Below are positions 1 through 64,000 of a stretch of DNA of 64,000 nt, in pieces. Under the pieces are notes generated by a model. The model was given only the letters and a program-made list of their open reading frames with translations. It was not told the origin of the DNA and did not search any database. Both the position numbers and the translations under genes were made by a program. Position 1 is the stretch's first letter. Each line of letters begins with the position of its first letter. The stretch is from Minisyncoccota bacterium. GTDB taxonomy: Bacteria > Patescibacteriota > Minisyncoccia > Phycocordibacterales > UBA9973. Location of the stretch: assembly GCA_043771685.1 (NCBI GenBank), contig JAYVGX010000034.1, forward strand, positions 11,690-75,689, written 5' to 3'.

Positions 1-947
1 ATTACAGGATCGAGCTCTTTTATATACAACCTTACCTTGTTGCGGTCTTCGTCGCACAATACAGCTGTCCCAAAACAAGCCAGAACATTGTAATTGTTAA
101 ACTCACCTATTAATTTATGTTCTAATCTTTCAGTAAAGTCAGCGTTGTCGTGCAAAGCATTCTCTTTATTTAAACTATAAAAATACTTTTTTGCTTTAGA
201 GTCTTTTAACATAAAGCTCCCATATTTATCATCCATATTCGACAAAGCAAAAGCCTCGGCTGGTAATTGGTCAAAGAACTTTTTCTTTGCCTCGGCATAA
301 TTCTCAAAAGTTTTGTGATAGTCTATATGATCATGAGTCAGATTAGTAAAGACTCCACCAGCAAAAGAAAGACCTGCAATTCTTTTTTGATCAATAGCAT
401 GAGAAGAGACTTCCATAAAAACGTACTCACAACCGTGATCAGCCATACGAGAAAGTATTTTGTTTAAAGTTATTGAATCTGGAGTTGTTCGCTCTGCGTC
501 TTGTATTTGATCATTTATTTTTATACAAACTGTACCTATGAGACCTACGCGCCAATCCATCTTGCGATAAAGTTGGTGCAATAATGTCGTCACTGTTGTT
601 TTACCATTGGTACCTGTCACACCGATGAGTTTCAACTTCTCTGTTGGAAAGTCATAGTACGCATGAGCAATGTGCCCAATTGCTTCATGAGTTGATCCCA
701 CGCGGATATATGTCACATCTGTATGGTATGCTATCAATTCTTTTTCGTGGACTATAACAGTTGCGCCATTTTCTATAGCACTCGATATAAAGTTATGCCC
801 ATCGACTTTGTCGCCAGCTAAAGCCACAAATAAACCACTTTCTTTGGCTTCATTAGAAGAAAGATAAATACCAGAAATTTCCCTCTCCAAAAAACCCTTT
901 ACTTCCAATGGGTTTATTTCACCAATTATGTCTTGCAGATGTTTCAT
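1..947 (-). CDS. murE: UDP-N-acetylmuramoyl-L-alanyl-D-glutamate--2,6-diaminopimelate ligase MurE. N-terminal part; the C-terminus runs off the window start.
   Basis: The reverse-strand translation starting at the ATG at 947 reads MKHLQDIIGEINPLEVKGFLERE...GVTGTNGKTT...HDHIDYH. These are Mur ligase ATP-binding and catalytic motifs. It is absent from the ORF track only because it is truncated by the window edge. Confidence 0.8.
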   Translation of the reverse strand, partial: MKHLQDIIGEINPLEVKGFLEREISGIYLSSNEAKESGLFVALAGDKVDGHNFISSAIENGATVIVHEKELIAYHTDVTYIRVGSTHEAIGHIAHAYYDFPTEKLKLIGVTGTNGKTTVTTLLHQLYRKMDWRVGLIGTVCIKINDQIQDAERTTPDSITLNKILSRMADHGCEYVFMEVSSHAIDQKRIAGLSFAGGVFTNLTHDHIDYHKTFENYAEAKKKFFDQLPAEAFALSNMDDKYGSFMLKDSKAKKYFYSLNKENALHDNADFTERLEHKLIGEFNNYNVLACFGTAVLCDEDRNKVRLYIKELDPV

Positions 948-1008
948 AATTAAATTTTAGCACGAAAACAACACAAAAGAAAACAGACAACTCTTGGCGA
1001 ATTGTCTG

Positions 1009-1584
1009 TTATTTTTGTAGCCACTTGTTGTATTCTTCTATTATTATTTGAGGGACACGTTCGATATTGTTTTCTGGTAAACCAGTATCGATGACGCAGT
1101 CGTAGTTAGTTTCATCTTGATGATCATTTATATCATACAAATCCTTATAACGTTTTCTTTCGCTTTCTAAACGAAAATTAATTGCATTCAAAATTGAATC
1201 TTTTGTATGAAAATTACCAGATTCATTTTGTCTGTTTTTGTTTTCTGTATCTTTCAAAATCCTTTCAGCTGCAATTTCTGGTTTTAATTTTAAAAAAACT
1301 TTAAAAGATTCTGGTATGAAGAACCAAGCTAAACGTCCATCGACAACTATATTTTCCATACTTACTAATTCTTTATTTGAATTATCTAAAATCTCGTCGA
1401 TACTTGGATCAGTTTCGGCCGCGATACTTAATTCATTTAGGGTAACTCCTCTTTCTTGAGCCAAGATTCTCATAAAATCACCAGTTGATTTATGAGTATA
1501 CGAAAGTAATGAAGCAACAGCTTTCCCGGTTGTTGATTTACCTGCTCCTAAATTTCCTGTGATTGTTATGATTTGTTTTTTCAT
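1009..1584 (-). CDS. Cytidylate kinase-like / P-loop NMP kinase family protein. The tracked ORF extends to 1668 but starts at a poorly supported Met; the likely start is MKKQIITITG.
   Basis: Walker A motif ITITGNLGAGKST at the N-terminus. The size and layout match the cytidylate_kin2-type small kinases common in reduced genomes. Confidence 0.55.
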   Translation of the reverse strand: MKKQIITITGNLGAGKSTTGKAVASLLSYTHKSTGDFMRILAQERGVTLNELSIAAETDPSIDEILDNSNKELVSMENIVVDGRLAWFFIPESFKVFLKLKPEIAAERILKDTENKNRQNESGNFHTKDSILNAINFRLESERKRYKDLYDINDHQDETNYDCVIDTGLPENNIERVPQIIIEEYNKWLQK

Positions 1585-1675
1585 ATAAAGATAATTAAAG
1601 TTTGAATTTCTTTTAAGAACAATAGCATAGAAAGTAGATATAGTCAAAAAGACTTTTTTTTGATACACTCATAAA

Positions 1676-2911
1676 ATGAAAATCCTTGCTATAGAAACAT
1701 CTTGCGACGAGACAGCTTTATGTATTGTCGAGATGAATCAAGAAAATAACCAAATAAATATAGAGATACAAGCCAATGAAATAGCATCCCAGATAGCACT
1801 CCATGCACAATACGGTGGTGTCTACCCTGCTATGGCTAAACGCGAGCACGTCAAAAACATTTACCCGATTTTAATCCAAGTTTTAAAAGAGAGTAACAAT
1901 TATTTTGAAAGTAAAGACAGTTTTAGTAAAGAGCAAACAGAAAAATTAAAAGAAATTCTAAACCACGAACAAGAATTGTGTGATTTAATTTTAAACTCGT
2001 CGAAATTAGAAAAACCAGACATAGACAACATCGCTGTGACTTATGGTCCAGGGCTCGAGCCAGCACTTTGGGTTGGAGTCAATTTTGCGCAAGCGCTTTC
2101 ATATATCTGGGATATACCACTTCTACCGGTCAATCACATGGAAGGTCATTTAGTTTCGAGTTTACTTCCAATTTACGAAAAAAATAAAAAAATAATTTTA
2201 AAAGAAATGCCAGAAAGTGCAATTGGCCTTTTGGTTTCTGGTGGTCATACACAAATAGTAAAAATAGAAAATAAAAACCAATACGAGATTATCGGACAAA
2301 CTGTCGACGATGCCGTCGGCGAGGCTTATGACAAGGTAGCGCGCATGCTCGAACTGCCTTATCCAGGAGGACCACAGATTTCAAGGCTGGCAGAGATGGG
2401 GCGAGAAGCTCCCCTCCTTATCGAGGAGGGGGTTGGGGGTGGTGATCTAAAAATTAATCACCACCCCGCCTTATCAGGCACCCCTCCTCGTCAAGGAGGG
2501 GGTATCAAATTCCCTCGCCCGATGCTTCACTCAGGTGATTATAATTTTTCTTTCTCAGGATTAAAGACTGCAGTGTTGTACTATATACGTGACAATGAAA
2601 TAAAAAATGAAGAAGACAAAGTAAATATAGCACTTGCTTTCGAAGACGCAGCTGTCGGCGTTCTCGTTTCAAAAACAATGCATGCATTAGAAGAAAATGG
2701 TGCGACTCATTTACTGCTCGGGGGTGGAGTCAGTGCTAATAAACATTTACGATCAGAACTTTTACAGAAATGTGGTGAATCTAATGTAACAATCTATGAA
2801 CCAGTCCGCGAAATAACCGGCGACAATGCTCTGATGATCGCAATGGCAGGATTTTTAAACCCACAAACAACAACACAAAAAGTCACAGCGCAAGGTAATT
2901 TGTCTTTGTAA
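1676..2911 (+). CDS. tsaD: tRNA N6-adenosine threonylcarbamoyltransferase TsaD (Kae1/YgjD family), carrying a ~36-aa in-frame GC-rich insertion.
   Basis: MKILAIETSCDETALCIV, HMEGHL, VSGGHTQ and DFSFSGLKTAV motifs. The insertion REAPLLIEEGVGGGDLKINHHPALSGTPPRQGGGIK lies between the conserved AEMG and FPRPM segments. Confidence 0.9.
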   Translation: MKILAIETSCDETALCIVEMNQENNQINIEIQANEIASQIALHAQYGGVYPAMAKREHVKNIYPILIQVLKESNNYFESKDSFSKEQTEKLKEILNHEQELCDLILNSSKLEKPDIDNIAVTYGPGLEPALWVGVNFAQALSYIWDIPLLPVNHMEGHLVSSLLPIYEKNKKIILKEMPESAIGLLVSGGHTQIVKIENKNQYEIIGQTVDDAVGEAYDKVARMLELPYPGGPQISRLAEMGREAPLLIEEGVGGGDLKINHHPALSGTPPRQGGGIKFPRPMLHSGDYNFSFSGLKTAVLYYIRDNEIKNEEDKVNIALAFEDAAVGVLVSKTMHALEENGATHLLLGGGVSANKHLRSELLQKCGESNVTIYEPVREITGDNALMIAMAGFLNPQTTTQKVTAQGNLSL

Positions 2912-2940
2912 AAACCCTTTTAAAATGTTATATTTTATAC

Positions 2941-5118
2941 ATGCCTGAATACAAAGAACCAAATATTGATAAGAAATTTCTAAAACCATACGACGCCAAT
3001 GAAACTGAAAAAAGGATTTATGAACTTTGGGAGCAAAGTGGTCTATTCAACCCAGATGTATGTGTAGAAAAAGGTCACACTAAAGGTGATGCACTTCCCT
3101 TTACTATCATCATGCCTCCAGCTAATGCCAATGGAAATCTACACGCAGGACACGGTTTAGTTATGACTATCGAGGACATCATCACTCGTTATAAACGCAT
3201 GCAAGGATATAAAGCACTTTGGTTACCGGGACTCGACCATGCTGGTTTTGAAACTCAAGTTGTTTATGAAAAAAAATTAGAAAAAGAAGGACGCTCTCGT
3301 TTTGGTATGGATCGAAATGATTTATACAAAGAAATTTTAGATTTCACAAAAACTAATTCTGTAAATATCCAATCACAGATCCGTGATATGGGTGCTTCTT
3401 GTGATTGGTCACGCGAACAATTCACACTCAATGACAATATAATTAAAACAGTTTACAGTACGTTTAAAAAACTAGAAAACGATGGTCTACTTTATCGTGG
3501 TAAAAAAATAGTGTCTTGGTGTAGTAAACATCAAACATCATTTTCTAATTTGGAAATACTAGATGAAGAAAGAATAGAACCATTTTATTATTTAAAATAC
3601 GGACCATTCATAATAGCTACATCTCGTCCTGAAACAAAGTTCGGTGACAAATACGTTGTCATGCACCCAGACGACACTCGCTATAACCAATACGAACATG
3701 GACAACAATTAGAATTGGAATGGATCAATGGTCCTATCACGACAACTGTTATAAAAGACGAAAGTGTCGACATGGAATTTGGGACTGGAGTCATGACCAT
3801 CACCCCGAACCACGACCAAACAGACTTTGAAATCGCTCAGAGATACAACTTGGACCACGAACAAGTAATAGATGATAACGGTAAATTATTAAACATAGCA
3901 GGCGAATTCTCAGGTTTACATATAAATAAAGCCCGACCTCTTATAATAGAGAAACTGCAATCAAAAGGACTTGTGGATAGAATCGATGAGAACTATAAGC
4001 ATGTAGTCCGAACTTGTTATAAATGCAATACAATTATAGAACCACAAATAAAAAGTCAGTGGTTTATAAATATGAAGCCATTAGCAGAAAAAGCTCTCGA
4101 GAAAATAAACGCTGATGAAATAAAATACATACCTGAGCATTACAAGAAAGTAAGCGTTGCTTGGCTTGAAAATATAATGGATTGGAATATCTCTCGTCAG
4201 ATTGTTTGGGGTATACCGATACCAGCGCAAATATGTGACAGTTGTGATACAGGCTATGTAGACCTAGACAATACTATAAAAACTTGTAAAAAATGTGGCA
4301 AAGAAACAAGAGCAGATGTAGACACTTTTGATACTTGGTTCTCGTCTGGTCAGTGGCCTTATGCGACTCTTGGTTTTCCTGATAATCCAGACTTTAAAAA
4401 TTATTATCCGACCGATGTTATGGAGACAGCCGGAGAAATTATTTTCTTTTGGGTTTCTCGGATGATCATGCTCGGACTTTATGTTACAGGAGAACTCCCT
4501 TTCAAAACTGTTTACTTGCATGGATTAGTCCTTGATGCAAAAGGTAAAAAGATGAGTAAAAGTAAAGGTAATGTTATAAGCCCTTTAGACTTAACAGCCA
4601 AATACGGTACCGATGCATTTCGAATTGGTTTGATAGTTGGAAATACTCCTGGAACTTCCCTTGCACTTTCTGAAGACAAGATACGAGCTTATAAAAACTT
4701 TGCTAACAAGCTCTGGAACATAACTCGCTTTGTTTTAAGTTCAACAGAAGATGTCAAAATAGATTATGATTTTATAAATTATTCTGAAAATGATAAAAAT
4801 TTGATAAAAGAAAGAGATGAACTGATAAATGAATTAACAAAAGAAATGGATGAATTCAAATTCTATATTGCTGCCGAGAAAACATATCATTATATTTGGG
4901 ACACTTATGCAAGTACGATACTCGAAGAAAGTAAAAAGATATTTGAAGATACTAGTGATGAAAATAAAGTTTCTCGCCAGCAATTCTTGCTTCACACTCT
5001 AGAAAAGATTTTAATAATATTGCATCCTTTTATGCCATTTGTCACAGAAGAGATATGGCAAACGTGGAAAAACAACAACAGTATTTTAATGGTCCAGAAA
5101 TGGCCACAAAATAAATAA
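2941..5118 (+). CDS. valS: Valine--tRNA ligase. Short form of 725 aa that lacks the usual C-terminal coiled-coil extension.
   Basis: Class I HIGH-type region PPANANGNLHAGH, then ITRYKRMQGYKALWLPGLDHAGFETQ, DTFDTWFSS and KMSKSKGNVI. All match ValRS signatures. Confidence 0.85.
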   Translation: MPEYKEPNIDKKFLKPYDANETEKRIYELWEQSGLFNPDVCVEKGHTKGDALPFTIIMPPANANGNLHAGHGLVMTIEDIITRYKRMQGYKALWLPGLDHAGFETQVVYEKKLEKEGRSRFGMDRNDLYKEILDFTKTNSVNIQSQIRDMGASCDWSREQFTLNDNIIKTVYSTFKKLENDGLLYRGKKIVSWCSKHQTSFSNLEILDEERIEPFYYLKYGPFIIATSRPETKFGDKYVVMHPDDTRYNQYEHGQQLELEWINGPITTTVIKDESVDMEFGTGVMTITPNHDQTDFEIAQRYNLDHEQVIDDNGKLLNIAGEFSGLHINKARPLIIEKLQSKGLVDRIDENYKHVVRTCYKCNTIIEPQIKSQWFINMKPLAEKALEKINADEIKYIPEHYKKVSVAWLENIMDWNISRQIVWGIPIPAQICDSCDTGYVDLDNTIKTCKKCGKETRADVDTFDTWFSSGQWPYATLGFPDNPDFKNYYPTDVMETAGEIIFFWVSRMIMLGLYVTGELPFKTVYLHGLVLDAKGKKMSKSKGNVISPLDLTAKYGTDAFRIGLIVGNTPGTSLALSEDKIRAYKNFANKLWNITRFVLSSTEDVKIDYDFINYSENDKNLIKERDELINELTKEMDEFKFYIAAEKTYHYIWDTYASTILEESKKIFEDTSDENKVSRQQFLLHTLEKILIILHPFMPFVTEEIWQTWKNNNSILMVQKWPQNK

Positions 5119-5119
5119 T

Positions 5120-5803
5120 ATGCAATTTGAAATACAAACTATAATTTACGCAATCCTCGGTGGTGCACTACCAGCTATTGGATGGTTGTGGTTTTGGATA
5201 CATCAAGAAGACGAGAATCATGAGCCACTGGGGCTTATAGTAATGTCTTTTATTGTGGGCTCTCTACTGGTATTTTTTGCTATTGCCTTAGAACGATTTA
5301 CTTTTAATCTAGGCATACAAGGAACAGCTCAAATAATAGTCTGGGCTGCAATCGAAGAACTTTTGAAGCTAGCTGGTTTTGCTGTTATTATGTATGGACA
5401 TAGTTCCATAGACGAACCTATCGATTATCCGATGTATCTAATCGCTGTTGCTCTAGGTTTTGCTGCTCTTGAGAATGTGCTTTATTTACTTAAACCAGAA
5501 CTAGGTGTAGGAACTATCGTTAGTTTGTTTACTGGTAATTTAAGATTCCTTGGATCAACTCTTTTACACGCGATAGCGAGCTCGATGATTGGTAGTGCCA
5601 TCGCTCTATCTATTTATCTAAATAAAAACCGTGCTCTTTATTTATTTTTTGGAATAACTGCTGCTATAGTATTGCATAGTGTCTTTAATTTTTTTATAAT
5701 GGATGTAAGCGGCAAAAACTTTCTTTCTGTTTTTGGTTTTCTTTGGATTGTCGCGATTATAAATATTTTAATTTTTGAAAAATTAAAACGCATAGGATCT
5801 TAA
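5120..5803 (+). CDS. PrsW-family intramembrane protease-like membrane protein.
   Basis: Polytopic membrane protein with the PrsW/CPBP-like motifs EELLK (EExxK), FAALEN (FxxxEN) and a conserved His-containing helix. Confidence 0.45.
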   Translation: MQFEIQTIIYAILGGALPAIGWLWFWIHQEDENHEPLGLIVMSFIVGSLLVFFAIALERFTFNLGIQGTAQIIVWAAIEELLKLAGFAVIMYGHSSIDEPIDYPMYLIAVALGFAALENVLYLLKPELGVGTIVSLFTGNLRFLGSTLLHAIASSMIGSAIALSIYLNKNRALYLFFGITAAIVLHSVFNFFIMDVSGKNFLSVFGFLWIVAIINILIFEKLKRIGS

Positions 5804-5823
5804 TCTTTATTATAAAATAATAT

Positions 5824-6327
5824 ATGTCAAATAAAAAATCTTTTTTTGAAAGAATAACAGGTAGTATGAAAATGAGCGACGAAGACGAGAGCGATGTCGA
5901 AGCTATCTACGGAAATAGTAAAAAGTTAAATATTATCGAGAAAGAAAATCCATCTACTCATAATCATAATGAAATTTCAGAGAATAACTGGGACGAAGAA
6001 GCTGAACTTACTTGCGATCTTTATGACACTCCAAATGAAATAATTGTTCAGACAATGGTTGCTGGTGTTTCTCCTGAAAATTTATCTATTAACATAACTC
6101 GCGATAGTATAACCATCCGTGGTAAACGTGAAGACACACGATCTGGATCATCTATTAACTTTTTTATACAAGAACTGTACTGGGGTTCTTTTGCTCGAAA
6201 AATAGACCTTCCAGATGAAATAGACCCAGACCAATGTGAAGCTATAGAAAAGCACGGCTTATTGATAGTCAAGATGCCAAAGATAGATAAAAACAGAGAA
6301 ACAAAAGTAAAGATTAAATCTATATAA
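5824..6327 (+). CDS. Hsp20/alpha-crystallin family small heat-shock protein.
   Basis: Alpha-crystallin domain: DLYDTPNEIIVQTMVAGVSPENLSINITRDSITIRGKRE...GSFARKIDLPDEIDPDQCEAIEKHGLLIVKMPK. Confidence 0.8.
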   Translation: MSNKKSFFERITGSMKMSDEDESDVEAIYGNSKKLNIIEKENPSTHNHNEISENNWDEEAELTCDLYDTPNEIIVQTMVAGVSPENLSINITRDSITIRGKREDTRSGSSINFFIQELYWGSFARKIDLPDEIDPDQCEAIEKHGLLIVKMPKIDKNRETKVKIKSI

Positions 6328-6332
6328 GACGA

Positions 6333-6354
6333 AACCGCCTAAGGCGGTTTTTTG
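6333..6354 (+). terminator. Rho-independent terminator after the hsp20 gene.
   Basis: Stem CCGCC/GGCGG with a small loop, followed by TTTTTT. Confidence 0.7.
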
Positions 6355-6436
6355 GTAATTGAAAGATATAGCTTAGGGCGTTAGTGTTCTGTAATCACAG
6401 ATACTTTTATACTCTGCCGCGAAAGTGCGTTGGCAC

Positions 6437-6604
6437 TTTCTCTCAAGCACAAACAAAGACTTGATCTCGCATAATTTTCTGGTGAAAATTTGCACGATCC
6501 CGTCTCGCGCCGTCGCGCTCCGACTTTCAAGTCTGCCGCGAAAGTGAAATTGTTCACTTTCTCTCAAGCACAAACAAAAAAAAAGAGCTTACGCTCTTTT
6601 TTTT
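6437..6604 (-). repeat. Two ~48-nt direct repeats, each with an internal hairpin (GAAAGTG-loop-CACTTTC). An A-run/GAGCTTACGCTC/T-run bidirectional terminator sits immediately 3' of tRNA-Phe.
   Basis: Repeat unit TTTGTTTGTGCTTGAGAGAAAGTG..CACTTTCGCGGCAGA occurs twice (about 6546-6593 and 6413-6460, minus sense). It contains the tRNA acceptor 5' heptamer GCTTGAG. The hairpin GAGCTTACGCTC at 6585-6596 is flanked by A and T runs. Confidence 0.6.
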
Positions 6605-6609
6605 GTTTG

Positions 6610-6683
6610 TGCTTGAGGGCAGACTTGAACTGCCGACATCTCCCTCTTCAGGGGAGCGCTCTACCAACTGAGCTACTCAAGCA
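6610..6683 (-). tRNA. tRNA-Phe (anticodon GAA). CCA is not encoded.
   Basis: Minus-strand sequence GCTTGAGTAGCTCAGTTGGTAGAGCGCTCCCCTGAAGAGGGAGATGTCGGCAGTTCAAGTCTGCCCTCAAGCA. It folds as 7-bp acceptor, D-arm, anticodon loop CTGAAGA and T-arm GGCAG/TTCAAGT/CTGCC. Confidence 0.8.
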
Positions 6684-6828
6684 TTATTAATTTAAACTTA
6701 TACATTACTTTTATATCACGAATTGCTTTTTCTACCAAAACAGCTACTCAAGCATATAATATTTCTTTCATTTAAAAACAACTTATATTTTAAAAACTGC
6801 GTTATTTACCAAAACAACTACTCAAGGA
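6684..6828 (-). repeat. Two tandem degenerate copies of the tRNA-Phe 5' portion (pseudo-tRNA remnants) at ~72-nt periodicity.
   Basis: CTACCAACTGAGCTACTCAAGCA (6661-6683, genuine tRNA) recurs as CTACCAAAACAGCTACTCAAGCA (6734-6756) and TTACCAAAACAACTACTCAAGGA (6806-6828). Each copy is followed by AT-rich sequence instead of the anticodon and T arms. Confidence 0.6.
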
Positions 6829-6846
6829 AATCAAACTAATTCTATT

Positions 6847-7164
6847 TTAATTACTCAATTCTTCTAATAATTTCATTTGAGATTCTTTTAAATCTTGGAC
6901 TGATGATTGTGATGTTCCATCTCCTCCTGTGTATGCATCCAAAACTCCATTAAAGTTTGGCAATATAGACTTGATAAAATATCCTGCTCCAATAAAAGAA
7001 AGAATGATAAATGTCCAATACACAGCACGTGAAATCATATTTATCTTATGACCACGAACAAGCACCTTTAACATATTGTTATTTTCTTTGGCTATTTGGA
7101 CTTCCTCTTTTAAGAGCATTTTTGTTTCTTCATCCATTAGGTCTAATATAGCATATTTAGACAA
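6847..7164 (-). CDS. Hypothetical small membrane protein of 105 aa.
   Basis: Clean ORF with one predicted TM helix (VYWTFIILSFIGAGYFI). No recognisable family. Confidence 0.35.
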   Translation of the reverse strand: MSKYAILDLMDEETKMLLKEEVQIAKENNNMLKVLVRGHKINMISRAVYWTFIILSFIGAGYFIKSILPNFNGVLDAYTGGDGTSQSSVQDLKESQMKLLEELSN

Positions 7165-7212
7165 AAAATAAAAGGCAGTAGTATACTGCCTTTATTGTTA
7201 AATAATGTTTCT

Positions 7213-7506
7213 TTATACAATACTCATTTCGTATGTTGAGTTTTCAGTTTCGATAAAGAATTCTTTTTCGTTTTTTTTAACCACTGTAACAACCATACTT
7301 GTTACAGGATGTTCAAAATTCTGTTGTTCACCATACTTATTTTTTAGAATTCGAAGACACCTTATTGGTGATCCTACGCCTCCACTGTAAAAAACAAATA
7401 GTCTGTGTTTTTTCTTAGCTTTTACTGGTTTTTGATTTTGTCTTGCTAATCTAATTAGCAAAACTTCCGTTCCTGTTGGAACGATCAAAGATGGCATTTT
7501 TTCCAT
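7213..7506 (-). CDS. Hypothetical protein. The likely start is MEKMPSL; the tracked ORF extends to 7617 across a terminator.
   Basis: Open frame with stop at 7213; start chosen at MEKMPSL (7506), downstream of the 7541-7592 hairpin/T-run. No family recognised. Confidence 0.3.
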   Translation of the reverse strand: MEKMPSLIVPTGTEVLLIRLARQNQKPVKAKKKHRLFVFYSGGVGSPIRCLRILKNKYGEQQNFEHPVTSMVVTVVKKNEKEFFIETENSTYEMSIV

Positions 7507-7540
7507 AATTAAATAAGGGTTTAGAATTTTTTTAAAAGAA

Positions 7541-7592
7541 CAAAAAAAACTAGTCTTAAAGTTTTGAGGCTTAAAGACTAGTTTTTGATAAA
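7541..7592 (-). terminator. Bidirectional rho-independent terminator downstream of the tRNA-Arg and HTH gene transcription unit.
   Basis: AAAAAAAACTAGTCTTAAAG...CTTAAAGACTAGTTTTTG: a long stem flanked by an A-run and a T-run. Confidence 0.5.
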
Positions 7593-7854
7593 ATTTTGTG
7601 GAGAGAAATGTTAGCAAAAATCAGTCTTCAAGTTTAAAATACACACCACTTTACGTGTACAATTTTTAAACAGACTAATATTTTTCAAATTTCTTAACAT
7701 ATTTTTATTGTTACATAATGACTCAAACAAGTCAACGAATTTTCCACAAGTGTGTTTATTGTACCAAGCTCGAACCTATTTCCAAAATCGCTAATGTGCC
7801 ACTCGCGGAGCGCGTCCCACCTTCTGGCTTTGAAAAAGCCGTTGAGTTCTGTGT

Positions 7855-7929
7855 TGGTGCCATCGACAGGAATCGAACCTGTATTTAGGGCTTAGGAGTC
7901 CCTCGTTCTATCCATTGAACTACGACGGC
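7855..7929 (-). tRNA. tRNA-Arg (anticodon CCU). CCA is encoded.
   Basis: Minus-strand sequence GCCGTCGTAGTTCAATGGATAGAACGAGGGACTCCTAAGCCCTAAATACAGGTTCGATTCCTGTCGATGGCACCA. Cloverleaf with anticodon loop CTCCTAA and T-loop TTCGATT. Confidence 0.8.
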
Positions 7930-7933
7930 ATTT

Positions 7934-8551
7934 CTATAAAGATTTTTTTATTTCTTTTATTAAACTCATTATTAATTTAAAATAATATTCTGATTTTGTT
8001 ACTCTAACACGACACATACCATACTTCAATTTACCTTCTTTTTTACCGTAAAGAACATTAACATTCAATATTTGATTTAATGGTATCTTTAAAAGATTAG
8101 CCCAATATTTTCTAACGACATCTTTATCTAAATCAGAATAAACACGTAAAGTAATTCTTAAGTCTTCTTTTTGAACTCCAATTTCTTCTAGGCATTTAAT
8201 GAAAATTCTGATCAAATCTGGGTCACTATTAACCAAGTTTAATTCTTTCTTGTTGCCTTCTCCCCAATACAAACACGACAAAATAAAAAGTAAATCCCTA
8301 TTTTTTATATTACCGATTAAATTTTTAGCATTTAATTCAGAATCCTGCCATTTTTTAAAAGAACGAACCTTACTACCTCCTTGTTTGTCTTTCAAAATTT
8401 GAATATATTTTGGTAAAACTACTACCTCTTGAATATACCTATGTATAGTTGCATTACCTCTATTTGTTAATTTTCTTATTTCTGGCAAACTGTGACCCGT
8501 TTGTCTTAATTTTATTATATATTCAATTTCTACATTGTTAAGCCTTTTCAT
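7934..8551 (-). CDS. HTH-domain protein with a possible single-motif LAGLIDADG-like endonuclease core. Tentative.
   Basis: N-terminal HTH (LPEIRKLTNRGNATIHRYI). The central segment LLFILSCLYWGEGNKKELNLV resembles the LAGLIDADG motif (LLxxxxGLxxGDG). The gene abuts tRNA-Arg. Confidence 0.35.
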   Translation of the reverse strand: MKRLNNVEIEYIIKLRQTGHSLPEIRKLTNRGNATIHRYIQEVVVLPKYIQILKDKQGGSKVRSFKKWQDSELNAKNLIGNIKNRDLLFILSCLYWGEGNKKELNLVNSDPDLIRIFIKCLEEIGVQKEDLRITLRVYSDLDKDVVRKYWANLLKIPLNQILNVNVLYGKKEGKLKYGMCRVRVTKSEYYFKLIMSLIKEIKKSL

Positions 8552-8611
8552 AAACTAATTATAACAGAAAATACACTACCATACTAGGACGATAGTGTAC
8601 TTTCTGTTTAC

Positions 8612-8851
8612 CTATTCTGTTATACCCAATAGTTCTACTATCTTTGGTTTATTGAAACCAACTATAACATTATTTTTAATTAATATAACTGGTACACCCA
8701 TTTGGCCACTTTTTTCAATCATCTCTTTTCTTTTTTCTGGATTCTCACCAACATTGAAGTCCTCGAACTCTACTCCTTTTTCTTTAAAGAAATCTTTTGC
8801 CATGTGACAGAAATGACATGAATTTGTACTGTATATTGTTACTTTTTCCAT
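8612..8851 (-). CDS. Glutaredoxin-like protein (NrdH/Grx fold).
   Basis: VTIYSTNSCHFCHMAKDFF...GVPVILIKNNVIVGF: thioredoxin-fold CxxC redox protein of 79 aa. Confidence 0.7.
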   Translation of the reverse strand: MEKVTIYSTNSCHFCHMAKDFFKEKGVEFEDFNVGENPEKRKEMIEKSGQMGVPVILIKNNVIVGFNKPKIVELLGITE

Positions 8852-8919
8852 AAAATTTTTACCTTGCGGTCTTATTATTAATCTCTATTTATTATAGCAT
8901 ACGAGTCAAGCATACTAAA

Positions 8920-9297
8920 TTATTTTTTAAACATCCTTTTTGCAAAACCCCAGAAACTATGATCTATAACCTCTTCTTGAGCTTCTGAGGTTGTTTGTTG
9001 TGAATCTACGATAGCTACAACTTTTTCACCAGCGAAGGCGACCTTATATTTATCACGAATTGACTCCTCTATCCCTATATCAGTTTTTAATTTATCAATA
9101 TCTTTATTTAACAAGTCCTCTCTTTTTGCCAATAAGTCTAATTGATTAACAACCATTGCCTTTTTGCGGGTTGTTTCTTTTTCTTTTTTAACCAAAACAA
9201 ATAAATTATAAGAAAATACTATTATAACAATCAATATAAAGAAAAAAAACGGACTTGAGTGGTAGAAATGGTTCTTTTGATTTTGCTTGAATTTTGT
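8920..9297 (-). CDS. Septum formation initiator (FtsB/DivIC-like) protein.
   Basis: One N-terminal TM helix followed by a coiled-coil (LDLLAKREDLLNKDIDKLKTDI), typical of FtsB/DivIC. The start is set at MTKF. Confidence 0.45.
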   Translation of the reverse strand, partial: TKFKQNQKNHFYHSSPFFFFILIVIIVFSYNLFVLVKKEKETTRKKAMVVNQLDLLAKREDLLNKDIDKLKTDIGIEESIRDKYKVAFAGEKVVAIVDSQQTTSEAQEEVIDHSFWGFAKRMFKK

Positions 9298-9435
9298 CAT
9301 AAAAAGTACTATAATTATATCATGTTTTTCAGCAAACGTAATCAAAAAAGAATGCACAAAATATTCGCAGTAATCTCTGTTATAGTTATAATCAGTATGG
9401 TTTTACTGTATTCTGCGGCTTCTTTCTTCTAATAA

Positions 9436-11250
9436 TTAACGGTCCCCACTTCTCATCATCTTGAGGAATACATCGTGAGAGATATTTATCTTTGCATTTG
9501 CCTGCAAACGTTTTTTACCTTTCTTTTGCTTCTCTAGTAACTTCTTCTTACGACTCACATCCCCTCCTCCGACAACTTTACTACCGTGCATAAGCACGTC
9601 TTTACGAAACGCTGACACAGACTCTGAGGAGATGATACGCCCCAATGCTTTGCCTTGGATCTTGAAATTAAATTGTTGGCGAGGGATAATATTTTTTAGT
9701 TTCTCTACTTGAAATTTGGCTTCTTCTTCGACTTTGCGACGTGATATAACTTGGGTAAATGCAGGCATGACCTCATCGGCGACTATTATGTCGAGCCTAA
9801 CAACATCGGCGTCTTTGTAGTCAGTGATCTGGTACGAAATAGAAGCATAGCCAGAAGTTATACTTTTCATATCATCGAAAAAGTGGCGCATTAGTTCACG
9901 CAGTGGCATCGTAAGTTCAATGGTCGAACGATTATCACCAAAGTTCTCTGTAGTCTTTACAATTGCATCGTGGTCAAAGAAAAACGGCATGAGGACGCTA
10001 GTATAAATAGATGGAGTGATAACTTTAGCATCTACCCATGGTTCGCTTACGCGGTTAGCATTGCCATCGTCTGGGAAAAGGTGTGGTGAATAGACTATTT
10101 CTTCTTTACCATTTTTTAATGTAACTTTATAAATAATAGACGGTAAAGTAACAATCAGTTCGAGGTCAAACTCACGATGAAGTCTCTCGGTGATTATTTC
10201 TAAATGTAGCATCCCAAGAAATCCACAACGGAAACCTCGGCCTAGTATACCGGAGGCTTCTTCTTCATAAGAAAAAGACGAGTCCGATAAACGTAAACGT
10301 GACAAGGCTTGTTTTAAATTCGTAAAATCATCCTGACTTTCCGGATAAACCGAAGCCCAAACAACTGGACTTGGGTTCATATAACCAGGCAAAGGCATAA
10401 CTGGTCTCTTTGCATAAGTTATAGTATCACCGACAGAGGCTATTCCTGGTTTTTTGATACCAGTTACAACATAACCAATTTCACCAGTAGATAGACTGTC
10501 TTTGGGTATTTCACTTGGCGAGAAAACTCCGACTTCGAGTGCAATAAATTTTTCTTCTGAAACAGCAAACAACAGTTGCTCACCTTTTTTGAAACTTCCT
10601 TCTATGACACGAATATAAACTATAACTCCGCGATGGTTGTCGTATTTGAAATCGAAAACCAAAGCCGATGCTTTATTTTGAATAATTTCATATTCTTTTG
10701 GGGCTGGGACTCTTTTTACAACTTCAGCTAGCAATTCTTTTACACCCTCACCTGTGCGTCCTGAAACAGCCATGATAGTGTCGGGGTCAATGTCGAGCAA
10801 TACTGCAACCTCCATCTTTACTTCGTCTACTCGTGCCAAAGGTGAGTCGATTTTTGAAACAACAGGTATGATAACGAGCCCGAGTTCTCGAGCTAGATTG
10901 AGAGTTGTCAGAGTTTGTGCTTGGACACCCTGAGTCGCATCTACGAGCAATATAGAGCCTTCTACCGCCTTTAGAGCCCGCGAGACTTCGTAGGAGAAGT
11001 CCACGTGCCCGGGTGTGTCGATAAGGTTTAAAATAAACTTTTCATTACCAATTTGGTAGTCCATTCTAACGGGCTGCATCTTGATTGTGATACCACGCTC
11101 ACGCTCAAGTTCCATCGAGTCGAGAACTTGGTCTTTCATTTTGCGTTTTTCGATAGTACCAGTGAGTTCTATCATGCGATCGGCAAGAGTCGATTTCCCA
11201 TGGTCAATATGGGCTATAATTGTGAAATTCCTAATAGATTTTGTATCCAT
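9436..11250 (-). CDS. lepA: Elongation factor 4 (LepA).
   Basis: IRNFTIIAHIDHGKSTLADRMI, DTPGHVDF and the characteristic LepA C-terminal domain. 604 aa. Confidence 0.95.
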   Translation of the reverse strand: MDTKSIRNFTIIAHIDHGKSTLADRMIELTGTIEKRKMKDQVLDSMELERERGITIKMQPVRMDYQIGNEKFILNLIDTPGHVDFSYEVSRALKAVEGSILLVDATQGVQAQTLTTLNLARELGLVIIPVVSKIDSPLARVDEVKMEVAVLLDIDPDTIMAVSGRTGEGVKELLAEVVKRVPAPKEYEIIQNKASALVFDFKYDNHRGVIVYIRVIEGSFKKGEQLLFAVSEEKFIALEVGVFSPSEIPKDSLSTGEIGYVVTGIKKPGIASVGDTITYAKRPVMPLPGYMNPSPVVWASVYPESQDDFTNLKQALSRLRLSDSSFSYEEEASGILGRGFRCGFLGMLHLEIITERLHREFDLELIVTLPSIIYKVTLKNGKEEIVYSPHLFPDDGNANRVSEPWVDAKVITPSIYTSVLMPFFFDHDAIVKTTENFGDNRSTIELTMPLRELMRHFFDDMKSITSGYASISYQITDYKDADVVRLDIIVADEVMPAFTQVISRRKVEEEAKFQVEKLKNIIPRQQFNFKIQGKALGRIISSESVSAFRKDVLMHGSKVVGGGDVSRKKKLLEKQKKGKKRLQANAKINISHDVFLKMMRSGDR

Positions 11251-11287
11251 TTGTATATCTTAACAGAAAAATGCTTAAAAATAAAGG

Positions 11288-13054
11288 CTACTCTATAAAC
11301 CCACCAACTTGGTGATTCCATAAGTCTGCATAGTCGCCGCCGCGGGCTATGAGATCGGCATGAGTTCCCTGTTCGGTTATTTTTCCATCTTCGAGAACTA
11401 TGATGCGATCCATTTTAGAAATTGTAGAGAGTCTGTGGGCGATGACGATTGTGGTTTTATTTTTCATCAATTCATCAAAAGCTTTTTGAATGTATGTCTC
11501 GCTTACACTATCAAGCGACGATGTTGCTTCGTCTAAAATAAGTATTGGAGCGTCTTTTATCATCGCGCGAGCGATAGCTACACGCTGTCTTTCACCACCA
11601 GAGAGTTTGACCCCACGTTCACCAACATATGTTTCGTATTTGTAAGGTAACTTTTCGATAAAGTCATGAGCATAGGCTTTCTTTGCAACTTCTATAACAT
11701 CCTCATCTGTTGCATTGTCTTTCCCATAAGCAATGTTTTCGCGAATTGTCCTGTGAAATAAAATTGATTCTTGTGGTACATAAGAAATAACAGAACGTAA
11801 ATCATCTTGAGTCACATTGCGGATATCTTGTCCGTCGATAGTTACACCTCCAGCAGATACATCAGAAAAACGCAGTATCAAATTAGTAAAAGTAGACTTA
11901 CCTGCACCCGAGTGGCCAACCAAACCAATTCTTTCGCCAGGTGCAATATCTATAGAAAAGTTCGAAAATACTTCTTGTCCATTTTTATAAGAAAAAGAAA
12001 CATTGTTGAAAACCAAATGGCCTTTGGTCATATTTAATTTCTCTGGATTTTTAGGGTCCTCGATATCTGGAACTGTTTCAAATATTTCGACAACCTCTTT
12101 CATTTCTGCTGCAGATTTTGTAAACTTCATCATAGCATTACTTAAATCCCAAAGTTTCTCATAAATAGTAATCATATATGTTTGTATCAAAACTACTGTT
12201 CCTGTACTTATTTGACCCTTAAGCCAAAGCTTTATAAGTAAATACAATAATAAACTTAATGTTATAGAACCAAAAAGAGCCTGAGCTATTTCTATTTTTC
12301 CTCCAAAAAACCAAGCTTTTTTACTTTTAGTTTCTGCCTGAGTTGTTATTTCTCTAAATTTTTCTTTTTCATTTTTTTTTGCAGAAAATATTTTAACTGC
12401 TAACATATTGCCAAAGACATCAGATAATCTACCACTTAATTTTGAATCACTTGTAGATTCATCAGCATCATAAATAATTTTCGTTTTTAAGAATAAAATT
12501 ATTATAAGAATATAAATAAAAACAAAAAGAGAGAAAACGACACAAGCTTGTTTTGATTGATTATACAAAACAAAAAACATACCTATGAATGCAATCAAGG
12601 TTCCATAAAACTGATAGATCAATATATCAAACATTGTTTCAAATGATCGCACAAAACGATTAGATTTTGTTACTAAAGAACCAGCGAACGTGTTGGCAAA
12701 AAATGTTTGTGAATTATTTGTGATTTTACTAAAAGAAAAGTTGCGTAATTCTTTTATAACTTTTATTTCAAAATCATAAATCATAAACTTTCCTAATCTT
12801 GAAATTAAGGTTAAAGAAAAATTTATTATTACAATTATAAGAACTAAATTAAGCAGAGTAGGTTCTAGTAGTAAACGATTCATCTCATCCACAGATGAAG
12901 ATAAATTATCTATGATTCTTTTAAAGAAAATTGGCTTAATAACATTTTCCAATAAAGCTCTTATTCCGAATAATAGAAAAGAACCATAAAACAAAAACTT
13001 GTATTTTCGCATAGACGGCCAGACGTATTTAAATATAGAGCGAAATAATGACAT
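11288..13054 (-). CDS. ABC transporter permease/ATP-binding fusion (MsbA/exporter type).
   Basis: Six-TM N-terminal half. C-terminal half has Walker A GHSGAGKST, the ABC signature LSGGERQRVAIARAM, and Walker B ILILDEATS. Confidence 0.85.
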   Translation of the reverse strand: MSLFRSIFKYVWPSMRKYKFLFYGSFLLFGIRALLENVIKPIFFKRIIDNLSSSVDEMNRLLLEPTLLNLVLIIVIINFSLTLISRLGKFMIYDFEIKVIKELRNFSFSKITNNSQTFFANTFAGSLVTKSNRFVRSFETMFDILIYQFYGTLIAFIGMFFVLYNQSKQACVVFSLFVFIYILIIILFLKTKIIYDADESTSDSKLSGRLSDVFGNMLAVKIFSAKKNEKEKFREITTQAETKSKKAWFFGGKIEIAQALFGSITLSLLLYLLIKLWLKGQISTGTVVLIQTYMITIYEKLWDLSNAMMKFTKSAAEMKEVVEIFETVPDIEDPKNPEKLNMTKGHLVFNNVSFSYKNGQEVFSNFSIDIAPGERIGLVGHSGAGKSTFTNLILRFSDVSAGGVTIDGQDIRNVTQDDLRSVISYVPQESILFHRTIRENIAYGKDNATDEDVIEVAKKAYAHDFIEKLPYKYETYVGERGVKLSGGERQRVAIARAMIKDAPILILDEATSSLDSVSETYIQKAFDELMKNKTTIVIAHRLSTISKMDRIIVLEDGKITEQGTHADLIARGGDYADLWNHQVGGFIE

Positions 13055-13114
13055 CTATAAAATATACCAAAAAAAGCTTAAAAAGCAAAGCTTATTTAAA
13101 AAGACAATCTTAAA

Positions 13115-14797
13115 CTAAAGTTCTTTCTGTTCTGGAGCTATAACCCGACCACGCCAGAATTTGTGACTTAGAGTATCGATTAAATCGAATAATTCTTTGT
13201 TTTTCATGAGAGCCAGAATTATAACACCCAATCCTATACCAATGAGTCCTGAAAAGAGACCTTGCAACAAGATACCGTAACCAGTATTTATATCTAGTAT
13301 ATTATCTAAAATCCCCAACATAACATAAGAAGTCGTACCCATCACAACAGAAGCAACTGCACTCTGCAAGAAGCTCTGGAACAACTCAGACGAATGATAT
13401 GGGAAGAAATCTTTTTTGAAATAAATCCAAAGTAAAATAAAATTTAAAAAAGAACCGATACTATACGCCAATGGTAAAGCCAGGAGTTTAGTACCTGAAA
13501 CGTGCTGAACTCTCAATAAGGATTCTAGGTTAGAAAGAATAAATGGATAATTTTCAAAAATAAATAGGAATAGAAAAGCGAAAATTATAATCATAATAGA
13601 AGAAAATACACTTATTAGAAGTGGTTTTTTTGTATTTCCTGAAGCATAGTATGAACGAACCAACAACAAAACTAAACTTTGAGTAACTAAAGACACTATA
13701 AACAATGCTACAGCTGCAGCTGTTAAACGTGTGTCTGACCAAGAGAATCTCTGCGAGCCCAGAACTACACGTACTATCTGTGCACGCAAAACAGCGAGTA
13801 ATGCGATTATAGGTAATGACCAGAAAATAATACTCCTTGCAGTAGAAACTATTTGTTTAACAAAAGCATCCATGTCTTTATTGGAAAATGATTTAACTAA
13901 TACAGGAAAAGCTGCTACAGAATAAGAAATACCGATAATGCCGACAGGTACTGATTGTAGATTATAAGAAAAAGTAAAAAGAGAAATAGAACCAGGTACT
14001 AATAATGAAGCAAGAGATATCAGAACTATAAATACTAAACTCGTACAAGACAAAGCAACAGTTCTAGGGAAAGAAGTTCTGACAACTTTATAAATTTCTG
14101 TCCAAGATATTTTACTAGTAAATAATGGGAAAAAGCCATGCGAAATAATCACAGGTATCTGTATAGATAAATGCAACAAAGCACCGATAACCACACCAAA
14201 TGCGAGTCCTGTAACACCTAGTTTTGGATATAGATAAGCTACACCAAACAATATTCCTAAGTTATAAAAAACGGGCGACAAAGAGAATACAAAGAAATTT
14301 CTAAATAGTTGAGTAACCGTTCCGAGCATATTAGAAAGTCCGATAAATATAGGAGACAAAAGCATGATACGACTGATTTTGATTAATAAAACAAGTTGTT
14401 CATTATTAAAACCTGGAGCAACTAGTGGTGCGATGTACGGCATCAAAATAGCTATTACAATACTCGCAATTAACATGAAAACCATATAAACAGTAAAAAT
14501 ACTATTTAGAAAAATCCGAGCTTTATCATTATTTTTATCGTCAATACGATCAACCAAGAAAGGCAACAATACAGTCACTGAAGCCAGCGATGCGACAGAT
14601 ATGTATAGGAAATCAGGAATTCTAAATGCAGCATAATAAACATCTAAAATAGGTCCTGATCCTATACTGTTCACCAACATTCTGTCACGTATTAGACCTA
14701 GAATTTGAGAAAGCAGAGAGAAAATTCCAAGCACTAAAGCAGCCTCACCTATCGGACCTTGCTTGCTGTTAAAAAATTTTATAAAACGCTTTACCAT
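13115..14797 (-). CDS. murJ: Lipid II flippase MurJ (MviN family).
   Basis: N-terminus GEAALVLGIFSLLSQILGLIRDRMLVNSIGSGPILDVYYAAFRIPDFLY. 560-aa polytopic MOP-family protein. Confidence 0.85.
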   Translation of the reverse strand: MVKRFIKFFNSKQGPIGEAALVLGIFSLLSQILGLIRDRMLVNSIGSGPILDVYYAAFRIPDFLYISVASLASVTVLLPFLVDRIDDKNNDKARIFLNSIFTVYMVFMLIASIVIAILMPYIAPLVAPGFNNEQLVLLIKISRIMLLSPIFIGLSNMLGTVTQLFRNFFVFSLSPVFYNLGILFGVAYLYPKLGVTGLAFGVVIGALLHLSIQIPVIISHGFFPLFTSKISWTEIYKVVRTSFPRTVALSCTSLVFIVLISLASLLVPGSISLFTFSYNLQSVPVGIIGISYSVAAFPVLVKSFSNKDMDAFVKQIVSTARSIIFWSLPIIALLAVLRAQIVRVVLGSQRFSWSDTRLTAAAVALFIVSLVTQSLVLLLVRSYYASGNTKKPLLISVFSSIMIIIFAFLFLFIFENYPFILSNLESLLRVQHVSGTKLLALPLAYSIGSFLNFILLWIYFKKDFFPYHSSELFQSFLQSAVASVVMGTTSYVMLGILDNILDINTGYGILLQGLFSGLIGIGLGVIILALMKNKELFDLIDTLSHKFWRGRVIAPEQKEL

Positions 14798-14800
14798 TTA

Positions 14801-17131
14801 TTAATTTTTTTGAGTTGTTTTTTCAGTTGTCTTTTCTACGACAGGTTCTGGAGGATTTGAGATTGATCTAATAGCTTCTTTTACATCAGCATTTTCTGGC
14901 TCAATATCTTCTAAGATTTTAAATTGTTCCAGAGCTTTACCATTTGAATTTGTTTTTTGATACGCTTTACCTAACATGAAACGAGCATTTGAGTTGTTTC
15001 TATTTAAGAAAACTGCATTTTCAAACGCAACCACAGCTTCTGAGTAAGATCCATCAGCATAACGTAATTGTCCACTTTGGAAGTAAAGGTTGGATTCAGA
15101 TGGGAAATAGTAAATTGCTGTATCTATCTGTTCAATAGCACCCTTTATATTATTTTGATTTACAAAAATTTGAGCTTTTAGGATTAGAGCATCTGCATAA
15201 TTTGGTTTTATTTGTAGGGCTTGGTTGATAAATTCAATCGCTTTATCTGTATTTGAATTACTAAATTCTAATCTAGCGAGACTTAAAATAATATTTGGAT
15301 TATTTGGAGAAAGTACTAATGCTTTATTGTAAGCATCGACTGAATTTTCGTAACTTTTTTCAATTTTTAATTGAGATAAACTAGCGTACAGATTACCCAA
15401 ATTAAGATGATTTAGGTATTGTTTTTTATCATTAGTTACAGCGAGTTTAGCACTATACTCTGATTGACTAACTAATTGTTGGACGCTAGTTTTTATACGA
15501 TCAGCAGAAATTTCTTTATTATTTAAAATAAAACCAATCTGAGATAGATATATTTGTGAAAGTGATCTAAGATAAGTATCTTTATTATCTAGGACGAATG
15601 CATTATTTTGCATAATTACAGCCTTGTCGAGACCTTCAGCACTGTTTTCGACATTTACACTTTGTGCAAAATACATAACAGAAACAAATTTTTTTGCATA
15701 TGTATAAGTTAAGAAGATTGTTCCAATAATTAGAATCATCAATAATAGTATAGAGAAGAAGCTATGTCTTGGGTCATCTAAGAAAGAAAACTTTATCACA
15801 GGAATACTTTTATTGTAAACAAGCATACCGATCAAGACTCCACTCGATAAGAATGCAATCATGAGCATCGTTACATTTGGTGTGTAGATGATACAAATAA
15901 TCCAAGAATATATAACGGTCAACAGTAAACTCAATAAGAAATAATTATTTAAACTATCTTTATAAGAAACTTTCATAAATTTAAATCCTCTGTAGAGAAT
16001 GGACAATATAAAGATCAAGAAAGCTACTGCACCGAGAACTCCAACGGTCGATAGTAGTGTTGGTAAAAATCCAAAACCAAAAGAAAAATCATTATTCCAA
16101 AATGGTGTAAGGTATATATCCATAGGACGCCACTTTGCCCAGTCGATAATAAAAGTATTTGGACCAGTTCCTAATACAGGATTATAGAGGAATGCTTTAT
16201 AAGCAACATGACTAGTTGAACTGATGTTTGGACGAATATCTATATTTGGAATTGGAATATATTTATTTGTAAAAGAAGATATATTTGTTCCTCCCACAAT
16301 AAACACGAAACAAATCAATATTGAAATCATAGCTACGAATGGGAACTTCTTTTTATTCTCTCCACCATGAAAGATAGCTACACCTGCTTGCTGGAAAGAA
16401 ATACTATAAACAAGTAACACAACAGAGAAGATACCTATTAGAATCCAAACAAAAGAAATATTTATAATAGCTAAGAATACAAAAGACGAAACTAGTAGGA
16501 AATACTGTAGAAACTTAAAGATACCTTTACTCTTTAGTAGATCGATAGTATAAACACACAACAATGCTATCAATCCGAAGAATATAGCGAAGTCTGTCCA
16601 TGTCCCAAATAAATTACCATAGCTCACACTTCTTAGGAAGTTGCCAAAAATACCTGGTTTAATTAAATTACCGAGAATCAAAATTATCTCGAATAGTACT
16701 AAAACAGCAGCACTAGCAAAAAGTGAGATCTGGAAATACCAAAGTCTCCTTTCTGTTTGGAAATAAGTAGCAGACAAGAAGAATACCAAGAACATAATCA
16801 ACATTGAAGAAAAAGTTCCGACTTCGAAACCACTACCAAAAAAAGATAGATTTTTAGAAACAGAGAAGAATGACGAAATCAAGAAGATCAAAGGGATAGC
16901 TAATCCAAATAACACTGATCTATCCCGTGGTATATGAAAAACTCCTTCACCTAATCTAGCTACTAACCAAAAACAAAGAGAGATAGTTATCCCTATTGAA
17001 AAGAAAAATCCTTTCGCTGCAAAAAGTGACATCGAGGAATAAGGCAAGAAGAAGAAGATAGAGATAAACACTGTTGCGAATAGTGAGACGAAAGAGAGTT
17101 TATTAATAAATGATATTGTTTTTTTTTCCAT
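14801..17131 (-). CDS. Polytopic membrane protein with an O-antigen ligase/Wzy-like N-terminal region and C-terminal TPR repeats.
   Basis: About 12 predicted TM helices, followed by soluble TPR-like repeats (NPNYADALILKAQIF..., AIEQIDTAIYYFPSESNLYF...). The start is taken at MEKKTISF. Confidence 0.5.
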   Translation of the reverse strand: MEKKTISFINKLSFVSLFATVFISIFFFLPYSSMSLFAAKGFFFSIGITISLCFWLVARLGEGVFHIPRDRSVLFGLAIPLIFLISSFFSVSKNLSFFGSGFEVGTFSSMLIMFLVFFLSATYFQTERRLWYFQISLFASAAVLVLFEIILILGNLIKPGIFGNFLRSVSYGNLFGTWTDFAIFFGLIALLCVYTIDLLKSKGIFKFLQYFLLVSSFVFLAIINISFVWILIGIFSVVLLVYSISFQQAGVAIFHGGENKKKFPFVAMISILICFVFIVGGTNISSFTNKYIPIPNIDIRPNISSTSHVAYKAFLYNPVLGTGPNTFIIDWAKWRPMDIYLTPFWNNDFSFGFGFLPTLLSTVGVLGAVAFLIFILSILYRGFKFMKVSYKDSLNNYFLLSLLLTVIYSWIICIIYTPNVTMLMIAFLSSGVLIGMLVYNKSIPVIKFSFLDDPRHSFFSILLLMILIIGTIFLTYTYAKKFVSVMYFAQSVNVENSAEGLDKAVIMQNNAFVLDNKDTYLRSLSQIYLSQIGFILNNKEISADRIKTSVQQLVSQSEYSAKLAVTNDKKQYLNHLNLGNLYASLSQLKIEKSYENSVDAYNKALVLSPNNPNIILSLARLEFSNSNTDKAIEFINQALQIKPNYADALILKAQIFVNQNNIKGAIEQIDTAIYYFPSESNLYFQSGQLRYADGSYSEAVVAFENAVFLNRNNSNARFMLGKAYQKTNSNGKALEQFKILEDIEPENADVKEAIRSISNPPEPVVEKTTEKTTQKN

Positions 17132-17194
17132 ACAAATACTATGATAATTTTTATTTATAATTGATTTTATTATACTACACAAATAATTTTAAAA

Positions 17195-19606
17195 CTACAC
17201 TACAATGTTAATAAGTCGATCTTTTACATAAATCACTCTTTTAACTTCTTTTTCTTTGGTCCAGCTAATTATCGTTTCATTATTTAGAGCTTGTTTTTTA
17301 ACCTCTGCTTCACTTGTGTCTTTTGGTATCAATATTTCTGCTCTAACTTTTCCATTAACTTGGATAATGATTTTTATCTCTTCATCTACTATTTTCTTAC
17401 TATCGAACTTTGGCCACGGACTTTTATGAATTGACTTCTTTTCACCTGTATCATGCCACATCTCTTCTGTTACATGTGGGGCAAAAGGTGCAAGGATTTG
17501 TAATAATTTCTTGAAATCATTTACAGATAAATTTTTGGTTTTTTCAAATTCATTTACGAAAACCATCAAACTAGAGACCGCGGTATTGAAACTCATGCTT
17601 TCGATGTCTTCTCCTACTTTTTTTATTGTTTTGTGTAAAACTTTTTCTAAATTTGAATCTGTTTTATTTTTTTTATTTAAAACTTGTTCTTGAATTTTCC
17701 AAACTTTTTCTAAAAAACGACGTGGGCCAATCAAACTTTCCATAGACCAAGAAACTGATTGATCAAAAGGACCCATAAACATCTCGTATAAACGCAAGGT
17801 GTCGGCACCGTAATTATTTATTATTTCTTCAGGAGAAACAGTATTGCCGAGTGATTTAGACATCTTGCTACCACCTTCGGTTAATATCATACCGTGACTC
17901 GTACGTTTCGCATATGGTTCAGATGTCGGGACTAATTTTAGATCATATAAAAATTTATGCCAGAAACGAGAATAGAGTAAGTGCAATGTCGTATGTTCCA
18001 TACCACCGTTATACCAAGACACTCCATTTTTTAACCAATAAGACAAAGCTTTTTTACTGGCAAATTCTTTTTTATTTTTAGGATCAGCATAGCGTAAATA
18101 ATACCAAGAGCTTCCTGCCCAATTTGGCATTGTATCAGTCTCACGCTTGGCAGGGCCTTTACAGACAGGGCATTTCACATTGACCCATTTATCCATAATA
18201 GCCAAGGGGCTTTCACCATTATCTGTCGGTACATAGGACTTTACTTTAGGAAGTGTTACAGGTAAATCTTTTTCTGGTACAGGAACATAGCCTTGACTGT
18301 CGGGGTCTGTTAGAGCACATTTTTCACAGTGTATTATTGGTATCGGTTCACCCCAGTAGCGTTGTCTTGAAAAGACCCAATCACGAAGTTTGAATTTCGT
18401 AACAATTTTTCCATTTACTTTTTCTGTTATCTCTTTTGCATCAACTAAAGGCTCATCGATAATTGGCAAATTGTATTTTGTAGCAAACCGTAAATCGCGA
18501 TCATCGTGTTTTGGTACTCCCATAACAGCTCCTGTACCATAACTTGCCAATACATAGTCTGCAATCCACACAGGAACAACTCCCCCATTTGCAGGGTTTA
18601 TAGCATTTACACCTTGAAGTACGATACCAGTCTTTTCTTTATCTTCTGCTGTACGATCGAGCTCAGATCTCTTGTTTGCACTTTTCAAATATTTCTCTAC
18701 ATCATTCCAATTCTTTATATTAGATTTTAATTTTTCTACCAATTCATGCTCTGGAGCAAGTACGACATAAGTCACACCAAACAAAGTGTCAGCACGAGTT
18801 GTAAATACTTTTATTTTATCATCACTGTCTTTTATTTTAAATTCTATCTCACTACCGATACTTTTCCCTATCCAATTACGTTGTTGGATTTTTATTTTTT
18901 CTAGATAATCTACACCATCTAAATCACTATCTAATCTATCAGCGTATTTTGTAATAGCAAGCATCCATTGTTCTTTTTCTTTCTTTGTAGTCTCACCACC
19001 ACAACGCTCGCAGTGCCCGTTTACTACTTCTTCATTAGCGAGACCTATCTTACAATTTATACACCAATTGATAAGTGTTTTAGTTTTATAAGCGAGGCCT
19101 TTCTTATACAATTGGAGAAATATCCATTGAGTCCATTTAAAATAAGCCGGATCTGTAGTGTTTATTTCCCTATCCCAATCAAAACCGAAGCCAACAGATT
19201 TTAATTGCTTTCGAAAAGTATCAGTATTTTGTTTTGTCACTTTTTCTGGTTGGATACCAGTTTTTATAGCGTAGTTTTCTGTTGGTAAACCAAAAGCGTC
19301 CCAGCCTATCGGGTATAAAACATTGTACCCTTCCATCCGACGCTTACGTGTGATGATATCCATCGCTGTGTTACTGCGTATATGTCCTACGTGAAGTCCT
19401 GCTCCAGACGGGTACGGGAATTCTATAAGTCCAAAAAATGCTTTTCCTTTCGTGCTATTTTTAACAGAATAAGTTTTTTTCTTATCCCACTCGCGTTGCC
19501 ACTTTTTTTCGATCTTTGTATGGTTATACTCTTTCTGCTTGCCCGTCCGTAGCTTTGCGGAGGCGGGCCACTTTTTTTCTATTTTTTTATGATCGTAGTT
19601 TTTCAT
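17195..19606 (-). CDS. leuS: Leucine--tRNA ligase, with an unusual duplicated N-terminal extension.
   Basis: FPYPSGAGLHVGHIRSNTAMDIITRKRRMEGYNVLYPIGWDAFGLPTEN, CP1 editing domain, KMSKSLGN. Confidence 0.9.
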   Translation of the reverse strand: MKNYDHKKIEKKWPASAKLRTGKQKEYNHTKIEKKWQREWDKKKTYSVKNSTKGKAFFGLIEFPYPSGAGLHVGHIRSNTAMDIITRKRRMEGYNVLYPIGWDAFGLPTENYAIKTGIQPEKVTKQNTDTFRKQLKSVGFGFDWDREINTTDPAYFKWTQWIFLQLYKKGLAYKTKTLINWCINCKIGLANEEVVNGHCERCGGETTKKEKEQWMLAITKYADRLDSDLDGVDYLEKIKIQQRNWIGKSIGSEIEFKIKDSDDKIKVFTTRADTLFGVTYVVLAPEHELVEKLKSNIKNWNDVEKYLKSANKRSELDRTAEDKEKTGIVLQGVNAINPANGGVVPVWIADYVLASYGTGAVMGVPKHDDRDLRFATKYNLPIIDEPLVDAKEITEKVNGKIVTKFKLRDWVFSRQRYWGEPIPIIHCEKCALTDPDSQGYVPVPEKDLPVTLPKVKSYVPTDNGESPLAIMDKWVNVKCPVCKGPAKRETDTMPNWAGSSWYYLRYADPKNKKEFASKKALSYWLKNGVSWYNGGMEHTTLHLLYSRFWHKFLYDLKLVPTSEPYAKRTSHGMILTEGGSKMSKSLGNTVSPEEIINNYGADTLRLYEMFMGPFDQSVSWSMESLIGPRRFLEKVWKIQEQVLNKKNKTDSNLEKVLHKTIKKVGEDIESMSFNTAVSSLMVFVNEFEKTKNLSVNDFKKLLQILAPFAPHVTEEMWHDTGEKKSIHKSPWPKFDSKKIVDEEIKIIIQVNGKVRAEILIPKDTSEAEVKKQALNNETIISWTKEKEVKRVIYVKDRLINIVV

Positions 19607-19625
19607 ATCTATATTATATACTATA

Positions 19626-20465
19626 TTACAAATCTTTTTCCAAACAAAATCTTGGTATATAACCCTTATTAATCATTTGTGTTATTTCATGTTCTCCTAT
19701 TTCATTATTTTTATATATTTCAATTACATTAGGCGTGTCTATATTTAAAGCTTGCTTCCATTTGTCACCATAATTTTCATCATTTCTCCATTGTTTATTT
19801 ACAATGTATTCGTCTTTCATATACTTACGAGTTGAATGCCAAACTTTTATTAATTCATAATTATCTTTATCTTTTAAATTTGATACACCATCCTTATACT
19901 CAAAATAATCATCCGGATTTGCTATTTTTTCTCCTCTTAATTTAAAATTATTTTTCTTTAACCACTCTGTTACAGATGGTTGTGAAGTATAGGCCTCTAT
20001 ACCTTTTGCATTAGTTATGCTATTCATTTTAAGAATTTTAAAATATTCCTCTGCTTTTTTAAGAAAATCTGTTCCAGAAATATTTAAATCGTCTTTTGAT
20101 TTTATAAACCTATGCTTCATTTTCCAATAAACTTCTCCTTTTGTATTTGGGACACTCTCTTTGAAACGAAGAGAAGCTGAGACTTTGTAATTCTTTAAAT
20201 TTTTGTAATTTTCAACTAAAGAAAAATCAATTTTAGTTTCTAGTTTATCTTCCTCTTTAAATCCGTATACATAATAACAGAAATTTTCTGATAATTTTTT
20301 CACATACAAAACATCCAATTCATCAGTTTCAGTATGATTTTTAAACTGTTCTAAAACATCTTTTTCATCAAAGGGTTTCATAAATTCATCATGAATCTTT
20401 TGTTTTTCAATCTCTTCTGAAGTTTTATTATTTTCTATCTTTGGTATATCGGGTTTAAGATTCAT
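19626..20465 (-). CDS. Hypothetical protein of 279 aa, Lys/Glu/Tyr-rich.
   Basis: Clean ORF with no confidently recognised family. See the finding on a possible R/ST(R)/ExE motif arrangement. Confidence 0.4.
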   Translation of the reverse strand: MNLKPDIPKIENNKTSEEIEKQKIHDEFMKPFDEKDVLEQFKNHTETDELDVLYVKKLSENFCYYVYGFKEEDKLETKIDFSLVENYKNLKNYKVSASLRFKESVPNTKGEVYWKMKHRFIKSKDDLNISGTDFLKKAEEYFKILKMNSITNAKGIEAYTSQPSVTEWLKKNNFKLRGEKIANPDDYFEYKDGVSNLKDKDNYELIKVWHSTRKYMKDEYIVNKQWRNDENYGDKWKQALNIDTPNVIEIYKNNEIGEHEITQMINKGYIPRFCLEKDL

Positions 20466-20474
20466 AAAAATGAA

Positions 20475-21032
20475 TTATTGATTAAACTTCTTCACTGCAA
20501 GCCAGATGAGTGCACCGAGAGCAAAACCGAGGATTAGAACTTTTATAAGTTTGTCGGCACTGTTCCAATAACGCATAGATGCGATAATCAGTGACAATAC
20601 TCCACCCCACGAAAATGCAAGTGGTAAGACGGACACAGTTACAAAAGCACCAGCTATCAACGACAGGACCCCTAGCACAACAAGAGTAATAAATACATTT
20701 CTGTCATAAATCTTGCGGGCTTCATCATAATTTTTTTGATTTGTATAGTTTGCATCACAATAACCTTTAATTTCATCTTTTTGCATCTTACTATCTATTA
20801 GGACAGGTTGCTGGTAAGTATTTGCATTCCACTGACCACCGATAACCAAACATTCATCTTGAGTTTGTATTTCTTTTACGATTTGAGTTGATTTAAAATA
20901 ATCATTGTAATCTGGCTCATTGTATATAAATGAAATAGCATAATTAAAAAACATATTCATTACGATGACGATGCCGACAGTAATTGCTATTTTTATAAAC
21001 TTGTTAGTTTTATTTTGTGTATTTTGTTCCAT
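20475..21032 (-). CDS. Hypothetical membrane protein of 185 aa.
   Basis: N-terminal TM helix and two C-terminal TM helices. No family recognised. Confidence 0.4.
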   Translation of the reverse strand: MEQNTQNKTNKFIKIAITVGIVIVMNMFFNYAISFIYNEPDYNDYFKSTQIVKEIQTQDECLVIGGQWNANTYQQPVLIDSKMQKDEIKGYCDANYTNQKNYDEARKIYDRNVFITLVVLGVLSLIAGAFVTVSVLPLAFSWGGVLSLIIASMRYWNSADKLIKVLILGFALGALIWLAVKKFNQ

Positions 21033-21072
21033 ATGCTTTAAAGTATATCAAAAAAGTGTTACAATAGGAAAT

Positions 21073-21648
21073 ATGCAAAAAGAAAGAAAAACAATAAATA
21101 AATTGGAAAGATTCTCAATCTTAGCTACGCGTTGGATAGGATCACTCGAATCACTTATTTTCCATACTATATTTTTTATGGGAATTTTTTCTCTGACTTT
21201 TTTTGGTGTTGCTATCGAGAAAGTTTTACTTATTGTAACTACTATTGTGTCTTATGAGGCTATATACTTATCTATATTTATACAAATGTCTGTAAATCGT
21301 CAAGCTCGTAAATTGAAAGCCGTAGCTCGTGATCTAGAAGAAATTCAAGAAGATGTGGAGGAGATCCAAGAAGACGTTGAGGAAATCCAAGAAGACGTTG
21401 AGGGTATCGAAAAAGATGTGGAGGAGATACAAGAAGACGTCGAGAGTATCGAAAAAGATGTCGAGGAGATACAAGAAGACGTCGAAGAAATAAATGAAGA
21501 ATCTGAAGAAGAAGAAAAAATAGAAGAAGAAGAAGATAAAAAACACGACCAAATGATGAGTCGTATCGAAGACACCTTGGGTAAACTCATAAATGAAATA
21601 ACAGAACTAAAAAAACAAGAGAAAAAAGTTACCAGATCTAAAAAGTAA
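21073..21648 (+). CDS. DUF1003-like two-TM membrane protein with a C-terminal acidic tandem-repeat tail.
   Basis: ERFSILATRWIGSLESLIFHTIFF...YEAIYLSIFIQMSVNRQA resembles the DUF1003 core; this is from memory, not a search. It is followed by (EEIQEDVE)n repeats. The start is chosen at MQKERK to avoid overlap with the upstream gene. Confidence 0.45.
   Translation: MQKERKTINKLERFSILATRWIGSLESLIFHTIFFMGIFSLTFFGVAIEKVLLIVTTIVSYEAIYLSIFIQMSVNRQARKLKAVARDLEEIQEDVEEIQEDVEEIQEDVEGIEKDVEEIQEDVESIEKDVEEIQEDVEEINEESEEEEKIEEEEDKKHDQMMSRIEDTLGKLINEITELKKQEKKVTRSKK
21334..21525 (+). repeat. Eight tandem copies of a 24-bp coding repeat (GAAGAAATCCAAGAAGACGTTGAG-like).
   Basis: Direct reading of 21334-21525: consecutive 24-mers differing at a few wobble and substitution positions, encoding EEIQEDVE / GIEKDVEE units. 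Confidence 0.8.
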
Positions 21649-22228
21649 TTTTTACACCCCCCTGTCTTAAAACATTGAATTTATTATTTTTGTACTCTAC
21701 TAGAGTACTAGGCTTGGCGTCTCTCGTCCCAACACAAATATAGCAGTCTACACTGGTACCAAAATACTTTTTGGCTTCAGATCTTTTTTTTGCATGTGGC
21801 ATGCCTTGAGGGTTAGCGCTTGGGGCAAGTAACGGACCAACTGTTTGTATTAAATTAAATAGATTTTTATTTCTCTTTGGTATCATTCGGAAAGCGATAG
21901 TCCCTAGACCACGGTGCAGGTATTTTAAATCTTTTAGTATTTTTTTATCTTCTATTGGTAGGATAACACTTAGTTTCCCAGGCCAAAAATTCCGAAGGAA
22001 TTTTTGGCCCTCTTCTCCTAATTGCACTCCAAACTTTTTCAAATTCTCGAAACTGTTTACAAGTACGATACACGCTTTACCTTCATCACGACCTTTTATT
22101 TTATAAACTCTCTCTACAGCCTTTTTCGAATATGCAGAACAAACAAGCCCATAAATAGTATCGGTTGGTATTACAACAACAGCATCCTTTTTTAAAACAC
22201 CCGCAACATTTCCCCAATCGTTTTTCAT
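21638..22228 (-). CDS. tsaC: L-threonylcarbamoyladenylate synthase (TsaC/YrdC/Sua5 family).
   Basis: VVVIPTDTIYGLVCSAYSKKAVERVYKIKGRDEGKACIVLV: YrdC-fold signature. Confidence 0.8.
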   Translation of the reverse strand: MKNDWGNVAGVLKKDAVVVIPTDTIYGLVCSAYSKKAVERVYKIKGRDEGKACIVLVNSFENLKKFGVQLGEEGQKFLRNFWPGKLSVILPIEDKKILKDLKYLHRGLGTIAFRMIPKRNKNLFNLIQTVGPLLAPSANPQGMPHAKKRSEAKKYFGTSVDCYICVGTRDAKPSTLVEYKNNKFNVLRQGGVKITF

Positions 22229-22231
22229 ATT

Positions 22232-22576
22232 CTATATATTATTTATCTTTACTGCTACGATAAAGTCGTTTTGGGACAGGCCGTTGATAGCGTGGGTAGA
22301 TAAATTTATAGTTACAAATTTATAATTAGTTAAGTGTATGTCTGGATGATGACCTTCAGATTCGGCGATACAGCCAACTTTATTCGCAAAAGACAAACCT
22401 TCAACGAAATTTTTAAATTCAAACTTTTTAGAGATACTTTTGGCGTCGTCTGAAAGAATCCAGTCTTTGACGTGGAAATTTATCATCGCCTCGGCATCAG
22501 CCTTACTTAAAGGATCTACTCCGCCCTCGCACGGTATACATTTTTCATTTAATAAATTCATCCTACTATTATACAA
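22232..22576 (-). CDS. Pterin-4a-carbinolamine dehydratase (PCD/DCoH).
   Basis: Diagnostic E-x-HHPD motif (ESEGHHPDIHLTNY). 114 aa. Confidence 0.8.
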   Translation of the reverse strand: MYNSRMNLLNEKCIPCEGGVDPLSKADAEAMINFHVKDWILSDDAKSISKKFEFKNFVEGLSFANKVGCIAESEGHHPDIHLTNYKFVTINLSTHAINGLSQNDFIVAVKINNI

Positions 22577-22582
22577 TAAAAA

Positions 22583-22620
22583 AAGCGCTAATGGAAGTTA
22601 GCGCCTTTCTTTTTAATTTA
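22583..22620 (-). terminator. Bidirectional hairpin terminator.
   Basis: GCGCTAA-loop-TTAGCGC flanked by an A-run and T-run (AAAAAGCGCTAATGGAAGTTAGCGCCTTTCTTTTT). Confidence 0.5.
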
Positions 22621-22785
22621 ATGAATATTTAATATCCATTTTTTTAATTTTTACTGTTATGGAAAGGTTCTTTACTTCTTGATAACTAGTGTCATCGTTT
22701 ATAATACAAACCTCACCAGTTTTTGGATCTCTTAAAAGAAATATTCTCATATTTTTAGAATTTAAAGTTTAAAAAATTTATTTTA

Positions 22786-23082
22786 TTAAAACAAAGCATA
22801 TTGAGAAGAAATCTCGATCATACTTTCTACGATTTTCTTTTTTTTGTCACGTCTTTTTTGTAGATAAATCTCTACAAATGACATCCATTTTTCAGGATCA
22901 AATCTTAAATAATCTGGTTTATTATTTAAGACTATTCGAGTCCATGGTTCTCCTTTGATTTTTAGTCTTTTTTGTTTGTAATAACAATTTAAGATTTCTT
23001 GAATCCTATCGTGAGCATCCCTTACGTTTACAAGAATTTGATGATACTGGACATCATCCAGTATCAATTTCCGTCTTTTCAT
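22786..23082 (-). CDS. Hypothetical basic protein of 98 aa.
   Basis: Clean ORF, no family recognised. It borders the IS-relic noncoding stretch. Confidence 0.3.
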   Translation of the reverse strand: MKRRKLILDDVQYHQILVNVRDAHDRIQEILNCYYKQKRLKIKGEPWTRIVLNNKPDYLRFDPEKWMSFVEIYLQKRRDKKKKIVESMIEISSQYALF

Positions 23083-23258
23083 TTTTCATATATTTAAAGT
23101 GAAAAAATCTATTTTCTTAAATATAACACACAGACAATATATGTCAATCTTATTGACGCGAATTCTAACCTGAAACGCAACACTTCATCTGGCACTCATC
23201 TACTGGCAATGTACTCACACATATACCTCAAAGGAGAAACCATACCAAGGATTAGCAT

Positions 23259-23366
23259 ATATGAAAATTCATTTAAAACAAGGCGAGAAAGATAGATAAG
23301 AAGAAGATTTTAGATGAATTTAGTGCTACAACTGGGTATCATAGAAAGTTAGCAATCAAAAAGTAA
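23259..23366 (+). mobile_element. Short relic of a transposase N-terminus, disrupted by a stop and frameshift.
   Basis: MKIHLKQGEKDR* then, in the +1 frame, KKILDEFSATTGYHRKLAIKK*. The ILDEF...TGYHRK segment resembles the N-terminal HTH region of DDE transposases (from memory; family not assigned). It lies in a 500-bp ORF-free AT-rich region. Confidence 0.35.
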
Positions 23367-23612
23367 AGATTTACAAATGACACCATATACTAAAGAAAGA
23401 TAGTTTTGCGGGAAAACACAATAATCTAATCAAAAAAAATAAACCAATATTTTAATCAAAAAAATACAGAAAGATTCAGAGTACTACTTATGATATACTT
23501 CGTGTATTAAAAATAATTGAGCCAAAATTAATTCTTGGTAACATTATTAGGTGAGGTAATGAGTAAATAAATTAAAAGCAGTTTATATATTTATATACAA
23601 ACTGCTTATATT

Positions 23613-24299
23613 TTAAGTTAATCGTTTTTTACATTCATACAAATAATCTACAAATCTCAAACTATTACTTTTAACAGAAGGATCAAAAATAACAGCCGGT
23701 ACTTCAAAGAAACCGACAGATGGATGAACTTCCTCCCAAAACTCAATAGTTGTCTTTATGCATGCAATAGAAAATTTTAAAGCATTTTTTTTAGGAACAG
23801 ATGCCCAAACAACAGGATTACCCCATGGTAATAAATAAGGAACATGAAAATACGATCCATCATTACTTACTAATGTTTTCCCAGATTCAGGAAATCCTGG
23901 CAAGAAATGTCGTACATAAGATTCATTTAAAATATCACTAAAATTATATAGTGACTCTACTACTACTCCCAACTTATTTAAAATCTCTTTTCCTTGACCA
24001 AAGACAACTCCAGCTATAACTTTCTTAAAAAATACATCCATTATTTTTGCTGTTTCAATCAACTCTTTACAATCTTGACCACTAAATACAATATCGTCAA
24101 GTAAAGTATGCTCGTAGTACAACCCTAAGTTTCTAAGCTGAGAAGGTAAATCATTGTATCCATACTTAGGAAGTTGAACGTCAATTTTTTTAAAATTTTG
24201 GTCAATTCCACGAGTAAGCTTTAGAGAAAAAGGGCTTACAATCTTATCAGAAAAAGCGTCTGTCCGCACAACCACATCTCGAGGCGAAACTTTTGTCAT
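23613..24299 (-). CDS. Hypothetical protein of 228 aa.
   Basis: Clean ORF; no family recognised from sequence alone. Confidence 0.4.
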   Translation of the reverse strand: MTKVSPRDVVVRTDAFSDKIVSPFSLKLTRGIDQNFKKIDVQLPKYGYNDLPSQLRNLGLYYEHTLLDDIVFSGQDCKELIETAKIMDVFFKKVIAGVVFGQGKEILNKLGVVVESLYNFSDILNESYVRHFLPGFPESGKTLVSNDGSYFHVPYLLPWGNPVVWASVPKKNALKFSIACIKTTIEFWEEVHPSVGFFEVPAVIFDPSVKSNSLRFVDYLYECKKRLT

Positions 24300-24646
24300 C
24301 CAGTTAGTTATTTATTTTTCAAAAAGCAAAACCGTGTTACCTGAAATAAATTTTTCACAATGCATATAAACACTTTGTGAAATATAACGGGCAATAATAT
24401 CCCTTAAATGATAATCCCCAAACCTTGACATAGTCCTTACGTCTTCAGTTATTACAAATAATTTTTGCATACTTTATTTATTTATTTTATAAAAATAAAA
24501 GCATATATTGTTCCATTTTGTCAAATACACCGCCATGAATTTGACAAAATAAAAAACCACCCCTCCAAATGGTGATGACTTCGTGTTTATCCGTCAGAAG
24601 TAAATAATTTAACAGGAAATTAAATTCCAAGTAGTTCAAAACATTC

Positions 24647-25152
24647 TTAAGTAAGTGGTAAGGTTGAAATCTTATCACACTTGTCGAGATATTCTGAATC
24701 ACCATTTATAACCCCAAATTGTTTAACTAATTTTGAATCAAGAAAATCTTGAATACTGTTTCCGATCATTATCTTTTCAAATTCAATATGTTCTTTGCAA
24801 AGATAAAGAACGATTTGTTTCTTGCTACTCGAATCAATATGAACAATAAGTATCCCATACTTCATGTTTAAATCGAAATGAAGTTGTACGCCATATTCTT
24901 TTACTTTTTCCAAAAAAAGATTGGATTTCTTTTAATTGAATTTCGTGAACCTTTGATATTACATTTTTCTGCCCACCTCTTCATTGTTGGCATTGGTGAA
25001 TCTGAGCACAATCCTACAATATTACCCTGTTCTTGAAACAGACGGAATTTTTCTTGAACAACATCATGAGGCAATGTTAGTTCATAAGATTTGCCTATCA
25101 ATGTGGAATCAAGGTCAAAAATTACTATTTTCTTCATCTTACTGGTATACAT
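24647..25152 (-). pseudogene. HAD-superfamily hydrolase interrupted by a -1 frameshift at a T7/A7 homopolymer.
   Basis: The N-terminal piece has HAD motif I (IVIFDLDSTL). It ends ...IKRNPIFFWKK*; the rest (LEKVKEYGVQ...IGNSIQDF) continues in another frame. Adding one T to the T7 run at 24911-24917 fuses them as ...NPIFFLEKVKEYG... Confidence 0.55.
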
Positions 25153-25295
25153 GATTTTATTTTTTAAATGAACGATTTTAGAAATCCAGCATGGATTTCC
25201 TTTAAATATAAAGCTAATATACTAAACCAATTAATCCAAATTTATTTGGTGTAAAAATTTATATCTAAAAAACACTCTTACCTTTCAAAATTTGT

Positions 25296-25950
25296 CTATT
25301 TGTTAATGACAAATACATCATAAATTGCATTATCTTTATTGTAATATGCTGCCCACTCACGATCACCATAAGAAAAATGCCACCATTCCCCCTCAAAAGG
25401 CGCAAATCCTTGCCTTAATAATAAATCTCTAAGAAGTGCTCTATTTTGAATCTGTTCATTTGTTAGACCTTCAGCGTAAGTTTTTATTAAATTACTAGAA
25501 AAATCTGCAATTTTACACCCCCATATCAAACACTCCGTTTTTATCTTCAATAGTTATATCTACTGCTCCACCAGTTGAGTGCCCAGCAACATCAGGGTGC
25601 GCAGTTAGTAAGTGAGTCTTAAAGATTAATTCAATCTCTGTTATGTTTGGATATTTCTCAGACATTTCTTTTTTACGTGTTTCAAAATAAGCATTTTGAA
25701 TATAGGGGTGCCTATATCCATAGGCGATACGAAAGAATGCACCTGGGCTTATTTGTTGCAATTTTTCTTGAGCTAGTTTTAGTTTAGAAATAACACTTTC
25801 TCGTAAATAAAATTTATCTCCTAGTAGTGGAATCATATCTAATTTATAATACTCACACCTTATACTAGGTACTAACTCTTGAACAACCAACATTTTTTCA
25901 TTAGATTCCATGATGGGTATATTTAATAGTTGTTCTATTGTTGTAATCAT
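25296..25950 (-). pseudogene. VanX/DdpX-type D-Ala-D-Ala dipeptidase (M15D), frameshifted at a G5/C5 homopolymer.
   Basis: The upstream piece has Zn-ligand motif HPDVAGHSTGGAVDITI and ends GVFDMGV*. The downstream piece has EWWHFSYG. Removing one G from the run at 25517-25521 gives the contiguous FDMGCKIADFSSN (DMGxxFD motif). Confidence 0.6.
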
Positions 25951-26028
25951 ATCTTATACAATAGCATTTTTTAGCAAAAAAATAAATAAAAATCCCTCTA
26001 TTTTGATTGCTCAAAATAGAGGGATAAT

Positions 26029-26532
26029 TTAACTTATATTACCGTATAGGTAAATTCTCTGCTTACTTACAGAGGCAATCTCGTCCGGATTTTCTTCTAC
26101 ATTTTGCACAACACCCTGAAGTTCAATAGCTCCTAAAATGTTTAGATACAACCTTTTTGAATTTGAATCATCTTTAGCTGTACGCATGATGTAGTTAGTG
26201 AATCCAATTTGTTTTGCATATTGAATTCTCTTTTTAACCAACTCTACACCGATATGAAAATCAGATTTACGAAACAAGCTTAATACCCCAAGTTCAGACA
26301 TATAAAACGTTTTGTCTAAAACAAACGGTAACTCATGTTGTGTTTTCAAAAAGTCAAAAATCTTTTTGTCTTTTACAACAGGAATAGCTCCACCAAAACC
26401 AACAACATTGTCTTTATTTAACGCTATAAAAAGACAACCCTCATTGATGTGGAAATTCCAAACATGTTCCTCCACCCAATGATCTCTGTATTCTTCAAAG
26501 TAAGGTGCTTCAGAAAATACATCCTTGTACAA
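26029..26532 (-). CDS. Hypothetical protein of 167 aa, possibly an acyltransferase fold. Weak.
   Basis: Clean ORF; no convincing motif. Confidence 0.25.
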   Translation of the reverse strand: MYKDVFSEAPYFEEYRDHWVEEHVWNFHINEGCLFIALNKDNVVGFGGAIPVVKDKKIFDFLKTQHELPFVLDKTFYMSELGVLSLFRKSDFHIGVELVKKRIQYAKQIGFTNYIMRTAKDDSNSKRLYLNILGAIELQGVVQNVEENPDEIASVSKQRIYLYGNIS

Positions 26533-26556
26533 AGAAATGAACTTATCTTTGTATAT

Positions 26557-27234
26557 TTAATTTAAGTCAAAGACTTGCACATACTGAACTGCCTCTTTCT
26601 CCTCAAATACAATATCCATTGCACTTTCTAAAACAACACTATCGTTTGCGATTGTAGCAACAATGTCTTGTCCAGAAGGTTGTGTAATTTTTTGTACACC
26701 TGTAGTAGCAGAAACAGCAATTGTGCCAGACCCGCAAGCTGTTTCGTAGAAAAAAGTATCTATACTTCTAACCCAAACAACTGGATCAATTTTTACACTA
26801 TCAGCATTTTGCTTAATCCAAATCACACCAACGGCATCTTTGTCTTGAAGTTTTAAAGACTGAGTAATTTGCTTATGAATAACTTCATATTCTTTTGGAA
26901 AATCAGCCTTGATCACAACATGTACAATTCCTCCCAAATCAACGAGTGTTGCTGTTGATCCTTCAACTGAAACTTCTCGTTTTAAAACTGGAAGGCCTTT
27001 AAATTCACAGCGAATATAATTATCATCTATAACCCTAGACTGGACTACCCCAGCGTACCCAGACATAGTAAAACTATTTTCTGGCTTATTGGTAATCTGA
27101 CTAATCACAATTGCTGCAGAACGAGCTGCGTTTCCACAAAACTCTCCTCCACTCATTTCAAAGTGGAATTCTCCGTTGGAACTTTGAAGTAAAAAACCAG
27201 TTTGCTCTACTCCATATTTTTCAGTTTCAAGCAT
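26557..27234 (-). CDS. dapF: Diaminopimelate epimerase-like protein (DapF/PhzF fold), apparently missing the canonical N-terminal strand.
   Basis: Both catalytic cysteine motifs are present (EMSGGEFCGNAARSA and YETACGSGTIA). The reading frame stays open upstream to the hisS stop (27344) but contains no ATG/GTG/TTG. Confidence 0.5.
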   Translation of the reverse strand: MLETEKYGVEQTGFLLQSSNGEFHFEMSGGEFCGNAARSAAIVISQITNKPENSFTMSGYAGVVQSRVIDDNYIRCEFKGLPVLKREVSVEGSTATLVDLGGIVHVVIKADFPKEYEVIHKQITQSLKLQDKDAVGVIWIKQNADSVKIDPVVWVRSIDTFFYETACGSGTIAVSATTGVQKITQPSGQDIVATIANDSVVLESAMDIVFEEKEAVQYVQVFDLN

Positions 27235-27343
27235 TAACTCACCACCAAACCTTTCATAGTTTTTTCTTGTGAGCTGGTTTTTGATTGTTCGAATCGCTGT
27301 TGGATTTCCCCCTGCAGCGTTAATTACATATAAGTCTTCATTG

Positions 27344-28666
27344 TTAAAATATTTTTAATGTTAAAGAATTTAATTGAATTGTTTTTTGTTCTCGATTTTT
27401 CTGATTTTTCAGATTGACCGAATTGTTTTCTTGTTCAGTGGTGCCTACTACTATCGTATAATCATAGCCCAGTTTATCTGCATACGCAAATTGATCACCA
27501 AGTTTTGATTTACCACCAGTATACACCTCACAAACAAGTCCAAGACTGCGAACAATGTTTGCAACTTTGAAAGCATACGCATTTGCAATACTATCCTGAA
27601 TCAGAACTATTACTTTTTTAGTCTGATTTGGGATAATAAAATCCATTGATTGCAAGGCGGAAACCAATCGGTCTACTCCGACACTTGCACCCACTGCTGG
27701 CAATGCTCTCACTCCAAAGCTTTCTACTAGTCCATCATATCGTCCACCTGAATACACAGAACCGAATTGTGGTGCGTCTACTAGATTGGTTTCAAAAACC
27801 ATTCCAGTGTAGTAAGCAAGTCCACGGATAATAGACATGTCGAATTCTACTTCAGTTACTCCGCAAGCCTCAAGGGTATTTGCAACTGCTTGAAGATCAT
27901 TTATTGCTTCTTTTGCTTCTTGGATTTCTCCGCAAGAACTTTTGATTTTAGCCAAAACTTCAATAGGATTTCCAGTGGTAGCTCCAAAGTCAATGAGGGC
28001 AAGTGCAGAAGCTTCAGAAAGTCCAATTTGAACAAGAGATGCTAAAAGTAGATTAGTCGAAACCTTGTCGCGTTTATCAAGCTCTATTAAAACAGCACGA
28101 AGTTTATCATCTGCAAAACCAAAAAGTTTTGGTAAGCAGTCGAGCAATTTTCGGGTGTTTGTACGAATGATAAATTTACCATTACCTACAATAGCGTTCA
28201 TAGTGTCACACATACAAAGCAAGACTTCGATGTCACTTGCAATATTGGCAGAACCAACAATGTCTACATCAAATTGGTCAAATTGTCGATATCGCCCTCG
28301 CTCTATCTGAGCAGTTTCTCCGCGAAATACGGGTCCAAACACCGACCTTTTAAAGGGTAGTGCAAGCTCACTCATGTGGTCTACCACATAGCGCGCAAGT
28401 GGAACAGTCTGATCAAAACGAAGAGACAAACTTTGAGCTGTACCAGTCTTGCGCTCTTTCGAAGGCGAAACTGAATAGAGATTGAAGTCTGTAACTTCAC
28501 CAGAGAGAGTCTCAGTAAATTCTACGAGAGGTGTCTCAATAGGCAAAAAGCCGTATTTTTTATAAACACTTGCAATAGTATATACGAGCCAGTCTTTAAA
28601 GGCTGAATCTTTTGGTGATAAGTCTCGTAATCCGCTTGGAATTCCCATTGATTTTCTTTTTTTCAT
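27344..28666 (-). CDS. hisS: Histidine--tRNA ligase.
   Basis: Class II motifs (LRDLSPKD..., FRGETAQ, GGRYDGL) plus a C-terminal anticodon-binding domain. 440 aa. Confidence 0.85.
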   Translation of the reverse strand: MKKRKSMGIPSGLRDLSPKDSAFKDWLVYTIASVYKKYGFLPIETPLVEFTETLSGEVTDFNLYSVSPSKERKTGTAQSLSLRFDQTVPLARYVVDHMSELALPFKRSVFGPVFRGETAQIERGRYRQFDQFDVDIVGSANIASDIEVLLCMCDTMNAIVGNGKFIIRTNTRKLLDCLPKLFGFADDKLRAVLIELDKRDKVSTNLLLASLVQIGLSEASALALIDFGATTGNPIEVLAKIKSSCGEIQEAKEAINDLQAVANTLEACGVTEVEFDMSIIRGLAYYTGMVFETNLVDAPQFGSVYSGGRYDGLVESFGVRALPAVGASVGVDRLVSALQSMDFIIPNQTKKVIVLIQDSIANAYAFKVANIVRSLGLVCEVYTGGKSKLGDQFAYADKLGYDYTIVVGTTEQENNSVNLKNQKNREQKTIQLNSLTLKIF

Positions 28667-28805
28667 TTGTTCTTTTTTTTAGATTATTTAATTTACAAAA
28701 TATACTCACTTTAAACATAAGATGTATTTTTTTAGATGTCAAAATTCTGTACTCGTCCCCCAATAATCAGAATTCCCCATTATTCTAATTTTTTTAATCA
28801 AATTT

Positions 28806-29321
28806 TTAAATACTAAACCCCATTATCATTGGTATGATCATTATTCCTAAAACTAGTAGTAACATTATAAATTTTGCGATAGCTTTATTTAATTTAGTTT
28901 GATTAAAGTTTTTATACCCAGCATAAACACCATGCAAACCTAAAATATCATCAATACCTTTAACCTGAACTATTTGAAAAAAAGGTAATTTTGATAAAAA
29001 ATAAATAAAAGCTGAATATGTAATCATAAAAATTACTATTATTTTTAACATTATATATTCATATACTTCATGAATAAATTGTATTTCAATATTAATATAA
29101 TAAAAATAAAATATCAGATCAATAATCAATCCAGCAAGTGAAACAAAAATTAAAATAAAATTTATCTTTGATATAGGCTTTGTTTCTGTTTTAGGTAGTT
29201 TTTGTATTTTCTTTCCTGTTTTAATTCTCATAAAAATAGAACCAACTACTAAAAGTATTAATATAATTCTTATTGTAATAATTAAAAAATTTTCCATTGT
29301 AATATTATACCTTAAATTCAA
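28806..29321 (-). CDS. Hypothetical Ile-rich polytopic membrane protein.
   Basis: 4-5 predicted TM helices. It overlaps the ychF start by 17 nt. Confidence 0.3.
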   Translation of the reverse strand: MNLRYNITMENFLIITIRIILILLVVGSIFMRIKTGKKIQKLPKTETKPISKINFILIFVSLAGLIIDLIFYFYYINIEIQFIHEVYEYIMLKIIVIFMITYSAFIYFLSKLPFFQIVQVKGIDDILGLHGVYAGYKNFNQTKLNKAIAKFIMLLLVLGIMIIPMIMGFSI

Positions 29322-30414
29322 TTACATCGCCATCTTTAACAATATACTCTTTGCCTTCGGTGCGAACTTTGCCTTTCAACCGTGCCTCACCATAAGAACC
29401 AGCGTCTAATAAGTCGCTCCAGAAAACTATTTCAGCTCTGATAAATTTGTCTTTAAAATCGGTATGGATGGCTTGGCCTGCAACTGGTGCGGTGCTACCT
29501 TTGGCTATTGTCCACGCGCGAGTTTCCTCGACTCCGGTTGTAAAATATGTATCGAGCCCTAGTAATTTGTAACAACCAGAAATCAGGTCATTTATACCGT
29601 CATGCTCACCACCGAGTTCACGACGAAACATTTCTTTTTCTTCACCTTCGAAGTCTTTTAGTTCGTCTTCGATTTTTGCATCGATGAGTATAAACTGTGA
29701 GCCACTTTTTAAAATGTCATCAGTAAGTTCTTTGAAATACTCTGGCTTTTCTTCATCGAGATTTTTCACTCCAGCTTTTTTATTTAGACCATAGATCATC
29801 GGCTTCATTGTTAACAAATTCAATTGTTTTACTTTCTTTAATTCTTCTTCTGTTGTTTCAACAATATTTGCCAACTTACCTTGTTCTAAAATTTGTTCGA
29901 TTCGCTTTAGAACAGTTTCTTCTATGATAGCCTCTTTGTCGCCTCTTTTTACGTCTTTTTGTAAATTGTTTATTCTCTTGGTGACAGTTTCGAAATCGGC
30001 AAGTATTAGCTCCAAGTTTATAACAGTCATATCTCGCACTGGGTCTACATTGCCGTAAACGTGAGCTATCTCGGTTGCACCGCCAGCAATCGGGAAAAGA
30101 CGCACCATGTGTAGGATGGCATCCGTTTCTCGGATATTTGAGAGGAATTTATTACCTAGGCCTTCACCTTTACTTGCACCCTCGACGAGCCCTGCGATGT
30201 CGACGAATTCTACAACGGCTGGTATCGTCCGATTGGTTTTTGAAAAGTCTGCGAGTTTATATAGTCGGTCATCAGGCACAGGAACTATACCAACAGATGG
30301 GTCGATAGTACAGAAAGGATAGTTTTCTGCTGGAACACTCTTTTTTGTAAGCGCATTGAACAATGTCGATTTACCGACATTTGGAAGACCTACGATTCCT
30401 ATAGATAGTGACAT
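29305..30414 (-). CDS. ychF: Ribosome-binding ATPase YchF (Obg-family).
   Basis: IGIVGLPNVGKSTLFNALT G1 motif and a C-terminal TGS domain (...GKEYIVKDGDVIEFKV). Confidence 0.9.
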   Translation of the reverse strand: MSLSIGIVGLPNVGKSTLFNALTKKSVPAENYPFCTIDPSVGIVPVPDDRLYKLADFSKTNRTIPAVVEFVDIAGLVEGASKGEGLGNKFLSNIRETDAILHMVRLFPIAGGATEIAHVYGNVDPVRDMTVINLELILADFETVTKRINNLQKDVKRGDKEAIIEETVLKRIEQILEQGKLANIVETTEEELKKVKQLNLLTMKPMIYGLNKKAGVKNLDEEKPEYFKELTDDILKSGSQFILIDAKIEDELKDFEGEEKEMFRRELGGEHDGINDLISGCYKLLGLDTYFTTGVEETRAWTIAKGSTAPVAGQAIHTDFKDKFIRAEIVFWSDLLDAGSYGEARLKGKVRTEGKEYIVKDGDVIEFKV

Positions 30415-30465
30415 CCCAATAATATACCAAAATACAACGCAAAAGTCACATTTTAAATAAAGGTT

Positions 30466-30499
30466 GTATTGTATTTTTTAATTTTGTCTTGTATAATTA
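30466..30499 (+). promoter_or_regulatory. Putative sigma70-like promoter for the adenosine deaminase-like gene. Near-leaderless.
   Basis: TTGTAT..17 nt..TATAAT (30494-30499), with the ATG at 30509. Confidence 0.25.
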
Positions 30500-30508
30500 A
30501 ATTTTGAA

Positions 30509-31441
30509 ATGAACGAATTAAAGACACTAAAGAAAGCAAATTTCCATTTACATCTCACTGGAGCTTTAACTGCGGATGATTTAAGATATTTATCTAAAAT
30601 TACAAAGATTGATATATCCTTATTCGAACCACTGGAAAATAAGTATATATTCCAAAATAATACTATTTGGGATATAGCAAAAAAAATTATATCCACAGAA
30701 AAAGGCCTGTGCGAGGCAATTAAATTAGTCTTACAAAGAGAGGTAGATGATAATGTAATATATGTCGAAATAACAATAAATCCATTTGGTTTAATACATA
30801 GGGGTATGAAAATACCTTCTATTATTAATGGAATAAAATTAGGTTGTGCTTTTGGAGAAACTATAGGAATAAAATGTAAGATTAAATTTGGAATTAATAG
30901 AAAAGATGGAATTGAATCTGTTCAAGCAGTAAATGAAGTGTTCAACGCTTGTCCTGAAGATTTACGACTTTGCATTGATCTTAATGGCAATGAAAGAAAG
31001 TACCCAACAATATTATTTTTAAATGATTTTAAAAAGCTTATAGCTAACAAAATACCTGTAAGTTTACATGTAGGAGAATTTATAGGATTAAACCATTCTC
31101 TATTAAATACTGTCAACATCAAACCAAAAAGAATAGCCCATGCAGTAGCATTCCAAGATCACCCAAAAATATTGAATAAAATTTTAAAAAATAAAATACT
31201 AATAGAATTATCCCCTATCTCAAATAATAAAACTGGATCAATAAAAAATATTCAGGATCACCCAATCAAGGAATTAATCCGAAAAAATGTTCTCATAGGT
31301 ATAGGAAGCGATGACCCTGCTTTCTTTAAATCCTCAATGACACTAGAACTTGAAGCGATTCATTTAATGGGAATACCAATCGCTAAAATTATTGAAGTAA
31401 ACAATAAAAGCCTAGAAATAGCTGGTATTCAGCTATTATGA
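30509..31441 (+). CDS. Adenosine/adenine deaminase family metal-dependent hydrolase.
   Basis: HLHL (HxH metal site), SLHVGE (HAGE), IAHAV and SDDPAFF (TDDP) motifs in canonical order. Confidence 0.7.
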   Translation: MNELKTLKKANFHLHLTGALTADDLRYLSKITKIDISLFEPLENKYIFQNNTIWDIAKKIISTEKGLCEAIKLVLQREVDDNVIYVEITINPFGLIHRGMKIPSIINGIKLGCAFGETIGIKCKIKFGINRKDGIESVQAVNEVFNACPEDLRLCIDLNGNERKYPTILFLNDFKKLIANKIPVSLHVGEFIGLNHSLLNTVNIKPKRIAHAVAFQDHPKILNKILKNKILIELSPISNNKTGSIKNIQDHPIKELIRKNVLIGIGSDDPAFFKSSMTLELEAIHLMGIPIAKIIEVNNKSLEIAGIQLL

Positions 31442-32167
31442 TTTTTTAAAATCATAATATACTTTTGAGTCTAATTCGTTTAAAAAATTTAAAACTTTAT
31501 TTTTGACTTTCAAAGAAGAAAGCCCACTACCATAATTTTTCATTTTTAATTTTAATAGTTCCTTTGCTTTAATTTTTAAATTTAAGTTTCTATCAAATAC
31601 ATCACATATATCATCCCTATTCTTAGGAAGAATGTCATAAAAAGCAAGTGCATAAATAGTACTACTTAAAGAAAGTTTCAATAGTCTTCTTTTAAGAATG
31701 TCTTCATCTAAAGAAGAAATCATAAGCTTTCGTGCATTGTACTTTAATGAGTTTATTACTTTTATACATTCTTCCTTGAGTTCATAATCAGAAAAAATAT
31801 TATCATCAAATAATTTTTTTCCATATATCAATTTACCATACATTAGAATCTCCTTTTGAATAAAAACAGCTCTATTATTATGCCAAAATAATTTATCTCG
31901 TGTACCAATCATTTCATCAACAGTATGAATACTAATATCCAATTTTATTCCGTTATTTTTGTATTTTTGATTTAGCGTTTTTATAAATTCCAAATTATTA
32001 ACACTTAATTTTTTTTCAAAAACAATAATAAGATCGATATCACTCAGGCTTCCGAAAGCTTTATATAGAGTACTTCCATATACATATATAGAAACGATAT
32101 TGTGAAGAGAATTAAGTAAATCTGTCTTTAGAAGGTCTAGTATTTTAATTCTTTGTTTGATATTCAT
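31436..32167 (-). CDS. Pol-beta-superfamily nucleotidyltransferase (minimal NTase with helical C-terminal domain; KNTase/Lnu/LicD-like).
   Basis: YVYGSTLYKAFGSLSDIDLIIVF matches the GS-x(9-13)-DxD NTase signature. Confidence 0.55.
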   Translation of the reverse strand: MNIKQRIKILDLLKTDLLNSLHNIVSIYVYGSTLYKAFGSLSDIDLIIVFEKKLSVNNLEFIKTLNQKYKNNGIKLDISIHTVDEMIGTRDKLFWHNNRAVFIQKEILMYGKLIYGKKLFDDNIFSDYELKEECIKVINSLKYNARKLMISSLDEDILKRRLLKLSLSSTIYALAFYDILPKNRDDICDVFDRNLNLKIKAKELLKLKMKNYGSGLSSLKVKNKVLNFLNELDSKVYYDFKKS

Positions 32168-32172
32168 AATAT

Positions 32173-32658
32173 CTATATCAAATTATCTTTAATTGCTTTC
32201 AAAATCATTGGCTTGGCAATAGGAGATATTTTTACATTATCCAAATCTTGGATATCTACAAATTGAGATCCTAAAGAATCTTCTCCGTCGGCACCAATCT
32301 TAATATCATCAGAAAAAAGTGATACTAGAAAATACGTTCCCGTATGATGAAAGTTGAGTAGAACTTCTTTCGCAGTTTTATATTCACAAAAATATTCATT
32401 CATACTCAAAAAATTCAAATCTTTAATTTCACAACCAACTTCTTCGATAAATTCTCTCCTTAATGCCTGTTCTAGAGTTTCATTTTTTTCTATCTTACCT
32501 CCAGGCAGATCAAACATTCCTTCATAAGGGCCTCTACTTTTTTTTATAAGTAACACCTTTAAATTTTTTATATAAATTCCATACACTCCCACATGTGCCC
32601 ACAATTCTAGTTCTTTATTCATATTTTTGAAAATTAGTTTTAATACTCTCTTTTGCAA
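32173..32658 (-). CDS. NUDIX hydrolase.
   Basis: Nudix box GGKIEKNETLEQALRREFIEEVG. Confidence 0.75.
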   Translation of the reverse strand: MQKRVLKLIFKNMNKELELWAHVGVYGIYIKNLKVLLIKKSRGPYEGMFDLPGGKIEKNETLEQALRREFIEEVGCEIKDLNFLSMNEYFCEYKTAKEVLLNFHHTGTYFLVSLFSDDIKIGADGEDSLGSQFVDIQDLDNVKISPIAKPMILKAIKDNLI

Positions 32659-33697
32659 TTCTTGTCAAATTTGTAATTGTATTTTTAGCCAAGAAAGAAA
32701 TTCTATCTTGCTCCTTATCATCAAGCAACTGAACTTTAAAAATACAGTTAATGAATTCAAGTTGATTATTGTACAAAAAACCATTATTATTATTAAAAAT
32801 TAAATCCATATGCCCCTCTACATTTGAAACTATCGGAATCACCCCTGCTTGCATTGCTTCTATTAAAGAAAATGGTAACCCCTCTATTACGCTATTTGAA
32901 ACAAAGAACTTAGAAACCAATAAGTAAGACATAACTTCTTCTGGAGATATTCTTCCTAAGAAATTAACAGTTGGATATTTTTTTCTAAGCTTCGTCAACT
33001 CCCTGCCATCACCTATCATAATTATTTTATCTAACATATTTAGGATTTTAAAAATGTCCAACAGTTGATAGACCCCTTTATCCCTAACCATCCTTCCAAC
33101 ATAGATAAATTCATATTTTTTTTTCTTCTCAAACGAGGCAACCTCTATAACTTTAAAATTTGGACATAAAATAATTTTTTCTGGTGGTACTTTGTATTTT
33201 TTATTTAATAAATAACATTCTGATGGTCCGCATGCTAAATAATAATCTGTATTCTTGTATAATAGTTTTTCAAAAAGAAATTCTATAAGTTGATGGAATC
33301 TTTTCTTACGTTTAATACCTATACACTGTGGGGCATGGTAGTAATTTTTAATTAATTTTCTGTTGTACAAAAAACGACATATTTTCCCTGAATATTCTGT
33401 AAAACTAATTACAATATCGGGTTTATTATTCTTAAAAAACCTCCCAAGATAAAAAACATCGGACAAAATATAATGAAGTTTTCGGCGAAGTGGTAAATGA
33501 ATAATTTTACCGTATTTTATTAAAATTTGCTCATGCTCAATTTGCTGTTCTCCGTATCTATTTCTACTTTTTTCTGGAAAAATAAAATTCAATTCAAATC
33601 CCAAATTTTTTAATTCTGGCGATAAAACAAGAATCGCCTGAAAAATACCAACATATGGACATTCAGTTATTATAAAAATCTTATTTTTCTTCTTCAT
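32615..33697 (-). CDS. Family-1/GT4 glycosyltransferase.
   Basis: C-terminal EGLPFSLIEAMQAGVIPIVSNVEGH motif typical of GT-B retaining glycosyltransferases. Confidence 0.7.
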   Translation of the reverse strand: MKKKNKIFIITECPYVGIFQAILVLSPELKNLGFELNFIFPEKSRNRYGEQQIEHEQILIKYGKIIHLPLRRKLHYILSDVFYLGRFFKNNKPDIVISFTEYSGKICRFLYNRKLIKNYYHAPQCIGIKRKKRFHQLIEFLFEKLLYKNTDYYLACGPSECYLLNKKYKVPPEKIILCPNFKVIEVASFEKKKKYEFIYVGRMVRDKGVYQLLDIFKILNMLDKIIMIGDGRELTKLRKKYPTVNFLGRISPEEVMSYLLVSKFFVSNSVIEGLPFSLIEAMQAGVIPIVSNVEGHMDLIFNNNNGFLYNNQLEFINCIFKVQLLDDKEQDRISFLAKNTITNLTRIAKESIKTNFQKYE

Positions 33698-34562
33698 ATA
33701 GTGAAAAAATATATGCTAAATCTTTTTGAACTTCTAATTCATAGCCTTCGGGTTTTCTTTTCACAAAAGCAGCGCAATGTTCTAGTGGAATAATTGGAAG
33801 AAATATTGATATTTTCTTTTCTAATTCATCTTTAGAAATTTTTGTGTTATGAGCATATTTATCTACTATTTCTCTTAATACGAGACCCTTATCCATTCCA
33901 TGCTGCACAACACAATCATAAATTAGTTTGGCTAAATCTTGAGCTGGATCACTAATATTTGAATACTCCCAATCTATTAAACTCGGTTTTCCTTCTTCTG
34001 GAACAAGAAGATGCCTTAATCTTAAATCTCTATGAACTATAGAGAAATATTTTGTTGCGAGCTTGTCAATTTTTGCAAGTATCCACTCAGAAACTTCCCT
34101 GTCTAAATCAAAACTCCCACTTACCGTTTCTATTCTATCTCCGGTAAATTTTCTTACATACGAATTATATTCACTAGCTTTTGTTCTAGTTCTTAAAACT
34201 GGTTGATCAGTTTTAATTAGTGAATGTAGCTCAGAAGCACTCTCTATTAAATAAGCAAGAACTTCTTCTTTTGTAGGTTGTTTTTTTACATCAACATATT
34301 CCATTTTTATATAACCCTCATCAACAGATGCTGATTTAACTTCTGGAACCCTAAAAGAGTCTAAAGACGTAAATAAAGTATTTGTCAGCCAACTTATTTC
34401 ATTTCTCATCTCATAACTATTAGGAATATGAGCTTTAATTAAATAAACTAATCCATTTTCTTCAACTCGTCTTGTCTCATGCCATTGTTTAAAATTTTCC
34501 ATATCTAGTATAGATATTAACACAAAAATATAATCGTGTAAATATGTTGTACTGTTAACCAT
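33681..34562 (-). CDS. Choline/ethanolamine-kinase-like phosphotransferase (APH/ChoK fold, LicA-like).
   Basis: Brenner-type HRDLRLRHLLV and the IDWEYSNISDP motif (IDxEYS characteristic of choline kinases/APH). Confidence 0.55.
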   Translation of the reverse strand: MVNSTTYLHDYIFVLISILDMENFKQWHETRRVEENGLVYLIKAHIPNSYEMRNEISWLTNTLFTSLDSFRVPEVKSASVDEGYIKMEYVDVKKQPTKEEVLAYLIESASELHSLIKTDQPVLRTRTKASEYNSYVRKFTGDRIETVSGSFDLDREVSEWILAKIDKLATKYFSIVHRDLRLRHLLVPEEGKPSLIDWEYSNISDPAQDLAKLIYDCVVQHGMDKGLVLREIVDKYAHNTKISKDELEKKISIFLPIIPLEHCAAFVKRKPEGYELEVQKDLAYIFSLYEEEK

Positions 34563-34809
34563 ATGAGGTGATATCCGAATATATTCAACCCCTTGGAATT
34601 ACCTGAAATTATTTAAGGCTAAAGGTATAATTGAAAGCTCTTATCTTTTACGGAATATTTTTTAAACCCATAATCTACGGCTCTTTGCAATGGAGACGGA
34701 ATCTTTATAGTAAAGGAGAATGGAATAGAATGTCGAGGTACATCTTGACTGTACCTATAAATAGTGACATCAGTCTAATATATCAGAAATAAAGGGTTTT
34801 TCAAAATAC

Positions 34810-35790
34810 CTACTTTAACATCTGAGTTACGAGCGCAGTCATTTGGTCTTTTTTGTTTGGATTACTTTCAGCGATGAGCAATGTAAGCGCGGTCAAGCTG
34901 GCAGGGTTAATATTGCGAGATTTTTTAGCACGGGCTTTACGTAAAAACCAAATAAATGAAAAAGCTCCGGAACGCTTGTTCCCGTCTACATACGGATGAT
35001 TTTTGACCATAAAATAAAGTAAGTGTGATGCCTTTTCTTCGATACTTGGATACACATCTTTACCACCAAATGATTGCATAACATTACCTACGATACCTTC
35101 GACGCTTCCAGTATTTCTTTCTTGTGCAAAGATATCGGTAGCTTCATCTTTTCTCAAAAGTTCATTTCGAAAGCTTGAAATAGCTTGGGTTAATTCTTCC
35201 CCATTTAGTTTAACTGATTTTTTAGTTGTACCGATACTTTCTAAATTGTCGTGGTCATATGCATCCAGTGATACCCACGTAGATGAGAATTCTTTCACTA
35301 ATTCTAGTATTGCCTTTGGATCGAGAGTGACGTGTTCAGGTAGTAGATTCTGAATATCGCCTACTGCTTTCATAAAAGAATCATAATTCTTTCCAATCTG
35401 CTTGCGGTTTATTGTGTAGCCTTTGGTGATATGTTCTTTCAATGTTTTAGTAGCCCAGATGCGAAACTGAGTACCTATTACAGAGTTAATCCTATATCCA
35501 GTAGCGATAATCAAGTCTAAATTATATAATTTTACAGTTCTTTTGATTTCTCTTGAGCCCTCAATTTGAACTTGTAAGGATTCCTTACAAGTTGCTTTAC
35601 TACTTAATTCTCCATCCTTATAAATATTATTAATATGCAAAGTTATGTTTTGCGGAGTAACATCAAACATTTGAGCTATCTGCGCCTGCGTAGCCCAAAG
35701 TGTCTCGTGCGAAAAATCCCCACGGAGCTCGAGTGCCCCATTTTTAGCTTGATAGATTATCAACTCTTTATTTTTTGTAATCTTTTTCAT
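34810..35790 (-). CDS. RhuM-family N-terminal domain fused to a C-terminal Fic/Doc domain.
   Basis: N-terminus LDLIIATGYRINSVIGTQFRIWATKTLKEHI is the RhuM signature. C-terminus NHPYVDGNKRSGAF is the Fic/Doc motif HPFx(D/E)GN(G/K)R. Confidence 0.7.
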   Translation of the reverse strand: MKKITKNKELIIYQAKNGALELRGDFSHETLWATQAQIAQMFDVTPQNITLHINNIYKDGELSSKATCKESLQVQIEGSREIKRTVKLYNLDLIIATGYRINSVIGTQFRIWATKTLKEHITKGYTINRKQIGKNYDSFMKAVGDIQNLLPEHVTLDPKAILELVKEFSSTWVSLDAYDHDNLESIGTTKKSVKLNGEELTQAISSFRNELLRKDEATDIFAQERNTGSVEGIVGNVMQSFGGKDVYPSIEEKASHLLYFMVKNHPYVDGNKRSGAFSFIWFLRKARAKKSRNINPASLTALTLLIAESNPNKKDQMTALVTQMLK

Positions 35791-35891
35791 AAATTTACTT
35801 ATCCCACAGTGAGCATCTTTCCGTGTAGTCAGCTTGCTCTACTACTGCAATTATACCATTTTTGTTATCGTAAATCACTACGGATAATAAA

Positions 35892-36173
35892 CTATTGGTT
35901 AACTTTAACTACGAGTCCTATGCTTGCTAACATATCTGCAACTCTTTCACAACTTTCCTTATCTCCTTCGTAAACTTTAGCGCTACCGAATTGATCTACC
36001 ACATATGCATAATGAGATGCTGTGTCACTTGAACATCCGATAGCACACATTAGTTGTTCTATCACATCATCAAAAGTATGACAATTACAATTAAAAAGAA
36101 TCACATTCCAGATCAATTCTGGTTTTATCGAGGTTATTGTTTTTAGATTAATTTTAGTTATCGTTTCAGACAT
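35892..36173 (-). CDS. clpS: ClpS-like Clp-protease adaptor, 4 nt downstream of hsdR.
   Basis: IWNVILFNCNCHTFDDVIEQLMCA...ASHYAYVVDQFGSAKVYEGDKESCERVADML aligns to the ClpS core (YKVILLNDDYTPMEFV...AVH..G.A.C.V...E.AE.KV). Confidence 0.55.
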   Translation of the reverse strand: MSETITKINLKTITSIKPELIWNVILFNCNCHTFDDVIEQLMCAIGCSSDTASHYAYVVDQFGSAKVYEGDKESCERVADMLASIGLVVKVNQ

Positions 36174-36176
36174 ACA

Positions 36177-39100
36177 CTATGCGGGTTGAAATTCTCTATA
36201 AACACGGACTGTTTCCATATAAATAGATTCTATTAAGCGTTCTGTCTGCATTACTTCGGTGATTCCTTTTTGAATCAAAAGAAGTCTTACATTCTGACGA
36301 ATACGAGCTTTGATGGTTTCGTTGTTTGTCCAATCAATAGTTAAGTCTCTACGAATACGCTTCGTAAGTTCCTTAACAAAGTCTTTTATATCTATTCCTG
36401 ACTTTTTAAGATCAGGGTCTGTTTGTAAGGTGTCGTAGAAAGTTATCTCTTCAGGTGAAAGTCCGAGCGAATGGCTTTCTTCATCAAGTTTCTTGATTTC
36501 ATCTGCAATCCCAAGGAGTTGTTTAATTACCTCCGCTGAACTAATAATATTATTCTCATACTTCTCAATAACTTTTTTTAGTAAATCAAGCATAGTCTCG
36601 TAACGAGCTTTATTATTTTTTGAACGAGCTTTAATTTCAGTTTCCAGCAATTTTCTTGTTGCGTCTATAGCAAAATTTTTGAATTTTACATTTTTTATTT
36701 CTTCCTCAAATTTTTTATCAAAAATTGATATTTGTTTTGTATTTTTACCTTCACCAAACAAATTAATAACCCCTTCTGCTTGCATAGATTGATCAAGTAA
36801 ATTTCTTATCGCACTCTCAGCCTCTTCAGGGAAAATGGTTCCAGGAATATAACCTATTTTTTTAATATATTCTTTTATCGCTTGGTAGAAAGTAATATTT
36901 GATGAAAATACCAAAGCTTTTTCGTCAGGCATAATTGATGCGTGAAGTTTCGAAATAAGTGAGACAAGTTCAAAATATTTCATTTTTCTATCATCTGATA
37001 AAACAGAATTATTTGAGATAACACATTCACTTGCTTCTTGTAAAAGTAGAGAAAGTTCCTGACCACTTTTTTGTTTATATGAATTAAAATTTAGATTACC
37101 AAAATAACCTTTTATCTTTTCATCAAGTTCTTGTATTTTTTGAACAACATCGTCAACTTGAATAATCGCATTCTGATCAATCTTTCCATCATACATCGAT
37201 AGTGCTTTCTTTAAATTTTCTGCAAGTCCAATATAATCCACGATCAATCCAGCTGGCTTATCTTTATGTACTCTGTTTACACGAGCAATTGCCTGCATGA
37301 GACCATGATTCTTTAATGGTTTATCAAAATACATTGTATGTACGCTTGGTACATCAAAGCCGGTAAGCCACATATCACAAACTATAACAAGACGTAATGA
37401 GTCTTTATTGCTTTTAAATCTCTTTTCAAGATTTTTAGTATTACGTTCTTTTTGCATAGAATCTTTATACTCATCGCTATTTGAAATTACCACAGCACAC
37501 TCTGGGGCATCCTTAATTTTTTGTATTTCTTGATATAAAGATACCGCAATTCTACGACTCATAGTTACAATCATACCCTTGCCTTCAATTGGTCTTTGAT
37601 TAAAATGCTGTACAATATCTTTTGCAATTTGTTCAATGCGACTCTGCGTACCAACAACTTTTTCAAGAACAGTCCATTCTTTTTGAATTTTTGTTTTTTC
37701 CTCTATAACAATATCACCAAGAAGTTCATCAAATAATGAATTTATGTCTTCTTTTGCAATACCGAGTGGTACGAGTCGTGCTTCATAAATAATATCGACG
37801 GTAGCACCATCTTTAACTGCTTCACTTAATTTATATTCACTAACAATATTACCGAAGACTCGCTGTGTATTCTGACCATCTTCTTTCGCAACAGGTGTAC
37901 CAGTAACAGCCAAGAAACTTGCTTGGGGTAATGCTTTTCGTACGTTTCCAGCAAGTCCGCTATATTGTGTACGGTGAGCTTCGTCAGCAAGAACAATAAT
38001 ATTTTCTCTTTGTGAGAAATAACTAAATTCTTCTTTATAGTCTTGAAATTTTTGAATTGTTGAAAAAATAAGCCTACTAATTCCATTATCAAGTTGCTTA
38101 ATCTGGTCACGTAAATCAAGAATACTTCCTGCTCGATGAGATACATCCTTGTACCCAACTCGTGCGAAAAGTTTTGAAAGCTGGTCATCAAGGTCTTCAC
38201 GATCAGTCAAAAATAGATATGCAGGACTTTTAAGTTCCTCAATGTTCTTAGTCTTATTCACATAGAAAACCATAGAGAGTGATTTGCCAGATCCTTGTGT
38301 GTGCCAAAAAACCCCAATCTTATGATCTTGTTCTCCACGCACTGCACGGAGTGTACTTTCAACCGTTGTATTTACTCCATAGTACTGATGGTACAAACAC
38401 ATCTTTTTTGTAAATGTTACCGCTTCACCATCTCCATCTGCTTCAAAAACAAAGAAGTTTTGCAAAACATCCAACAGTCGTGTTCGATCAAATAATCCTT
38501 TAGCTAGTACTTCTAGTTGATTAGTATTCTTTGGTGCGTCAGTAGGGGTTGTAATACCTTTCCATGTTCCATATCTTTCCCATGAAGATGAAATGGTTCC
38601 GTGTCGCGCGTTAATAAGATCGGAAAGACCGATAACTTGATTATATAAAAATAGTTTTGGTATTTCTTTCTTATATCTTTCTACTTGTCTGTATGCTTCA
38701 CCAATTGTAGCTCCACCGTGTACAGCGCTCTTTAATTCAAAAAGACCGATAGGTAATCCATTAATGAAAACAACTACATCAAGACGACAAGTAGAATCTA
38801 TTCCCTGAACTGTAAACTGTCTTACGGCTAAAAACTCATTTGAATCTGGATTATTAAAATCAACAAGTTTTACTAGGTCAGTTTTTTCTTCTTCGTTTCC
38901 ACGCCAAGAAGTTTTCTTGCCATTCACAAGCCATGAGTAAAATTCTTTATTACCAAGCATTAGATCATTGTGATGATAATCTGCAATATCTTTTACCACC
39001 ATTTCTGCTTGCTCTGCAGGAAGTGATGGGTTGATTCTACGAATAGCACCAAGGAGTCTGTCTTTCAAAACAACACCTCGAAAATCCTCACGCTCTGCAC

Positions 39101-39209
39101 GAGGTTGCCCAGGATTTATGTCTGGGCCATATACATACTCATAACCCTGACCTTGTAGCCATTCGATGAGAGATTGTTCTGTTAAGTTGTTTTCGTTTAG
39201 TGTGTTCAT
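36177..39209 (-). CDS. hsdR: Type I restriction enzyme R subunit.
   Basis: 1010 aa. N-terminal nuclease domain, SF2 helicase motifs (TQGSGKSL; DEAHRTQYS), and a type I R C-terminal domain. Confidence 0.9.
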   Translation of the reverse strand: MNTLNENNLTEQSLIEWLQGQGYEYVYGPDINPGQPRAEREDFRGVVLKDRLLGAIRRINPSLPAEQAEMVVKDIADYHHNDLMLGNKEFYSWLVNGKKTSWRGNEEEKTDLVKLVDFNNPDSNEFLAVRQFTVQGIDSTCRLDVVVFINGLPIGLFELKSAVHGGATIGEAYRQVERYKKEIPKLFLYNQVIGLSDLINARHGTISSSWERYGTWKGITTPTDAPKNTNQLEVLAKGLFDRTRLLDVLQNFFVFEADGDGEAVTFTKKMCLYHQYYGVNTTVESTLRAVRGEQDHKIGVFWHTQGSGKSLSMVFYVNKTKNIEELKSPAYLFLTDREDLDDQLSKLFARVGYKDVSHRAGSILDLRDQIKQLDNGISRLIFSTIQKFQDYKEEFSYFSQRENIIVLADEAHRTQYSGLAGNVRKALPQASFLAVTGTPVAKEDGQNTQRVFGNIVSEYKLSEAVKDGATVDIIYEARLVPLGIAKEDINSLFDELLGDIVIEEKTKIQKEWTVLEKVVGTQSRIEQIAKDIVQHFNQRPIEGKGMIVTMSRRIAVSLYQEIQKIKDAPECAVVISNSDEYKDSMQKERNTKNLEKRFKSNKDSLRLVIVCDMWLTGFDVPSVHTMYFDKPLKNHGLMQAIARVNRVHKDKPAGLIVDYIGLAENLKKALSMYDGKIDQNAIIQVDDVVQKIQELDEKIKGYFGNLNFNSYKQKSGQELSLLLQEASECVISNNSVLSDDRKMKYFELVSLISKLHASIMPDEKALVFSSNITFYQAIKEYIKKIGYIPGTIFPEEAESAIRNLLDQSMQAEGVINLFGEGKNTKQISIFDKKFEEEIKNVKFKNFAIDATRKLLETEIKARSKNNKARYETMLDLLKKVIEKYENNIISSAEVIKQLLGIADEIKKLDEESHSLGLSPEEITFYDTLQTDPDLKKSGIDIKDFVKELTKRIRRDLTIDWTNNETIKARIRQNVRLLLIQKGITEVMQTERLIESIYMETVRVYREFQPA

Positions 39210-39213
39210 AAAT

Positions 39214-39789
39214 TTATTTTCCAGTTCCGCTTCTTATCGTTTCAATTATTTGAGTTGTTGGCACAGGACTATTCCCGTTTTTAAGATACCCAGTTTCCTG
39301 AACATCAAACATTGTTCTTGTAACCTGTAATAAGATTGCATTCTTTGTCTCTGCGTCATTATCAGATTCCGTACCTCTTACAGAGTCTAAAATTCTTTGA
39401 TGGGAATTAAGAATCAATTGTCTATGTTTATTTATATAATACATGTTCATTTCAGCAGAATAATTTCTAGAGAAGTGGGCGACCAAGTAACCTCCCGCAG
39501 AAATGATCACTAATTTTAATAAAACATTTTGTTCTAAAATTGTATTCCAAATTCTTTGAAAGAAAGTTCCATCACCATCTATGGATAACTGTTTCCCAAA
39601 AACGAATATACAAGCCATAAGGGCTGTAAAAATAAGTGAGCTAAACATTCCTAGTGAATTCTTATCAGCCTTCTGTTTATTACCCAAAAAAGAGTATTTT
39701 TTGAAACTGAATATTTTCCATCTAAATAAATTAAACCCTTCTTCTGTGAATTCACCCTCAGCCATTCTTTCAAATTCTCTACCGTACAA
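39214..39789 (-). CDS. Hypothetical two-TM protein, likely the C-terminal portion of a frameshifted larger gene.
   Basis: TM hairpin LGMFSSLIFTALMACIFVFG ... LLKLVIISAGGYLVAHF. The frame stays open upstream to 39881 without a start codon. Confidence 0.4.
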   Translation of the reverse strand: MYGREFERMAEGEFTEEGFNLFRWKIFSFKKYSFLGNKQKADKNSLGMFSSLIFTALMACIFVFGKQLSIDGDGTFFQRIWNTILEQNVLLKLVIISAGGYLVAHFSRNYSAEMNMYYINKHRQLILNSHQRILDSVRGTESDNDAETKNAILLQVTRTMFDVQETGYLKNGNSPVPTTQIIETIRSGTGK

Positions 39790-39881
39790 TCTAACTTCTT
39801 GACCTTCTGCGATTGTTCCACTAACTTCTACTGACTTCTGAACTTTTTTAGTTAATTCATTTACAGTTTTAAGATTGTCCT

Positions 39882-40286
39882 CTAATTCTTTAGATTTTTT
39901 TCTAAATCTTTTTGTCTAACATCGTTTGCTGGATCTGCAAATTGTAAATAAGTTAAAATTGGATTTAATTGAGATATAATAGATTCTTCCTTTTGTCTTA
40001 CGAAAGCTAATTTTGATTCTCTTTGATTTACATCACTGTAACTATCAATAATTTGTGAATTAAGTTCAGAGATTAGGTTAGTCAAAACATTCTCAAAAGT
40101 TCTCTCATAATTAGGAATCTGTTCTAGTGTTAGTTTATAGCTAAAAATTCTATCGATGATAGTTTTTATTCTTTGTAAATTAGGTTCAATGCTTGTTAAC
40201 TCACCAGCTTCTCCAAGGTTATTTCTAAGAAGTTTTTGCCAATCCAAGTTCTTGTATTTTTCTATGATTTCTTGATTTATTGCCAT
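39882..40286 (-). CDS. Hypothetical helical protein of 134 aa, likely the N-terminal portion of the same frameshifted gene.
   Basis: Ends ...QKDLEKNLKN* just after an A7 tract. An A8 tract would read through as ...QKDLEKKSKELEDNLKTVNELTKK... into the 39214-39789 frame. Confidence 0.4.
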   Translation of the reverse strand: MAINQEIIEKYKNLDWQKLLRNNLGEAGELTSIEPNLQRIKTIIDRIFSYKLTLEQIPNYERTFENVLTNLISELNSQIIDSYSDVNQRESKLAFVRQKEESIISQLNPILTYLQFADPANDVRQKDLEKNLKN

Positions 40287-40291
40287 AAAAT

Positions 40292-41527
40292 TTAAATTAA
40301 TTTTGCTAATAATTGATCTCTCGACTGTTTAAGATTTTTAGATTCATTTTGTATAACATTCATCATTTGAAAAAGAGGTTTTATTTTTTTAATAAATTCA
40401 CCAAAAATTTCTTTTTCAGGAACAGTAATTTTTATATTCTTGATTGTTTTTGAATTAACGGCTGTTGCAATCGATGAAGTACTTCCTAATGAATCATAGT
40501 TATAACTTTTCATTATAAGGTATAGATATTCTGTAGATATAAACGAGCCATCTCTAATCTTGAGATGAGCGATTGCTTCATTTGATAACATTTCTTCTGT
40601 CGTAATAGCAACCTTACCCATAGTCAACTTAAAACTAACAACTAATGTCCCCTTAGGGATTATGGGGATATTAAATTTATTAACCGCTTCTCGGGTCAGA
40701 CATTCATCGGTATGTGATATAAAAATACCTCCAACTCCGAGATCTCTAATAGAGATCCATTTTATATCTTTAGGATTTTTTGAAAACCATTCTTGTTCCT
40801 GCCTTGGAGGAGTTCTTCCAATTGAAATATCACATATATTATCAAGACTATCAATTGTCCATCCCTCAGGAATTTCTCCCATCTCGCTCTCAATCATTTT
40901 CACTTTTTCATATCCAGGAAATTTGAAATTCACAAACCATTCATTAAAAATAGTCTGAGCAGTAAGTTCGAGATTTTTAATTATTATATTATTATTTTCA
41001 ATCTTTGAATCATATGCATTTAAGATTGAAGCAATTTTTTCCTGAGTCTCAAAATCTGGAATATAGAATGTATAATCTCGCAACTGACCTAAGGATACAT
41101 TTTTTATTGTGCTACCGTTAGCATTACTGTCTATGTGTTTTTGAAATCTCTGATCTAGTAAAACATAATACATATAATCTAAAACAAACTCCCTCTTCAC
41201 ATTAATATAACAAGCACTTTTACCAAGAATACATTTTTCACCTCTATATTTTGCCAAATTACCGATTGTCCCATTAATTGATAGCAAGAGCGTTTCTGTG
41301 CCTAAATCTTTTTTATGTTTTAGGTACTCTGACTCGCTAATTCTTTTGGTTTCTTTCTTAATTGAAATGTGCCCATTGTCCAAATTATTACCATTAATAA
41401 AATAGAATTCACCATTATCCTCATATTGAGGAGTTCCGTGCAACCCATCTCCAATTCTAATTGCAATATCAGCTAATGTAACTTCTTTTCTTTTAGTCTT
41501 ATTTATTTGTTCTAATAATTTACTCAT
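40292..41527 (-). CDS. hsdS: Type I restriction-modification specificity subunit.
   Basis: Two target-recognition domains, each followed by conserved helical repeats (...LGQLRDYTFYIPDFETQEKIASILN...; C-terminal ...LKQSRDQLLAKLI). Confidence 0.85.
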   Translation of the reverse strand: MSKLLEQINKTKRKEVTLADIAIRIGDGLHGTPQYEDNGEFYFINGNNLDNGHISIKKETKRISESEYLKHKKDLGTETLLLSINGTIGNLAKYRGEKCILGKSACYINVKREFVLDYMYYVLLDQRFQKHIDSNANGSTIKNVSLGQLRDYTFYIPDFETQEKIASILNAYDSKIENNNIIIKNLELTAQTIFNEWFVNFKFPGYEKVKMIESEMGEIPEGWTIDSLDNICDISIGRTPPRQEQEWFSKNPKDIKWISIRDLGVGGIFISHTDECLTREAVNKFNIPIIPKGTLVVSFKLTMGKVAITTEEMLSNEAIAHLKIRDGSFISTEYLYLIMKSYNYDSLGSTSSIATAVNSKTIKNIKITVPEKEIFGEFIKKIKPLFQMMNVIQNESKNLKQSRDQLLAKLI

Positions 41528-41531
41528 ATAT

Positions 41532-42428
41532 TTATTCTTTAAATTTCATCCTAATATCCCTATCCAAAGGCAGTTGTTTTAAAAATGTCAGTATTTCTTG
41601 TTGTGTCGGTTTTTTGACATTAGTAACAAAATAATCTTTTTGGAAAATCGGCTTTCCCTTCACTGCACACTCGTCTACTAGAGATTCAATAAACTCTGCG
41701 GGAACAGCGTCAAATGACAAGAGGGCGGTGATAAGCACATATTCATGAAATGCTTCAGCATCTTCAATTTCAACTTTTATGCGTGTAGAAATTGCTCTCA
41801 GCGTCTTGATAAATGAGATTGCTGATTGTTTTTTAAAATTAAAATTCTTTTCAAATACGCATACGATAAAAAAGCGCATTTTGTTATTTTTTCCTCCTGA
41901 GGAGCTACCAATTAATGATTCACTTTCCCAGAGTTGATCCTCAACCATATCTACAACACCAGCTTTCTCATTCCAAACAAAGTTTCTATCATCTGAAATA
42001 GTATCCCTGATAATTCCAAATGTACTTTCTTTTTGTATTCCACATTCCTTAATAACAAAGGTATGCATTCGTATAAGTGTTTGAATAGTCATATCCGCCT
42101 GTTTTCGAGCAAATCTTTTTGATTCTTCATCTTGTAACTCAATCTCACCAGCAGAAACGACATATCCAAACTTGTCGCGATTTTCAGCATGATCAAGAAG
42201 TTGTAGTATCGGTTCGTCATCTAAAAATTGTTTTCGATTTTTCTTTATATACTCAAATGTAAAAGGATTTATTTCTGCTTCAACCACGAGAAAAACTCGA
42301 CTAATACTATCGTCTAAAATTCTCGTTTCTTCAGATAAACGAACTTGCGAATACGGACCGTCCTCACCCCACATTTTTTTGTAATCTGTTTGTGTGAGCT
42401 TTTTCTGTTGTTTGTTATCGTTTTTCAT
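41532..42428 (-). CDS. Hypothetical cytoplasmic protein of 298 aa embedded between rhuM and hsdS.
   Basis: Clean ORF tightly packed in the hsd operon (4-nt and 2-nt gaps). No family recognised. Confidence 0.4.
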   Translation of the reverse strand: MKNDNKQQKKLTQTDYKKMWGEDGPYSQVRLSEETRILDDSISRVFLVVEAEINPFTFEYIKKNRKQFLDDEPILQLLDHAENRDKFGYVVSAGEIELQDEESKRFARKQADMTIQTLIRMHTFVIKECGIQKESTFGIIRDTISDDRNFVWNEKAGVVDMVEDQLWESESLIGSSSGGKNNKMRFFIVCVFEKNFNFKKQSAISFIKTLRAISTRIKVEIEDAEAFHEYVLITALLSFDAVPAEFIESLVDECAVKGKPIFQKDYFVTNVKKPTQQEILTFLKQLPLDRDIRMKFKE

Positions 42429-42429
42429 A

Positions 42430-43551
42430 TTATTTTTTATTTTTTTGAACTGTCAACTTTTTGTTGATACTTGATTTTTCCAAAAGTTTTTTTACTTCTT
42501 TGTCAAAATCAGAAATATGTTTTTTATCTTGCTCTACTCGATATTTTTCGTATTCTTGTAATGCTAGTGCTTCCGCCACTTCGTGACTAATTTTTCCATT
42601 ATCTTGTAATATTTGTTCCTCATTAAATTTCAAAAATGAATCGAGTTTTTTCACCCAATCTTTCATTTTCATGAGTATCCCTTTCTTTGCCTGTATTTCT
42701 GCATAGTCCAAATACATAGTCACAATTCTATTAAGAAAATCTAGTTCTTTTTCTTGTAAGTAATTTTTTGCTATAATTACATCATTTTCACGAATAAGAC
42801 CATTTGGTGAATTCTTCCAACTCATCAAGCCAATATTTTCTTTTTTACTACTAACTCTACTATAAACAATCTCTGCAGCGGTTTGACCCGTAATTGCAAA
42901 GTGTAATTTATTTTGTACGGTAGCAAAAAACAGTTTCGTTATTTTATTAGTAGGATCATAGTCTGCACTACATTGTGAATAAATATCAGTAACTTTCTGA
43001 TACATACGCCTTTCACTTGATCGAATGTTTCTTATTCTCGCAAGTTGTTCTTCAAAATAATCAATACCGAAAATAGTATCAGTATTTTTAAGTCTCTCAT
43101 CGTCCATAGTAAAACCTTTGATAATGTATTCTTTTAATCTTTCTGTGGCCCAAATTCTAAATTGTGTTGCTTGTGAACTGTTTACACGATACCCAACTGA
43201 TAGGATAGCGTCTAAATTATAAAATTTTACAAACTGATTTTGTGTTTTTCCTACAATAGCTCCATGGATAGTGGTATGTTCCAAAATGGAACTAACCAGT
43301 TTTTCGTCTAATTCTCCACTTTCGAAAATATTCTTTAAGTGTTTAGTGATTGCTGGTCTTTGTACTCCAAAAAGGAGAGCTATTTTTTCTTGTGTCAGCC
43401 AGATATTTTCATCACGCAAAAATATATCTACTTTTACCTTTCCATTTGGTGTGGTGTAGAGCAGAAACTCTGTAAAACTATTATTTGGTACAATTTTTGT
43501 AATCTTTTTTTTCATATAATTAAAATCCAAGTTCTTTAAGATTTTTCTCAA
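42430..43551 (-). CDS. rhuM: RhuM-family protein.
   Basis: NLDAILSVGYRVNSSQATQFRIWATERLKEYIIKGF. It overlaps the hsdM 3' end by 32 nt. Confidence 0.75.
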   Translation of the reverse strand: MRKILKNLDFNYMKKKITKIVPNNSFTEFLLYTTPNGKVKVDIFLRDENIWLTQEKIALLFGVQRPAITKHLKNIFESGELDEKLVSSILEHTTIHGAIVGKTQNQFVKFYNLDAILSVGYRVNSSQATQFRIWATERLKEYIIKGFTMDDERLKNTDTIFGIDYFEEQLARIRNIRSSERRMYQKVTDIYSQCSADYDPTNKITKLFFATVQNKLHFAITGQTAAEIVYSRVSSKKENIGLMSWKNSPNGLIRENDVIIAKNYLQEKELDFLNRIVTMYLDYAEIQAKKGILMKMKDWVKKLDSFLKFNEEQILQDNGKISHEVAEALALQEYEKYRVEQDKKHISDFDKEVKKLLEKSSINKKLTVQKNKK

Positions 43552-45313
43552 TTTCTTTTTCTAATTCACGACCAACAGTAAAAGCTTCTCGAAGTTCACT
43601 TGAAAGTTTCTGCATTTTTTCTTCAAAAGAAATTCCATCATCTTCTACATCAGTAAGCCCAACATATCTGCCAGGAGTAAGAGTGTATCCGTTCTTTTTT
43701 ATTTCTTCTAGGTTGGCAGATTTACAGAAGCCTGAAATATCTTCATATTTCCCAGCCCCTGATTCTCCACGCCATGCACGGACTGTATCTGTAATTTTTG
43801 CAATCTGTTCTTTACTAAAGATAACTTGCTTGCGAGAAATCTGTTCAAATGTATCTCGTGCATCAATGAATAATGTTTCTCCCTTGCGTTTGCGAAAACG
43901 GTCACCATTTTTATTTTTAGATAAGAACCATAGAGACACGGGTAGTCCAACATTATAGAAAAGTTTGGATGGACAAGAGATGATGACATCTACCATATCA
44001 GCTTCAATAAGCTTTTGACGAATTTCTCCTTCTTTACCTGATACAGCAAGTGCTCCATTGGGCATAACGAATCCTGCCTGACCATTAGGTGAAAGGTGGT
44101 GAGCGAAGTGTTGTACCCAAAGAAAGTTTGCATTACCTGATGGAGGTGTTCCTAAAAATATTCTTGGATCATTGTCAGAAAGTTTTAATGGTTCCCATTC
44201 TGCGTTAAAGGGAGGGTTCGCAATTACGAAATCTGCCTGTAGGTGTGGGAACTTATCTTGATAGTAAGTATTACCAAGTTCAATCTTTCCAGAGAGTCCA
44301 CGAATAGCTAGGTTCATCTTGCAAAGGCGAAGTGTAGTTTGGTTGCTTTCTTGTCCACTAATAGCAAGTTTTGATGGATCCATTTTATGGTCTCGCAAAT
44401 ACTCACCCATAGATACAAACATTCCTCCACTGCCACAAGCAAAGTCTGCCACACGAGCATTTTCGTAAGGTTGAAGTATTTCAACAAGTAATTTAACGAT
44501 TGATCTTGGTGTAAAAAACTCGCCTCCACGCTTTCCCTCTGATGAAGCAAATTGACCTAGGAAGTATTCATAGATTCTTCCAAGAATATCTTTCTCCCGA
44601 TCAAAGTCATGATCAAAAGATATTTGTGAAAAAATATTAACAAGTTCACCAAGAACGGTATGATCAAGATTTACTTTTGTGTATACACGAGGTAGGACAT
44701 TTTCAAGTTGTACAGGATTATCTTTCTCAATCAACTCCATTGCGGTATCCAAAACCTTTCCGAGATCAGGACTCATGGTTTTTGTTTGCAAAAATTCCCA
44801 ACGAGATTTTTCTGGAACATAGAATACCCCTTCAGCTGTATAAAAATCTTTTGTTTCAAGAATAGACTTCCGAGCTTCTTCTGTTGGGACATAGAAGTCT
44901 TCATCCTTCGGGTCTTTAGTTTTTAAAGTTAGAACTTCACGCTGTTTATAAAATGAGTCTGATATATATTTCAAAAATAAAAGTCCAAGTACAATATTTT
45001 TATACTCGGACACGTCAACATTACCTCGTAATTTATCTGCCGCCATCCAAAGCTCTTTTTCAAAGCTGAGGTCGTGGTGTTGGTTTTTATCTAAAACTTT
45101 CTTTGTGACGCTCTTTTGCTGTTCACTAATACGATTCTGTATTTCTTCTGAGAGCGAAGCCTTTGGGATTAAGTAAGTTGGTTTAGAGGGGTCTCCTATA
45201 TTTTCAGCTGTAATTTCACCCTTTTTGATCTTTTGATGAACGGCTATACGGCTAATACCCAACATCTTTGCGAGTTGTGTAGGGGTTACAAATTGTGATT
45301 TATCGATTGACAT
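43520..45313 (-). CDS. hsdM: Type I restriction-modification N6-adenine methyltransferase subunit with an N-terminal HTH.
   Basis: HsdM N-domain, SAM-binding DFACGSGGMF, and catalytic FVIANPPFN. Confidence 0.9.
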   Translation of the reverse strand: MSIDKSQFVTPTQLAKMLGISRIAVHQKIKKGEITAENIGDPSKPTYLIPKASLSEEIQNRISEQQKSVTKKVLDKNQHHDLSFEKELWMAADKLRGNVDVSEYKNIVLGLLFLKYISDSFYKQREVLTLKTKDPKDEDFYVPTEEARKSILETKDFYTAEGVFYVPEKSRWEFLQTKTMSPDLGKVLDTAMELIEKDNPVQLENVLPRVYTKVNLDHTVLGELVNIFSQISFDHDFDREKDILGRIYEYFLGQFASSEGKRGGEFFTPRSIVKLLVEILQPYENARVADFACGSGGMFVSMGEYLRDHKMDPSKLAISGQESNQTTLRLCKMNLAIRGLSGKIELGNTYYQDKFPHLQADFVIANPPFNAEWEPLKLSDNDPRIFLGTPPSGNANFLWVQHFAHHLSPNGQAGFVMPNGALAVSGKEGEIRQKLIEADMVDVIISCPSKLFYNVGLPVSLWFLSKNKNGDRFRKRKGETLFIDARDTFEQISRKQVIFSKEQIAKITDTVRAWRGESGAGKYEDISGFCKSANLEEIKKNGYTLTPGRYVGLTDVEDDGISFEEKMQKLSSELREAFTVGRELEKEIEKNLKELGF

Positions 45314-45359
45314 GTGTTAAGTATAGCATAATATCTCGAATAATGCAACTTAACACATG
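45311..45359. promoter_or_regulatory. 12-bp perfect inverted repeat (CATGTGTTAAGT..25 nt..ACTTAACACATG) spanning the hsdM start codon and 5' leader.
   Basis: Direct reading. The left arm includes the hsdM ATG (minus-strand sense). Confidence 0.3.
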
Positions 45360-45373
45360 TAAAGTTACCAATT

Positions 45374-45862
45374 CTATTCTAAATAAGAGTCGAAGTATAT
45401 GGCGTGACAGGTGTATCCACCGGGGTTATTTACTAGGTAGTCTTGATGGTAGTCTTCGGCTTTGTAGAAAGTGCCGAGTTGCTCGAGAGTGGTCACCACT
45501 TTATCATTCCAGCGTTTTGAATTGTTTACAATATTTATAAAATCCTCCCCTTCCTTTTTCTCTTCCTCGTTCCCATAAAATATCGCAGAGCGATATGAAG
45601 TACCCTTGTCATTGCCTTGTTGATTTAAAGTTGTCGGATTATGAATCTGAAAGAAAAAGTCCAAAAGATTTTTATATGATGTTTTTGTCGGATCATATTC
45701 TATCTCTACTGCTTCGGCATGACCGGGATGATTCTCATAACTTGGGTTATTATTTTCCCCTCCAGTGTAACCGACTTCGGTATTTACTACTCCTGGTTGT
45801 TTACGAATCAAATCCTCCAGCCCCCAGAAACATCCACCTGCGAGTATTATTTTTTTATTCAT
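45374..45862 (-). CDS. msrA: Peptide methionine sulfoxide reductase MsrA.
   Basis: [11 protein letters not shown] active-site motif. Confidence 0.9.
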
Positions 45863-46220
45863 CTGATTTACCTGAAATAAACTTCATCGATATTGAATTC
45901 ACACAATGACGAATATTCTTTTCTGTTAATCCTTCACCAGTGAACAAATGACCTAAATGTCCACCGCATTTTTTACAAGTTATTTCTGTACGCATACCAT
46001 CCTTGTCTACACTTTTATGAACTGCTCCGGTTATCTCATCATCGAAACTAGGCCAGCCACAAGTAGACTCGAATTTACTATGAGAATCATATAATGGGGC
46101 ATCACACTGTCTACAGACATATACGCCATTTTCTTTATTGTTTACGTATTCTCCTGTGAATCGAGCTTCTGTGCCTTTATCTAAAATAATTCTTTTTTCT
46201 TCTGCTGTTAGTTCGTTCAT
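45855..46220 (-). CDS. msrB: Peptide methionine-R-sulfoxide reductase MsrB.
   Basis: CxxC zinc motifs (CRQCDAPL; [12 protein letters not shown]) and the catalytic GWPSF region. Confidence 0.9.
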
Positions 46221-46245
46221 ATATTTTTTTTATTATTTATAAATA

Positions 46246-48048
46246 TTATTTAAATAAATAGAGATATTTTTCATATCCTTCTTTTGTCATTTCTTCTTTG
46301 GGGATAAATTTAAGTGAAGCTGAATTCGTGCAGAATCGACGTCCACCCTCCTCTTTGGGACCATCTAAAAATAGATGTCCGACGTGACCTGCGTCACTAC
46401 GTATCTCTGTGCGAGTAGTCGAGAGTGAATTGTCCTCGTGCATCGTCACAGAATCGTCATCTATAGTTTTCCAAAAGCTCGGCCAACCTGTACCTGAGTC
46501 GTACTTGTGTGTACTAGAAAATAGTGGTTTGCCTGTGACTTTATCAACATAGATTCCATGGGCTTTGTTGTCCCAGTATGCATTCTTGAACGGTGATTCT
46601 GTGCCCCCTTCGGCTACAATATGGTATGCCAATGGGTCCAAATTTTTTAGCATCTCTGCTATCTCTTCATGAGTGTAATCGTAATCGCCTCTCTTTTGTG
46701 TAGTGCTCTTTACAGCACTTTTTGTCTGTTCAGATTGTAGAAACTTTATCGCAGCGTCTTTCGCCCATGTCTCTTCTATAAATCCGGCTCGGCCTGAACC
46801 CTTCTTGTATCGCTCATAATGATCAGATGATTTCTTGTAATAATCTTGGTGATATTCTTCTGCTTTAAAGAACGTAGTGAATGGAAGTATCTCGGTTGCG
46901 ATAGGTTTATCGAACACACCACTTTTACCCAAGCGAATCTTAGCATCTTTGGCAATTATTCCTTGGTCTTCATTCTGGTAGAAAATAGCACTCGTGTATT
47001 GGAATCCGTTATCAGCAAACTGGCCCTTTGTATTGGTCGGATCTATATGAGACCAATAAATGTCCAAGATCTTCTCTGTTGAAATGATACTCGGATCGTA
47101 GGTCACCTGCACGGCTTCACGATGCGAAGTTGTACCCTTTACAACCTTTAGATACGATGCACTCATCTCATCTCCACCTGCATATCCAGAGACTGCATCT
47201 ATGACTCCATTTTCTTCTTGGAAGAATGCTTCTGTACACCAGAAGCAACCACCTGCAAGGGTGATAGTTTCTAATTCTTTGTTTGAAGCAGTACTTTCTT
47301 CTGGAGAATTATTTTTAGGAGCGAAACGCTCTATCAATTTATCTTCTAGCTTGATTGTCGCTCCATAACCAGAGTCTAGGATCAGAGTTTCTATCTTCTT
47401 GTCATATCCAGTAAGGACTGCCAGACCGACGAGGATAATGAGTACCCCAAATATTTTCTTTATTGTGCTTGTTGTTTGCATGTGTGTAGTCACCTTGTTT
47501 ATAATCTTCTGACCAAAATATGCGATCAGGAGAAGTGAAACTGCTAATCCTAAAGTAAATCCGACGAGATACAGTAGTCCTGTAGTAAGTGTAGCAGGTA
47601 GAACAGTAGCAATGATAAATAGATAAGTTGGAGAACAAGTAGTAAAGACTGGACCTAATGCAAGTCCGATGAGCATGTCCCCTTTGTAACTTTTATTTTG
47701 GTAACCTTCTCCAACGATTTTATTACTTGCAATACTTAGTTTGTTTACATATGGTATTCGTGCCCAAAGAGATGGAAATACAATAGCCGTACCAACAAGG
47801 ATGATCACTAGTCCTGAAAAGCTAGTCCAGAAAGATGGAGGGATGTCTATGAATAAGGTTGTCGCTTTTAAAAGTAATGTAAATAGTATGACAGAAAATG
47901 AAAGTGAACCTATAACAACAAATGATCTTTTTGAAATTCCTTTTGATCCAACTTCAGATGCACCTATAACTACAGGGAGTAACGGCAATATACACGGTGC
48001 AAGCACTGTAAATATTCCCGCTAAAATCGATATCAAAAAGAAAATCAT
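46246..48048 (-). CDS. Membrane-anchored triple fusion: CcdA/DsbD-like thiol-disulfide transporter TM domain, then MsrA, then MsrB.
   Basis: N-terminus LAPCILPLLPVVIG (CcdA Cys-containing TM), followed by ITLAGGCFWCTEAFF (MsrA), then C-terminal ...GTGWPSF...RSDAGHVGHLF (MsrB). Confidence 0.8.
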   Translation of the reverse strand: MIFFLISILAGIFTVLAPCILPLLPVVIGASEVGSKGISKRSFVVIGSLSFSVILFTLLLKATTLFIDIPPSFWTSFSGLVIILVGTAIVFPSLWARIPYVNKLSIASNKIVGEGYQNKSYKGDMLIGLALGPVFTTCSPTYLFIIATVLPATLTTGLLYLVGFTLGLAVSLLLIAYFGQKIINKVTTHMQTTSTIKKIFGVLIILVGLAVLTGYDKKIETLILDSGYGATIKLEDKLIERFAPKNNSPEESTASNKELETITLAGGCFWCTEAFFQEENGVIDAVSGYAGGDEMSASYLKVVKGTTSHREAVQVTYDPSIISTEKILDIYWSHIDPTNTKGQFADNGFQYTSAIFYQNEDQGIIAKDAKIRLGKSGVFDKPIATEILPFTTFFKAEEYHQDYYKKSSDHYERYKKGSGRAGFIEETWAKDAAIKFLQSEQTKSAVKSTTQKRGDYDYTHEEIAEMLKNLDPLAYHIVAEGGTESPFKNAYWDNKAHGIYVDKVTGKPLFSSTHKYDSGTGWPSFWKTIDDDSVTMHEDNSLSTTRTEIRSDAGHVGHLFLDGPKEEGGRRFCTNSASLKFIPKEEMTKEGYEKYLYLFK

Positions 48049-48049
48049 A

Positions 48050-48610
48050 TTATTTTATTTCTGATACTAATTTAGTGAGAGTTGGACTGCCACTCCACTT
48101 TTTAATTAAGTTGCCATCTTTGTCTACTTGAACCAATGTATGTTGATATGTCACACCGTATTTCTTCTTTAGATCTGTCTCTTTATCATAATCTAATTTC
48201 AAAATACTAACTCCTGCTGGAATAGAACTTATATTCTTTTCTATGTCGCCATTTAGACCTCTGCATGACGGACACCATGATGCGTGGAAGAATAGGACAA
48301 CATCACCAGTTTCTGCGCGGGCGAGCTTCTCGATTGCATACGCTTCATATGATCCTTTTACTACGTTATCATTTTTATCCATTGTGACTGTACTGTCTTT
48401 CATCGTTTCACTTTTTCCTTCCATTGTCTGGTTTTCCATCATTTTTTTATCTGCCGTTTCTTGTTGTTCCATTTTTTCCTTGGCCATCATTTCGGCATCT
48501 TTTTGTTCTACCATACGATTATTATTCCCCATTTTTGATATTCCAAACATTATTACTACTACGACAATTGCTGCCACGATACCCAACCTCGATACATTAT
48601 TAGCGCTCAT
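48050..48610 (-). CDS. Membrane-anchored thioredoxin-like protein (TlpA/ResA-type), the likely reductant partner of the CcdA-MsrAB fusion.
   Basis: Signal-anchor helix, then FFHASWCPSCRGL (WCxxC). Confidence 0.7.
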   Translation of the reverse strand: MSANNVSRLGIVAAIVVVVIMFGISKMGNNNRMVEQKDAEMMAKEKMEQQETADKKMMENQTMEGKSETMKDSTVTMDKNDNVVKGSYEAYAIEKLARAETGDVVLFFHASWCPSCRGLNGDIEKNISSIPAGVSILKLDYDKETDLKKKYGVTYQHTLVQVDKDGNLIKKWSGSPTLTKLVSEIK

Positions 48611-48705
48611 ATATTTTATATTTTTATTAATTATAATATATAAAGTATATATAATTTAAAAACAGATGTAAAGTCAACCTTACATTTAAACTGTGGATAA
48701 ATACT

Positions 48706-48987
48706 TTAGATTTTTTTATCGCTCTTTATATGAACACTTTTAAAAGAAGCTGTGATGAGTTTCATCTTGTCACTTCTTTTGAGATTTTTTATGCGAGCTT
48801 CTTCTTTTGATGCAGTGGATCGGTCTTTTAATTTCTTGGAATAAACTAATTTAACTGGTTGTCGAGCTGAAGTATACTTTGCTCCGAGTGTCTTGCCGTT
48901 GTGCTCTAAAACCCGTCTTTTTAAATCCGTAGTGATTCCAGTGTATAAAGTCCCATCAACGCATTTTAGAATATATAGGTGGTACAT
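48706..48987 (-). CDS. GIY-YIG nuclease family protein (UPF0213/YhbQ-like).
   Basis: YHLYILKCVDGTLYTGITTDLKRRVLEHN. Confidence 0.75.
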   Translation of the reverse strand: MYHLYILKCVDGTLYTGITTDLKRRVLEHNGKTLGAKYTSARQPVKLVYSKKLKDRSTASKEEARIKNLKRSDKMKLITASFKSVHIKSDKKI

Positions 48988-49019
48988 TGTTATGTATTAT
49001 AACACTTTAATTCTAAATC

Positions 49020-49522
49020 TCCCTACTGTCATACGCCCAGTGTAGGAGTGCTTGACGCTGACGAGGTCGACAAGATACATCGCCTACTCGACAATTTTTT
49101 ATTACTGCACCAACATGTCGACGAATTGCTATCCATCTTTTTATTTGTCTGTTGTCTTCTTTTTCTAATCTGCGTCACATATGATATCGAGCGTACCACT
49201 CAAACCATCCTCTAGGATCGTTTTCATTTATCCAACCCTTTTCGATCCAAACAGACATTGGTTGACTGGCATTTATATTGAAATAATTTAATTCTCTGTG
49301 CGCTTGTTTATCAACAGATAGTTTAGCTCGAGTAAACCAATCTTTGGGATATTCTGTTGGTTTATCAGAAAAATACACTCCCCCAAAAACACCGAGTGCG
49401 AGCATCTGTTTGGGCGTTAGGTCAGGTTTAAAATCTGATCGGAAATTCTTCCCGATTGGTTCGGTTAGGAAATAGACATAGTCTTTTTGAAATGAATTAT
49501 TTACAGTTATTTTCTTTTTCAT
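49020..49522 (-). pseudogene. Hypothetical gene with an in-frame TGA and a compositionally distinct (~48% GC) 3' portion.
   Basis: ORF 49175-49522 ends ...GWFEWYARYHM-TGA. The same frame continues RRLEKEDNRQIKRWIAIRRHVGAVIKN...RPRQRQALLHWAYDSRE to about 49020. Confidence 0.35.
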
Positions 49523-49540
49523 TGAGTATAAATTAGTTTT

Positions 49541-50836
49541 TTATTTGATCATATTTTTTGTAACTTTTGGCATATATAAAATAGGATCTAGATAAGCATT
49601 AACTGCGGCAATCGGCATAATAAATGTTTTACCTGAACAAGACAAACTAGGCACTGTCTTTACACTTGCTCCGTCAGAAGCATAAACTGTCACGTGTAGA
49701 TGTGGTCCAGTCGAGTGACCAGTATTCCCGGAGAGAGCCACTGTATCACCTGTATTAACTTTATCACCAGCTTTTACACTAACAGATGACAAGTGACCGT
49801 AAGTACTAGATAAACCATTATTATATTTTATAAAAACCCACTTACCAAAAGAAGCACCTTTGCAGTATTGATCTGTATCACCAGTACCCACAACGACACC
49901 ATCAGCCATAGACTTCACAGCTGTTCCAACGCTTGCACGAAAATCAACTCCACTATGTGAACCAGAAGCATACAGGCGTCTCGATGAAACAGTACGTCCA
50001 AATAACTGAGTTATTAATACGTTGCCTAATGGCCAGGAGAGGACTCCGCTTCCTTCGCTTGGCAAGGATTTAGGATTGAGAACAAATTTCAATTGTTCTT
50101 CGTACTTACGTAAACTTGATTCAAAGATATCTCTTTTTTTTATTTGTTCGGCTAATTGTTTTTTATAATTAGCTTCTTGGTTTTTTGTTTCCAAAAGCAG
50201 TGTATCTTTTTCTTTTTTTGTACTTTCTATTGCAGTAGTTTTTTCAATCAAAGTTTTCTGTAGGAGTGTCAGATTTTTCTGCTCAACTTCTTTTTTATCT
50301 TTAGAAATATCCATAACTTTAACGTCTTCTTTTATTCCTAACATATGGCGTCGGATACTTTCATTTATAAGTAAAGTATCGTTATACCCTTTACTAAAGA
50401 AAGAGAGTAACTTCCCACTGAATAATTTCTCTAATTCGTTCACTTCATCATTCTGATGCATATCATAAACCAAATTAGATAATGACTTTTTTGAAGAAAT
50501 TATGTTTTGGTTTTGAGTATCGATATTTTTTTCTAAACTTTTTATTACACTATTTGCTAGAGATATCTTTTTATTAGTTAGCTCTTTTTCTTTTAATAAT
50601 TTATTGCGAATTAGATTCAGTTCTGTAATGATTTTTTTTAGACTATTGGCTTCGACATTGGTTTTAGCTATTTGGTTTTCGTATTTTTTTATTTCAGTAT
50701 TGATTTTCTCGATTTGCTCATTGGTCTTGTTTATTTGATCCTGTAGCTCAGATGCTTCATCAGCAAAGACAGTATGATTCATAAAAAACATAAGAGAAAA
50801 AACCAGCACTATATTAAATATAATTTTTTTTAACAC
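49541..50836 (-). CDS. M23-family peptidase with an N-terminal coiled-coil (EnvC/LytM-like murein hydrolase).
   Basis: Signal peptide, long coiled-coil, C-terminal M23 motifs (HSGVDF...; GNTGHSTGPHLH). Confidence 0.8.
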   Translation of the reverse strand: MLKKIIFNIVLVFSLMFFMNHTVFADEASELQDQINKTNEQIEKINTEIKKYENQIAKTNVEANSLKKIITELNLIRNKLLKEKELTNKKISLANSVIKSLEKNIDTQNQNIISSKKSLSNLVYDMHQNDEVNELEKLFSGKLLSFFSKGYNDTLLINESIRRHMLGIKEDVKVMDISKDKKEVEQKNLTLLQKTLIEKTTAIESTKKEKDTLLLETKNQEANYKKQLAEQIKKRDIFESSLRKYEEQLKFVLNPKSLPSEGSGVLSWPLGNVLITQLFGRTVSSRRLYASGSHSGVDFRASVGTAVKSMADGVVVGTGDTDQYCKGASFGKWVFIKYNNGLSSTYGHLSSVSVKAGDKVNTGDTVALSGNTGHSTGPHLHVTVYASDGASVKTVPSLSCSGKTFIMPIAAVNAYLDPILYMPKVTKNMIK

Positions 50837-50851
50837 TTTATTATTATACTA

Positions 50852-52333
50852 TTATTTCGTCAATATTTCTATAGAAATGCTCAGTCTTTTTATCGTTTGT
50901 TCTTTTCCAAGAATCTCGGAAAGAGTGAATGGATCTGGACTTTTATCTAACCCTGATAAGGCATAGCGCATAGGCCACAACACATCCCCTCGTCCAACTT
51001 TTTCTGCAAAAGGAAAAATTATTTCTTTGATATTTTCTTTAGTAAATTCTTTCTCGTCTATTTTTTCTAGTAGAGAAATGAGTTCTGACATATAAGTTGC
51101 GAGAATGTTGTATTTATCATCTGACTCTAATTTAGAATTTTTGAAAAGTAAAAAATCTTTCTGATAAACAGGCTCGATGAAAAAGTAATTTAATTCACCA
51201 TTGTCTATCATGTCTACAACATCTTTACCTTTTGAAACACGTTCCATAACTATAGGAGTGATGTTGTGGAGCATGGTAGTTGTATAAGTTGGTAAAGACT
51301 TTATGTGTTCTGGAACAAACTTGGAAATAAAAATTTCTTTATCTTCGTAAGAGAGTTTCTTTAGATGCTCTCTATTGAACCAATCGAGTTTATCGGTATT
51401 GAAACCTCCACCGCTACGATTTATATTTGAAATATCAAATGCCTCTATGAATTCACTGGCACTCATTATCTCTCTTTCATCTCCTGGATTCCATCCTATA
51501 AATACAAGGAAATTCAGCATTGCCTCAGGCAAATATCCTTCTGCTTTATAGTCTAGGATGTCTTTTGCTCCGTCTCTTTTACCTAATTTCTTTTTACCAT
51601 CAGGAGCCATAATAGGTGGTAGAGTCACGAATAGAGGCGGAGTAATCTCTAGAGCTTCATACAAAGCAAGAAATTTAGGTGTTGAAGAAATAAATTCATC
51701 TGCTCTCATGATGTGAGTCACTCCCATTTCTAAATCGTCAATCATATGAGAAAGATTGTAAGTAGGATAACCATCACTTTTAATCAAAATGAAATCATCA
51801 AGTGCTTCTGGTCCAGCAGAAAGTTCTCCGTACACGAGATCATTCCAATGATATGATTTTATATTTGAAACCTTGAATCGAAGTGGTTGCGTACCGTCCC
51901 ACACAGGTGGATTCTCTGGTCTGTGATCTCTAAATAAAAATGGTCTCTTTTCTTCTTGAGCTTTTTGTCTGAAACCCTCCACTTCTTCTTGCGTGTACGG
52001 ATCCGCATATGCTAGTCCTTTATCTGCTAAAATCTGTGCATATTTCTTATATGTATCTAATCGCTCTGACTGAAGATAAGGCGCATTTGGACCACCTATG
52101 TCCACTCCTTCATCCCACTGAACTCCAATCCACTTTAATGATTCAACGATATGCTCAATCGAACCCTCTACTTCACGAGCCTTGTCTGTGTCTTCGATAC
52201 GTAGAATAAAGTCTCCTCCATTCTTTCTTGCGAAAGCCCATGCGAAAAGAGCTGTTCTAACACCTCCTATGTGTAAATAACCTGTTGGACTCGGAGCAAA
52301 ACGCGTTACGATTTTTTTATGATTATTGTTCAT
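50852..52333 (-). CDS. gltX: Glutamate--tRNA ligase.
   Basis: RFAPSPTGYLHIGGVRTALFAWAFARKNGGDFILRIEDTD and KMSK-like motif. Confidence 0.9.
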   Translation of the reverse strand: MNNNHKKIVTRFAPSPTGYLHIGGVRTALFAWAFARKNGGDFILRIEDTDKAREVEGSIEHIVESLKWIGVQWDEGVDIGGPNAPYLQSERLDTYKKYAQILADKGLAYADPYTQEEVEGFRQKAQEEKRPFLFRDHRPENPPVWDGTQPLRFKVSNIKSYHWNDLVYGELSAGPEALDDFILIKSDGYPTYNLSHMIDDLEMGVTHIMRADEFISSTPKFLALYEALEITPPLFVTLPPIMAPDGKKKLGKRDGAKDILDYKAEGYLPEAMLNFLVFIGWNPGDEREIMSASEFIEAFDISNINRSGGGFNTDKLDWFNREHLKKLSYEDKEIFISKFVPEHIKSLPTYTTTMLHNITPIVMERVSKGKDVVDMIDNGELNYFFIEPVYQKDFLLFKNSKLESDDKYNILATYMSELISLLEKIDEKEFTKENIKEIIFPFAEKVGRGDVLWPMRYALSGLDKSPDPFTLSEILGKEQTIKRLSISIEILTK

Positions 52334-52334
52334 A

Positions 52335-53462
52335 TTATTTTTCGTGAATCATAGCTAGTTGTATAATTTCTTTTGCTATTTCTTCTCCTGCATTTCGATT
52401 AGCAAAAGATTCTGCTTTTTCTTTCATTAATGATAATTTGTTCGGATTATCAAAGAGATCGTTTATATCGTTTTCAAAAACATGAGTTGTTAGATTGGAC
52501 TCTTCTATCACCTTGCAACAACCAGCACGAGCATACGAGTATGCATTTTTTCTTTGATGATCACCGTTTGATTGAGTGATCGGGATTATGATTGAAGGCA
52601 ATCCCCAAGACGCTATTTCAAAAATAGCAGATCCTGCGCGGGAAATCACTAAATCAGCAGAACCTGTTGCCATACGAGTAATTACATTATTCATATAAGG
52701 CAGTGCAACATAACGCCTAGAATAAGAAGAATTTGTTAGAACAAAACTTGATCTACCTTTTACATCTTCGAAATTCTTGACTCCAGTTTGATGAATGACT
52801 TGATATTTCTCTACTAAGTTAGGCAATGAATTTATAATTATATCGTTTATAATCTGTGCACCGCTTGAACCACCGATAATAAGTATCGTGGGAATGTCTT
52901 TGCTTAAATTAAAGTATTCATGTGAATTATTACTACCAGTTAGTAGTATTTCTTTACGAATAGGTTGACCAGTGAATGCTGTTTTTTCTTTTGGAAAATA
53001 CTCTGCTGCTTCGGGCCACGAAACAGCTATACGACGAGCAAATTTAGCTGTCCATAAATTTAAACGTCCAGGATATGAATCTGATTCGTGAAGTATAACA
53101 GGTATACGCAGTATACGAGCAGCAAACACTGCTGGAAAAGCAGCGTAACCACCTTTTGAGACAACTACGTCTGGATAAATAAAAAACATAGATATGAGTC
53201 CAAAAAACATTCCTGTTGCTGTTTTAAAATAATCTATAAAGTTACGGAAAGAAAAGTACAAACGCATTTTACCTGACGGGATCTGGACATAAGTAATACT
53301 ATTTTCAAAAAGCATACGTTTATCGTACGGTGAATCAGACATATAATATAACTTAATATCGATTATTTTTTCTTTCTCTGAAAATTCGATGATTTTTTGT
53401 GCTATAGCGATAAGTGGGTAGAAATGCCCACCAGTCCCCCCGCCTGTTAACAATATTTTCAT
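52335..53462 (-). CDS. murG: UDP-GlcNAc:undecaprenyl-PP-MurNAc-pentapeptide GlcNAc transferase.
   Basis: MKILLTGGGTGGHFYPLIAIA N-terminal G-loop; GT28 architecture. Confidence 0.9.
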   Translation of the reverse strand: MKILLTGGGTGGHFYPLIAIAQKIIEFSEKEKIIDIKLYYMSDSPYDKRMLFENSITYVQIPSGKMRLYFSFRNFIDYFKTATGMFFGLISMFFIYPDVVVSKGGYAAFPAVFAARILRIPVILHESDSYPGRLNLWTAKFARRIAVSWPEAAEYFPKEKTAFTGQPIRKEILLTGSNNSHEYFNLSKDIPTILIIGGSSGAQIINDIIINSLPNLVEKYQVIHQTGVKNFEDVKGRSSFVLTNSSYSRRYVALPYMNNVITRMATGSADLVISRAGSAIFEIASWGLPSIIIPITQSNGDHQRKNAYSYARAGCCKVIEESNLTTHVFENDINDLFDNPNKLSLMKEKAESFANRNAGEEIAKEIIQLAMIHEK

Positions 53463-53506
53463 ATAGTTCTTATTGTAACGTATTTTAAATAATAAAAAAA
53501 GGGTTA

Positions 53507-54619
53507 TTATTCTTTAGGTTTAGCTTTGGTTTGGAAGCGAGATATATTTAAAATTACACCCACCATAGCAAGAGAAAGAAGCAGAGATGTTCCTCCATGA
53601 GATATAAAAACTAAAGGTACGCCAGTTAATGGGAAAACTCCGATGATAGAAGCCATATTCATAAATGATTGAGCTGTTAGCATAGTAACAAAACCGATAA
53701 TGAGTAACCTCGAAAAAGAATCTGGCGCATTTCGTGCTATTTTATATCCACGTAAGAAGAAAATGACATATAGAAATATCACAAACAAACAACCCACGAA
53801 ACCAGTTTCCTCTCCTATGACTGCAAATATCGAGTCGCCTTGTGGTTCGGGTAGATAATTGAATTTCTGAACACTCTGACCTAATCCTCTACCTAAGGTT
53901 CCACCAGATCCGAGTGCGATAAGAGACTGTTGTAGCTGATATGAACTCGTACTACTGTTGGCACTAGGATCGATAAAAGTCTTCACTCTTTCCATTAAAT
54001 ATGGTTTTACTAAAACGAGAATCACGAACAAAACAACAGCCCCACCAAATAGACCCAGTATGTGTTTCCATGGTGCACCAGAAATAAAGAGCATGGTTAT
54101 CGCTGTTATCGTTATTAAAATTAGACTTTTTGTATCTGGTTGTTTTAATAAAACAACTCCTATAATAGAAAGCAATACTCCGAGTGGTACAATACTGAAA
54201 TTGAATTCTCTAACTCTATTACGTGCAAATGACAACCATGCAGCGAAATAAATAATAAAACCAATTTTCAAAAACTCCACAGGCTGAAATGAAAATCCTA
54301 ATACAGAAACCCACCGACGTGCTCCACCATGAGCGAAACCGAATCCTGGTACAAAAACCAAAAGAGTTACGATAATAGATGCTATGAAAAAGAAAAGTGA
54401 ATAATGTTTTAGAAATTTATAAGGTATCTTTAATGAAAAGTATAATGCGATAGAACCACCAACAAGACCAAAGATGAATTGGTTAAAAAGAACGCTATAA
54501 AACTTTGATTCATTGCGAGCAAGTATCCCCAGAGACGCACTAGTGAAAAAAATAACTCCTACAACAACAAGAGAAAGTGTTATGAAAAAGAAAATTTTAT
54601 CAATTTTTTTTATATTCAT
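53507..54619 (-). CDS. ftsW: SEDS-family peptidoglycan polymerase FtsW/RodA.
   Basis: Ten-TM SEDS protein sitting between mraY and murG as in the dcw cluster. Confidence 0.85.
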   Translation of the reverse strand: MNIKKIDKIFFFITLSLVVVGVIFFTSASLGILARNESKFYSVLFNQFIFGLVGGSIALYFSLKIPYKFLKHYSLFFFIASIIVTLLVFVPGFGFAHGGARRWVSVLGFSFQPVEFLKIGFIIYFAAWLSFARNRVREFNFSIVPLGVLLSIIGVVLLKQPDTKSLILITITAITMLFISGAPWKHILGLFGGAVVLFVILVLVKPYLMERVKTFIDPSANSSTSSYQLQQSLIALGSGGTLGRGLGQSVQKFNYLPEPQGDSIFAVIGEETGFVGCLFVIFLYVIFFLRGYKIARNAPDSFSRLLIIGFVTMLTAQSFMNMASIIGVFPLTGVPLVFISHGGTSLLLSLAMVGVILNISRFQTKAKPKE

Positions 54620-54620
54620 A

Positions 54621-55670
54621 CTAGCTAATCAGAAATAAAACAACTCCAAGGATGGCCGACATCAATCCTACAATCCAATACCTCATTGTAACTTTTGATT
54701 TACTCCAACCGATAGCTTCGAAATGATGATGCAACGGTGCAAATAAAAATACTTTCTTCCCATTTCTGAATTTACGTGAAGCAATTTGTAAAACATTAGA
54801 AACGACAGTTGCAAAAAGTGGTAGTGCTATAATTGGCAGAAGTAGTACTGTATCTGTAAGAAAAGCTATAACTGATAGAGTCATAGTGAGTCCCAACATA
54901 CCTGTTTCTCCCATATAAAAACGTGCCGGTGGTATATTGAACCATAAAAAAGAAAGGATACCTCCTGTAACAACAGAACAAAAAACACTTAAATTTATTT
55001 GATTATTAAAAAAAGCAATCAAAGCAAAGCTAGCGAAAACAGAGGCTAGTACACCACCAGAAAGTCCATCGATACCATCGATAACAGATGACGACCAGAC
55101 AGAAAGTGTGACTAAGATAAAAAACGGTATAAATAGAAAACCAAGTTCAATAAAACCCAAAAATGGTACGTACACACTAGATATTTCTAATTTATCAAAA
55201 AACCAAAATGAAATAAGAGTGCTGAATAAAACAATTATACTTACTTTTATATAACGCAATTTAATAGGATCTGTTGCCCAAGTTCCCCGCCCAAAAATCT
55301 GAATTAAATCATCCATTAACCCCAACAATGAAGCGATGATCAGAGTAAATAGTGGTACCAATGTTTGATCACGACTAATAAAATATAATTTTTCAGTAAT
55401 AGCGCTAGGTAATAGCATATACAAAAAACCAATTAAGAAAATGGTAAATACAACAGATAGCCAGATGATGATACCACCGACTCGTGGAGTGGATACTTCG
55501 GACTTGCTGTCGTGGAATCTCTGAATACTACCTGGAGCTATGTTTTCAGAACGTGATTTCTTTTTCCAAAGTTTATATTTATAAAAATAGTGAGTTGCAA
55601 TTGGCGTAATAGATATACCAATAATGAAAGCCACGACACTCGGTAAAAATATCTTTATTGCATTAGTCAT
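54621..55670 (-). CDS. mraY: Phospho-N-acetylmuramoyl-pentapeptide transferase.
   Basis: DDLIQIFGRG... and VIDGIDGLSGG motifs. Confidence 0.9.
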   Translation of the reverse strand: MTNAIKIFLPSVVAFIIGISITPIATHYFYKYKLWKKKSRSENIAPGSIQRFHDSKSEVSTPRVGGIIIWLSVVFTIFLIGFLYMLLPSAITEKLYFISRDQTLVPLFTLIIASLLGLMDDLIQIFGRGTWATDPIKLRYIKVSIIVLFSTLISFWFFDKLEISSVYVPFLGFIELGFLFIPFFILVTLSVWSSSVIDGIDGLSGGVLASVFASFALIAFFNNQINLSVFCSVVTGGILSFLWFNIPPARFYMGETGMLGLTMTLSVIAFLTDTVLLLPIIALPLFATVVSNVLQIASRKFRNGKKVFLFAPLHHHFEAIGWSKSKVTMRYWIVGLMSAILGVVLFLIS

Positions 55671-56208
55671 TGTTTATTTGTTGTAAAGTTTCTTCTAATT
55701 GTTGACGGATTTTTTCAAAATTTGGCAAGTCCTCGATACTAGACGCTCCCATAAAAGTAAGCGCTTCGATACTTGGTTTGTATAGAACCTTGCGACTATC
55801 AGTGCTGTCGATGTAACGTTCTATCAATCCACGGACAACGAGGTTACGCAATATAAAACCAGAATTAACTCCACGTATATAGTCTATCTCACTACGAGCA
55901 ACTCCATTTTTATACATAACAATAGACAAAGTTTCCAGAGCTGAACGAGTCAACTCTTTTGTAATTTCGTCTTTACGGATTGATTCGATAGTCGGTCCTA
56001 GTTCTTTAACTATACCCAGAACAACTTCGTCTTCGTGACGTACTAAAACCAAACCTCTGTTTTGTAAATTGTTTTCTAGAATCAATAAACTTTTTTCTAT
56101 CTCTTCTATTTCAACATTTAAAAGTTCCGCCAATTTTTTGATTTTGACATTTTCGCCTTTATAAAAAAGCAGGCCTTCTATTTTTTGTTCTAAAGTTATT
56201 TCATTCAT
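55663..56208 (-). CDS. scpB: Segregation and condensation protein B.
   Basis: Tandem winged-helix ScpB pattern (IEGLLFYKGENVKIKKLAELL...; LETLSIVMYKNGVARSEIDYIRGVNS). Confidence 0.8.
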   Translation of the reverse strand: MNEITLEQKIEGLLFYKGENVKIKKLAELLNVEIEEIEKSLLILENNLQNRGLVLVRHEDEVVLGIVKELGPTIESIRKDEITKELTRSALETLSIVMYKNGVARSEIDYIRGVNSGFILRNLVVRGLIERYIDSTDSRKVLYKPSIEALTFMGASSIEDLPNFEKIRQQLEETLQQINND

Positions 56209-56217
56209 ATTTTTGTG

Positions 56218-56295
56218 CTTGATAAGTAATATTAAAATTTTTTGTGTCTGGTGACTTACCCCGAGGACCGAAAAATTTTAATATTACTTATCAAG
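56218..56295. repeat. 25-bp perfect inverted repeat with a 28-nt GC-rich loop, exactly filling the scpA-scpB intergenic space.
   Basis: Left arm CTTGATAAGTAATATTAAAATTTTT (56218-56242), loop TTGTGTCTGGTGACTTACCCCGAGGACCG, right arm AAAAATTTTAATATTACTTATCAAG (56271-56295). The right arm overlaps the scpA stop codon. Confidence 0.8.
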
Positions 56296-57064
56296 ATAAT
56301 TCCTTTACAATTTCCTGCTTATTAATAGTAATGTCATCAAAAGAGTTATTCTGAACTACGTCTAGTATACCCTCACGTACCAATTCTAGCATAGCCAAGA
56401 AAGAAACGATAACGTGAACTTTTGCTTCAGCACTGTCGCGCGCACCAAAGCTTTTTGAAAAATCTTTGAAAGAAGTATTCATAGCACTCTGGATTCTTTC
56501 GGTTAAATTATTTATAACTTCATCTATATTTATAACTTTTTTTATTTCAATTTGAGGTAGTTGAACTTCTTTTTTAGGGGCGTTTTTAAGTACGTCTTCG
56601 ATCGAGATTGCAATTGTATTTACTGTCATTTGACTATCTGGAGAAAATATAGGCTCAGACCAAACACGATCAACAGGAGTAAATATTATTTGAGTACCGA
56701 AATTATTTTTAATTTCAACGCTTGCATTTTTAATTATCTGATAGAGCTTGAGTCTTTGTTCTAGATCAACTATCTTTTCTTTTTCATCATTTGTTAATTC
56801 TAAGTTAGGTAATAATGATTTAGATTTTATGAGTATCAGAGTCGCTGCAATTAAAACGAAATAAGATATATCGGCGATGCGTTTTTCTTGAGGAATATCA
56901 ACTAATTTCTTAACATACGATATATATTCTTCTGTGACTTGAGCAAGCGTTATGTCATTAACAAAAAGCTTGCGTGCCTCTACGAGACTCAGCAATAATT
57001 CCAACGGCCCTTCAAATGAAGGTTGTTTTATACTATATACCGAGATTTTTTCCTCTTCTTGCAT
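56291..57064 (-). CDS. scpA: Segregation and condensation protein A.
   Basis: FEGPLELLLSLVEARKLFVNDITLAQVTEEY: ScpA N-terminal signature. Confidence 0.8.
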   Translation of the reverse strand: MQEEEKISVYSIKQPSFEGPLELLLSLVEARKLFVNDITLAQVTEEYISYVKKLVDIPQEKRIADISYFVLIAATLILIKSKSLLPNLELTNDEKEKIVDLEQRLKLYQIIKNASVEIKNNFGTQIIFTPVDRVWSEPIFSPDSQMTVNTIAISIEDVLKNAPKKEVQLPQIEIKKVINIDEVINNLTERIQSAMNTSFKDFSKSFGARDSAEAKVHVIVSFLAMLELVREGILDVVQNNSFDDITINKQEIVKELS

Positions 57065-57095
57065 CTTTTGATTATAACAGGATAACGGTGGTATT

Positions 57096-57132
57096 CAAAA
57101 TAAAAAGCCTGGGACACATTTGTCTCAGGCTT
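57096..57132 (-). terminator. Hairpin terminator after the IMP-cyclohydrolase-like gene.
   Basis: AGCCTGGGACA..TGTCTCAGGCT stem flanked by A- and T-runs. Confidence 0.5.
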
Positions 57133-57149
57133 TTAGCGCTATGTAAACA

Positions 57150-57737
57150 TTATTCTATTTTATAAGTTCCTAAAACTGTATCGAAACTTAGCCCATCGAA
57201 AAAATTGGCAATATTAGCATCATACTCTGCTAGTACTTTAAAAGTATTTCTAGATCCTTCTAATCTCATATTTAAAGTAGAATAGCCATTTTGATAGCTC
57301 AATTTTGTAATAAATTTATCATAACCCTCTGCACTTGCTGTTGGTATAGTCATAACCTCTAGATAACGAGTAGCACCAGATTTTAAAGCAAAAGGACCAA
57401 GGACATCAATATGAATTCTACATTCTTCAATGGTAACACCTTCTTTTCTGACTAATTTATCAAATGGATATAGGTCCACTATAACCAAATCGATAGACGA
57501 TAAGCCGCCATCTGTTTCTGGTATACCAGTATATCCTGATACTAGTATAATTTTTCCATCCCGCACATCTAAAGGAAAATATATTTCAAGATGAGAATAA
57601 GTTCCTCCGCTTGAAAAAATAGTTACCTGGCGACAAATTTTAAATAGAGCATCCACCAGCATAACAATATTTTTTTTGTCATGCACATCAATAAATACAT
57701 TTTTAATATGCACGAGATTTTTTACCTCTCTAATCAT
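57150..57737 (-). CDS. Stand-alone MGS-like domain related to the PurH IMP-cyclohydrolase N-terminal domain.
   Basis: TIFSSGGTYSHL...VSGYTGIPETDGG...IDLVIVDLYPF resembles PurH IMPCH motifs (STGGTA..., TGFPE..DG, DLVVVNLYPF). 195 aa only; no AICAR-transformylase domain. Confidence 0.45.
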   Translation of the reverse strand: MIREVKNLVHIKNVFIDVHDKKNIVMLVDALFKICRQVTIFSSGGTYSHLEIYFPLDVRDGKIILVSGYTGIPETDGGLSSIDLVIVDLYPFDKLVRKEGVTIEECRIHIDVLGPFALKSGATRYLEVMTIPTASAEGYDKFITKLSYQNGYSTLNMRLEGSRNTFKVLAEYDANIANFFDGLSFDTVLGTYKIE

Positions 57738-57838
57738 AATTTATTTTATTTAATTTTTAGAAAATCAATTTAATTTATTGAAATACTACACTATTATAAT
57801 ATTTTGTAAAGAATAAAAGTTTTCCACAGTTTATATAG

Positions 57839-57876
57839 GTACTTTAGTTGACTAAAGTACTTTACTTTGCTAAAGT
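57839..57876. promoter_or_regulatory. Operator-like palindrome GTACTTTAGTTGACTAAAGTAC plus an adjacent half-palindrome ACTTTGCTAAAGT, upstream of and overlapping the yerC-like gene start.
   Basis: 10-2-10 inverted repeat at 57839-57860, closely resembling the E. coli TrpR operator GTACTAGTTAACTAGTAC. A second partial copy lies at 57864-57876. Confidence 0.55.
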
Positions 57877-57884
57877 GGTTATAT

Positions 57885-58244
57885 ATGAAATTTGATTGGG
57901 ATACAAAAGAAAATAAACAATTTTTAAATGCAATACTTTCACTTGAAAACAAGACTGAAGCCAAGTCTTTTCTTCGCGACCTCATGACCGAAGGCGAGAT
58001 AGTTGAATTTGGCAAAAGACTCGAGGCCGCTCGCCTACTCTCTAATGATACACAGTACGCTCTGATCATAGAGCGTACTGGTCTTTCCTCTACAACTATC
58101 GCCCGCATTTCTAAATGGCTCAGAGGCTCTCTTGGTGGTTACCGCATGATCCTTTCTCGTACCAACAATCTTAAAAATGAAATAAATAACAAGCATCATA
58201 ACAATCCTTCAAAAATTCAGAGAGGATTGCCTTTGACGCGTTAA
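57885..58244 (+). CDS. TrpR-like YerC/YecD family DNA-binding protein.
   Basis: GLSSTTIARISKWLRGSLGGY matches the YerC/YecD (Trp-repressor-related) HTH. The tracked ORF begins at an upstream TTG (57867); ATG 57885 is preferred. Confidence 0.65.
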   Translation: MKFDWDTKENKQFLNAILSLENKTEAKSFLRDLMTEGEIVEFGKRLEAARLLSNDTQYALIIERTGLSSTTIARISKWLRGSLGGYRMILSRTNNLKNEINNKHHNNPSKIQRGLPLTR

Positions 58245-58265
58245 TATTAAAACGTATTCGAATAT

Positions 58266-58297
58266 AACCCCTTCTGAATTTACAGAAGGGGTTTTTA
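58266..58297 (+). terminator. Rho-independent terminator after the yerC-like gene.
   Basis: CCCTTCTG-loop-CAGAAGGG followed by GTTTTT. Confidence 0.65.
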
Positions 58298-58322
58298 ATT
58301 ATTAAAATTAATTTAGAAAAAT

Positions 58323-58874
58323 ATGAAAACAAATAAAAAGTTACAAATAGCAATCATAGGTTCAGCTGGTAAAGACGACTATTTTGGAAATAATGGTGGT
58401 TCAGATAGTCTAATGGAAAAATTAGCAGAAGAAATAGGTTTTTTATTAGCACAAAAAAACATAATAGTTGTTACTGGTGGTAAAAGTGGAATTATGAATT
58501 TTGCCTCCTTGGGTGCTAAAAAAGGAGGTGGAACAACTATCGGCGTTATAAAGGGTAAAAACAGATTTACATCAAATGAATATACTGATGTTGAAGTAAT
58601 CTCTGGGATGGAAGCAGATGGTTTGGATGAAGTGCTTATTTCTTTTATGAGTGATGGATGCATCGTTATAGGTGGTGGAGCAGGTACGCTTCAAGAAGTA
58701 GCTTTGTTTTACAGAAACAACAAACCAATAGTAGTTTTAGGAGGAAGCGGTGCTTGGGCAGATAAATTAAGTGAAATAGATTTTTTAGATGAAAGGAAAA
58801 GAATAAAAATAATAACAGCTTTAAATGCAGAGGATTCTGTAGATAAAATAATAGAAAGTATAAATTTATGTTAA
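58323..58874 (+). CDS. LOG-family (TIGR00725/SLOG-type) Rossmann protein, predicted nucleotide N-glycosidase/nucleotide-binding.
   Basis: VTGGKSGIMNFASLGAKKGGGTTIGV and IGGGAGTLQEVAL correspond to the LOG GGGxGxM and PGGxGTxxE motifs. Confidence 0.7.
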   Translation: MKTNKKLQIAIIGSAGKDDYFGNNGGSDSLMEKLAEEIGFLLAQKNIIVVTGGKSGIMNFASLGAKKGGGTTIGVIKGKNRFTSNEYTDVEVISGMEADGLDEVLISFMSDGCIVIGGGAGTLQEVALFYRNNKPIVVLGGSGAWADKLSEIDFLDERKRIKIITALNAEDSVDKIIESINLC

Positions 58875-59011
58875 AAAATTATTTAAATAAAAATAATAAC
58901 CATAGTAACTCATTTTTCTTAAAAGAAATTGGGGTGTATTTAATATTTTAATGTAAATCAATTTCTTTTTGGAAAATCCAGAAAGTAATTGTACATTAAA
59001 AAATAAATAAA

Positions 59012-59704
59012 ATGGAATTTGAAAATCAAATATCAAATGCGGATCTAGTTTTAATTATTGATGAATCTCTTTCTAAAGAAGAAATAGACTATTTAGAAAA
59101 AATTGAAACAAAAAATGAAGGCATAATTAAATGTTTAGTTTTTGACAAAATGGTAAGTAAATTAGAAACATTACTTATATCTGACCTACTTTTACATAAC
59201 TTTAATCCAAAAAATACTTTGCTTGTTTATCCAGGAAATGGAGGTAAGGATATTATGGATAAGTTAGATTTAAGTTACACCCATCCTTCAACAAATGTAC
59301 CAGCAAAAAGATTGTGGCAACCAGGACAAGACCCTGTAGTTTGTACATGGGAAGTTTTACCAGAAAGACATATATTAACAAATATTGAAACTGTAGTAGT
59401 TATTGATGATGTTATAAGTTCTGGTAAAACAATAGAGCAATTGTATGTACGCAATATTTGGAAATTTCCAAAAGCAAAGTGGCATGCTTTATCTTTAGTC
59501 GGTAGACCCAAAAAAATAAAAGGATATGATTATCTGTATACCTTAAATTTAATTACAAATAGTAAATGCCCTGAGAAGAAAATTCCTATAAATTCAATAT
59601 CAACTTTTATAGAGGATAAGAAAATTTGTATAGATTATGCATTAAGAAATATTAAAAATCCTAATATTTTTATTGATTTTTTTGATTCTTTAAAAGACCA
59701 TTAA
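59012..59704 (+). CDS. Type I phosphoribosyltransferase-domain protein with a ~110-aa N-terminal extension.
   Basis: PRPP-binding loop VVVIDDVISSGKT. Confidence 0.6.
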   Translation: MEFENQISNADLVLIIDESLSKEEIDYLEKIETKNEGIIKCLVFDKMVSKLETLLISDLLLHNFNPKNTLLVYPGNGGKDIMDKLDLSYTHPSTNVPAKRLWQPGQDPVVCTWEVLPERHILTNIETVVVIDDVISSGKTIEQLYVRNIWKFPKAKWHALSLVGRPKKIKGYDYLYTLNLITNSKCPEKKIPINSISTFIEDKKICIDYALRNIKNPNIFIDFFDSLKDH

Positions 59705-59711
59705 CAAAAAA

Positions 59712-59750
59712 AATCCCTCTCAATATATTGAGAGGGATTTTATTATTTTT
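59712..59750 (+). terminator. Bidirectional rho-independent terminator.
   Basis: TCCCTCTCAAT-AT-ATTGAGAGGGA stem followed by TTTTATTATTTTTTT. Confidence 0.7.
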
Positions 59751-59760
59751 TTATAAAAAA

Positions 59761-59788
59761 TTAGTACTTTAGTTAACTAAAGTACTAA
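59761..59788. promoter_or_regulatory. Second copy of the TrpR-operator-like palindrome: a 28-bp perfect palindrome TTAGTACTTTAGTTAACTAAAGTACTAA.
   Basis: Core GTACTTTAGTTAACTAAAGTAC is identical to the 57839-57860 site except for the central dinucleotide. Confidence 0.5.
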
Positions 59789-59834
59789 GTAAAAAATAGC
59801 TGTATTTAAAATAAAGCAGGCTTGTCAAGTAGAA

Positions 59835-60287
59835 TTAAGCTTTTATTTTCAAAGCTAATTTAGCTAAAGTTTCATCATCGGCGCGTTTGTAGTCATGAGA
59901 GGAAATATAACCTTTGTATTGGTCAAAGTAGAGATCTGGACCACCACTGTGAATACGCCATTCTTCACCTTTTGTACCGTGCATTGGAAAAAGCTTGGCG
60001 TGGGCATGATTAACTCCAAAGCCTTCAAATATCATACCTGTACGTCCTACATCGTCTAGTTTATCGTCTAGTAACTTCCCTACTTTTTTAGCAACTATTA
60101 CTAAATCTGTTAATACTTTGTCGTCTAAATCAAAGGCGTAACTGTCATAATGTTTTTTGGGTATAACCACAGAAAAACCTTCGGTATTCGGAAAGATAGA
60201 AAGAAAAGCCAGATGATTTTCATCTTCGTATATTTTGTGGCTTGGCGCCTCCCCTTTTACAATTTTACAAAAAATGCAATCGTCCAT
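59835..60287 (-). CDS. HIT-family (histidine-triad) nucleotide hydrolase/transferase.
   Basis: N-terminus CIFCKIV...NHLAFLSIFPNTEGFSVVIPKKH and His-motif region GVNHAHAKLFP. Confidence 0.65.
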   Translation of the reverse strand: MDDCIFCKIVKGEAPSHKIYEDENHLAFLSIFPNTEGFSVVIPKKHYDSYAFDLDDKVLTDLVIVAKKVGKLLDDKLDDVGRTGMIFEGFGVNHAHAKLFPMHGTKGEEWRIHSGGPDLYFDQYKGYISSHDYKRADDETLAKLALKIKA

Positions 60288-60297
60288 AAAATTTAAA

Positions 60298-61686
60298 CTA
60301 TTTTTTGACTTGAATATTTAATTCTTGTAATTGAACATTTGTCATTGCACTCGGTGCTCCCATCATGAGATCACGCCCTTCACCTGTTTTTGGAAAAGCT
60401 ATAACTTCACGAATATTTGGTTCATTTTCTAGTAACATAACTATGCGATCTACTCCGACAGCACAACCACCGTGAGGAGGTGCACCGAACTCAAATGCAT
60501 GAAGCATATGTCCGAAACGAGCTTCAATCATTTCTTTTTCCATGCCTAGTATTTCAAATATTTTATTCTGTAAATCTCTTTGATGAATACGAATAGAACC
60601 ACCCCCGAGTTCATAACCGTTTAGCACTATGTCGTATGCATTCGCGCGCGCAGACAATGGGTCTGATTCTAGTAAATGTGCGTCCTCTGTTTTAGGAGAA
60701 GTAAATGGGTGATGAACTGCTTGGATGATACCATCTTTGGTTTTTTCAAACATAGGAAAGTCGACAACCCAACAGAAAGCAAGTAAATCTGGGTCTTCTT
60801 TATCATTACGTAAGTCTGGTTTCTCGTTGCCGTATTTTTCCATTGACTCAGCATAAGTTAAACGAGGGAAAGGAATCTCTTGGATTTTTTTATTTGGATA
60901 AACATTTTGCACCATTTCGATAAAAATCTTTTCTGTGTAAGCAATAATGTCTTCTTGTTCTATAAATGACATCTCGTAGTCAAGTTGTGTAAACTCTGGT
61001 TGGCGATCACCTCTTGTGTCTTCGTCACGCATACAACGAGCAATTTGAAAATACTTTTCGAAACCAGCAACCATCGCCAATTGTTTGAATTGTTGTGGTG
61101 ATTGAGGTAAGACATAGAAATTGCCAGGCTCGATACGTGAAGGTATAACATACTCACGAGAGCCTTCTGGTGTACCTTTTGTCATCATCGGTGTTTCGAT
61201 TTCGACAAAGTCACTGTCGTGCATGTAACTGCGGAAAAAAGTTATGATTTTATCACGCATACGGATATTTTTCTGTAGACGTTCTGAACGTAAATCCAAG
61301 TAACGGTATTTCATACGGATGTCTTCGCCAACTTCACGTGTATCAGTGTCTATTGGAAAAGGCATTGTTTCGGCTTTATTTAATACCTCTATCCCCGTTA
61401 TTTCCATCTCTATATCTCCATTGAGAACTCCTACTTTTATATTTCTTTCTGGGCGAGCATTTACTATGCCTGTGACTTTTAGCACCCACTCTGTGCGGAC
61501 TTCTTTAACTTGTTCTATTGCTTCCGTATGATTTGGAAGTACAACACCTTGAACCTTGCCAGTCATGTCGCGTATATCCATAAAAACCATCTTGCCTTGA
61601 TCGCGACGTACATCTACCCAACCACAAACAAAAACCTCTTCCCCAGCATGTTTATTCAAATCTTTAATATAAATTCTGTTTTTCAT
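60298..61686 (-). CDS. aspS: Aspartate--tRNA ligase, short archaeal/eukaryote-like type (462 aa).
   Basis: OB-fold N-domain, flipping-loop [11 protein letters not shown], motif 2 [24 protein letters not shown], motif 3 GGCAVGVDR. Confidence 0.85.
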
Positions 61687-61725
61687 AAAATATTTTTTAA
61701 CTCGCGATAATACGGAGTAAGTTAA

Positions 61726-61938
61726 TTAATGTACAAGTTTCCCTAAAATTTCACACGGCTGTCCTATAATAAAACATAAAACTACAAGTATCCAATAAAA
61801 AGGAGCGAATGCATAAAACAATATCGGGTCTTTGTGTCGCAACGGTATGTACCATGCATGAACTTTCATATAGAGCATACTCAAAGGAATATTGATGATA
61901 TTTAGTATTATTAATAAAATCGAAGCTATGTATTTCAT
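61726..61938 (-). CDS. Hypothetical small two-TM membrane protein (70 aa).
   Basis: ORF with two hydrophobic helices; no family recognised. Confidence 0.25.
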   Translation of the reverse strand: MKYIASILLIILNIINIPLSMLYMKVHAWYIPLRHKDPILFYAFAPFYWILVVLCFIIGQPCEILGKLVH

Positions 61939-61943
61939 ATATT

Positions 61944-62999
61944 TTAAAAATAATTAATTTTTAATGCTTCTCTTACTTGTAACATTGTTTTCTCTGCATG
62001 AATACGAGCTTGTTTTGTACCATCTTCTAAAATTCTCATAACAGCATCTTTGTCTTTCTCTAATTCTTGTCTTTTATTACGAATCGGAGAAATAATATTT
62101 TCTAAAACTTCTATTAATCTCTTTTTGATCACAACATCACCGAGACCGCCTTTTTTATAATCTTGTTTCAACTTTTCTATCTCTTCTTTATTTTCATCAA
62201 AAATATCTAAATAAGTAAATACAACGTTGCCTTCAACTCTCCCAGGGTCATCTACATGAATATGATTTGGATCAGTGTACATAGACATAACTTTATCTTT
62301 TATTTCTTCATAACTATCTGAAAGATAAATGGCATTGTTTAGGGACTTACTCATTTTAGCATTACCATCAACTCCTACGAGACGTGGCGTATCACCAACG
62401 ACACCATTTATTTTTGGAAAAATATTTACATTATATATAGAGTTAAATTTCTTTACTATATCGTTTGCTTGTTCTATCACAGGCATCTGGTCTATCCCTA
62501 CTGGTACAGTGTTGGCACAACAGAACAAAATATCGGCAGCTTGCGAAATTGGATAATTTAAAAATCCCATAGGTATTCCTTTTTCAATACTATCTTCACT
62601 TTCATTTTCTTCTAAACGAGAATTTAAATTGAACCCTTTTTCCTTTGCTTCTGTTTTAATAGTCGGATTATGAGAGAGCTGTTGTAGAGTAACCAAGTTC
62701 ATGAATAGAACTGTCAGTTCTGCAATTTGTGGAACTTCACTTTGGATAAACATCGTAGTTTTTTTAGGATCAACACCACAAGCCAGATTATCGAGTACTA
62801 CTTCCAAAACATTGTCACGGATTTTTTGTGGGTTATTGGCATTGTCAGTGAGTCCTTGGATGTCAGCGATCATATAAAAAGATTTTGAAGCTTGATCTTG
62901 AAGTTTGATACGGTTACCGATTGAACCAACAAAATGACCCAAGTGGAGCCTGCCAGTTGGTCTGTCGCCTGTTAATACTATAGTTTCTTGATTTGACAT
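61944..62999 (-). CDS. trpS: Tryptophan--tRNA ligase.
   Basis: LTGDRPTGRLHLGHFVGS (HIGH-type), KMSKS (AKMSKSLNN); size and spacing fit TrpRS rather than TyrRS. The start is chosen at MSNQE. Confidence 0.7.
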   Translation of the reverse strand: MSNQETIVLTGDRPTGRLHLGHFVGSIGNRIKLQDQASKSFYMIADIQGLTDNANNPQKIRDNVLEVVLDNLACGVDPKKTTMFIQSEVPQIAELTVLFMNLVTLQQLSHNPTIKTEAKEKGFNLNSRLEENESEDSIEKGIPMGFLNYPISQAADILFCCANTVPVGIDQMPVIEQANDIVKKFNSIYNVNIFPKINGVVGDTPRLVGVDGNAKMSKSLNNAIYLSDSYEEIKDKVMSMYTDPNHIHVDDPGRVEGNVVFTYLDIFDENKEEIEKLKQDYKKGGLGDVVIKKRLIEVLENIISPIRNKRQELEKDKDAVMRILEDGTKQARIHAEKTMLQVREALKINYF

Positions 63000-63099
63000 A
63001 CTTTTATAATACCAAAAAATTAGACTTTTGCACATATTACCAACAGTTTTGTCCTCTTTGCAATATAGGCAATATTTTTCTACGTGCTACAATAAAAAA

Positions 63100-64000
63100 A
63101 TGTCAGACAAAAAACTACACATTCGTATACCACCACAAAGCCTCGATTCAGAGAAAGCTGTTCTTGGTTCTATCATGCTACGCCCAGGAGCGCTACACGA
63201 GATCAACGACATAATAAGTTCTGATTCTTTTTATGCAACAAAACACGGAGACATCTACACTGCGATGGTGGAGTTATCTAGTCGTGGTGAACCTATAGAT
63301 ATTTTGTCCGTTTCAAATAAACTCACACTACAAGGCAAGCTCGATGCTATCGGTGGTGCAAGTTATTTAGGCGAATTAACAAACAGTGTTCCTGCCTCAA
63401 CAAATATAAAATACTACGCTGACTTGGTTATCAAAAAACATTTACTTAGAAAGATTGTTGATGCAGGGACAGATATTTCTGAACTTGGTTTCCGTGAAGA
63501 TATCGAAGACGTTTTTGAAGTCCTCGACCAAGCAGAAAAAAGAATGATGGGTATAAATAGCAATATGTCAGGGCATGCTTTTACATCATTGAAACAAAGT
63601 TTACCTGAAGCTTATGATCGTCTAGAAAAACTTCACGAAAAGAAAGGTGAACTTCGTGGTGTCCCAACTGGTTTCAAAGACCTCGATGCTTATTTATCTG
63701 GATTGCAAAAATCTGATTTGATTATTCTAGCTGCTCGTCCGTCTATGGGTAAGACAACACTGGCTCTCGACATCGCTCGTCAAGCAGCACTCACAAATGG
63801 AACACCAACTGTTATATTTTCTCTCGAAATGAGTACACAGCAACTAGTAGACAGATTGCTCGCTGCTCAATCAAAAGTAAATGCATGGTCACTTCGTACT
63901 GGAAACTTGCATTCAGAAAACGAATTTGCAAAGATACGTGACTCACTAGATAGTTTAGCGAAAGCTCCAATCTTCATAGACGATATGGCTGGTAACTCTA
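63100..64000 (+). CDS. dnaB: Replicative DNA helicase DnaB. N-terminal ~300 aa; continues past the window end.
   Basis: LDSEKAVLGSIMLRPGALHEI (DnaB N-domain), Walker A ILAARPSMGKTTLALDIA, and FSLEMS. Confidence 0.9.
   Translation, partial: MSDKKLHIRIPPQSLDSEKAVLGSIMLRPGALHEINDIISSDSFYATKHGDIYTAMVELSSRGEPIDILSVSNKLTLQGKLDAIGGASYLGELTNSVPASTNIKYYADLVIKKHLLRKIVDAGTDISELGFREDIEDVFEVLDQAEKRMMGINSNMSGHAFTSLKQSLPEAYDRLEKLHEKKGELRGVPTGFKDLDAYLSGLQKSDLIILAARPSMGKTTLALDIARQAALTNGTPTVIFSLEMSTQQLVDRLLAAQSKVNAWSLRTGNLHSENEFAKIRDSLDSLAKAPIFIDDMAGNS

Follow-up and report, generated by a model that had tools for sequence, protein, structure and literature searches.

The locus analysed here raises the question of what the product of a gene lying between rhuM and hsdS does in a type I restriction-modification (RM) operon, and whether it belongs to the restriction enzyme at all. 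The gene, called X in the following, lies in a window of 64,000 nucleotides (the whole stretch of DNA that was analysed) from a Minisyncoccota bacterium. A first-pass annotation had taken X for a cytoplasmic protein of no known family, and proposed that it could be a novel defence component or a restriction-alleviation factor. Our answer, which we give with some reserve but hold to be plausible, is that X is an autonomous cargo of the defence or conflict islets of CPR bacteria, forming a separable sensing layer beside RhuM and the RM enzyme; it probably belongs to the type I restriction enzyme neither as a subunit nor as a dedicated accessory. The leading idea for its role would be a nucleic-acid-recognising sensor or adaptor, and the main rival a promiscuous antitoxin.

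Gene X within the type I operon

Gene X is fitted tightly between its neighbours (Table 1). A single spacer base (42429) separates the rhuM stop codon TAA (42430-42432) from the ATG of X (42426-42428), and a 4-nt spacer (41528-41531) separates the stop codon of X (41532-41534) from the ATG of hsdS, which ends at 41527. The 298-aa ORF and its distances of 1 nt to rhuM and 4 nt to hsdS can be read in the raw sequence as they had been annotated, and its neighbours have Pfam support. Spacers of 1 nt and 4 nt leave no room for a terminator on either side of X, and a scan of the operon sequence gave no credible terminator between hsdM and hsdR. Co-transcription of X with the RM operon, which the first-pass annotation had called clear, is therefore better described as well supported, being a prediction made from the sequence. 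A candidate promoter-like site lies at 42429-42456. As for the other genes, PDC-S05, which rhuM matches, is a candidate family of PADLOC, and the hsdM product carries an HTH-like extension at its N-terminus (Pfam HTH_17, 5e-4). Between hsdS and hsdR, contig L001, which is nearly identical, has a gene that reads as one 357-aa ORF; in the window this gene is broken into ORFs of 134 aa and 191 aa by a difference of A7/A8 in a homopolymer.

Table 1. Genes of the operon and parts of the X protein, with their positions in the window
Feature	Position	Strand	Basis
hsdM, type I methyltransferase	43520..45313	-	Pfam N6_Mtase 4.8e-102, HsdM_N 3.7e-22
rhuM, cargo gene directly upstream of X	42430..43551	-	Pfam Virulence_RhuM 1.4e-106; PADLOC PDC-S05 1.9e-139
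Gene X	41532..42428	-	ATG start, 298 aa; ORF listing and raw sequence
X, N-domain, residues 12-130	42039..42395	-	AF2 pLDDT 92.7, pTM 0.84
X, linker, residues 131-177, acidic, predicted disordered	41898..42038	-	pI 4.1; low pLDDT
X, C-domain, residues 178-289, basic, pI 9.1	41562..41897	-	Foldseek PDB, profile alignment, Pfam
hsdS, specificity subunit	40292..41527	-	Pfam Methylase_S 1.7e-29, two stretches
Gene of unassigned family between hsdS and hsdR	39214..40286	-	ORF listing, comparison with L001
hsdR, restriction/translocase subunit	36177..39209	-	Pfam HSDR_N, SWI2_SNF2, T1R_D3-like, T1RH-like_C

Gene X is real and no chance ORF, given its homologs (114 at E<=1e-3 in the homology search and 498 in an exhaustive profile search) and its confident AF2 models (pLDDT 83 for the whole protein). 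These hundreds of homologs are all labelled "hypothetical" and come nearly all from CPR-type MAGs, whereas direct searches of Pfam, PADLOC-DB v2, NCBIfam, PHROGs and the PDB sequences with X gave no match. None was found in the phage, plasmid or viral collections and contigs searched, and the family is therefore host-side. The earlier remark that X has neither transmembrane segments nor Walker motifs holds true; the maximal 19-residue Kyte-Doolittle mean is 1.34, and a strict Walker A motif, defined as GxxxxGK[ST] after a beta-strand, is absent. The sole near-match, a degenerate GSSSGGKN at residue 174, was rejected as a P-loop because its final residue is wrong and the region is disordered and lies before rather than after a strand. 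Similarly, we discarded a DNA-mimic anti-restriction protein of the Ocr/ArdA type, for which a strongly acidic surface and carriage by phages, plasmids or the leading regions of ICEs would be expected; the overall pI of X is 5.55, with 50 acidic against 45 basic residues, and the phage, plasmid and viral collections hold no homolog. With these properties, the proposed role in restriction alleviation has gained no positive evidence.

Domain composition and the TnpA-like C-terminal half

X is modular, and its C-terminal half is an inactivated Y1 transposase domain, neither of which had been recognised before; the statement that X bears no recognisable catalytic signature stands at the sequence level, but it misses the IS200-type TnpA fold that can be recognised in this half. 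The N- and C-domains are mutually unrelated (hhalign probability 0.2%), which also ruled out a cryptic duplication of the C-domain as the origin of the N-domain. Among the homologs we found the N-domain alone, the C-domain alone, and the combinations N+PRiA4_ORF3, PRiA4_ORF3+C and HEAT+C; from these sequences the two domains can be taken as independent evolutionary modules. A search of the literature for the function of PRiA4_ORF3/MM3350 gave no information.

The C-domain has the topology beta-alpha-beta-beta-alpha-beta-alpha, and its best 29 Foldseek matches in the PDB are all TnpA structures of ISDra2, IS608 or IS200 (E 1.1e-6 to 2.9e-4, prob 1.0, TMt 0.51-0.68); S6, PII and ACT-like structures are also found among the matches. 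The best match of the C-domain profile (A4) among PDB sequences is 2f4f_A, in register, with an E of 0.047, and six of the 39 C-domain relatives give weak matches to Pfam Y1_Tnp (E<=1), none above the gathering score of 23 bits, the best relative reaching 20.9, and X itself has no match. When the C-domain is aligned with TnpA, 'RFFIV' in beta1 faces 'YHFVW', 'EIED..YVLITALL' in the central hairpin faces 'EIIALEVMPDHIHLFV', and 'YFVTNVKKPT..EIxxFL' in the C-terminal part faces 'SYFVATAGNVSSEVIKKYIEEQ'.

Catalysis by TnpA depends on the metal-binding HUH motif of the central beta-strand together with a tyrosine nucleophile, which belongs to the C-terminal helix and is Y127 in IS608 (PMC3597680). 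The positions aligned with HUH are Y230-V231-L232 in X, where position 232 is never His in the 53 full-length homologs and 39 C-domain relatives, and just 9 of the 53 have His at position 230. At the place of the nucleophile X has F282, which is Phe in 52 of the 53 family members and Tyr in 24 of the 39 members of the wider C-domain superfamily. Since both HUH and Tyr are gone, the C-domain cannot cleave or join ssDNA by the known mechanism (PMC3597680). Alignment and structural model together indicate a true but catalytically dead relative of IS200/IS605 TnpA, and in the model the fold by which TnpA grips single-stranded DNA hairpins is kept. Ancestry and charge suggest that the C-domain may still bind nucleic acid, a suggestion weakened by the many roles unrelated to nucleic acids that the generic ferredoxin-like fold also has.

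Compared with the IS200/IS605 transposases (PF01797; ISDra2 2xma, IS608 2a6m, IS200 2f4f), the C-domain has in common the beta-alpha-beta-beta-alpha-beta core and the terminal helix. It differs in the loss of HUH (Y-V-L) and Tyr (Phe), in Pfam scores below the gathering threshold and in being joined to the unrelated N-domain, and X lacks IS ends and hairpins and occurs as one copy in the window. RAYTs (TnpA-REP) resemble X in being domesticated Y1 transposases with a host function, single copy and no autonomous IS, yet they keep HUH and Tyr, which X has lost, and act as nucleases on REP hairpins (PMC8266576, PMC3333891). Unlike RAYTs, X is not associated with repeated palindromes. A survey of the Y1 superfamily drops members without the motif as non-functional (PMC6006769), and the clade of X is therefore not described there.

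The transposase descent of the C-domain could also mean that X is a decaying or hitch-hiking IS200/IS605-like remnant, with no defence role, which accumulates where islets tolerate insertions. The location of the family in variable regions would agree with this, as would the transposase genes near the HEAT+C-domain homolog. Nonetheless, we consider such a remnant highly improbable. The 53 full-length homologs share 41-70% identity and dozens of positions that are wholly or almost invariant, which points to strong purifying selection, and the C-domain has acquired an invariant set of its own (G178, R185, E222, Y266, N270), the last four of which stand in place of the catalytic residues. Moreover, no IS-end signature was detected, as the flanks hold no conserved k-mers or motifs and a downstream hairpin with z<-2 was seen in only 14 of 65 loci, and the most conserved part of X is the N-domain, not the transposase-derived part.

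This N-domain is a new domain, specific to CPR bacteria. In the AF2 model it has the topology alpha-beta-beta-alpha(3)-beta-long alpha, and a search with the model found no fold relative in the PDB (best E 0.26) or BFVD; its profile, likewise, gave no consistent match to PDB sequences, Pfam (39 members) or PADLOC, where two singleton matches among the 39 members are noise. Stand-alone N-domain proteins of about 125 aa form 274 clusters. The invariant residues are W20, P25, Y26, S27, N54, P55, T57, Y89 and H122, including the motifs P25-Y26-S27 and N54-P55-x-T57, and judging by their conservation Y26, S27, N54, T57, Y89 and H122 may form one ligand or catalytic pocket. These pocket residues stay invariant across stand-alone members of only about 30% identity, whichever gene is the neighbour. 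Inspection by eye revealed no Fic-inhibitory [S/T]xxxE[G/N] motif in the N-domain, and no conserved form of the HEPN Rx4-6H motif was found. In the linker the AF2 pLDDT falls below 50 at residues 135-149 and 163-176; it bears the motif VW152N, where W152 is invariant and N153 nearly so, and a G-rich GSSSGGKNNK leads from it to the C-domain.

Genomic neighbourhoods of the family

Our census covered 105 loci from 72 lineages, in which genes were called by a simple ORF heuristic and neighbours labelled crudely. Under this crude labelling at least 36 of the 72 lineages have a gene for RM, Fic, RhuM/Bro-N, PemK, NYN, DUF3800 or a nuclease within 3 genes, and about half have no recognisably defence-related neighbour; where independent Pfam annotation was available, a defence, TA or RM gene lies within 2 genes in 7 of 8 contexts. 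The widespread housekeeping contexts that would have spoken against the first-pass annotation are thus not what the census gives. The islets themselves are flanked by housekeeping genes (SecA, MnmA, L25, SecY). By lineage the neighbours are Fic (10), HsdM/S (6), PemK (5), NYN (4), Bro-N (4), RhuM (3) and ResIII (3), with DUF3800, GmrSD/HNH, AbiEii, T5orf172 and WYL as further ones; Fic, RhuM/Bro-N, PemK and NYN are the commonest, and no single conserved partner gene was found. X is usually co-oriented with a defence- or toxin-type gene and lies just downstream of it. Stand-alone C-domain and HEAT+C proteins also occur in variable regions rich in TA, RhuM or transposase genes. A further recurrent neighbour, the Cys-rich protein u165, matches nothing in the PDB or Pfam.

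The suggestion of a novel defence component is therefore upheld as regards the association with defence islets, the uncharacterised family and the place in the operon, but not as regards specificity for type I RM, since an RM-type gene (Hsd, TaqI_C or ResIII) lies within 3 genes in only about 13 of the 72 lineages. This bears on the idea, which stems from the first reading of the locus, that X is a dedicated type I RM accessory, for instance an HsdS-associated factor for assembly or specificity, or one that modulates the enzyme in restriction alleviation or establishment. In the lineages where X is embedded in RM genes it always adjoins hsdS or lies one small gene away from it (the window, L004, L005, L017, L047/48, L101, L113), and the two genes are tightly coupled, at 4 nt in the window, 1 nt in L017 and -4 nt in L101. 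In addition, X is kept while the adjoining cargo gene varies, the upstream gene in three RM lineages being RhuM, NYN or a weak LPD3-like one. Most full-length homologs, however, adjoin Fic, PemK or Bro-N, or sit alone between housekeeping genes, and X is not an acidic DNA mimic and is homologous neither to Hsd subunits nor to C-proteins or anti-restriction proteins already known, so that an RM accessory appears unlikely to us.

We prefer to see X as autonomous cargo because it has no single partner, its modules are independent and it is kept while the upstream gene changes. Against this autonomy, X often lies 1-60 nt downstream of toxin-like genes, and a role that depends on the partner fits at least equally. 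In the form of a promiscuous antitoxin, X, and essentially its N-domain, would neutralise the adjoining toxic effector until infection or stress; the effector would be RhuM here and PemK/MazF, Fic/Doc, NYN or nucleases elsewhere, and the dead-TnpA domain would give DNA binding for autoregulation. In some 20-30% of the lineages a toxin-like gene of the same orientation does lie directly beside X and close to it, at 1 nt for RhuM, 1, 22 and 39 nt for Fic, 14 and 15 nt for PemK, 44-80 nt for NYN, 30 nt for T5orf172 and 26 nt for a TnsA-like gene, with GmrSD/HNH overlapping. The PemK loci hold no other co-oriented ORF of at least 30 aa that could be the antitoxin, although this 'KDFDxWN' subgroup of PemK may be solitary, and the N-domain can lie downstream of PemK (L007, L014 and L029) or upstream of it (L073, with an 11-nt overlap, and L092). 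MazE-type antitoxins have toxin-binding tails, which the acidic disordered linker with its invariant W152 may resemble, yet the linker is absent from the N-only proteins. Many loci have no toxin-like neighbour, such as L101, where the order is hsdS-Ndom-hsdR with overlaps of 4 and 8 nt, and L113 (hsdS-Ndom), and in L114 a co-oriented ORF before AbiEii, itself with no recorded Pfam match, may be the antitoxin of the latter. Furthermore, one invariant polar constellation across all partners argues for a common ligand rather than for diverse toxin interfaces, and the toxicity of RhuM is putative. Altogether an antitoxin is possible, but we find it rather doubtful.

Panacea (PanA, DUF4065) was reportedly described by Kurata et al. 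in 2022 as a hyper-promiscuous antitoxin domain. The N-domain is like it in being a small conserved domain that lies by many unrelated toxins in either gene order and is sometimes fused. It has no similarity to Panacea in sequence or fold, however; a recognisable toxin adjoins it in only about a quarter of the lineages, and neutralisation is putative.

Possible mode of action and significance

If X is autonomous cargo, it would have entered the RM operon along with rhuM, in the interval from hsdM to hsdS, and would form a further layer of the islet, separable from RhuM and the RM enzyme but working beside them. The dead-transposase domain may recognise single-stranded or hairpin nucleic acid, which could belong, for example, to foreign DNA that is invading or being replicated, or to transcripts. 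The N-domain would be the constant working part, either a sensor pocket or a small enzyme, and would act on or signal through one common target whichever effector adjoins, while the C-domain could be dropped, as in the stand-alone N-domain proteins, or exchanged for PRiA4_ORF3, HEAT or other modules. A bolder reading makes the N-domain a new CPR-specific conflict module of hundreds of lineages, being either a hyper-promiscuous antitoxin or adaptor for many unrelated effectors (RhuM, Fic, PemK, NYN, nucleases, type I RM) or the working part of a single-gene antiphage system with a dead-TnpA sensor of foreign single-stranded or hairpin DNA; this is conceivable, although we would sooner doubt it than rely on it.

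Much of bacterial diversity belongs to the CPR bacteria (Patescibacteria), whose genomes are tiny and yet keep islets of RM and toxin genes. How these bacteria are protected beyond these genes is little known, since no catalogued family matches their accessory genes. Here, a "hypothetical protein" becomes a family of hundreds of members with two defined modules, a sharply conserved candidate pocket and a dead-transposase domain, whose association with defence and toxin genes is documented and non-random, and candidate functional residues can be named in both halves (Y26, S27, N54, T57, Y89, H122; R185, E222, Y266, N270). If the N-domain is a promiscuous neutraliser or sensor, the concept of combinatorial TA/defence networks would extend to CPR bacteria, and TnpA would have been exapted without HUH and Tyr, in parallel to the dead TnpB repressors. 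If it is a conflict module, a conserved TnpA lineage lacking HUH would for the first time have a function assigned to it, and few defence modules peculiar to ultra-small episymbiotic bacteria would have preceded this one. Even an inert X would still be of use for marking the variable islets of CPR genomes.

Among known systems, the cargo of RM and defence islands (RhuM/PDC-S05, Fic, PemK, NYN, DUF3800) occupies a niche like that of X, being swappable, within or beside hsd genes and co-transcribed with them. X differs from such catalogued cargo in having no homology to known defence families and in its restriction to CPR-type bacteria. The WYL-domain defence regulators of the BrxR/CapW type are conserved sensor and nucleic-acid-binding proteins that accompany many defence systems. 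X resembles these and RptR (PMC12255303) in accompanying many systems and not one; in contrast to them, it has neither HTH nor WYL and usually lies downstream in operons, not upstream or divergent. Apart from this comparison, one N-domain gene of the census overlaps a separate WYL gene (L111).

The protein family and its domains

The 298-aa protein encoded between rhuM and hsdS has no match in Pfam, PADLOC, NCBIfam, PHROGs or the PDB sequences. Homologs, all annotated as "hypothetical protein", numbered 114 in a set of 5.8 billion proteins and 498 by exhaustive profile search. Their named sources are Patescibacteria (CPR) MAGs (Taylor-, Vogel-, Roizman-, Gottesman- and Peregrinibacteria, Paceibacterota and Minisyncoccia), bar a few MAGs labelled as uncultured Gammaproteobacteria, Pseudomonadota or Methylomirabilota, and searches of IMG/VR, GenBank phages and PLSDB plasmids each returned none. 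The protein thus represents a conserved, modular, host-encoded CPR family. An aquifer metagenome scaffold, L001, is 99.99% identical to the window, and the homologs point to a CPR source for the window itself.

The AF2 model (53-sequence alignment, pLDDT 83) has two confident domains separated by a disordered, acidic linker (pI 4.1) with an invariant W152. The exhaustive profile search shows each half evolving as a module of its own: the N-half stands alone as proteins of ~125-130 aa (274 clusters), the C-half also stands alone in some homologs, and a HEAT-like module precedes the C-half in proteins of ~240 aa. Fusions to PRiA4_ORF3 (PF07929) involve either half (N+PRiA4 in protein P0112, PRiA4+C in P0243), and a short motif, AWNYFPH..LGG.(S/C)P.E, is joined to the N-domain or the C-domain as a C- or N-terminal extension (P0107, P0060, P0235). 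This motif may be a docking element shared by both domain types, and it may resemble motifs at the C-termini of DUF2384/Xre antitoxins. Kinship between the two halves was rejected (hhalign probability 0.2%).

The C-domain (residues ~178-289) is basic (pI 9.1) with a beta-alpha-beta-beta-alpha-beta-alpha order, and its 29 best Foldseek matches in the PDB are all IS200/IS605 TnpA (ISDra2, IS608, IS200, S. tokodaii; E 1.1e-6 to 2.9e-4, probability 1.0, TMt at most 0.68), generic ferredoxin-like proteins ranking below all of them. A profile of 39 C-domain relatives found the IS200 transposases 2f4f and 2ec2 as best PDB sequences, in register over beta1, the central hairpin and the C-terminal helix, and six of the 39 gave weak matches to Pfam Y1_Tnp. 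The catalytic hallmarks of TnpA are the HUH motif and a tyrosine on helix alphaD (PMC3597680). Here HUH aligns to Y230-V231-L232 and the tyrosine to F282; motif-column frequencies placed the second histidine in no member across the families, and the tyrosine-equivalent position is Phe in 52/53 full-length homologs. The invariant set is instead G178, R185, E222, Y266 and N270. Judged from modelled fold and aligned residues, the C-domain is a bona fide but catalytically dead descendant of a Y1 transposase; most plausibly it retains binding, with single-stranded or hairpin nucleic acid as the likeliest target. By analogy it may work as TnpA does. It departs from TnpA in the defining features tested, namely HUH, tyrosine, Pfam threshold and IS ends. 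That the gene is a decaying IS remnant is highly improbable, as it is under strong purifying selection and element ends are absent. Since a survey of the Y1 superfamily drops motif-less members as non-functional (PMC6006769), this conserved HUH-less clade appears to be undescribed.

The N-domain (residues ~12-130), modelled alone, was predicted very confidently (pLDDT 92.7, pTM 0.84) in the order alpha0, beta-hairpin, three short helices, beta3, long helix. Fold searches of the PDB (best E 0.26, TM 0.36) and BFVD returned nothing significant for it, and profile searches of PDB sequences, Pfam and PADLOC gave no match. Stand-alone members, at ~30-50% identity to the protein, keep P25, N54, P55 and Y89 invariant and W20, Y26, S27, T57 and H122 at 90% or more, and this conservation pattern looks like one pocket or active site. 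The family, the N-domain fold and the HUH-less TnpA lineage are uncatalogued in all libraries searched here.

The gene within the RM operon

The ORF listing and raw sequence gave exactly the coordinates, length and spacers of the first-pass annotation: a single base separates the rhuM stop (TAA, 42430-42432) from the ATG of the gene, and four bases lie between its own TAA (41532-41534) and the hsdS ATG. The sequence scan also bore out its description of a protein with neither a (strict) Walker A motif nor a TM segment. Co-transcription with the RM operon, likewise proposed there, is well supported because of these 1-nt and 4-nt spacers and because no credible terminator was found between hsdM and hsdR. 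The GC content of the gene (34.3%) matches that of the window (33.7%). The sigma70-like site inside the rhuM 3' end, 1 nt short of the ATG, is the best match in a 12-kb region that has, in total, no more promoter-like sites than expected from shuffled sequence, and it may be a chance occurrence in AT-rich DNA.

Features of the RM locus and of related loci
Feature	Coordinates	Strand	Remarks
hsdM	43520-45313	-	Pfam
rhuM	42430-43551	-	Pfam; PADLOC candidate family PDC-S05
sigma70-like site	42429-42456	-	TTGACA-16-AATAAT, 11/12
298-aa protein gene	41532-42428	-	ATG start; ORF listing
hsdS	40292-41527	-	Pfam
hsdS-hsdR intergenic ORF region	39214-40286	-
poly-A tract	39897-39903	-	A7
hsdR	36177-39209	-	Pfam
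ClpS-like ORF	35892-36173	-	Pfam ClpS 1.6e-11; start 4 nt past hsdR
second RhuM-type gene	34810-35790	-	326 aa, RhuM + Fic fusion
L003 strain variant	10902-13423		corresponds to window 39214-41527
L004 Cys-rich protein gene	10888-11385
L111			MmeI-type RM/Bro-N/N-domain/WYL
L112			Vsr-Dcm ... NYN-PD-(D/E)XK-Fic-Panacea, stand-alone N-domain islet
L113			hsdR-GIY-YIG-hsdM-SMEK-MC6-DUF2326-hsdS-N-domain
L114			AbiEii-N-domain

Genomic neighbourhoods and possible function

The neighbourhood census drew on 25 loci from GTDB species genomes, 79 from metagenomes and Pfam-annotated contigs; de-duplication at 90% identity reduced 105 loci to 72 lineages (32 full-length, 40 N-domain forms). Genes were called by a simple longest-ORF heuristic and labelled by single-sequence phmmer with seeds taken from the neighbours themselves. 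An RM, TA or defence-type gene lies within three genes in at least 36 of the 72 lineages, a count from single-seed labels that undercounts remote families and stands beside no unbiased background, the expectation being a rough estimate by reasoning and not a computed control. Labelled neighbours were Fic (10), HsdM (6), HsdS (6), PemK (5), NYN (4), Bro-N (4), RhuM (3) and ResIII (3), and further T5orf172, HNH, TnsA-like, PIF1, M78/DUF4411 and an RT fragment. Bulk Pfam annotation of unlabelled neighbours added DUF3800 (4), DNA methylases, ResIII/SWI2-SNF2, PD-(D/E)XK, AbiEii-like AAA_21 and NYN, along with ordinary housekeeping genes; GmrSD_N+HNH and DUF3800 are among the other tight partners. 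With independent Pfam annotation, such a gene stood within two genes in 7/8 contexts, and all four stand-alone N-domain genes sampled on long contigs lie in defence islets. The islets are short, with housekeeping borders (SecA, MnmA, L25, SecY); 81% of neighbours are co-oriented, and the gene directly upstream is typically effector-like, 1-60 nt away. The variable region of a C-domain-only relative holds RadC/Phd-ParE/RhuM/S24-PemK, and that of a HEAT+C relative transposases and a PRiA4_ORF3 protein. The family therefore prefers RM/TA/defence islets, without an obligate partner. In this respect the suggestion of a defence-associated protein stood, but its tie to RM did not, RM-type neighbours being present in only ~13/72 lineages. 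When embedded in RM loci the gene adjoins hsdS or is one small gene off, a constant nearness that would suit an RM-dedicated accessory; most contexts do not fit such a role, which we consider improbable.

Genomically the protein behaves like the cargo genes of type I RM loci and defence islands, a phenomenon already known. We tentatively favour, at somewhat less than even chances, reading it as an autonomous islet cargo, whose dead-transposase domain would recognise nucleic acid, whose N-domain, as the constant part, would sense or act, and which would belong to neither RhuM nor the type I enzyme but work alongside both. The main rival, rather unlikely in our view, is that the protein neutralises adjoining effectors, as a promiscuous antitoxin or an immunity-type factor. 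The gene is indeed placed tightly downstream of RhuM, Fic, PemK and NYN, there are PemK loci without any other candidate antitoxin, and the N-domain is seen on both sides of PemK; however, toxin-less contexts are numerous (e.g. hsdS-N-domain-hsdR in locus L101, with overlapping stops and starts), and the putative pocket is invariant regardless of partner. A DNA-mimic anti-restriction protein was rejected on charge and distribution.

Cargo and variation at the RM locus

The other gene embedded in RM loci differs: RhuM in the window, NYN in L004 and a weak LPD3-like protein in L005. Genes for SMEK_N/CTD10, MC6 and DUF2326 separate hsdM from hsdS in a further type I RM operon of CPR bacteria (L113, 1917-4829), and a stand-alone N-domain gene comes next after hsdS. 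In these CPR lineages cargo is repeatedly inserted at the hsdM-hsdS junction. A Cys-rich protein of ~165 aa, which contains several CxxC pairs and has no match in Pfam or the PDB, adjoins the gene and/or hsdS in four lineages (L004, L005, L044, L101), and is a second uncharacterised RM-associated family.

As ClpXP degrades HsdR in E. coli restriction alleviation (PMC4231737), the ClpS-like adaptor could, by analogy, be a built-in restriction-alleviation device; no such gene was found behind hsdR in related L004/L005-type loci. Just downstream of it lies the second RhuM-type gene, assigned through its counterpart in the near-identical L001, which was annotated with Pfam, so the locus has two RhuM-family cargo genes. 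Residues 6-56 of HsdM form an N-terminal HTH-like extension (weak, sub-threshold matches to HTH_17, AbiEi_4 and HTH_11), unusual for type I methyltransferases, which may be autoregulatory.

Between hsdS and hsdR, a 357-aa ORF with hydrophobic TM-like stretches and no match in a Pfam search is broken into ORFs of 134 and 191 aa by a 1-nt difference in the poly-A tract, which is A8 in L001; this could reflect phase variation, a pseudogene or a misassembled homopolymer. Finally, the strain variant L003 has an identical hsdM-rhuM and 298-aa protein gene, but its hsdS differs (407 aa) and a gene of 430 aa takes the place of the 357-aa one. Its recombination breakpoint relative to the window lies just downstream of the 298-aa protein gene, which suggests hsdS/TRD shuffling.

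Follow-up and report, generated by a model that had tools for sequence, protein, structure and literature searches.

The closest described system is the histidine repressor HisR (YerC), whose regulon was described in Firmicutes, Actinobacteria and Synergistetes (Ashniev et al. 2022, PMC9413887). For HisR, that study gives the consensus cacTTTAnnnnnnTAAAgtg, and binding in its in vitro assay requires L-histidine. HisR is autoregulated in about half of the genomes, HisR2 paralogs are retargeted to tyrosine/tyramine genes, and the structure 3G1C is treated as HisR (PMC9413887). Patescibacteria are absent from the text of that paper, and our literature search on YerC/HisR found no other relevant one. 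Transcriptional regulation in CPR bacteria, which are not culturable, is almost unstudied.

The locus described here lies in a 64-kb stretch of Paceibacteria DNA, all of which was analysed (the window). It shares with the HisR regulon the protein family, the 20-bp operator core and a site upstream of the regulator's own gene, and in relatives the same type of YerC heads hisG-hisD and hisG-hisS clusters. The window region differs in having no his biosynthesis genes under the operator. Its operator is a fixed tandem of two sites, A and B, which is itself the predicted leaderless promoter. The genes downstream encode a SLOG protein and a PRTase, or other strain-specific cargo, and a solitary distal site (site 2) is present. 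The window YerC also differs in the proposed effector-helix residues and carries a conserved His-rich C-terminal tail. As judged from sequence, the locus is a fresh Paceibacteria (CPR) example of a known HisR-type regulator, with an extra distal site (Table 1).

E. coli TrpR belongs to the same Pfam family (PF01371), has a palindromic operator overlapping the promoter and is autoregulated. Its tandem occupancy of the operator can be likened to A and B. The preliminary description had called the window palindromes almost the trp operator. The outer GTAC and the central TAGTTAACTA are indeed identical in trpO, but the half-sites do not fit. The window layout is GTACT-TT-AGTTAACT-AA-AGTAC against GTACTAGTTAACTAGTAC for trpO, with 2 extra bp per half, and the trpO half-sites are 4 bp closer together. 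The window operator thus equals the trpO sequence with 2 bp inserted per half, and its register differs. Unlike in E. coli, no trp genes lie under the window site.

Table 1. Features of the yerC locus in window coordinates; operators, promoter and terminators are predictions.
Feature	Coordinates	Strand	Description
PurH gene	57150..57737	-	stand-alone IMP-cyclohydrolase-domain gene; divergent flank
Operator A	57839..57860	.	22-bp palindrome GTACTTTAGTTGACTAAAGTAC, 21/22 symmetric; centre TTGACT = predicted -35 of yerC promoter
yerC promoter	57848..57876	+	predicted, sigma-70-type; TTGACT, 17-nt spacer, TAAAGT with TG upstream
Operator B	57858..57877	.	degenerate 20-nt site TACTTTACTTTGCTAAAGTG, core ACTTTACTTTGCTAAAGT at 57859-57876; 18-bp offset from A; right half TGcTAAAGT = predicted extended -10
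yerC	57885..58244	+	YerC/YecD (HisR-type) TrpR-family repressor, 119 aa
yerC terminator	58266..58298	+	GC-rich, intrinsic; marks left edge of variable segment
Cargo segment	58298..59757	+	strain-variable; GC 0.27
SLOG gene	58323..58874	+	SLOG cluster-4 (LDcluster4 / TIGR00725-like) protein; GGxGTxxE present; LOG catalytic Arg absent
PRTase gene	59012..59704	+	type I PRTase-fold protein, small family; PRPP loop VVVIDDVISSGKT
Cassette terminator	59710..59741	.	bidirectional, GC-rich, intrinsic; ends cassette
Site 2	59761..59788	.	solitary perfect palindrome; 22-bp core GTACTTTAGTTAACTAAAGTAC at 59764-59785, extended to 28 bp; right edge of variable segment
HIT gene	59835..60287	-	HIT family, E=3e-11; convergent flank outside variable segment

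With up to 3 mismatches, the 22-bp palindrome has only two occurrences in the 64-kb window, where 100 dinucleotide-preserving shuffles predict 0.00; this confirms the pair initially reported. Site A and site 2 both contain ACTTTA-N6-TAAAGT, the 20-bp core cacTTTA-N6-TAAAgtg of the HisR/YerC operator. The predicted operator is therefore of the published HisR/YerC type rather than an E. coli trpO. The related MAG GFS_3870 has the exact palindrome at this locus only. A third, degenerate copy, site B, overlaps the first; it was absent from the preliminary description.

The promoter scan placed the -35 of yerC inside A and the TG-extended -10 inside B. The gap of 8 nt between the predicted -10 and the yerC ATG implies a leaderless or near-leaderless mRNA. 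The 38-bp A+B block is invariant or nearly so in nine yerC upstream regions, with A and B at -43 to -46 and -25 to -28 relative to the ATG, and the flanks there are unconserved. All 41 distinct loci have a site with at most 2 mismatches upstream of yerC, and 8 of these loci had been chosen by other means than the site; the background rate of such sites is 0.0004 per kb. The exact 22-mer even precedes a YerC of 47% identity on a contig of GC 0.50 (L012). The palindrome is thus present upstream of yerC orthologs in relatives and overlies the predicted -35 and -10, supporting the repressor-operator pairing and the autoregulation proposed at the outset. A YerC dimer on each of A and B would occlude the promoter, so that yerC would be autorepressed and its transcript leaderless.

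YerC matches PF01371 Trp_repressor (E=7e-16) and passes the yecD_yerC model TIGR02531 (59.9 bits, cut-off 42.2), while it fails the TrpR equivalog TIGR01321 (17.4 bits, cut-off 67.25). The earlier label TrpR-like is correct for the family and not for TrpR proper. The nearest solved structures are 3FRW, 3G1C and 3KOR, and the conserved C-terminal tail reads HH-N-x-SK-x-x-GL. Other metagenomic contigs carry the same YerC type in the orders yerC-hisG-hisD (L120), yerC-hisG-hisS (L093) and yerC-SLOG-hisG (L105), and YerC is therefore best read as a HisR ortholog. L133 has a HisRS gene whose promoter is overlapped by a site. Since the same YerC type and operator head his clusters, and the motif is the HisR motif, histidine, or a close relative of it, is the most likely co-repressor. 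The stretch proposed for effector binding (PMC9413887) is FFEDvCTiNE in Firmicutes HisR and FLRDLMTEGE in the window YerC, so histidine is suggested by gene context only. The window has no his biosynthesis gene, and its HisRS (27362-28660) and PCD genes have no operator site.

The gene set yerC-SLOG-PRTase, noted from the start, is a real and recurrent triad, found in three lineages (the window, L071 and L039/L138). In 6 of 34 loci the gene next after yerC is SLOG, and in L138 a single base separates the yerC stop from the SLOG start. PRTase homologs of 34–37% identity likewise follow a SLOG gene. We infer from this recurrence that the two genes, SLOG cluster-4 and PRTase-fold, work as a conserved pair with linkage to yerC. 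Within the yerC terminator the promoter scan found a separate, plausible promoter for SLOG that has no operator, so YerC control of SLOG in the window genome would be indirect at best. The two genes are probably expressed with yerC through terminator read-through or from a weak promoter of their own. In Rfam, neither positions 56000-62000 nor the structured leader that precedes SLOG in L140 had a match above the gathering score, and no riboswitch explains the cassette.

SLOG matches the Pfam family PF18306 (LDcluster4) with 103.8 bits (cut-off 26.3, E=9e-30) and falls below the LOG cut-offs (PF03641, 21.6 against 27; NF058542, 32 against 300). In an alignment to YvdD, GMEADG stands opposite GMHERK and the Glu motif is kept. 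Because the MHERK motif of LOG is without its Arg in SLOG, N-glycosidase activity is putative. It had been named a LOG-family N-glycosidase, of which the SLOG superfamily stands and the LOG identity does not. A cytokinin-riboside 5'-monophosphate phosphoribohydrolase of the LOG family was rejected on the same missed cut-offs and missing catalytic Arg. Among solved structures, TM1055 (1RCU) and the Moco carrier protein are the closest relatives: SLOG matches 1RCU, 6Y01 and 2IZ5 (Moco carrier) at E=1e-19 to 1e-15, whereas LOGs are matched at 1e-7 to 1e-5. With the Moco carrier and LOG it shares the Rossmann-like SLOG fold and the GGxGTxxE and TGGxxGxM motifs. No paper in the literature searched uses the term LDcluster4 or SLOG cluster 4.

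The PRTase gives sub-threshold matches to the Pfam PRTase models, and the PRPP loop is invariant across its family. The AF2 model (pLDDT 79.6) has purine PRTases as its best Foldseek matches, with probability 1.00 and TM about 0.5. The loop and the predicted structure support a PRTase fold, in agreement with the domain first assigned. Pathways of PRTase and HAD phosphatase for nucleoside-like metabolites, in Ter-associated systems, have reportedly been described by the Aravind group. The window PRTase family resembles these in weak matches to PRTase_2 and PRTase-CE and in the HAD fusions of many members. In contrast, the window locus has no HAD, ATP-grasp or Ter genes, and its PRTase is partnered with SLOG in a module under a predicted HisR-type repressor. 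A SLOG-PRTase fusion was also considered and rejected, as the fusion partner in the long PRTase-family members is a HAD phosphatase instead. The window PRTase has no detectable relation to the PRTase-like proteins of about 300 aa in L031 and L033. The probable task of SLOG and the PRTase together is the synthesis or handling of a small phosphoribosylated molecule.

The cargo varies between strains. In L002, L003 and L008 it is replaced by a methyltransferase and Biopterin_H, a pterin-dependent hydroxylase, and the flanks of this alternative-cargo strain are about 93% identical. Homology stops just after the yerC terminator, the left boundary of the variable segment, and resumes 6 bp before site 2. 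The junction at site 2 was taken from blastn and direct reading; the MAFFT alignment mis-registers the L002 palindrome. Site 2 keeps 21/22 identity in this strain, in contrast to the intergenic DNA beside it, which diverges. The site is real and conserved, yet stands alone. As first described, it lies after the cassette terminator and between convergent genes, and it is not at a promoter. The idea that two sites bracket the triad, however, does not generalise, since the L138/L139 triad lacks the distal site and seven other loci fetched by protein (L134-L137, L142-L144) have no site with at most 4 mismatches downstream of yerC within the sequence examined.

On the minus strand, site 2 reads as a terminator-like hairpin with a T-run in the HIT 3' region. 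A 12-bp stem and a 4-nt loop are followed by TTTTTTAT, 50 bp past the HIT stop codon, with a folding energy of -13.1 kcal/mol and z = -3 to -4.7. With a stable hairpin and a T-run at a gene 3' end, site 2 is a predicted intrinsic terminator. Most likely, site 2 would be both a YerC-binding site, as an auxiliary or insulating operator, and the hairpin terminator of the convergent AspRS-HIT transcript.

Site 2 could instead be a mere intrinsic terminator copied from the operator palindrome, with no regulatory role and with site A as the sole operator, a possible but rather doubtful reading. Here it would end the AspRS-HIT transcript, in line with the minus-strand call of the terminator scan, and with the alternative cargo it would end the cargo transcript. 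Site 2 of L002 lies 6 nt past the Biopterin_H stop codon and has a T-run behind it, and no other hairpin is evident in the short gap. The distal solitary sites of L031 and L087 are GC-extended stems with U-runs (-18.5 and -20.2 kcal/mol), and stems are extended by at least 2 bp in 29/89 solitary against 2/29 tandem sites. However, the strong bidirectional terminator 20 nt beyond makes a terminator redundant at this position, and the hairpins of L002 and L020 are weak (-8.6 and -7.1 kcal/mol) and do not differ significantly from shuffles. T-runs are present at just 18/89 solitary sites, not a clear enrichment, so solitary sites as terminators in general are unsupported and were not retained. 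In this test tandem sites score falsely positive because site B begins T-rich, and some solitary sites from the metagenome scan may be chance matches. A terminator also has no need of the 21/22 operator identity, yet this is kept across strains while the flanks drift. The proximity of site 2 to the right breakpoint raises another explanation, in which the palindromes serve the exchange of cargo between strains as sites of recombination or cassette boundaries, comparable to integron attC or Xer sites. The low GC of the cargo agrees with it, as does another lineage in which yerC and a tyrosine recombinase gene enclose the variable slot (L031, L136, L137, L143, L144). Such an explanation is very improbable, for the left breakpoint is at the yerC terminator, where there is no palindrome, yerC is as conserved as the flanks, most of the recombinase-adjoining slots lack the distal site, and the motif follows yerC promoters across phyla. 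Tblastn of the window found no homolog of the L031 recombinase, nor of CysRich570, HisG, AstE or PepN, with only PCD and HisRS matched. An integron-like or site-specific cassette was set aside on the off-palindrome left junction and the missing recombinase homolog.

For the effector and the cargo, two more readings have to be weighed. YerC might be a true sensor of tryptophan or aromatic amino acids. The GTAC ends and the centre shared with trpO (its consensus as quoted in the preliminary description) point that way, and so do a TrpRS gene 2 kb away, the aromatic-amino-acid hydroxylase of the alternative cargo, the pterin-4a-carbinolamine dehydratase that adjoins yerC in 10 loci, the aromatic ammonia-lyase cargo of L144 and the retargeting of HisR2 paralogs to tyrosine/tyramine genes (PMC9413887). 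We nevertheless judge a tryptophan or aromatic-amino-acid sensor unlikely: the TrpR equivalog score is far under its cut-off, the half-site spacing is 4 bp off trpO, no site is near TrpRS, and the same YerC type heads hisG-hisD and hisG-hisS. SLOG and PRTase domains also occur in conflict systems, as the preliminary description remarked, and the pair might be a nucleotide-centred anti-phage or conflict module, regulated by YerC. The cargo is strain-variable and low in GC, and local PADLOC matches were found to PsyrA (E=5e-5), PRTase_III-A (E=4e-4) and a ThsC-like HIT (E=2e-3). These matches span just 27–80 residues with marginal scores, and the defence reading was therefore dropped as barely credible. 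The locus has no effector, sensor or nuclease partner, the HAD phosphatase fusions of the PRTase family are a metabolic pattern, and in other loci the linked genes are hisG, an AstE-family deacylase and a PfkB kinase.

Taken jointly, we consider it probable that a HisR-type YerC represses its own gene through A and B with a histidine-like co-repressor, that the SLOG-PRTase pair lies downstream and that site 2 has a dual role. The locus would supply a repressor-operator pair testable in vitro, for which conservation of sequence defines the promoter and an effector can plausibly be named. It also directs attention to a conserved SLOG-PRTase (or SLOG-HisG) pair kept under a histidine-type repressor in reduced genomes, and displays strain-level exchange of cargo beside a repressor gene. 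A functional site 2 would make this a rare instance of a remote auxiliary operator serving a repressor of the TrpR family; otherwise the locus is an ordinary autoregulated repressor whose operator happens to be copied in a hairpin.

A wider and speculative proposal, which we hold to be unlikely as a whole, is that the HisR-type operator of Paceibacteria is a portable dual-use DNA module delimiting a cargo slot downstream of yerC, with one repressor over all cargo. The paired A+B would be a complete leaderless promoter-operator, reused before yerC, before other cargo and before each gene of tandem arrays encoding a Cys-rich protein of about 570 aa, and the lone stem-extended site would be a terminator or insulator. 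The slot would take varied low-GC metabolic cargo by strain, such as SLOG and PRTase, methyltransferase and pterin hydroxylase, aromatic ammonia-lyase, radical SAM or nitroreductase. Docked cargo would come under one amino-acid-sensing repressor, possibly via a loop between promoter and distal site. SLOG with PRTase (or with HisG) might then be an undescribed histidine-regulated pathway of a phosphoribosylated metabolite in hosts without histidine biosynthesis.

The flanks of the locus are an IMP-cyclohydrolase-domain protein and a HIT protein by profile matches, as first described. The PurH-domain gene is about 30 codons shorter than in the relative L009.

Both palindromes of the preliminary description are present and its gene calls stand (see the table). 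Its observation is thus confirmed, and its interpretation of an autoregulated nucleotide or conflict module is supported in part. Allowing up to three mismatches, the 64-kb window holds no other match to the palindrome. None arose in 100 dinucleotide-preserving shuffles of the window. A third, degenerate copy (site B) overlaps site 1 (operator A), and as a 20-nt site it carries three mismatches. An identical YerC protein is encoded on metagenome contigs from glacier-fed streams. Among genome records, GFS_3870 ("bacterium") and GFS_8391 (Candidatus Paceibacterota), both MAGs, are the closest, which makes the source a member of the Paceibacteria (candidate phyla radiation, CPR). The GC content of the window organism is 0.34.

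Operator sites, predicted promoter elements and genes in the window
Feature	Position	Strand	Remark
PCD (pterin-4a-carbinolamine dehydratase) gene	22241-22570	-	
HisRS gene	27362-28660	-	
PurH IMP-cyclohydrolase-domain gene	57150-57737	-	stand-alone, divergent
Site 1 (operator A)	57839-57860		GTACTTTAGTTGACTAAAGTAC
Predicted -35	57848-57853		TTGACT
Site B	57858-57877		core ACTTTACTTTGCTAAAGT, 57859-57876
Predicted extended -10	57871-57876		TAAAGT, TG before
yerC	57885-58244		PF01371 Trp_repressor protein
SLOG gene	58323-58874		LDcluster4 protein
PRTase-like gene	59012-59704		
Terminator	59710-59741		strong, bidirectional
Site 2	59764-59785		GTACTTTAGTTAACTAAAGTAC
HIT gene	59835-60287		convergent
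TrpRS gene	61944-63035	-	

The core of the locus is a repressor-operator pair of the known HisR/YerC class, in a phylum new for it. B. subtilis YerC has been identified as HisR, a TrpR-family histidine repressor, and HisR-DNA binding required L-histidine in an in vitro assay (Ashniev et al. 2022, PMC9413887). The same paper gives the HisR operator consensus of Firmicutes, Actinobacteria and Synergistetes as cacTTTAnnnnnnTAAAgtg, finds hisR preceded by its own site in about half of genomes, treats 3G1C as HisR, and has no mention of Patescibacteria in its text. The window sites contain ACTTTA-N6-TAAAGT and match this consensus. The resemblance to the E. coli trp operator described earlier is real, but it is out of register. 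The window site, GTACT-TT-AGTTAACT-AA-AGTAC, differs from trpO by an insertion of two base pairs per half, and it is the HisR consensus that is matched instead. At 59.9 bits, window YerC lies above the cut-off (42.2) of the NCBI YerC/YecD model; at 17.4 bits, it lies below that (67) of the TrpR equivalog model. Its nearest solved structures are 3FRW, 3G1C and 3KOR (E about 1e-12). A C-terminal tail, HHHN-x-SKL-x-KGLSL (window 58185-58244), is common to the Paceibacteria-type YerC and absent from the solved HisR-like structures.

The promoter-operator architecture of yerC is unusually clear. A promoter scan places the predicted -35 at the centre of palindrome A and, after a 17-nt spacer, the extended -10 in the right half of site B. 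A gap of 8 nt separates the predicted -10 from the ATG, and therefore the yerC mRNA should be leaderless or nearly so. In yerC loci chosen by protein identity and not by motif (L134-L137, L142, L143), A lies at -43 to -46 and B at -25 to -28 from the start codon. Alignment of ten upstream regions, nine from yerC orthologs of 61-75% protein identity and one from a Cys-rich gene, reveals an invariant or near-invariant block of 38 bp, ACTTTA(C/G)TTGACTAAAGTA(C/A)TTTA(C/G)TTTG(C/A)TAAAGT, with unconserved flanks. Shorter YerC proteins (95-104 aa) have a single site that abuts the start codon. The exact 22-mer is also found upstream of a 47%-identical YerC on a contig with a GC content of 0.50 (L012). 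Over all loci collected, a site with at most two mismatches precedes yerC in 41 of 41 distinct regions, eight of them not selected through the site; the shuffled background is 0.0004 such sites per kb. The presence of the site in every region, rather than its absence upstream of yerC orthologs, together with the low background, decisively favours the repressor-operator pairing that had been proposed.

A metagenome scan for TACTTTAGTNNACTAAAGTA returned at least 120 loci, and yerC adjoins the site in about a third of the matches listed. In L120 hisG-hisD is headed by a YerC of the Paceibacteria type, whose tail and A+B operator are those seen in the window. Shorter YerC proteins head hisG-hisS in L093 and L066, the gene order is yerC-SLOG-hisG in L105 and yerC-hisG in L019, and a site overlaps the promoter of the HisRS gene in L133. 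Because the same YerC type and operator occur in these his-gene arrangements, window YerC is, from this context, most likely a HisR ortholog with histidine as its ligand. The residues of the proposed effector-binding helix are unlike those of Firmicutes HisR. An aromatic amino acid is a less likely ligand, with several points in its favour: a pterin-dependent hydroxylase occurs as alternative cargo, PCD adjoins yerC in ten loci, L144 carries an aromatic ammonia-lyase as cargo, and HisR paralogs have been retargeted to tyrosine metabolism (PMC9413887). Aminopeptidase genes lie directly upstream of yerC repeatedly, Peptidase_M17 in L134/L135 and aminopeptidase N in L105, L063, L089, L062 and others, which fits a theme of amino-acid supply in these auxotrophs.

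Within the window, operator sites occur at the yerC locus only. The window HisRS and PCD genes have no site with up to four mismatches; in other genomes, members of the two families are found close to operator sites. In a genome collection search, the exact palindrome in MAG GFS_3870 was likewise confined to the yerC locus. A second recurrent target of the motif is a set of Cys-rich proteins, about 560-600 aa long and without a Pfam match, that are encoded in tandem arrays with the operator between members (L115 3140, L119 1688, L041 3459, L099 886, L068 4816, L037, L107). Only 2-12 bp separate the operator from the stop codon on one side and the start codon on the other, and in L115 the start codon is preceded by a full A+B. 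In L033 (5497-6319), one yerC sits amid seven operator copies, five upstream and two between yerC and SLOG; four of the upstream copies form two pairs with a spacing of 143 bp in each, which suggests that a unit was duplicated. In L094 (about 7610-7690), two convergent genes enclose an inverted repeat of ~60 bp, with no more than one mismatch and with the operator at its centre; this repeat may be a long hairpin or the end of a mobile element.

From the sequences compared, the conserved yerC-SLOG-PRTase linkage, the strain-level exchange of cargo beside yerC and the solitary distal operator appear to go beyond prior descriptions. L002, L003 and L008, which encode an identical YerC protein, carry a methyltransferase and Biopterin_H in place of the SLOG and PRTase genes. 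In blastn, about 93% identity runs through yerC and its terminator and stops at 58302, no homology is found across the cargo, and homology is back at 59758, six bases ahead of site 2. Both cargos have a GC content of 0.27-0.29, versus 0.37-0.39 in the flanking core genes. Across Paceibacteria the slot downstream of yerC holds very different genes per locus, among them a nitroreductase, a radical SAM enzyme, an aromatic ammonia-lyase with a CN-hydrolase, DUF6282 and small ORFs. In one Paceibacteria lineage (L031, L136, L137, L143, L144) the cargo, different in every locus, is bounded by yerC on one side and on the other by a conserved gene for an XerC/D-like tyrosine recombinase, which an Exo_endo_phos gene follows.

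In 6 of 34 loci the gene next downstream of yerC is SLOG. The full triad occurs in three lineages, those of the window, L071 and L039. In L138/L139, yerC lies directly upstream of SLOG under a single operator, with one base between the yerC stop and the SLOG start. SLOG is paired with a phosphoribosyltransferase or a PRTase-like protein whose family differs from lineage to lineage: the type I PRTase of the window, HisG, or a ~300-aa protein with a PRTase-like DDVIFSG motif and no Pfam match. The pair is at times found together with genes for an AstE-family deacylase and a PfkB kinase. For the window PRTase-like protein, a word-indexed search found only three clusters at 32-37% identity and one at 96%, and a SLOG LDcluster4 gene directly precedes both of the two distant homologs looked up, one of which is that of L138/L139. 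A profile search extends the family to about 250 representatives, and in several of these a HAD phosphatase is fused to the PRTase, with both domain orders occurring. VPAKR and VVIDDVISSGKT are conserved in the family. An AlphaFold model (pLDDT 79.6) matches purine PRTases. The SLOG protein is of the LDcluster4/TIGR00725 kind, and its nearest relatives are T. maritima 1RCU and the Moco carrier protein. The earlier label "LOG" was too strong, since GGxGTxxE is kept but the Arg of the LOG MHERK motif is absent. We infer that SLOG-PRTase is a pathway making or handling a phosphoribosylated small molecule. The suggested tie to conflict systems is left without support, as PADLOC matches are marginal only.

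Site 2 is perfectly palindromic and can be extended to 28 bp. As described before, it lies past the terminator of the cassette, and it follows the HIT stop codon by 50 bp. Neither a partner B site nor a start codon was found near it. In the alternative-cargo strain 21 of its 22 bases are kept, and the adjoining intergenic DNA has diverged with indels. Distal sites follow the yerC cargo in L031 and L020 too, and that of L105 is the A+B promoter of the next gene. No distal site was found with the L138/L139 triad, nor downstream of yerC in L134-L137 and L142-L144 within the sequence available per locus. We conclude that site 2 is a genuine operator copy, selectively maintained. It may serve as an auxiliary or insulating operator or as a terminator, or be a relic of a lost promoter module. 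A terminator is called on its minus strand (-13.1 kcal/mol, then TTTTTTAT). Among solitary sites, those of L031 (-18.5 kcal/mol) and L087 (-20.2 kcal/mol) are convincing terminators with U-runs and others are not; no clear enrichment of T-runs was seen among them. Although site 2 marks the right edge of the exchanged segment, a role in site-specific recombination is unlikely: no palindrome lies at the left cargo junction, and the tyrosine recombinase of a relative has no homolog in the window by tblastn.

A SLOG-PRTase pair without yerC or operator is found in L140 (4900-5120), downstream of a consensus promoter and of a leader, about 150 nt long, with a GC-rich terminator at its end. The leader looks like a novel attenuator or riboswitch; Rfam gave nothing above threshold for it. 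The window PurH-domain protein is 195 aa, with the PurH match only at ~89-195, and that of the relative L009 is 228 aa, with a match at 4-201. The window gene has a net deletion of ~90 bp at about 57496-57501, or about 30 codons, thus probably in-frame, and may be impaired by it. The window TrpRS has only 35-40% protein identity to the TrpRS that occupies this position in the close relatives L002, L003 and L010. Their TrpRS DNA is non-homologous to that of the window, between AspRS and DnaB regions of 91-99% identity, which looks like a precise swap of one TrpRS for a distant one.
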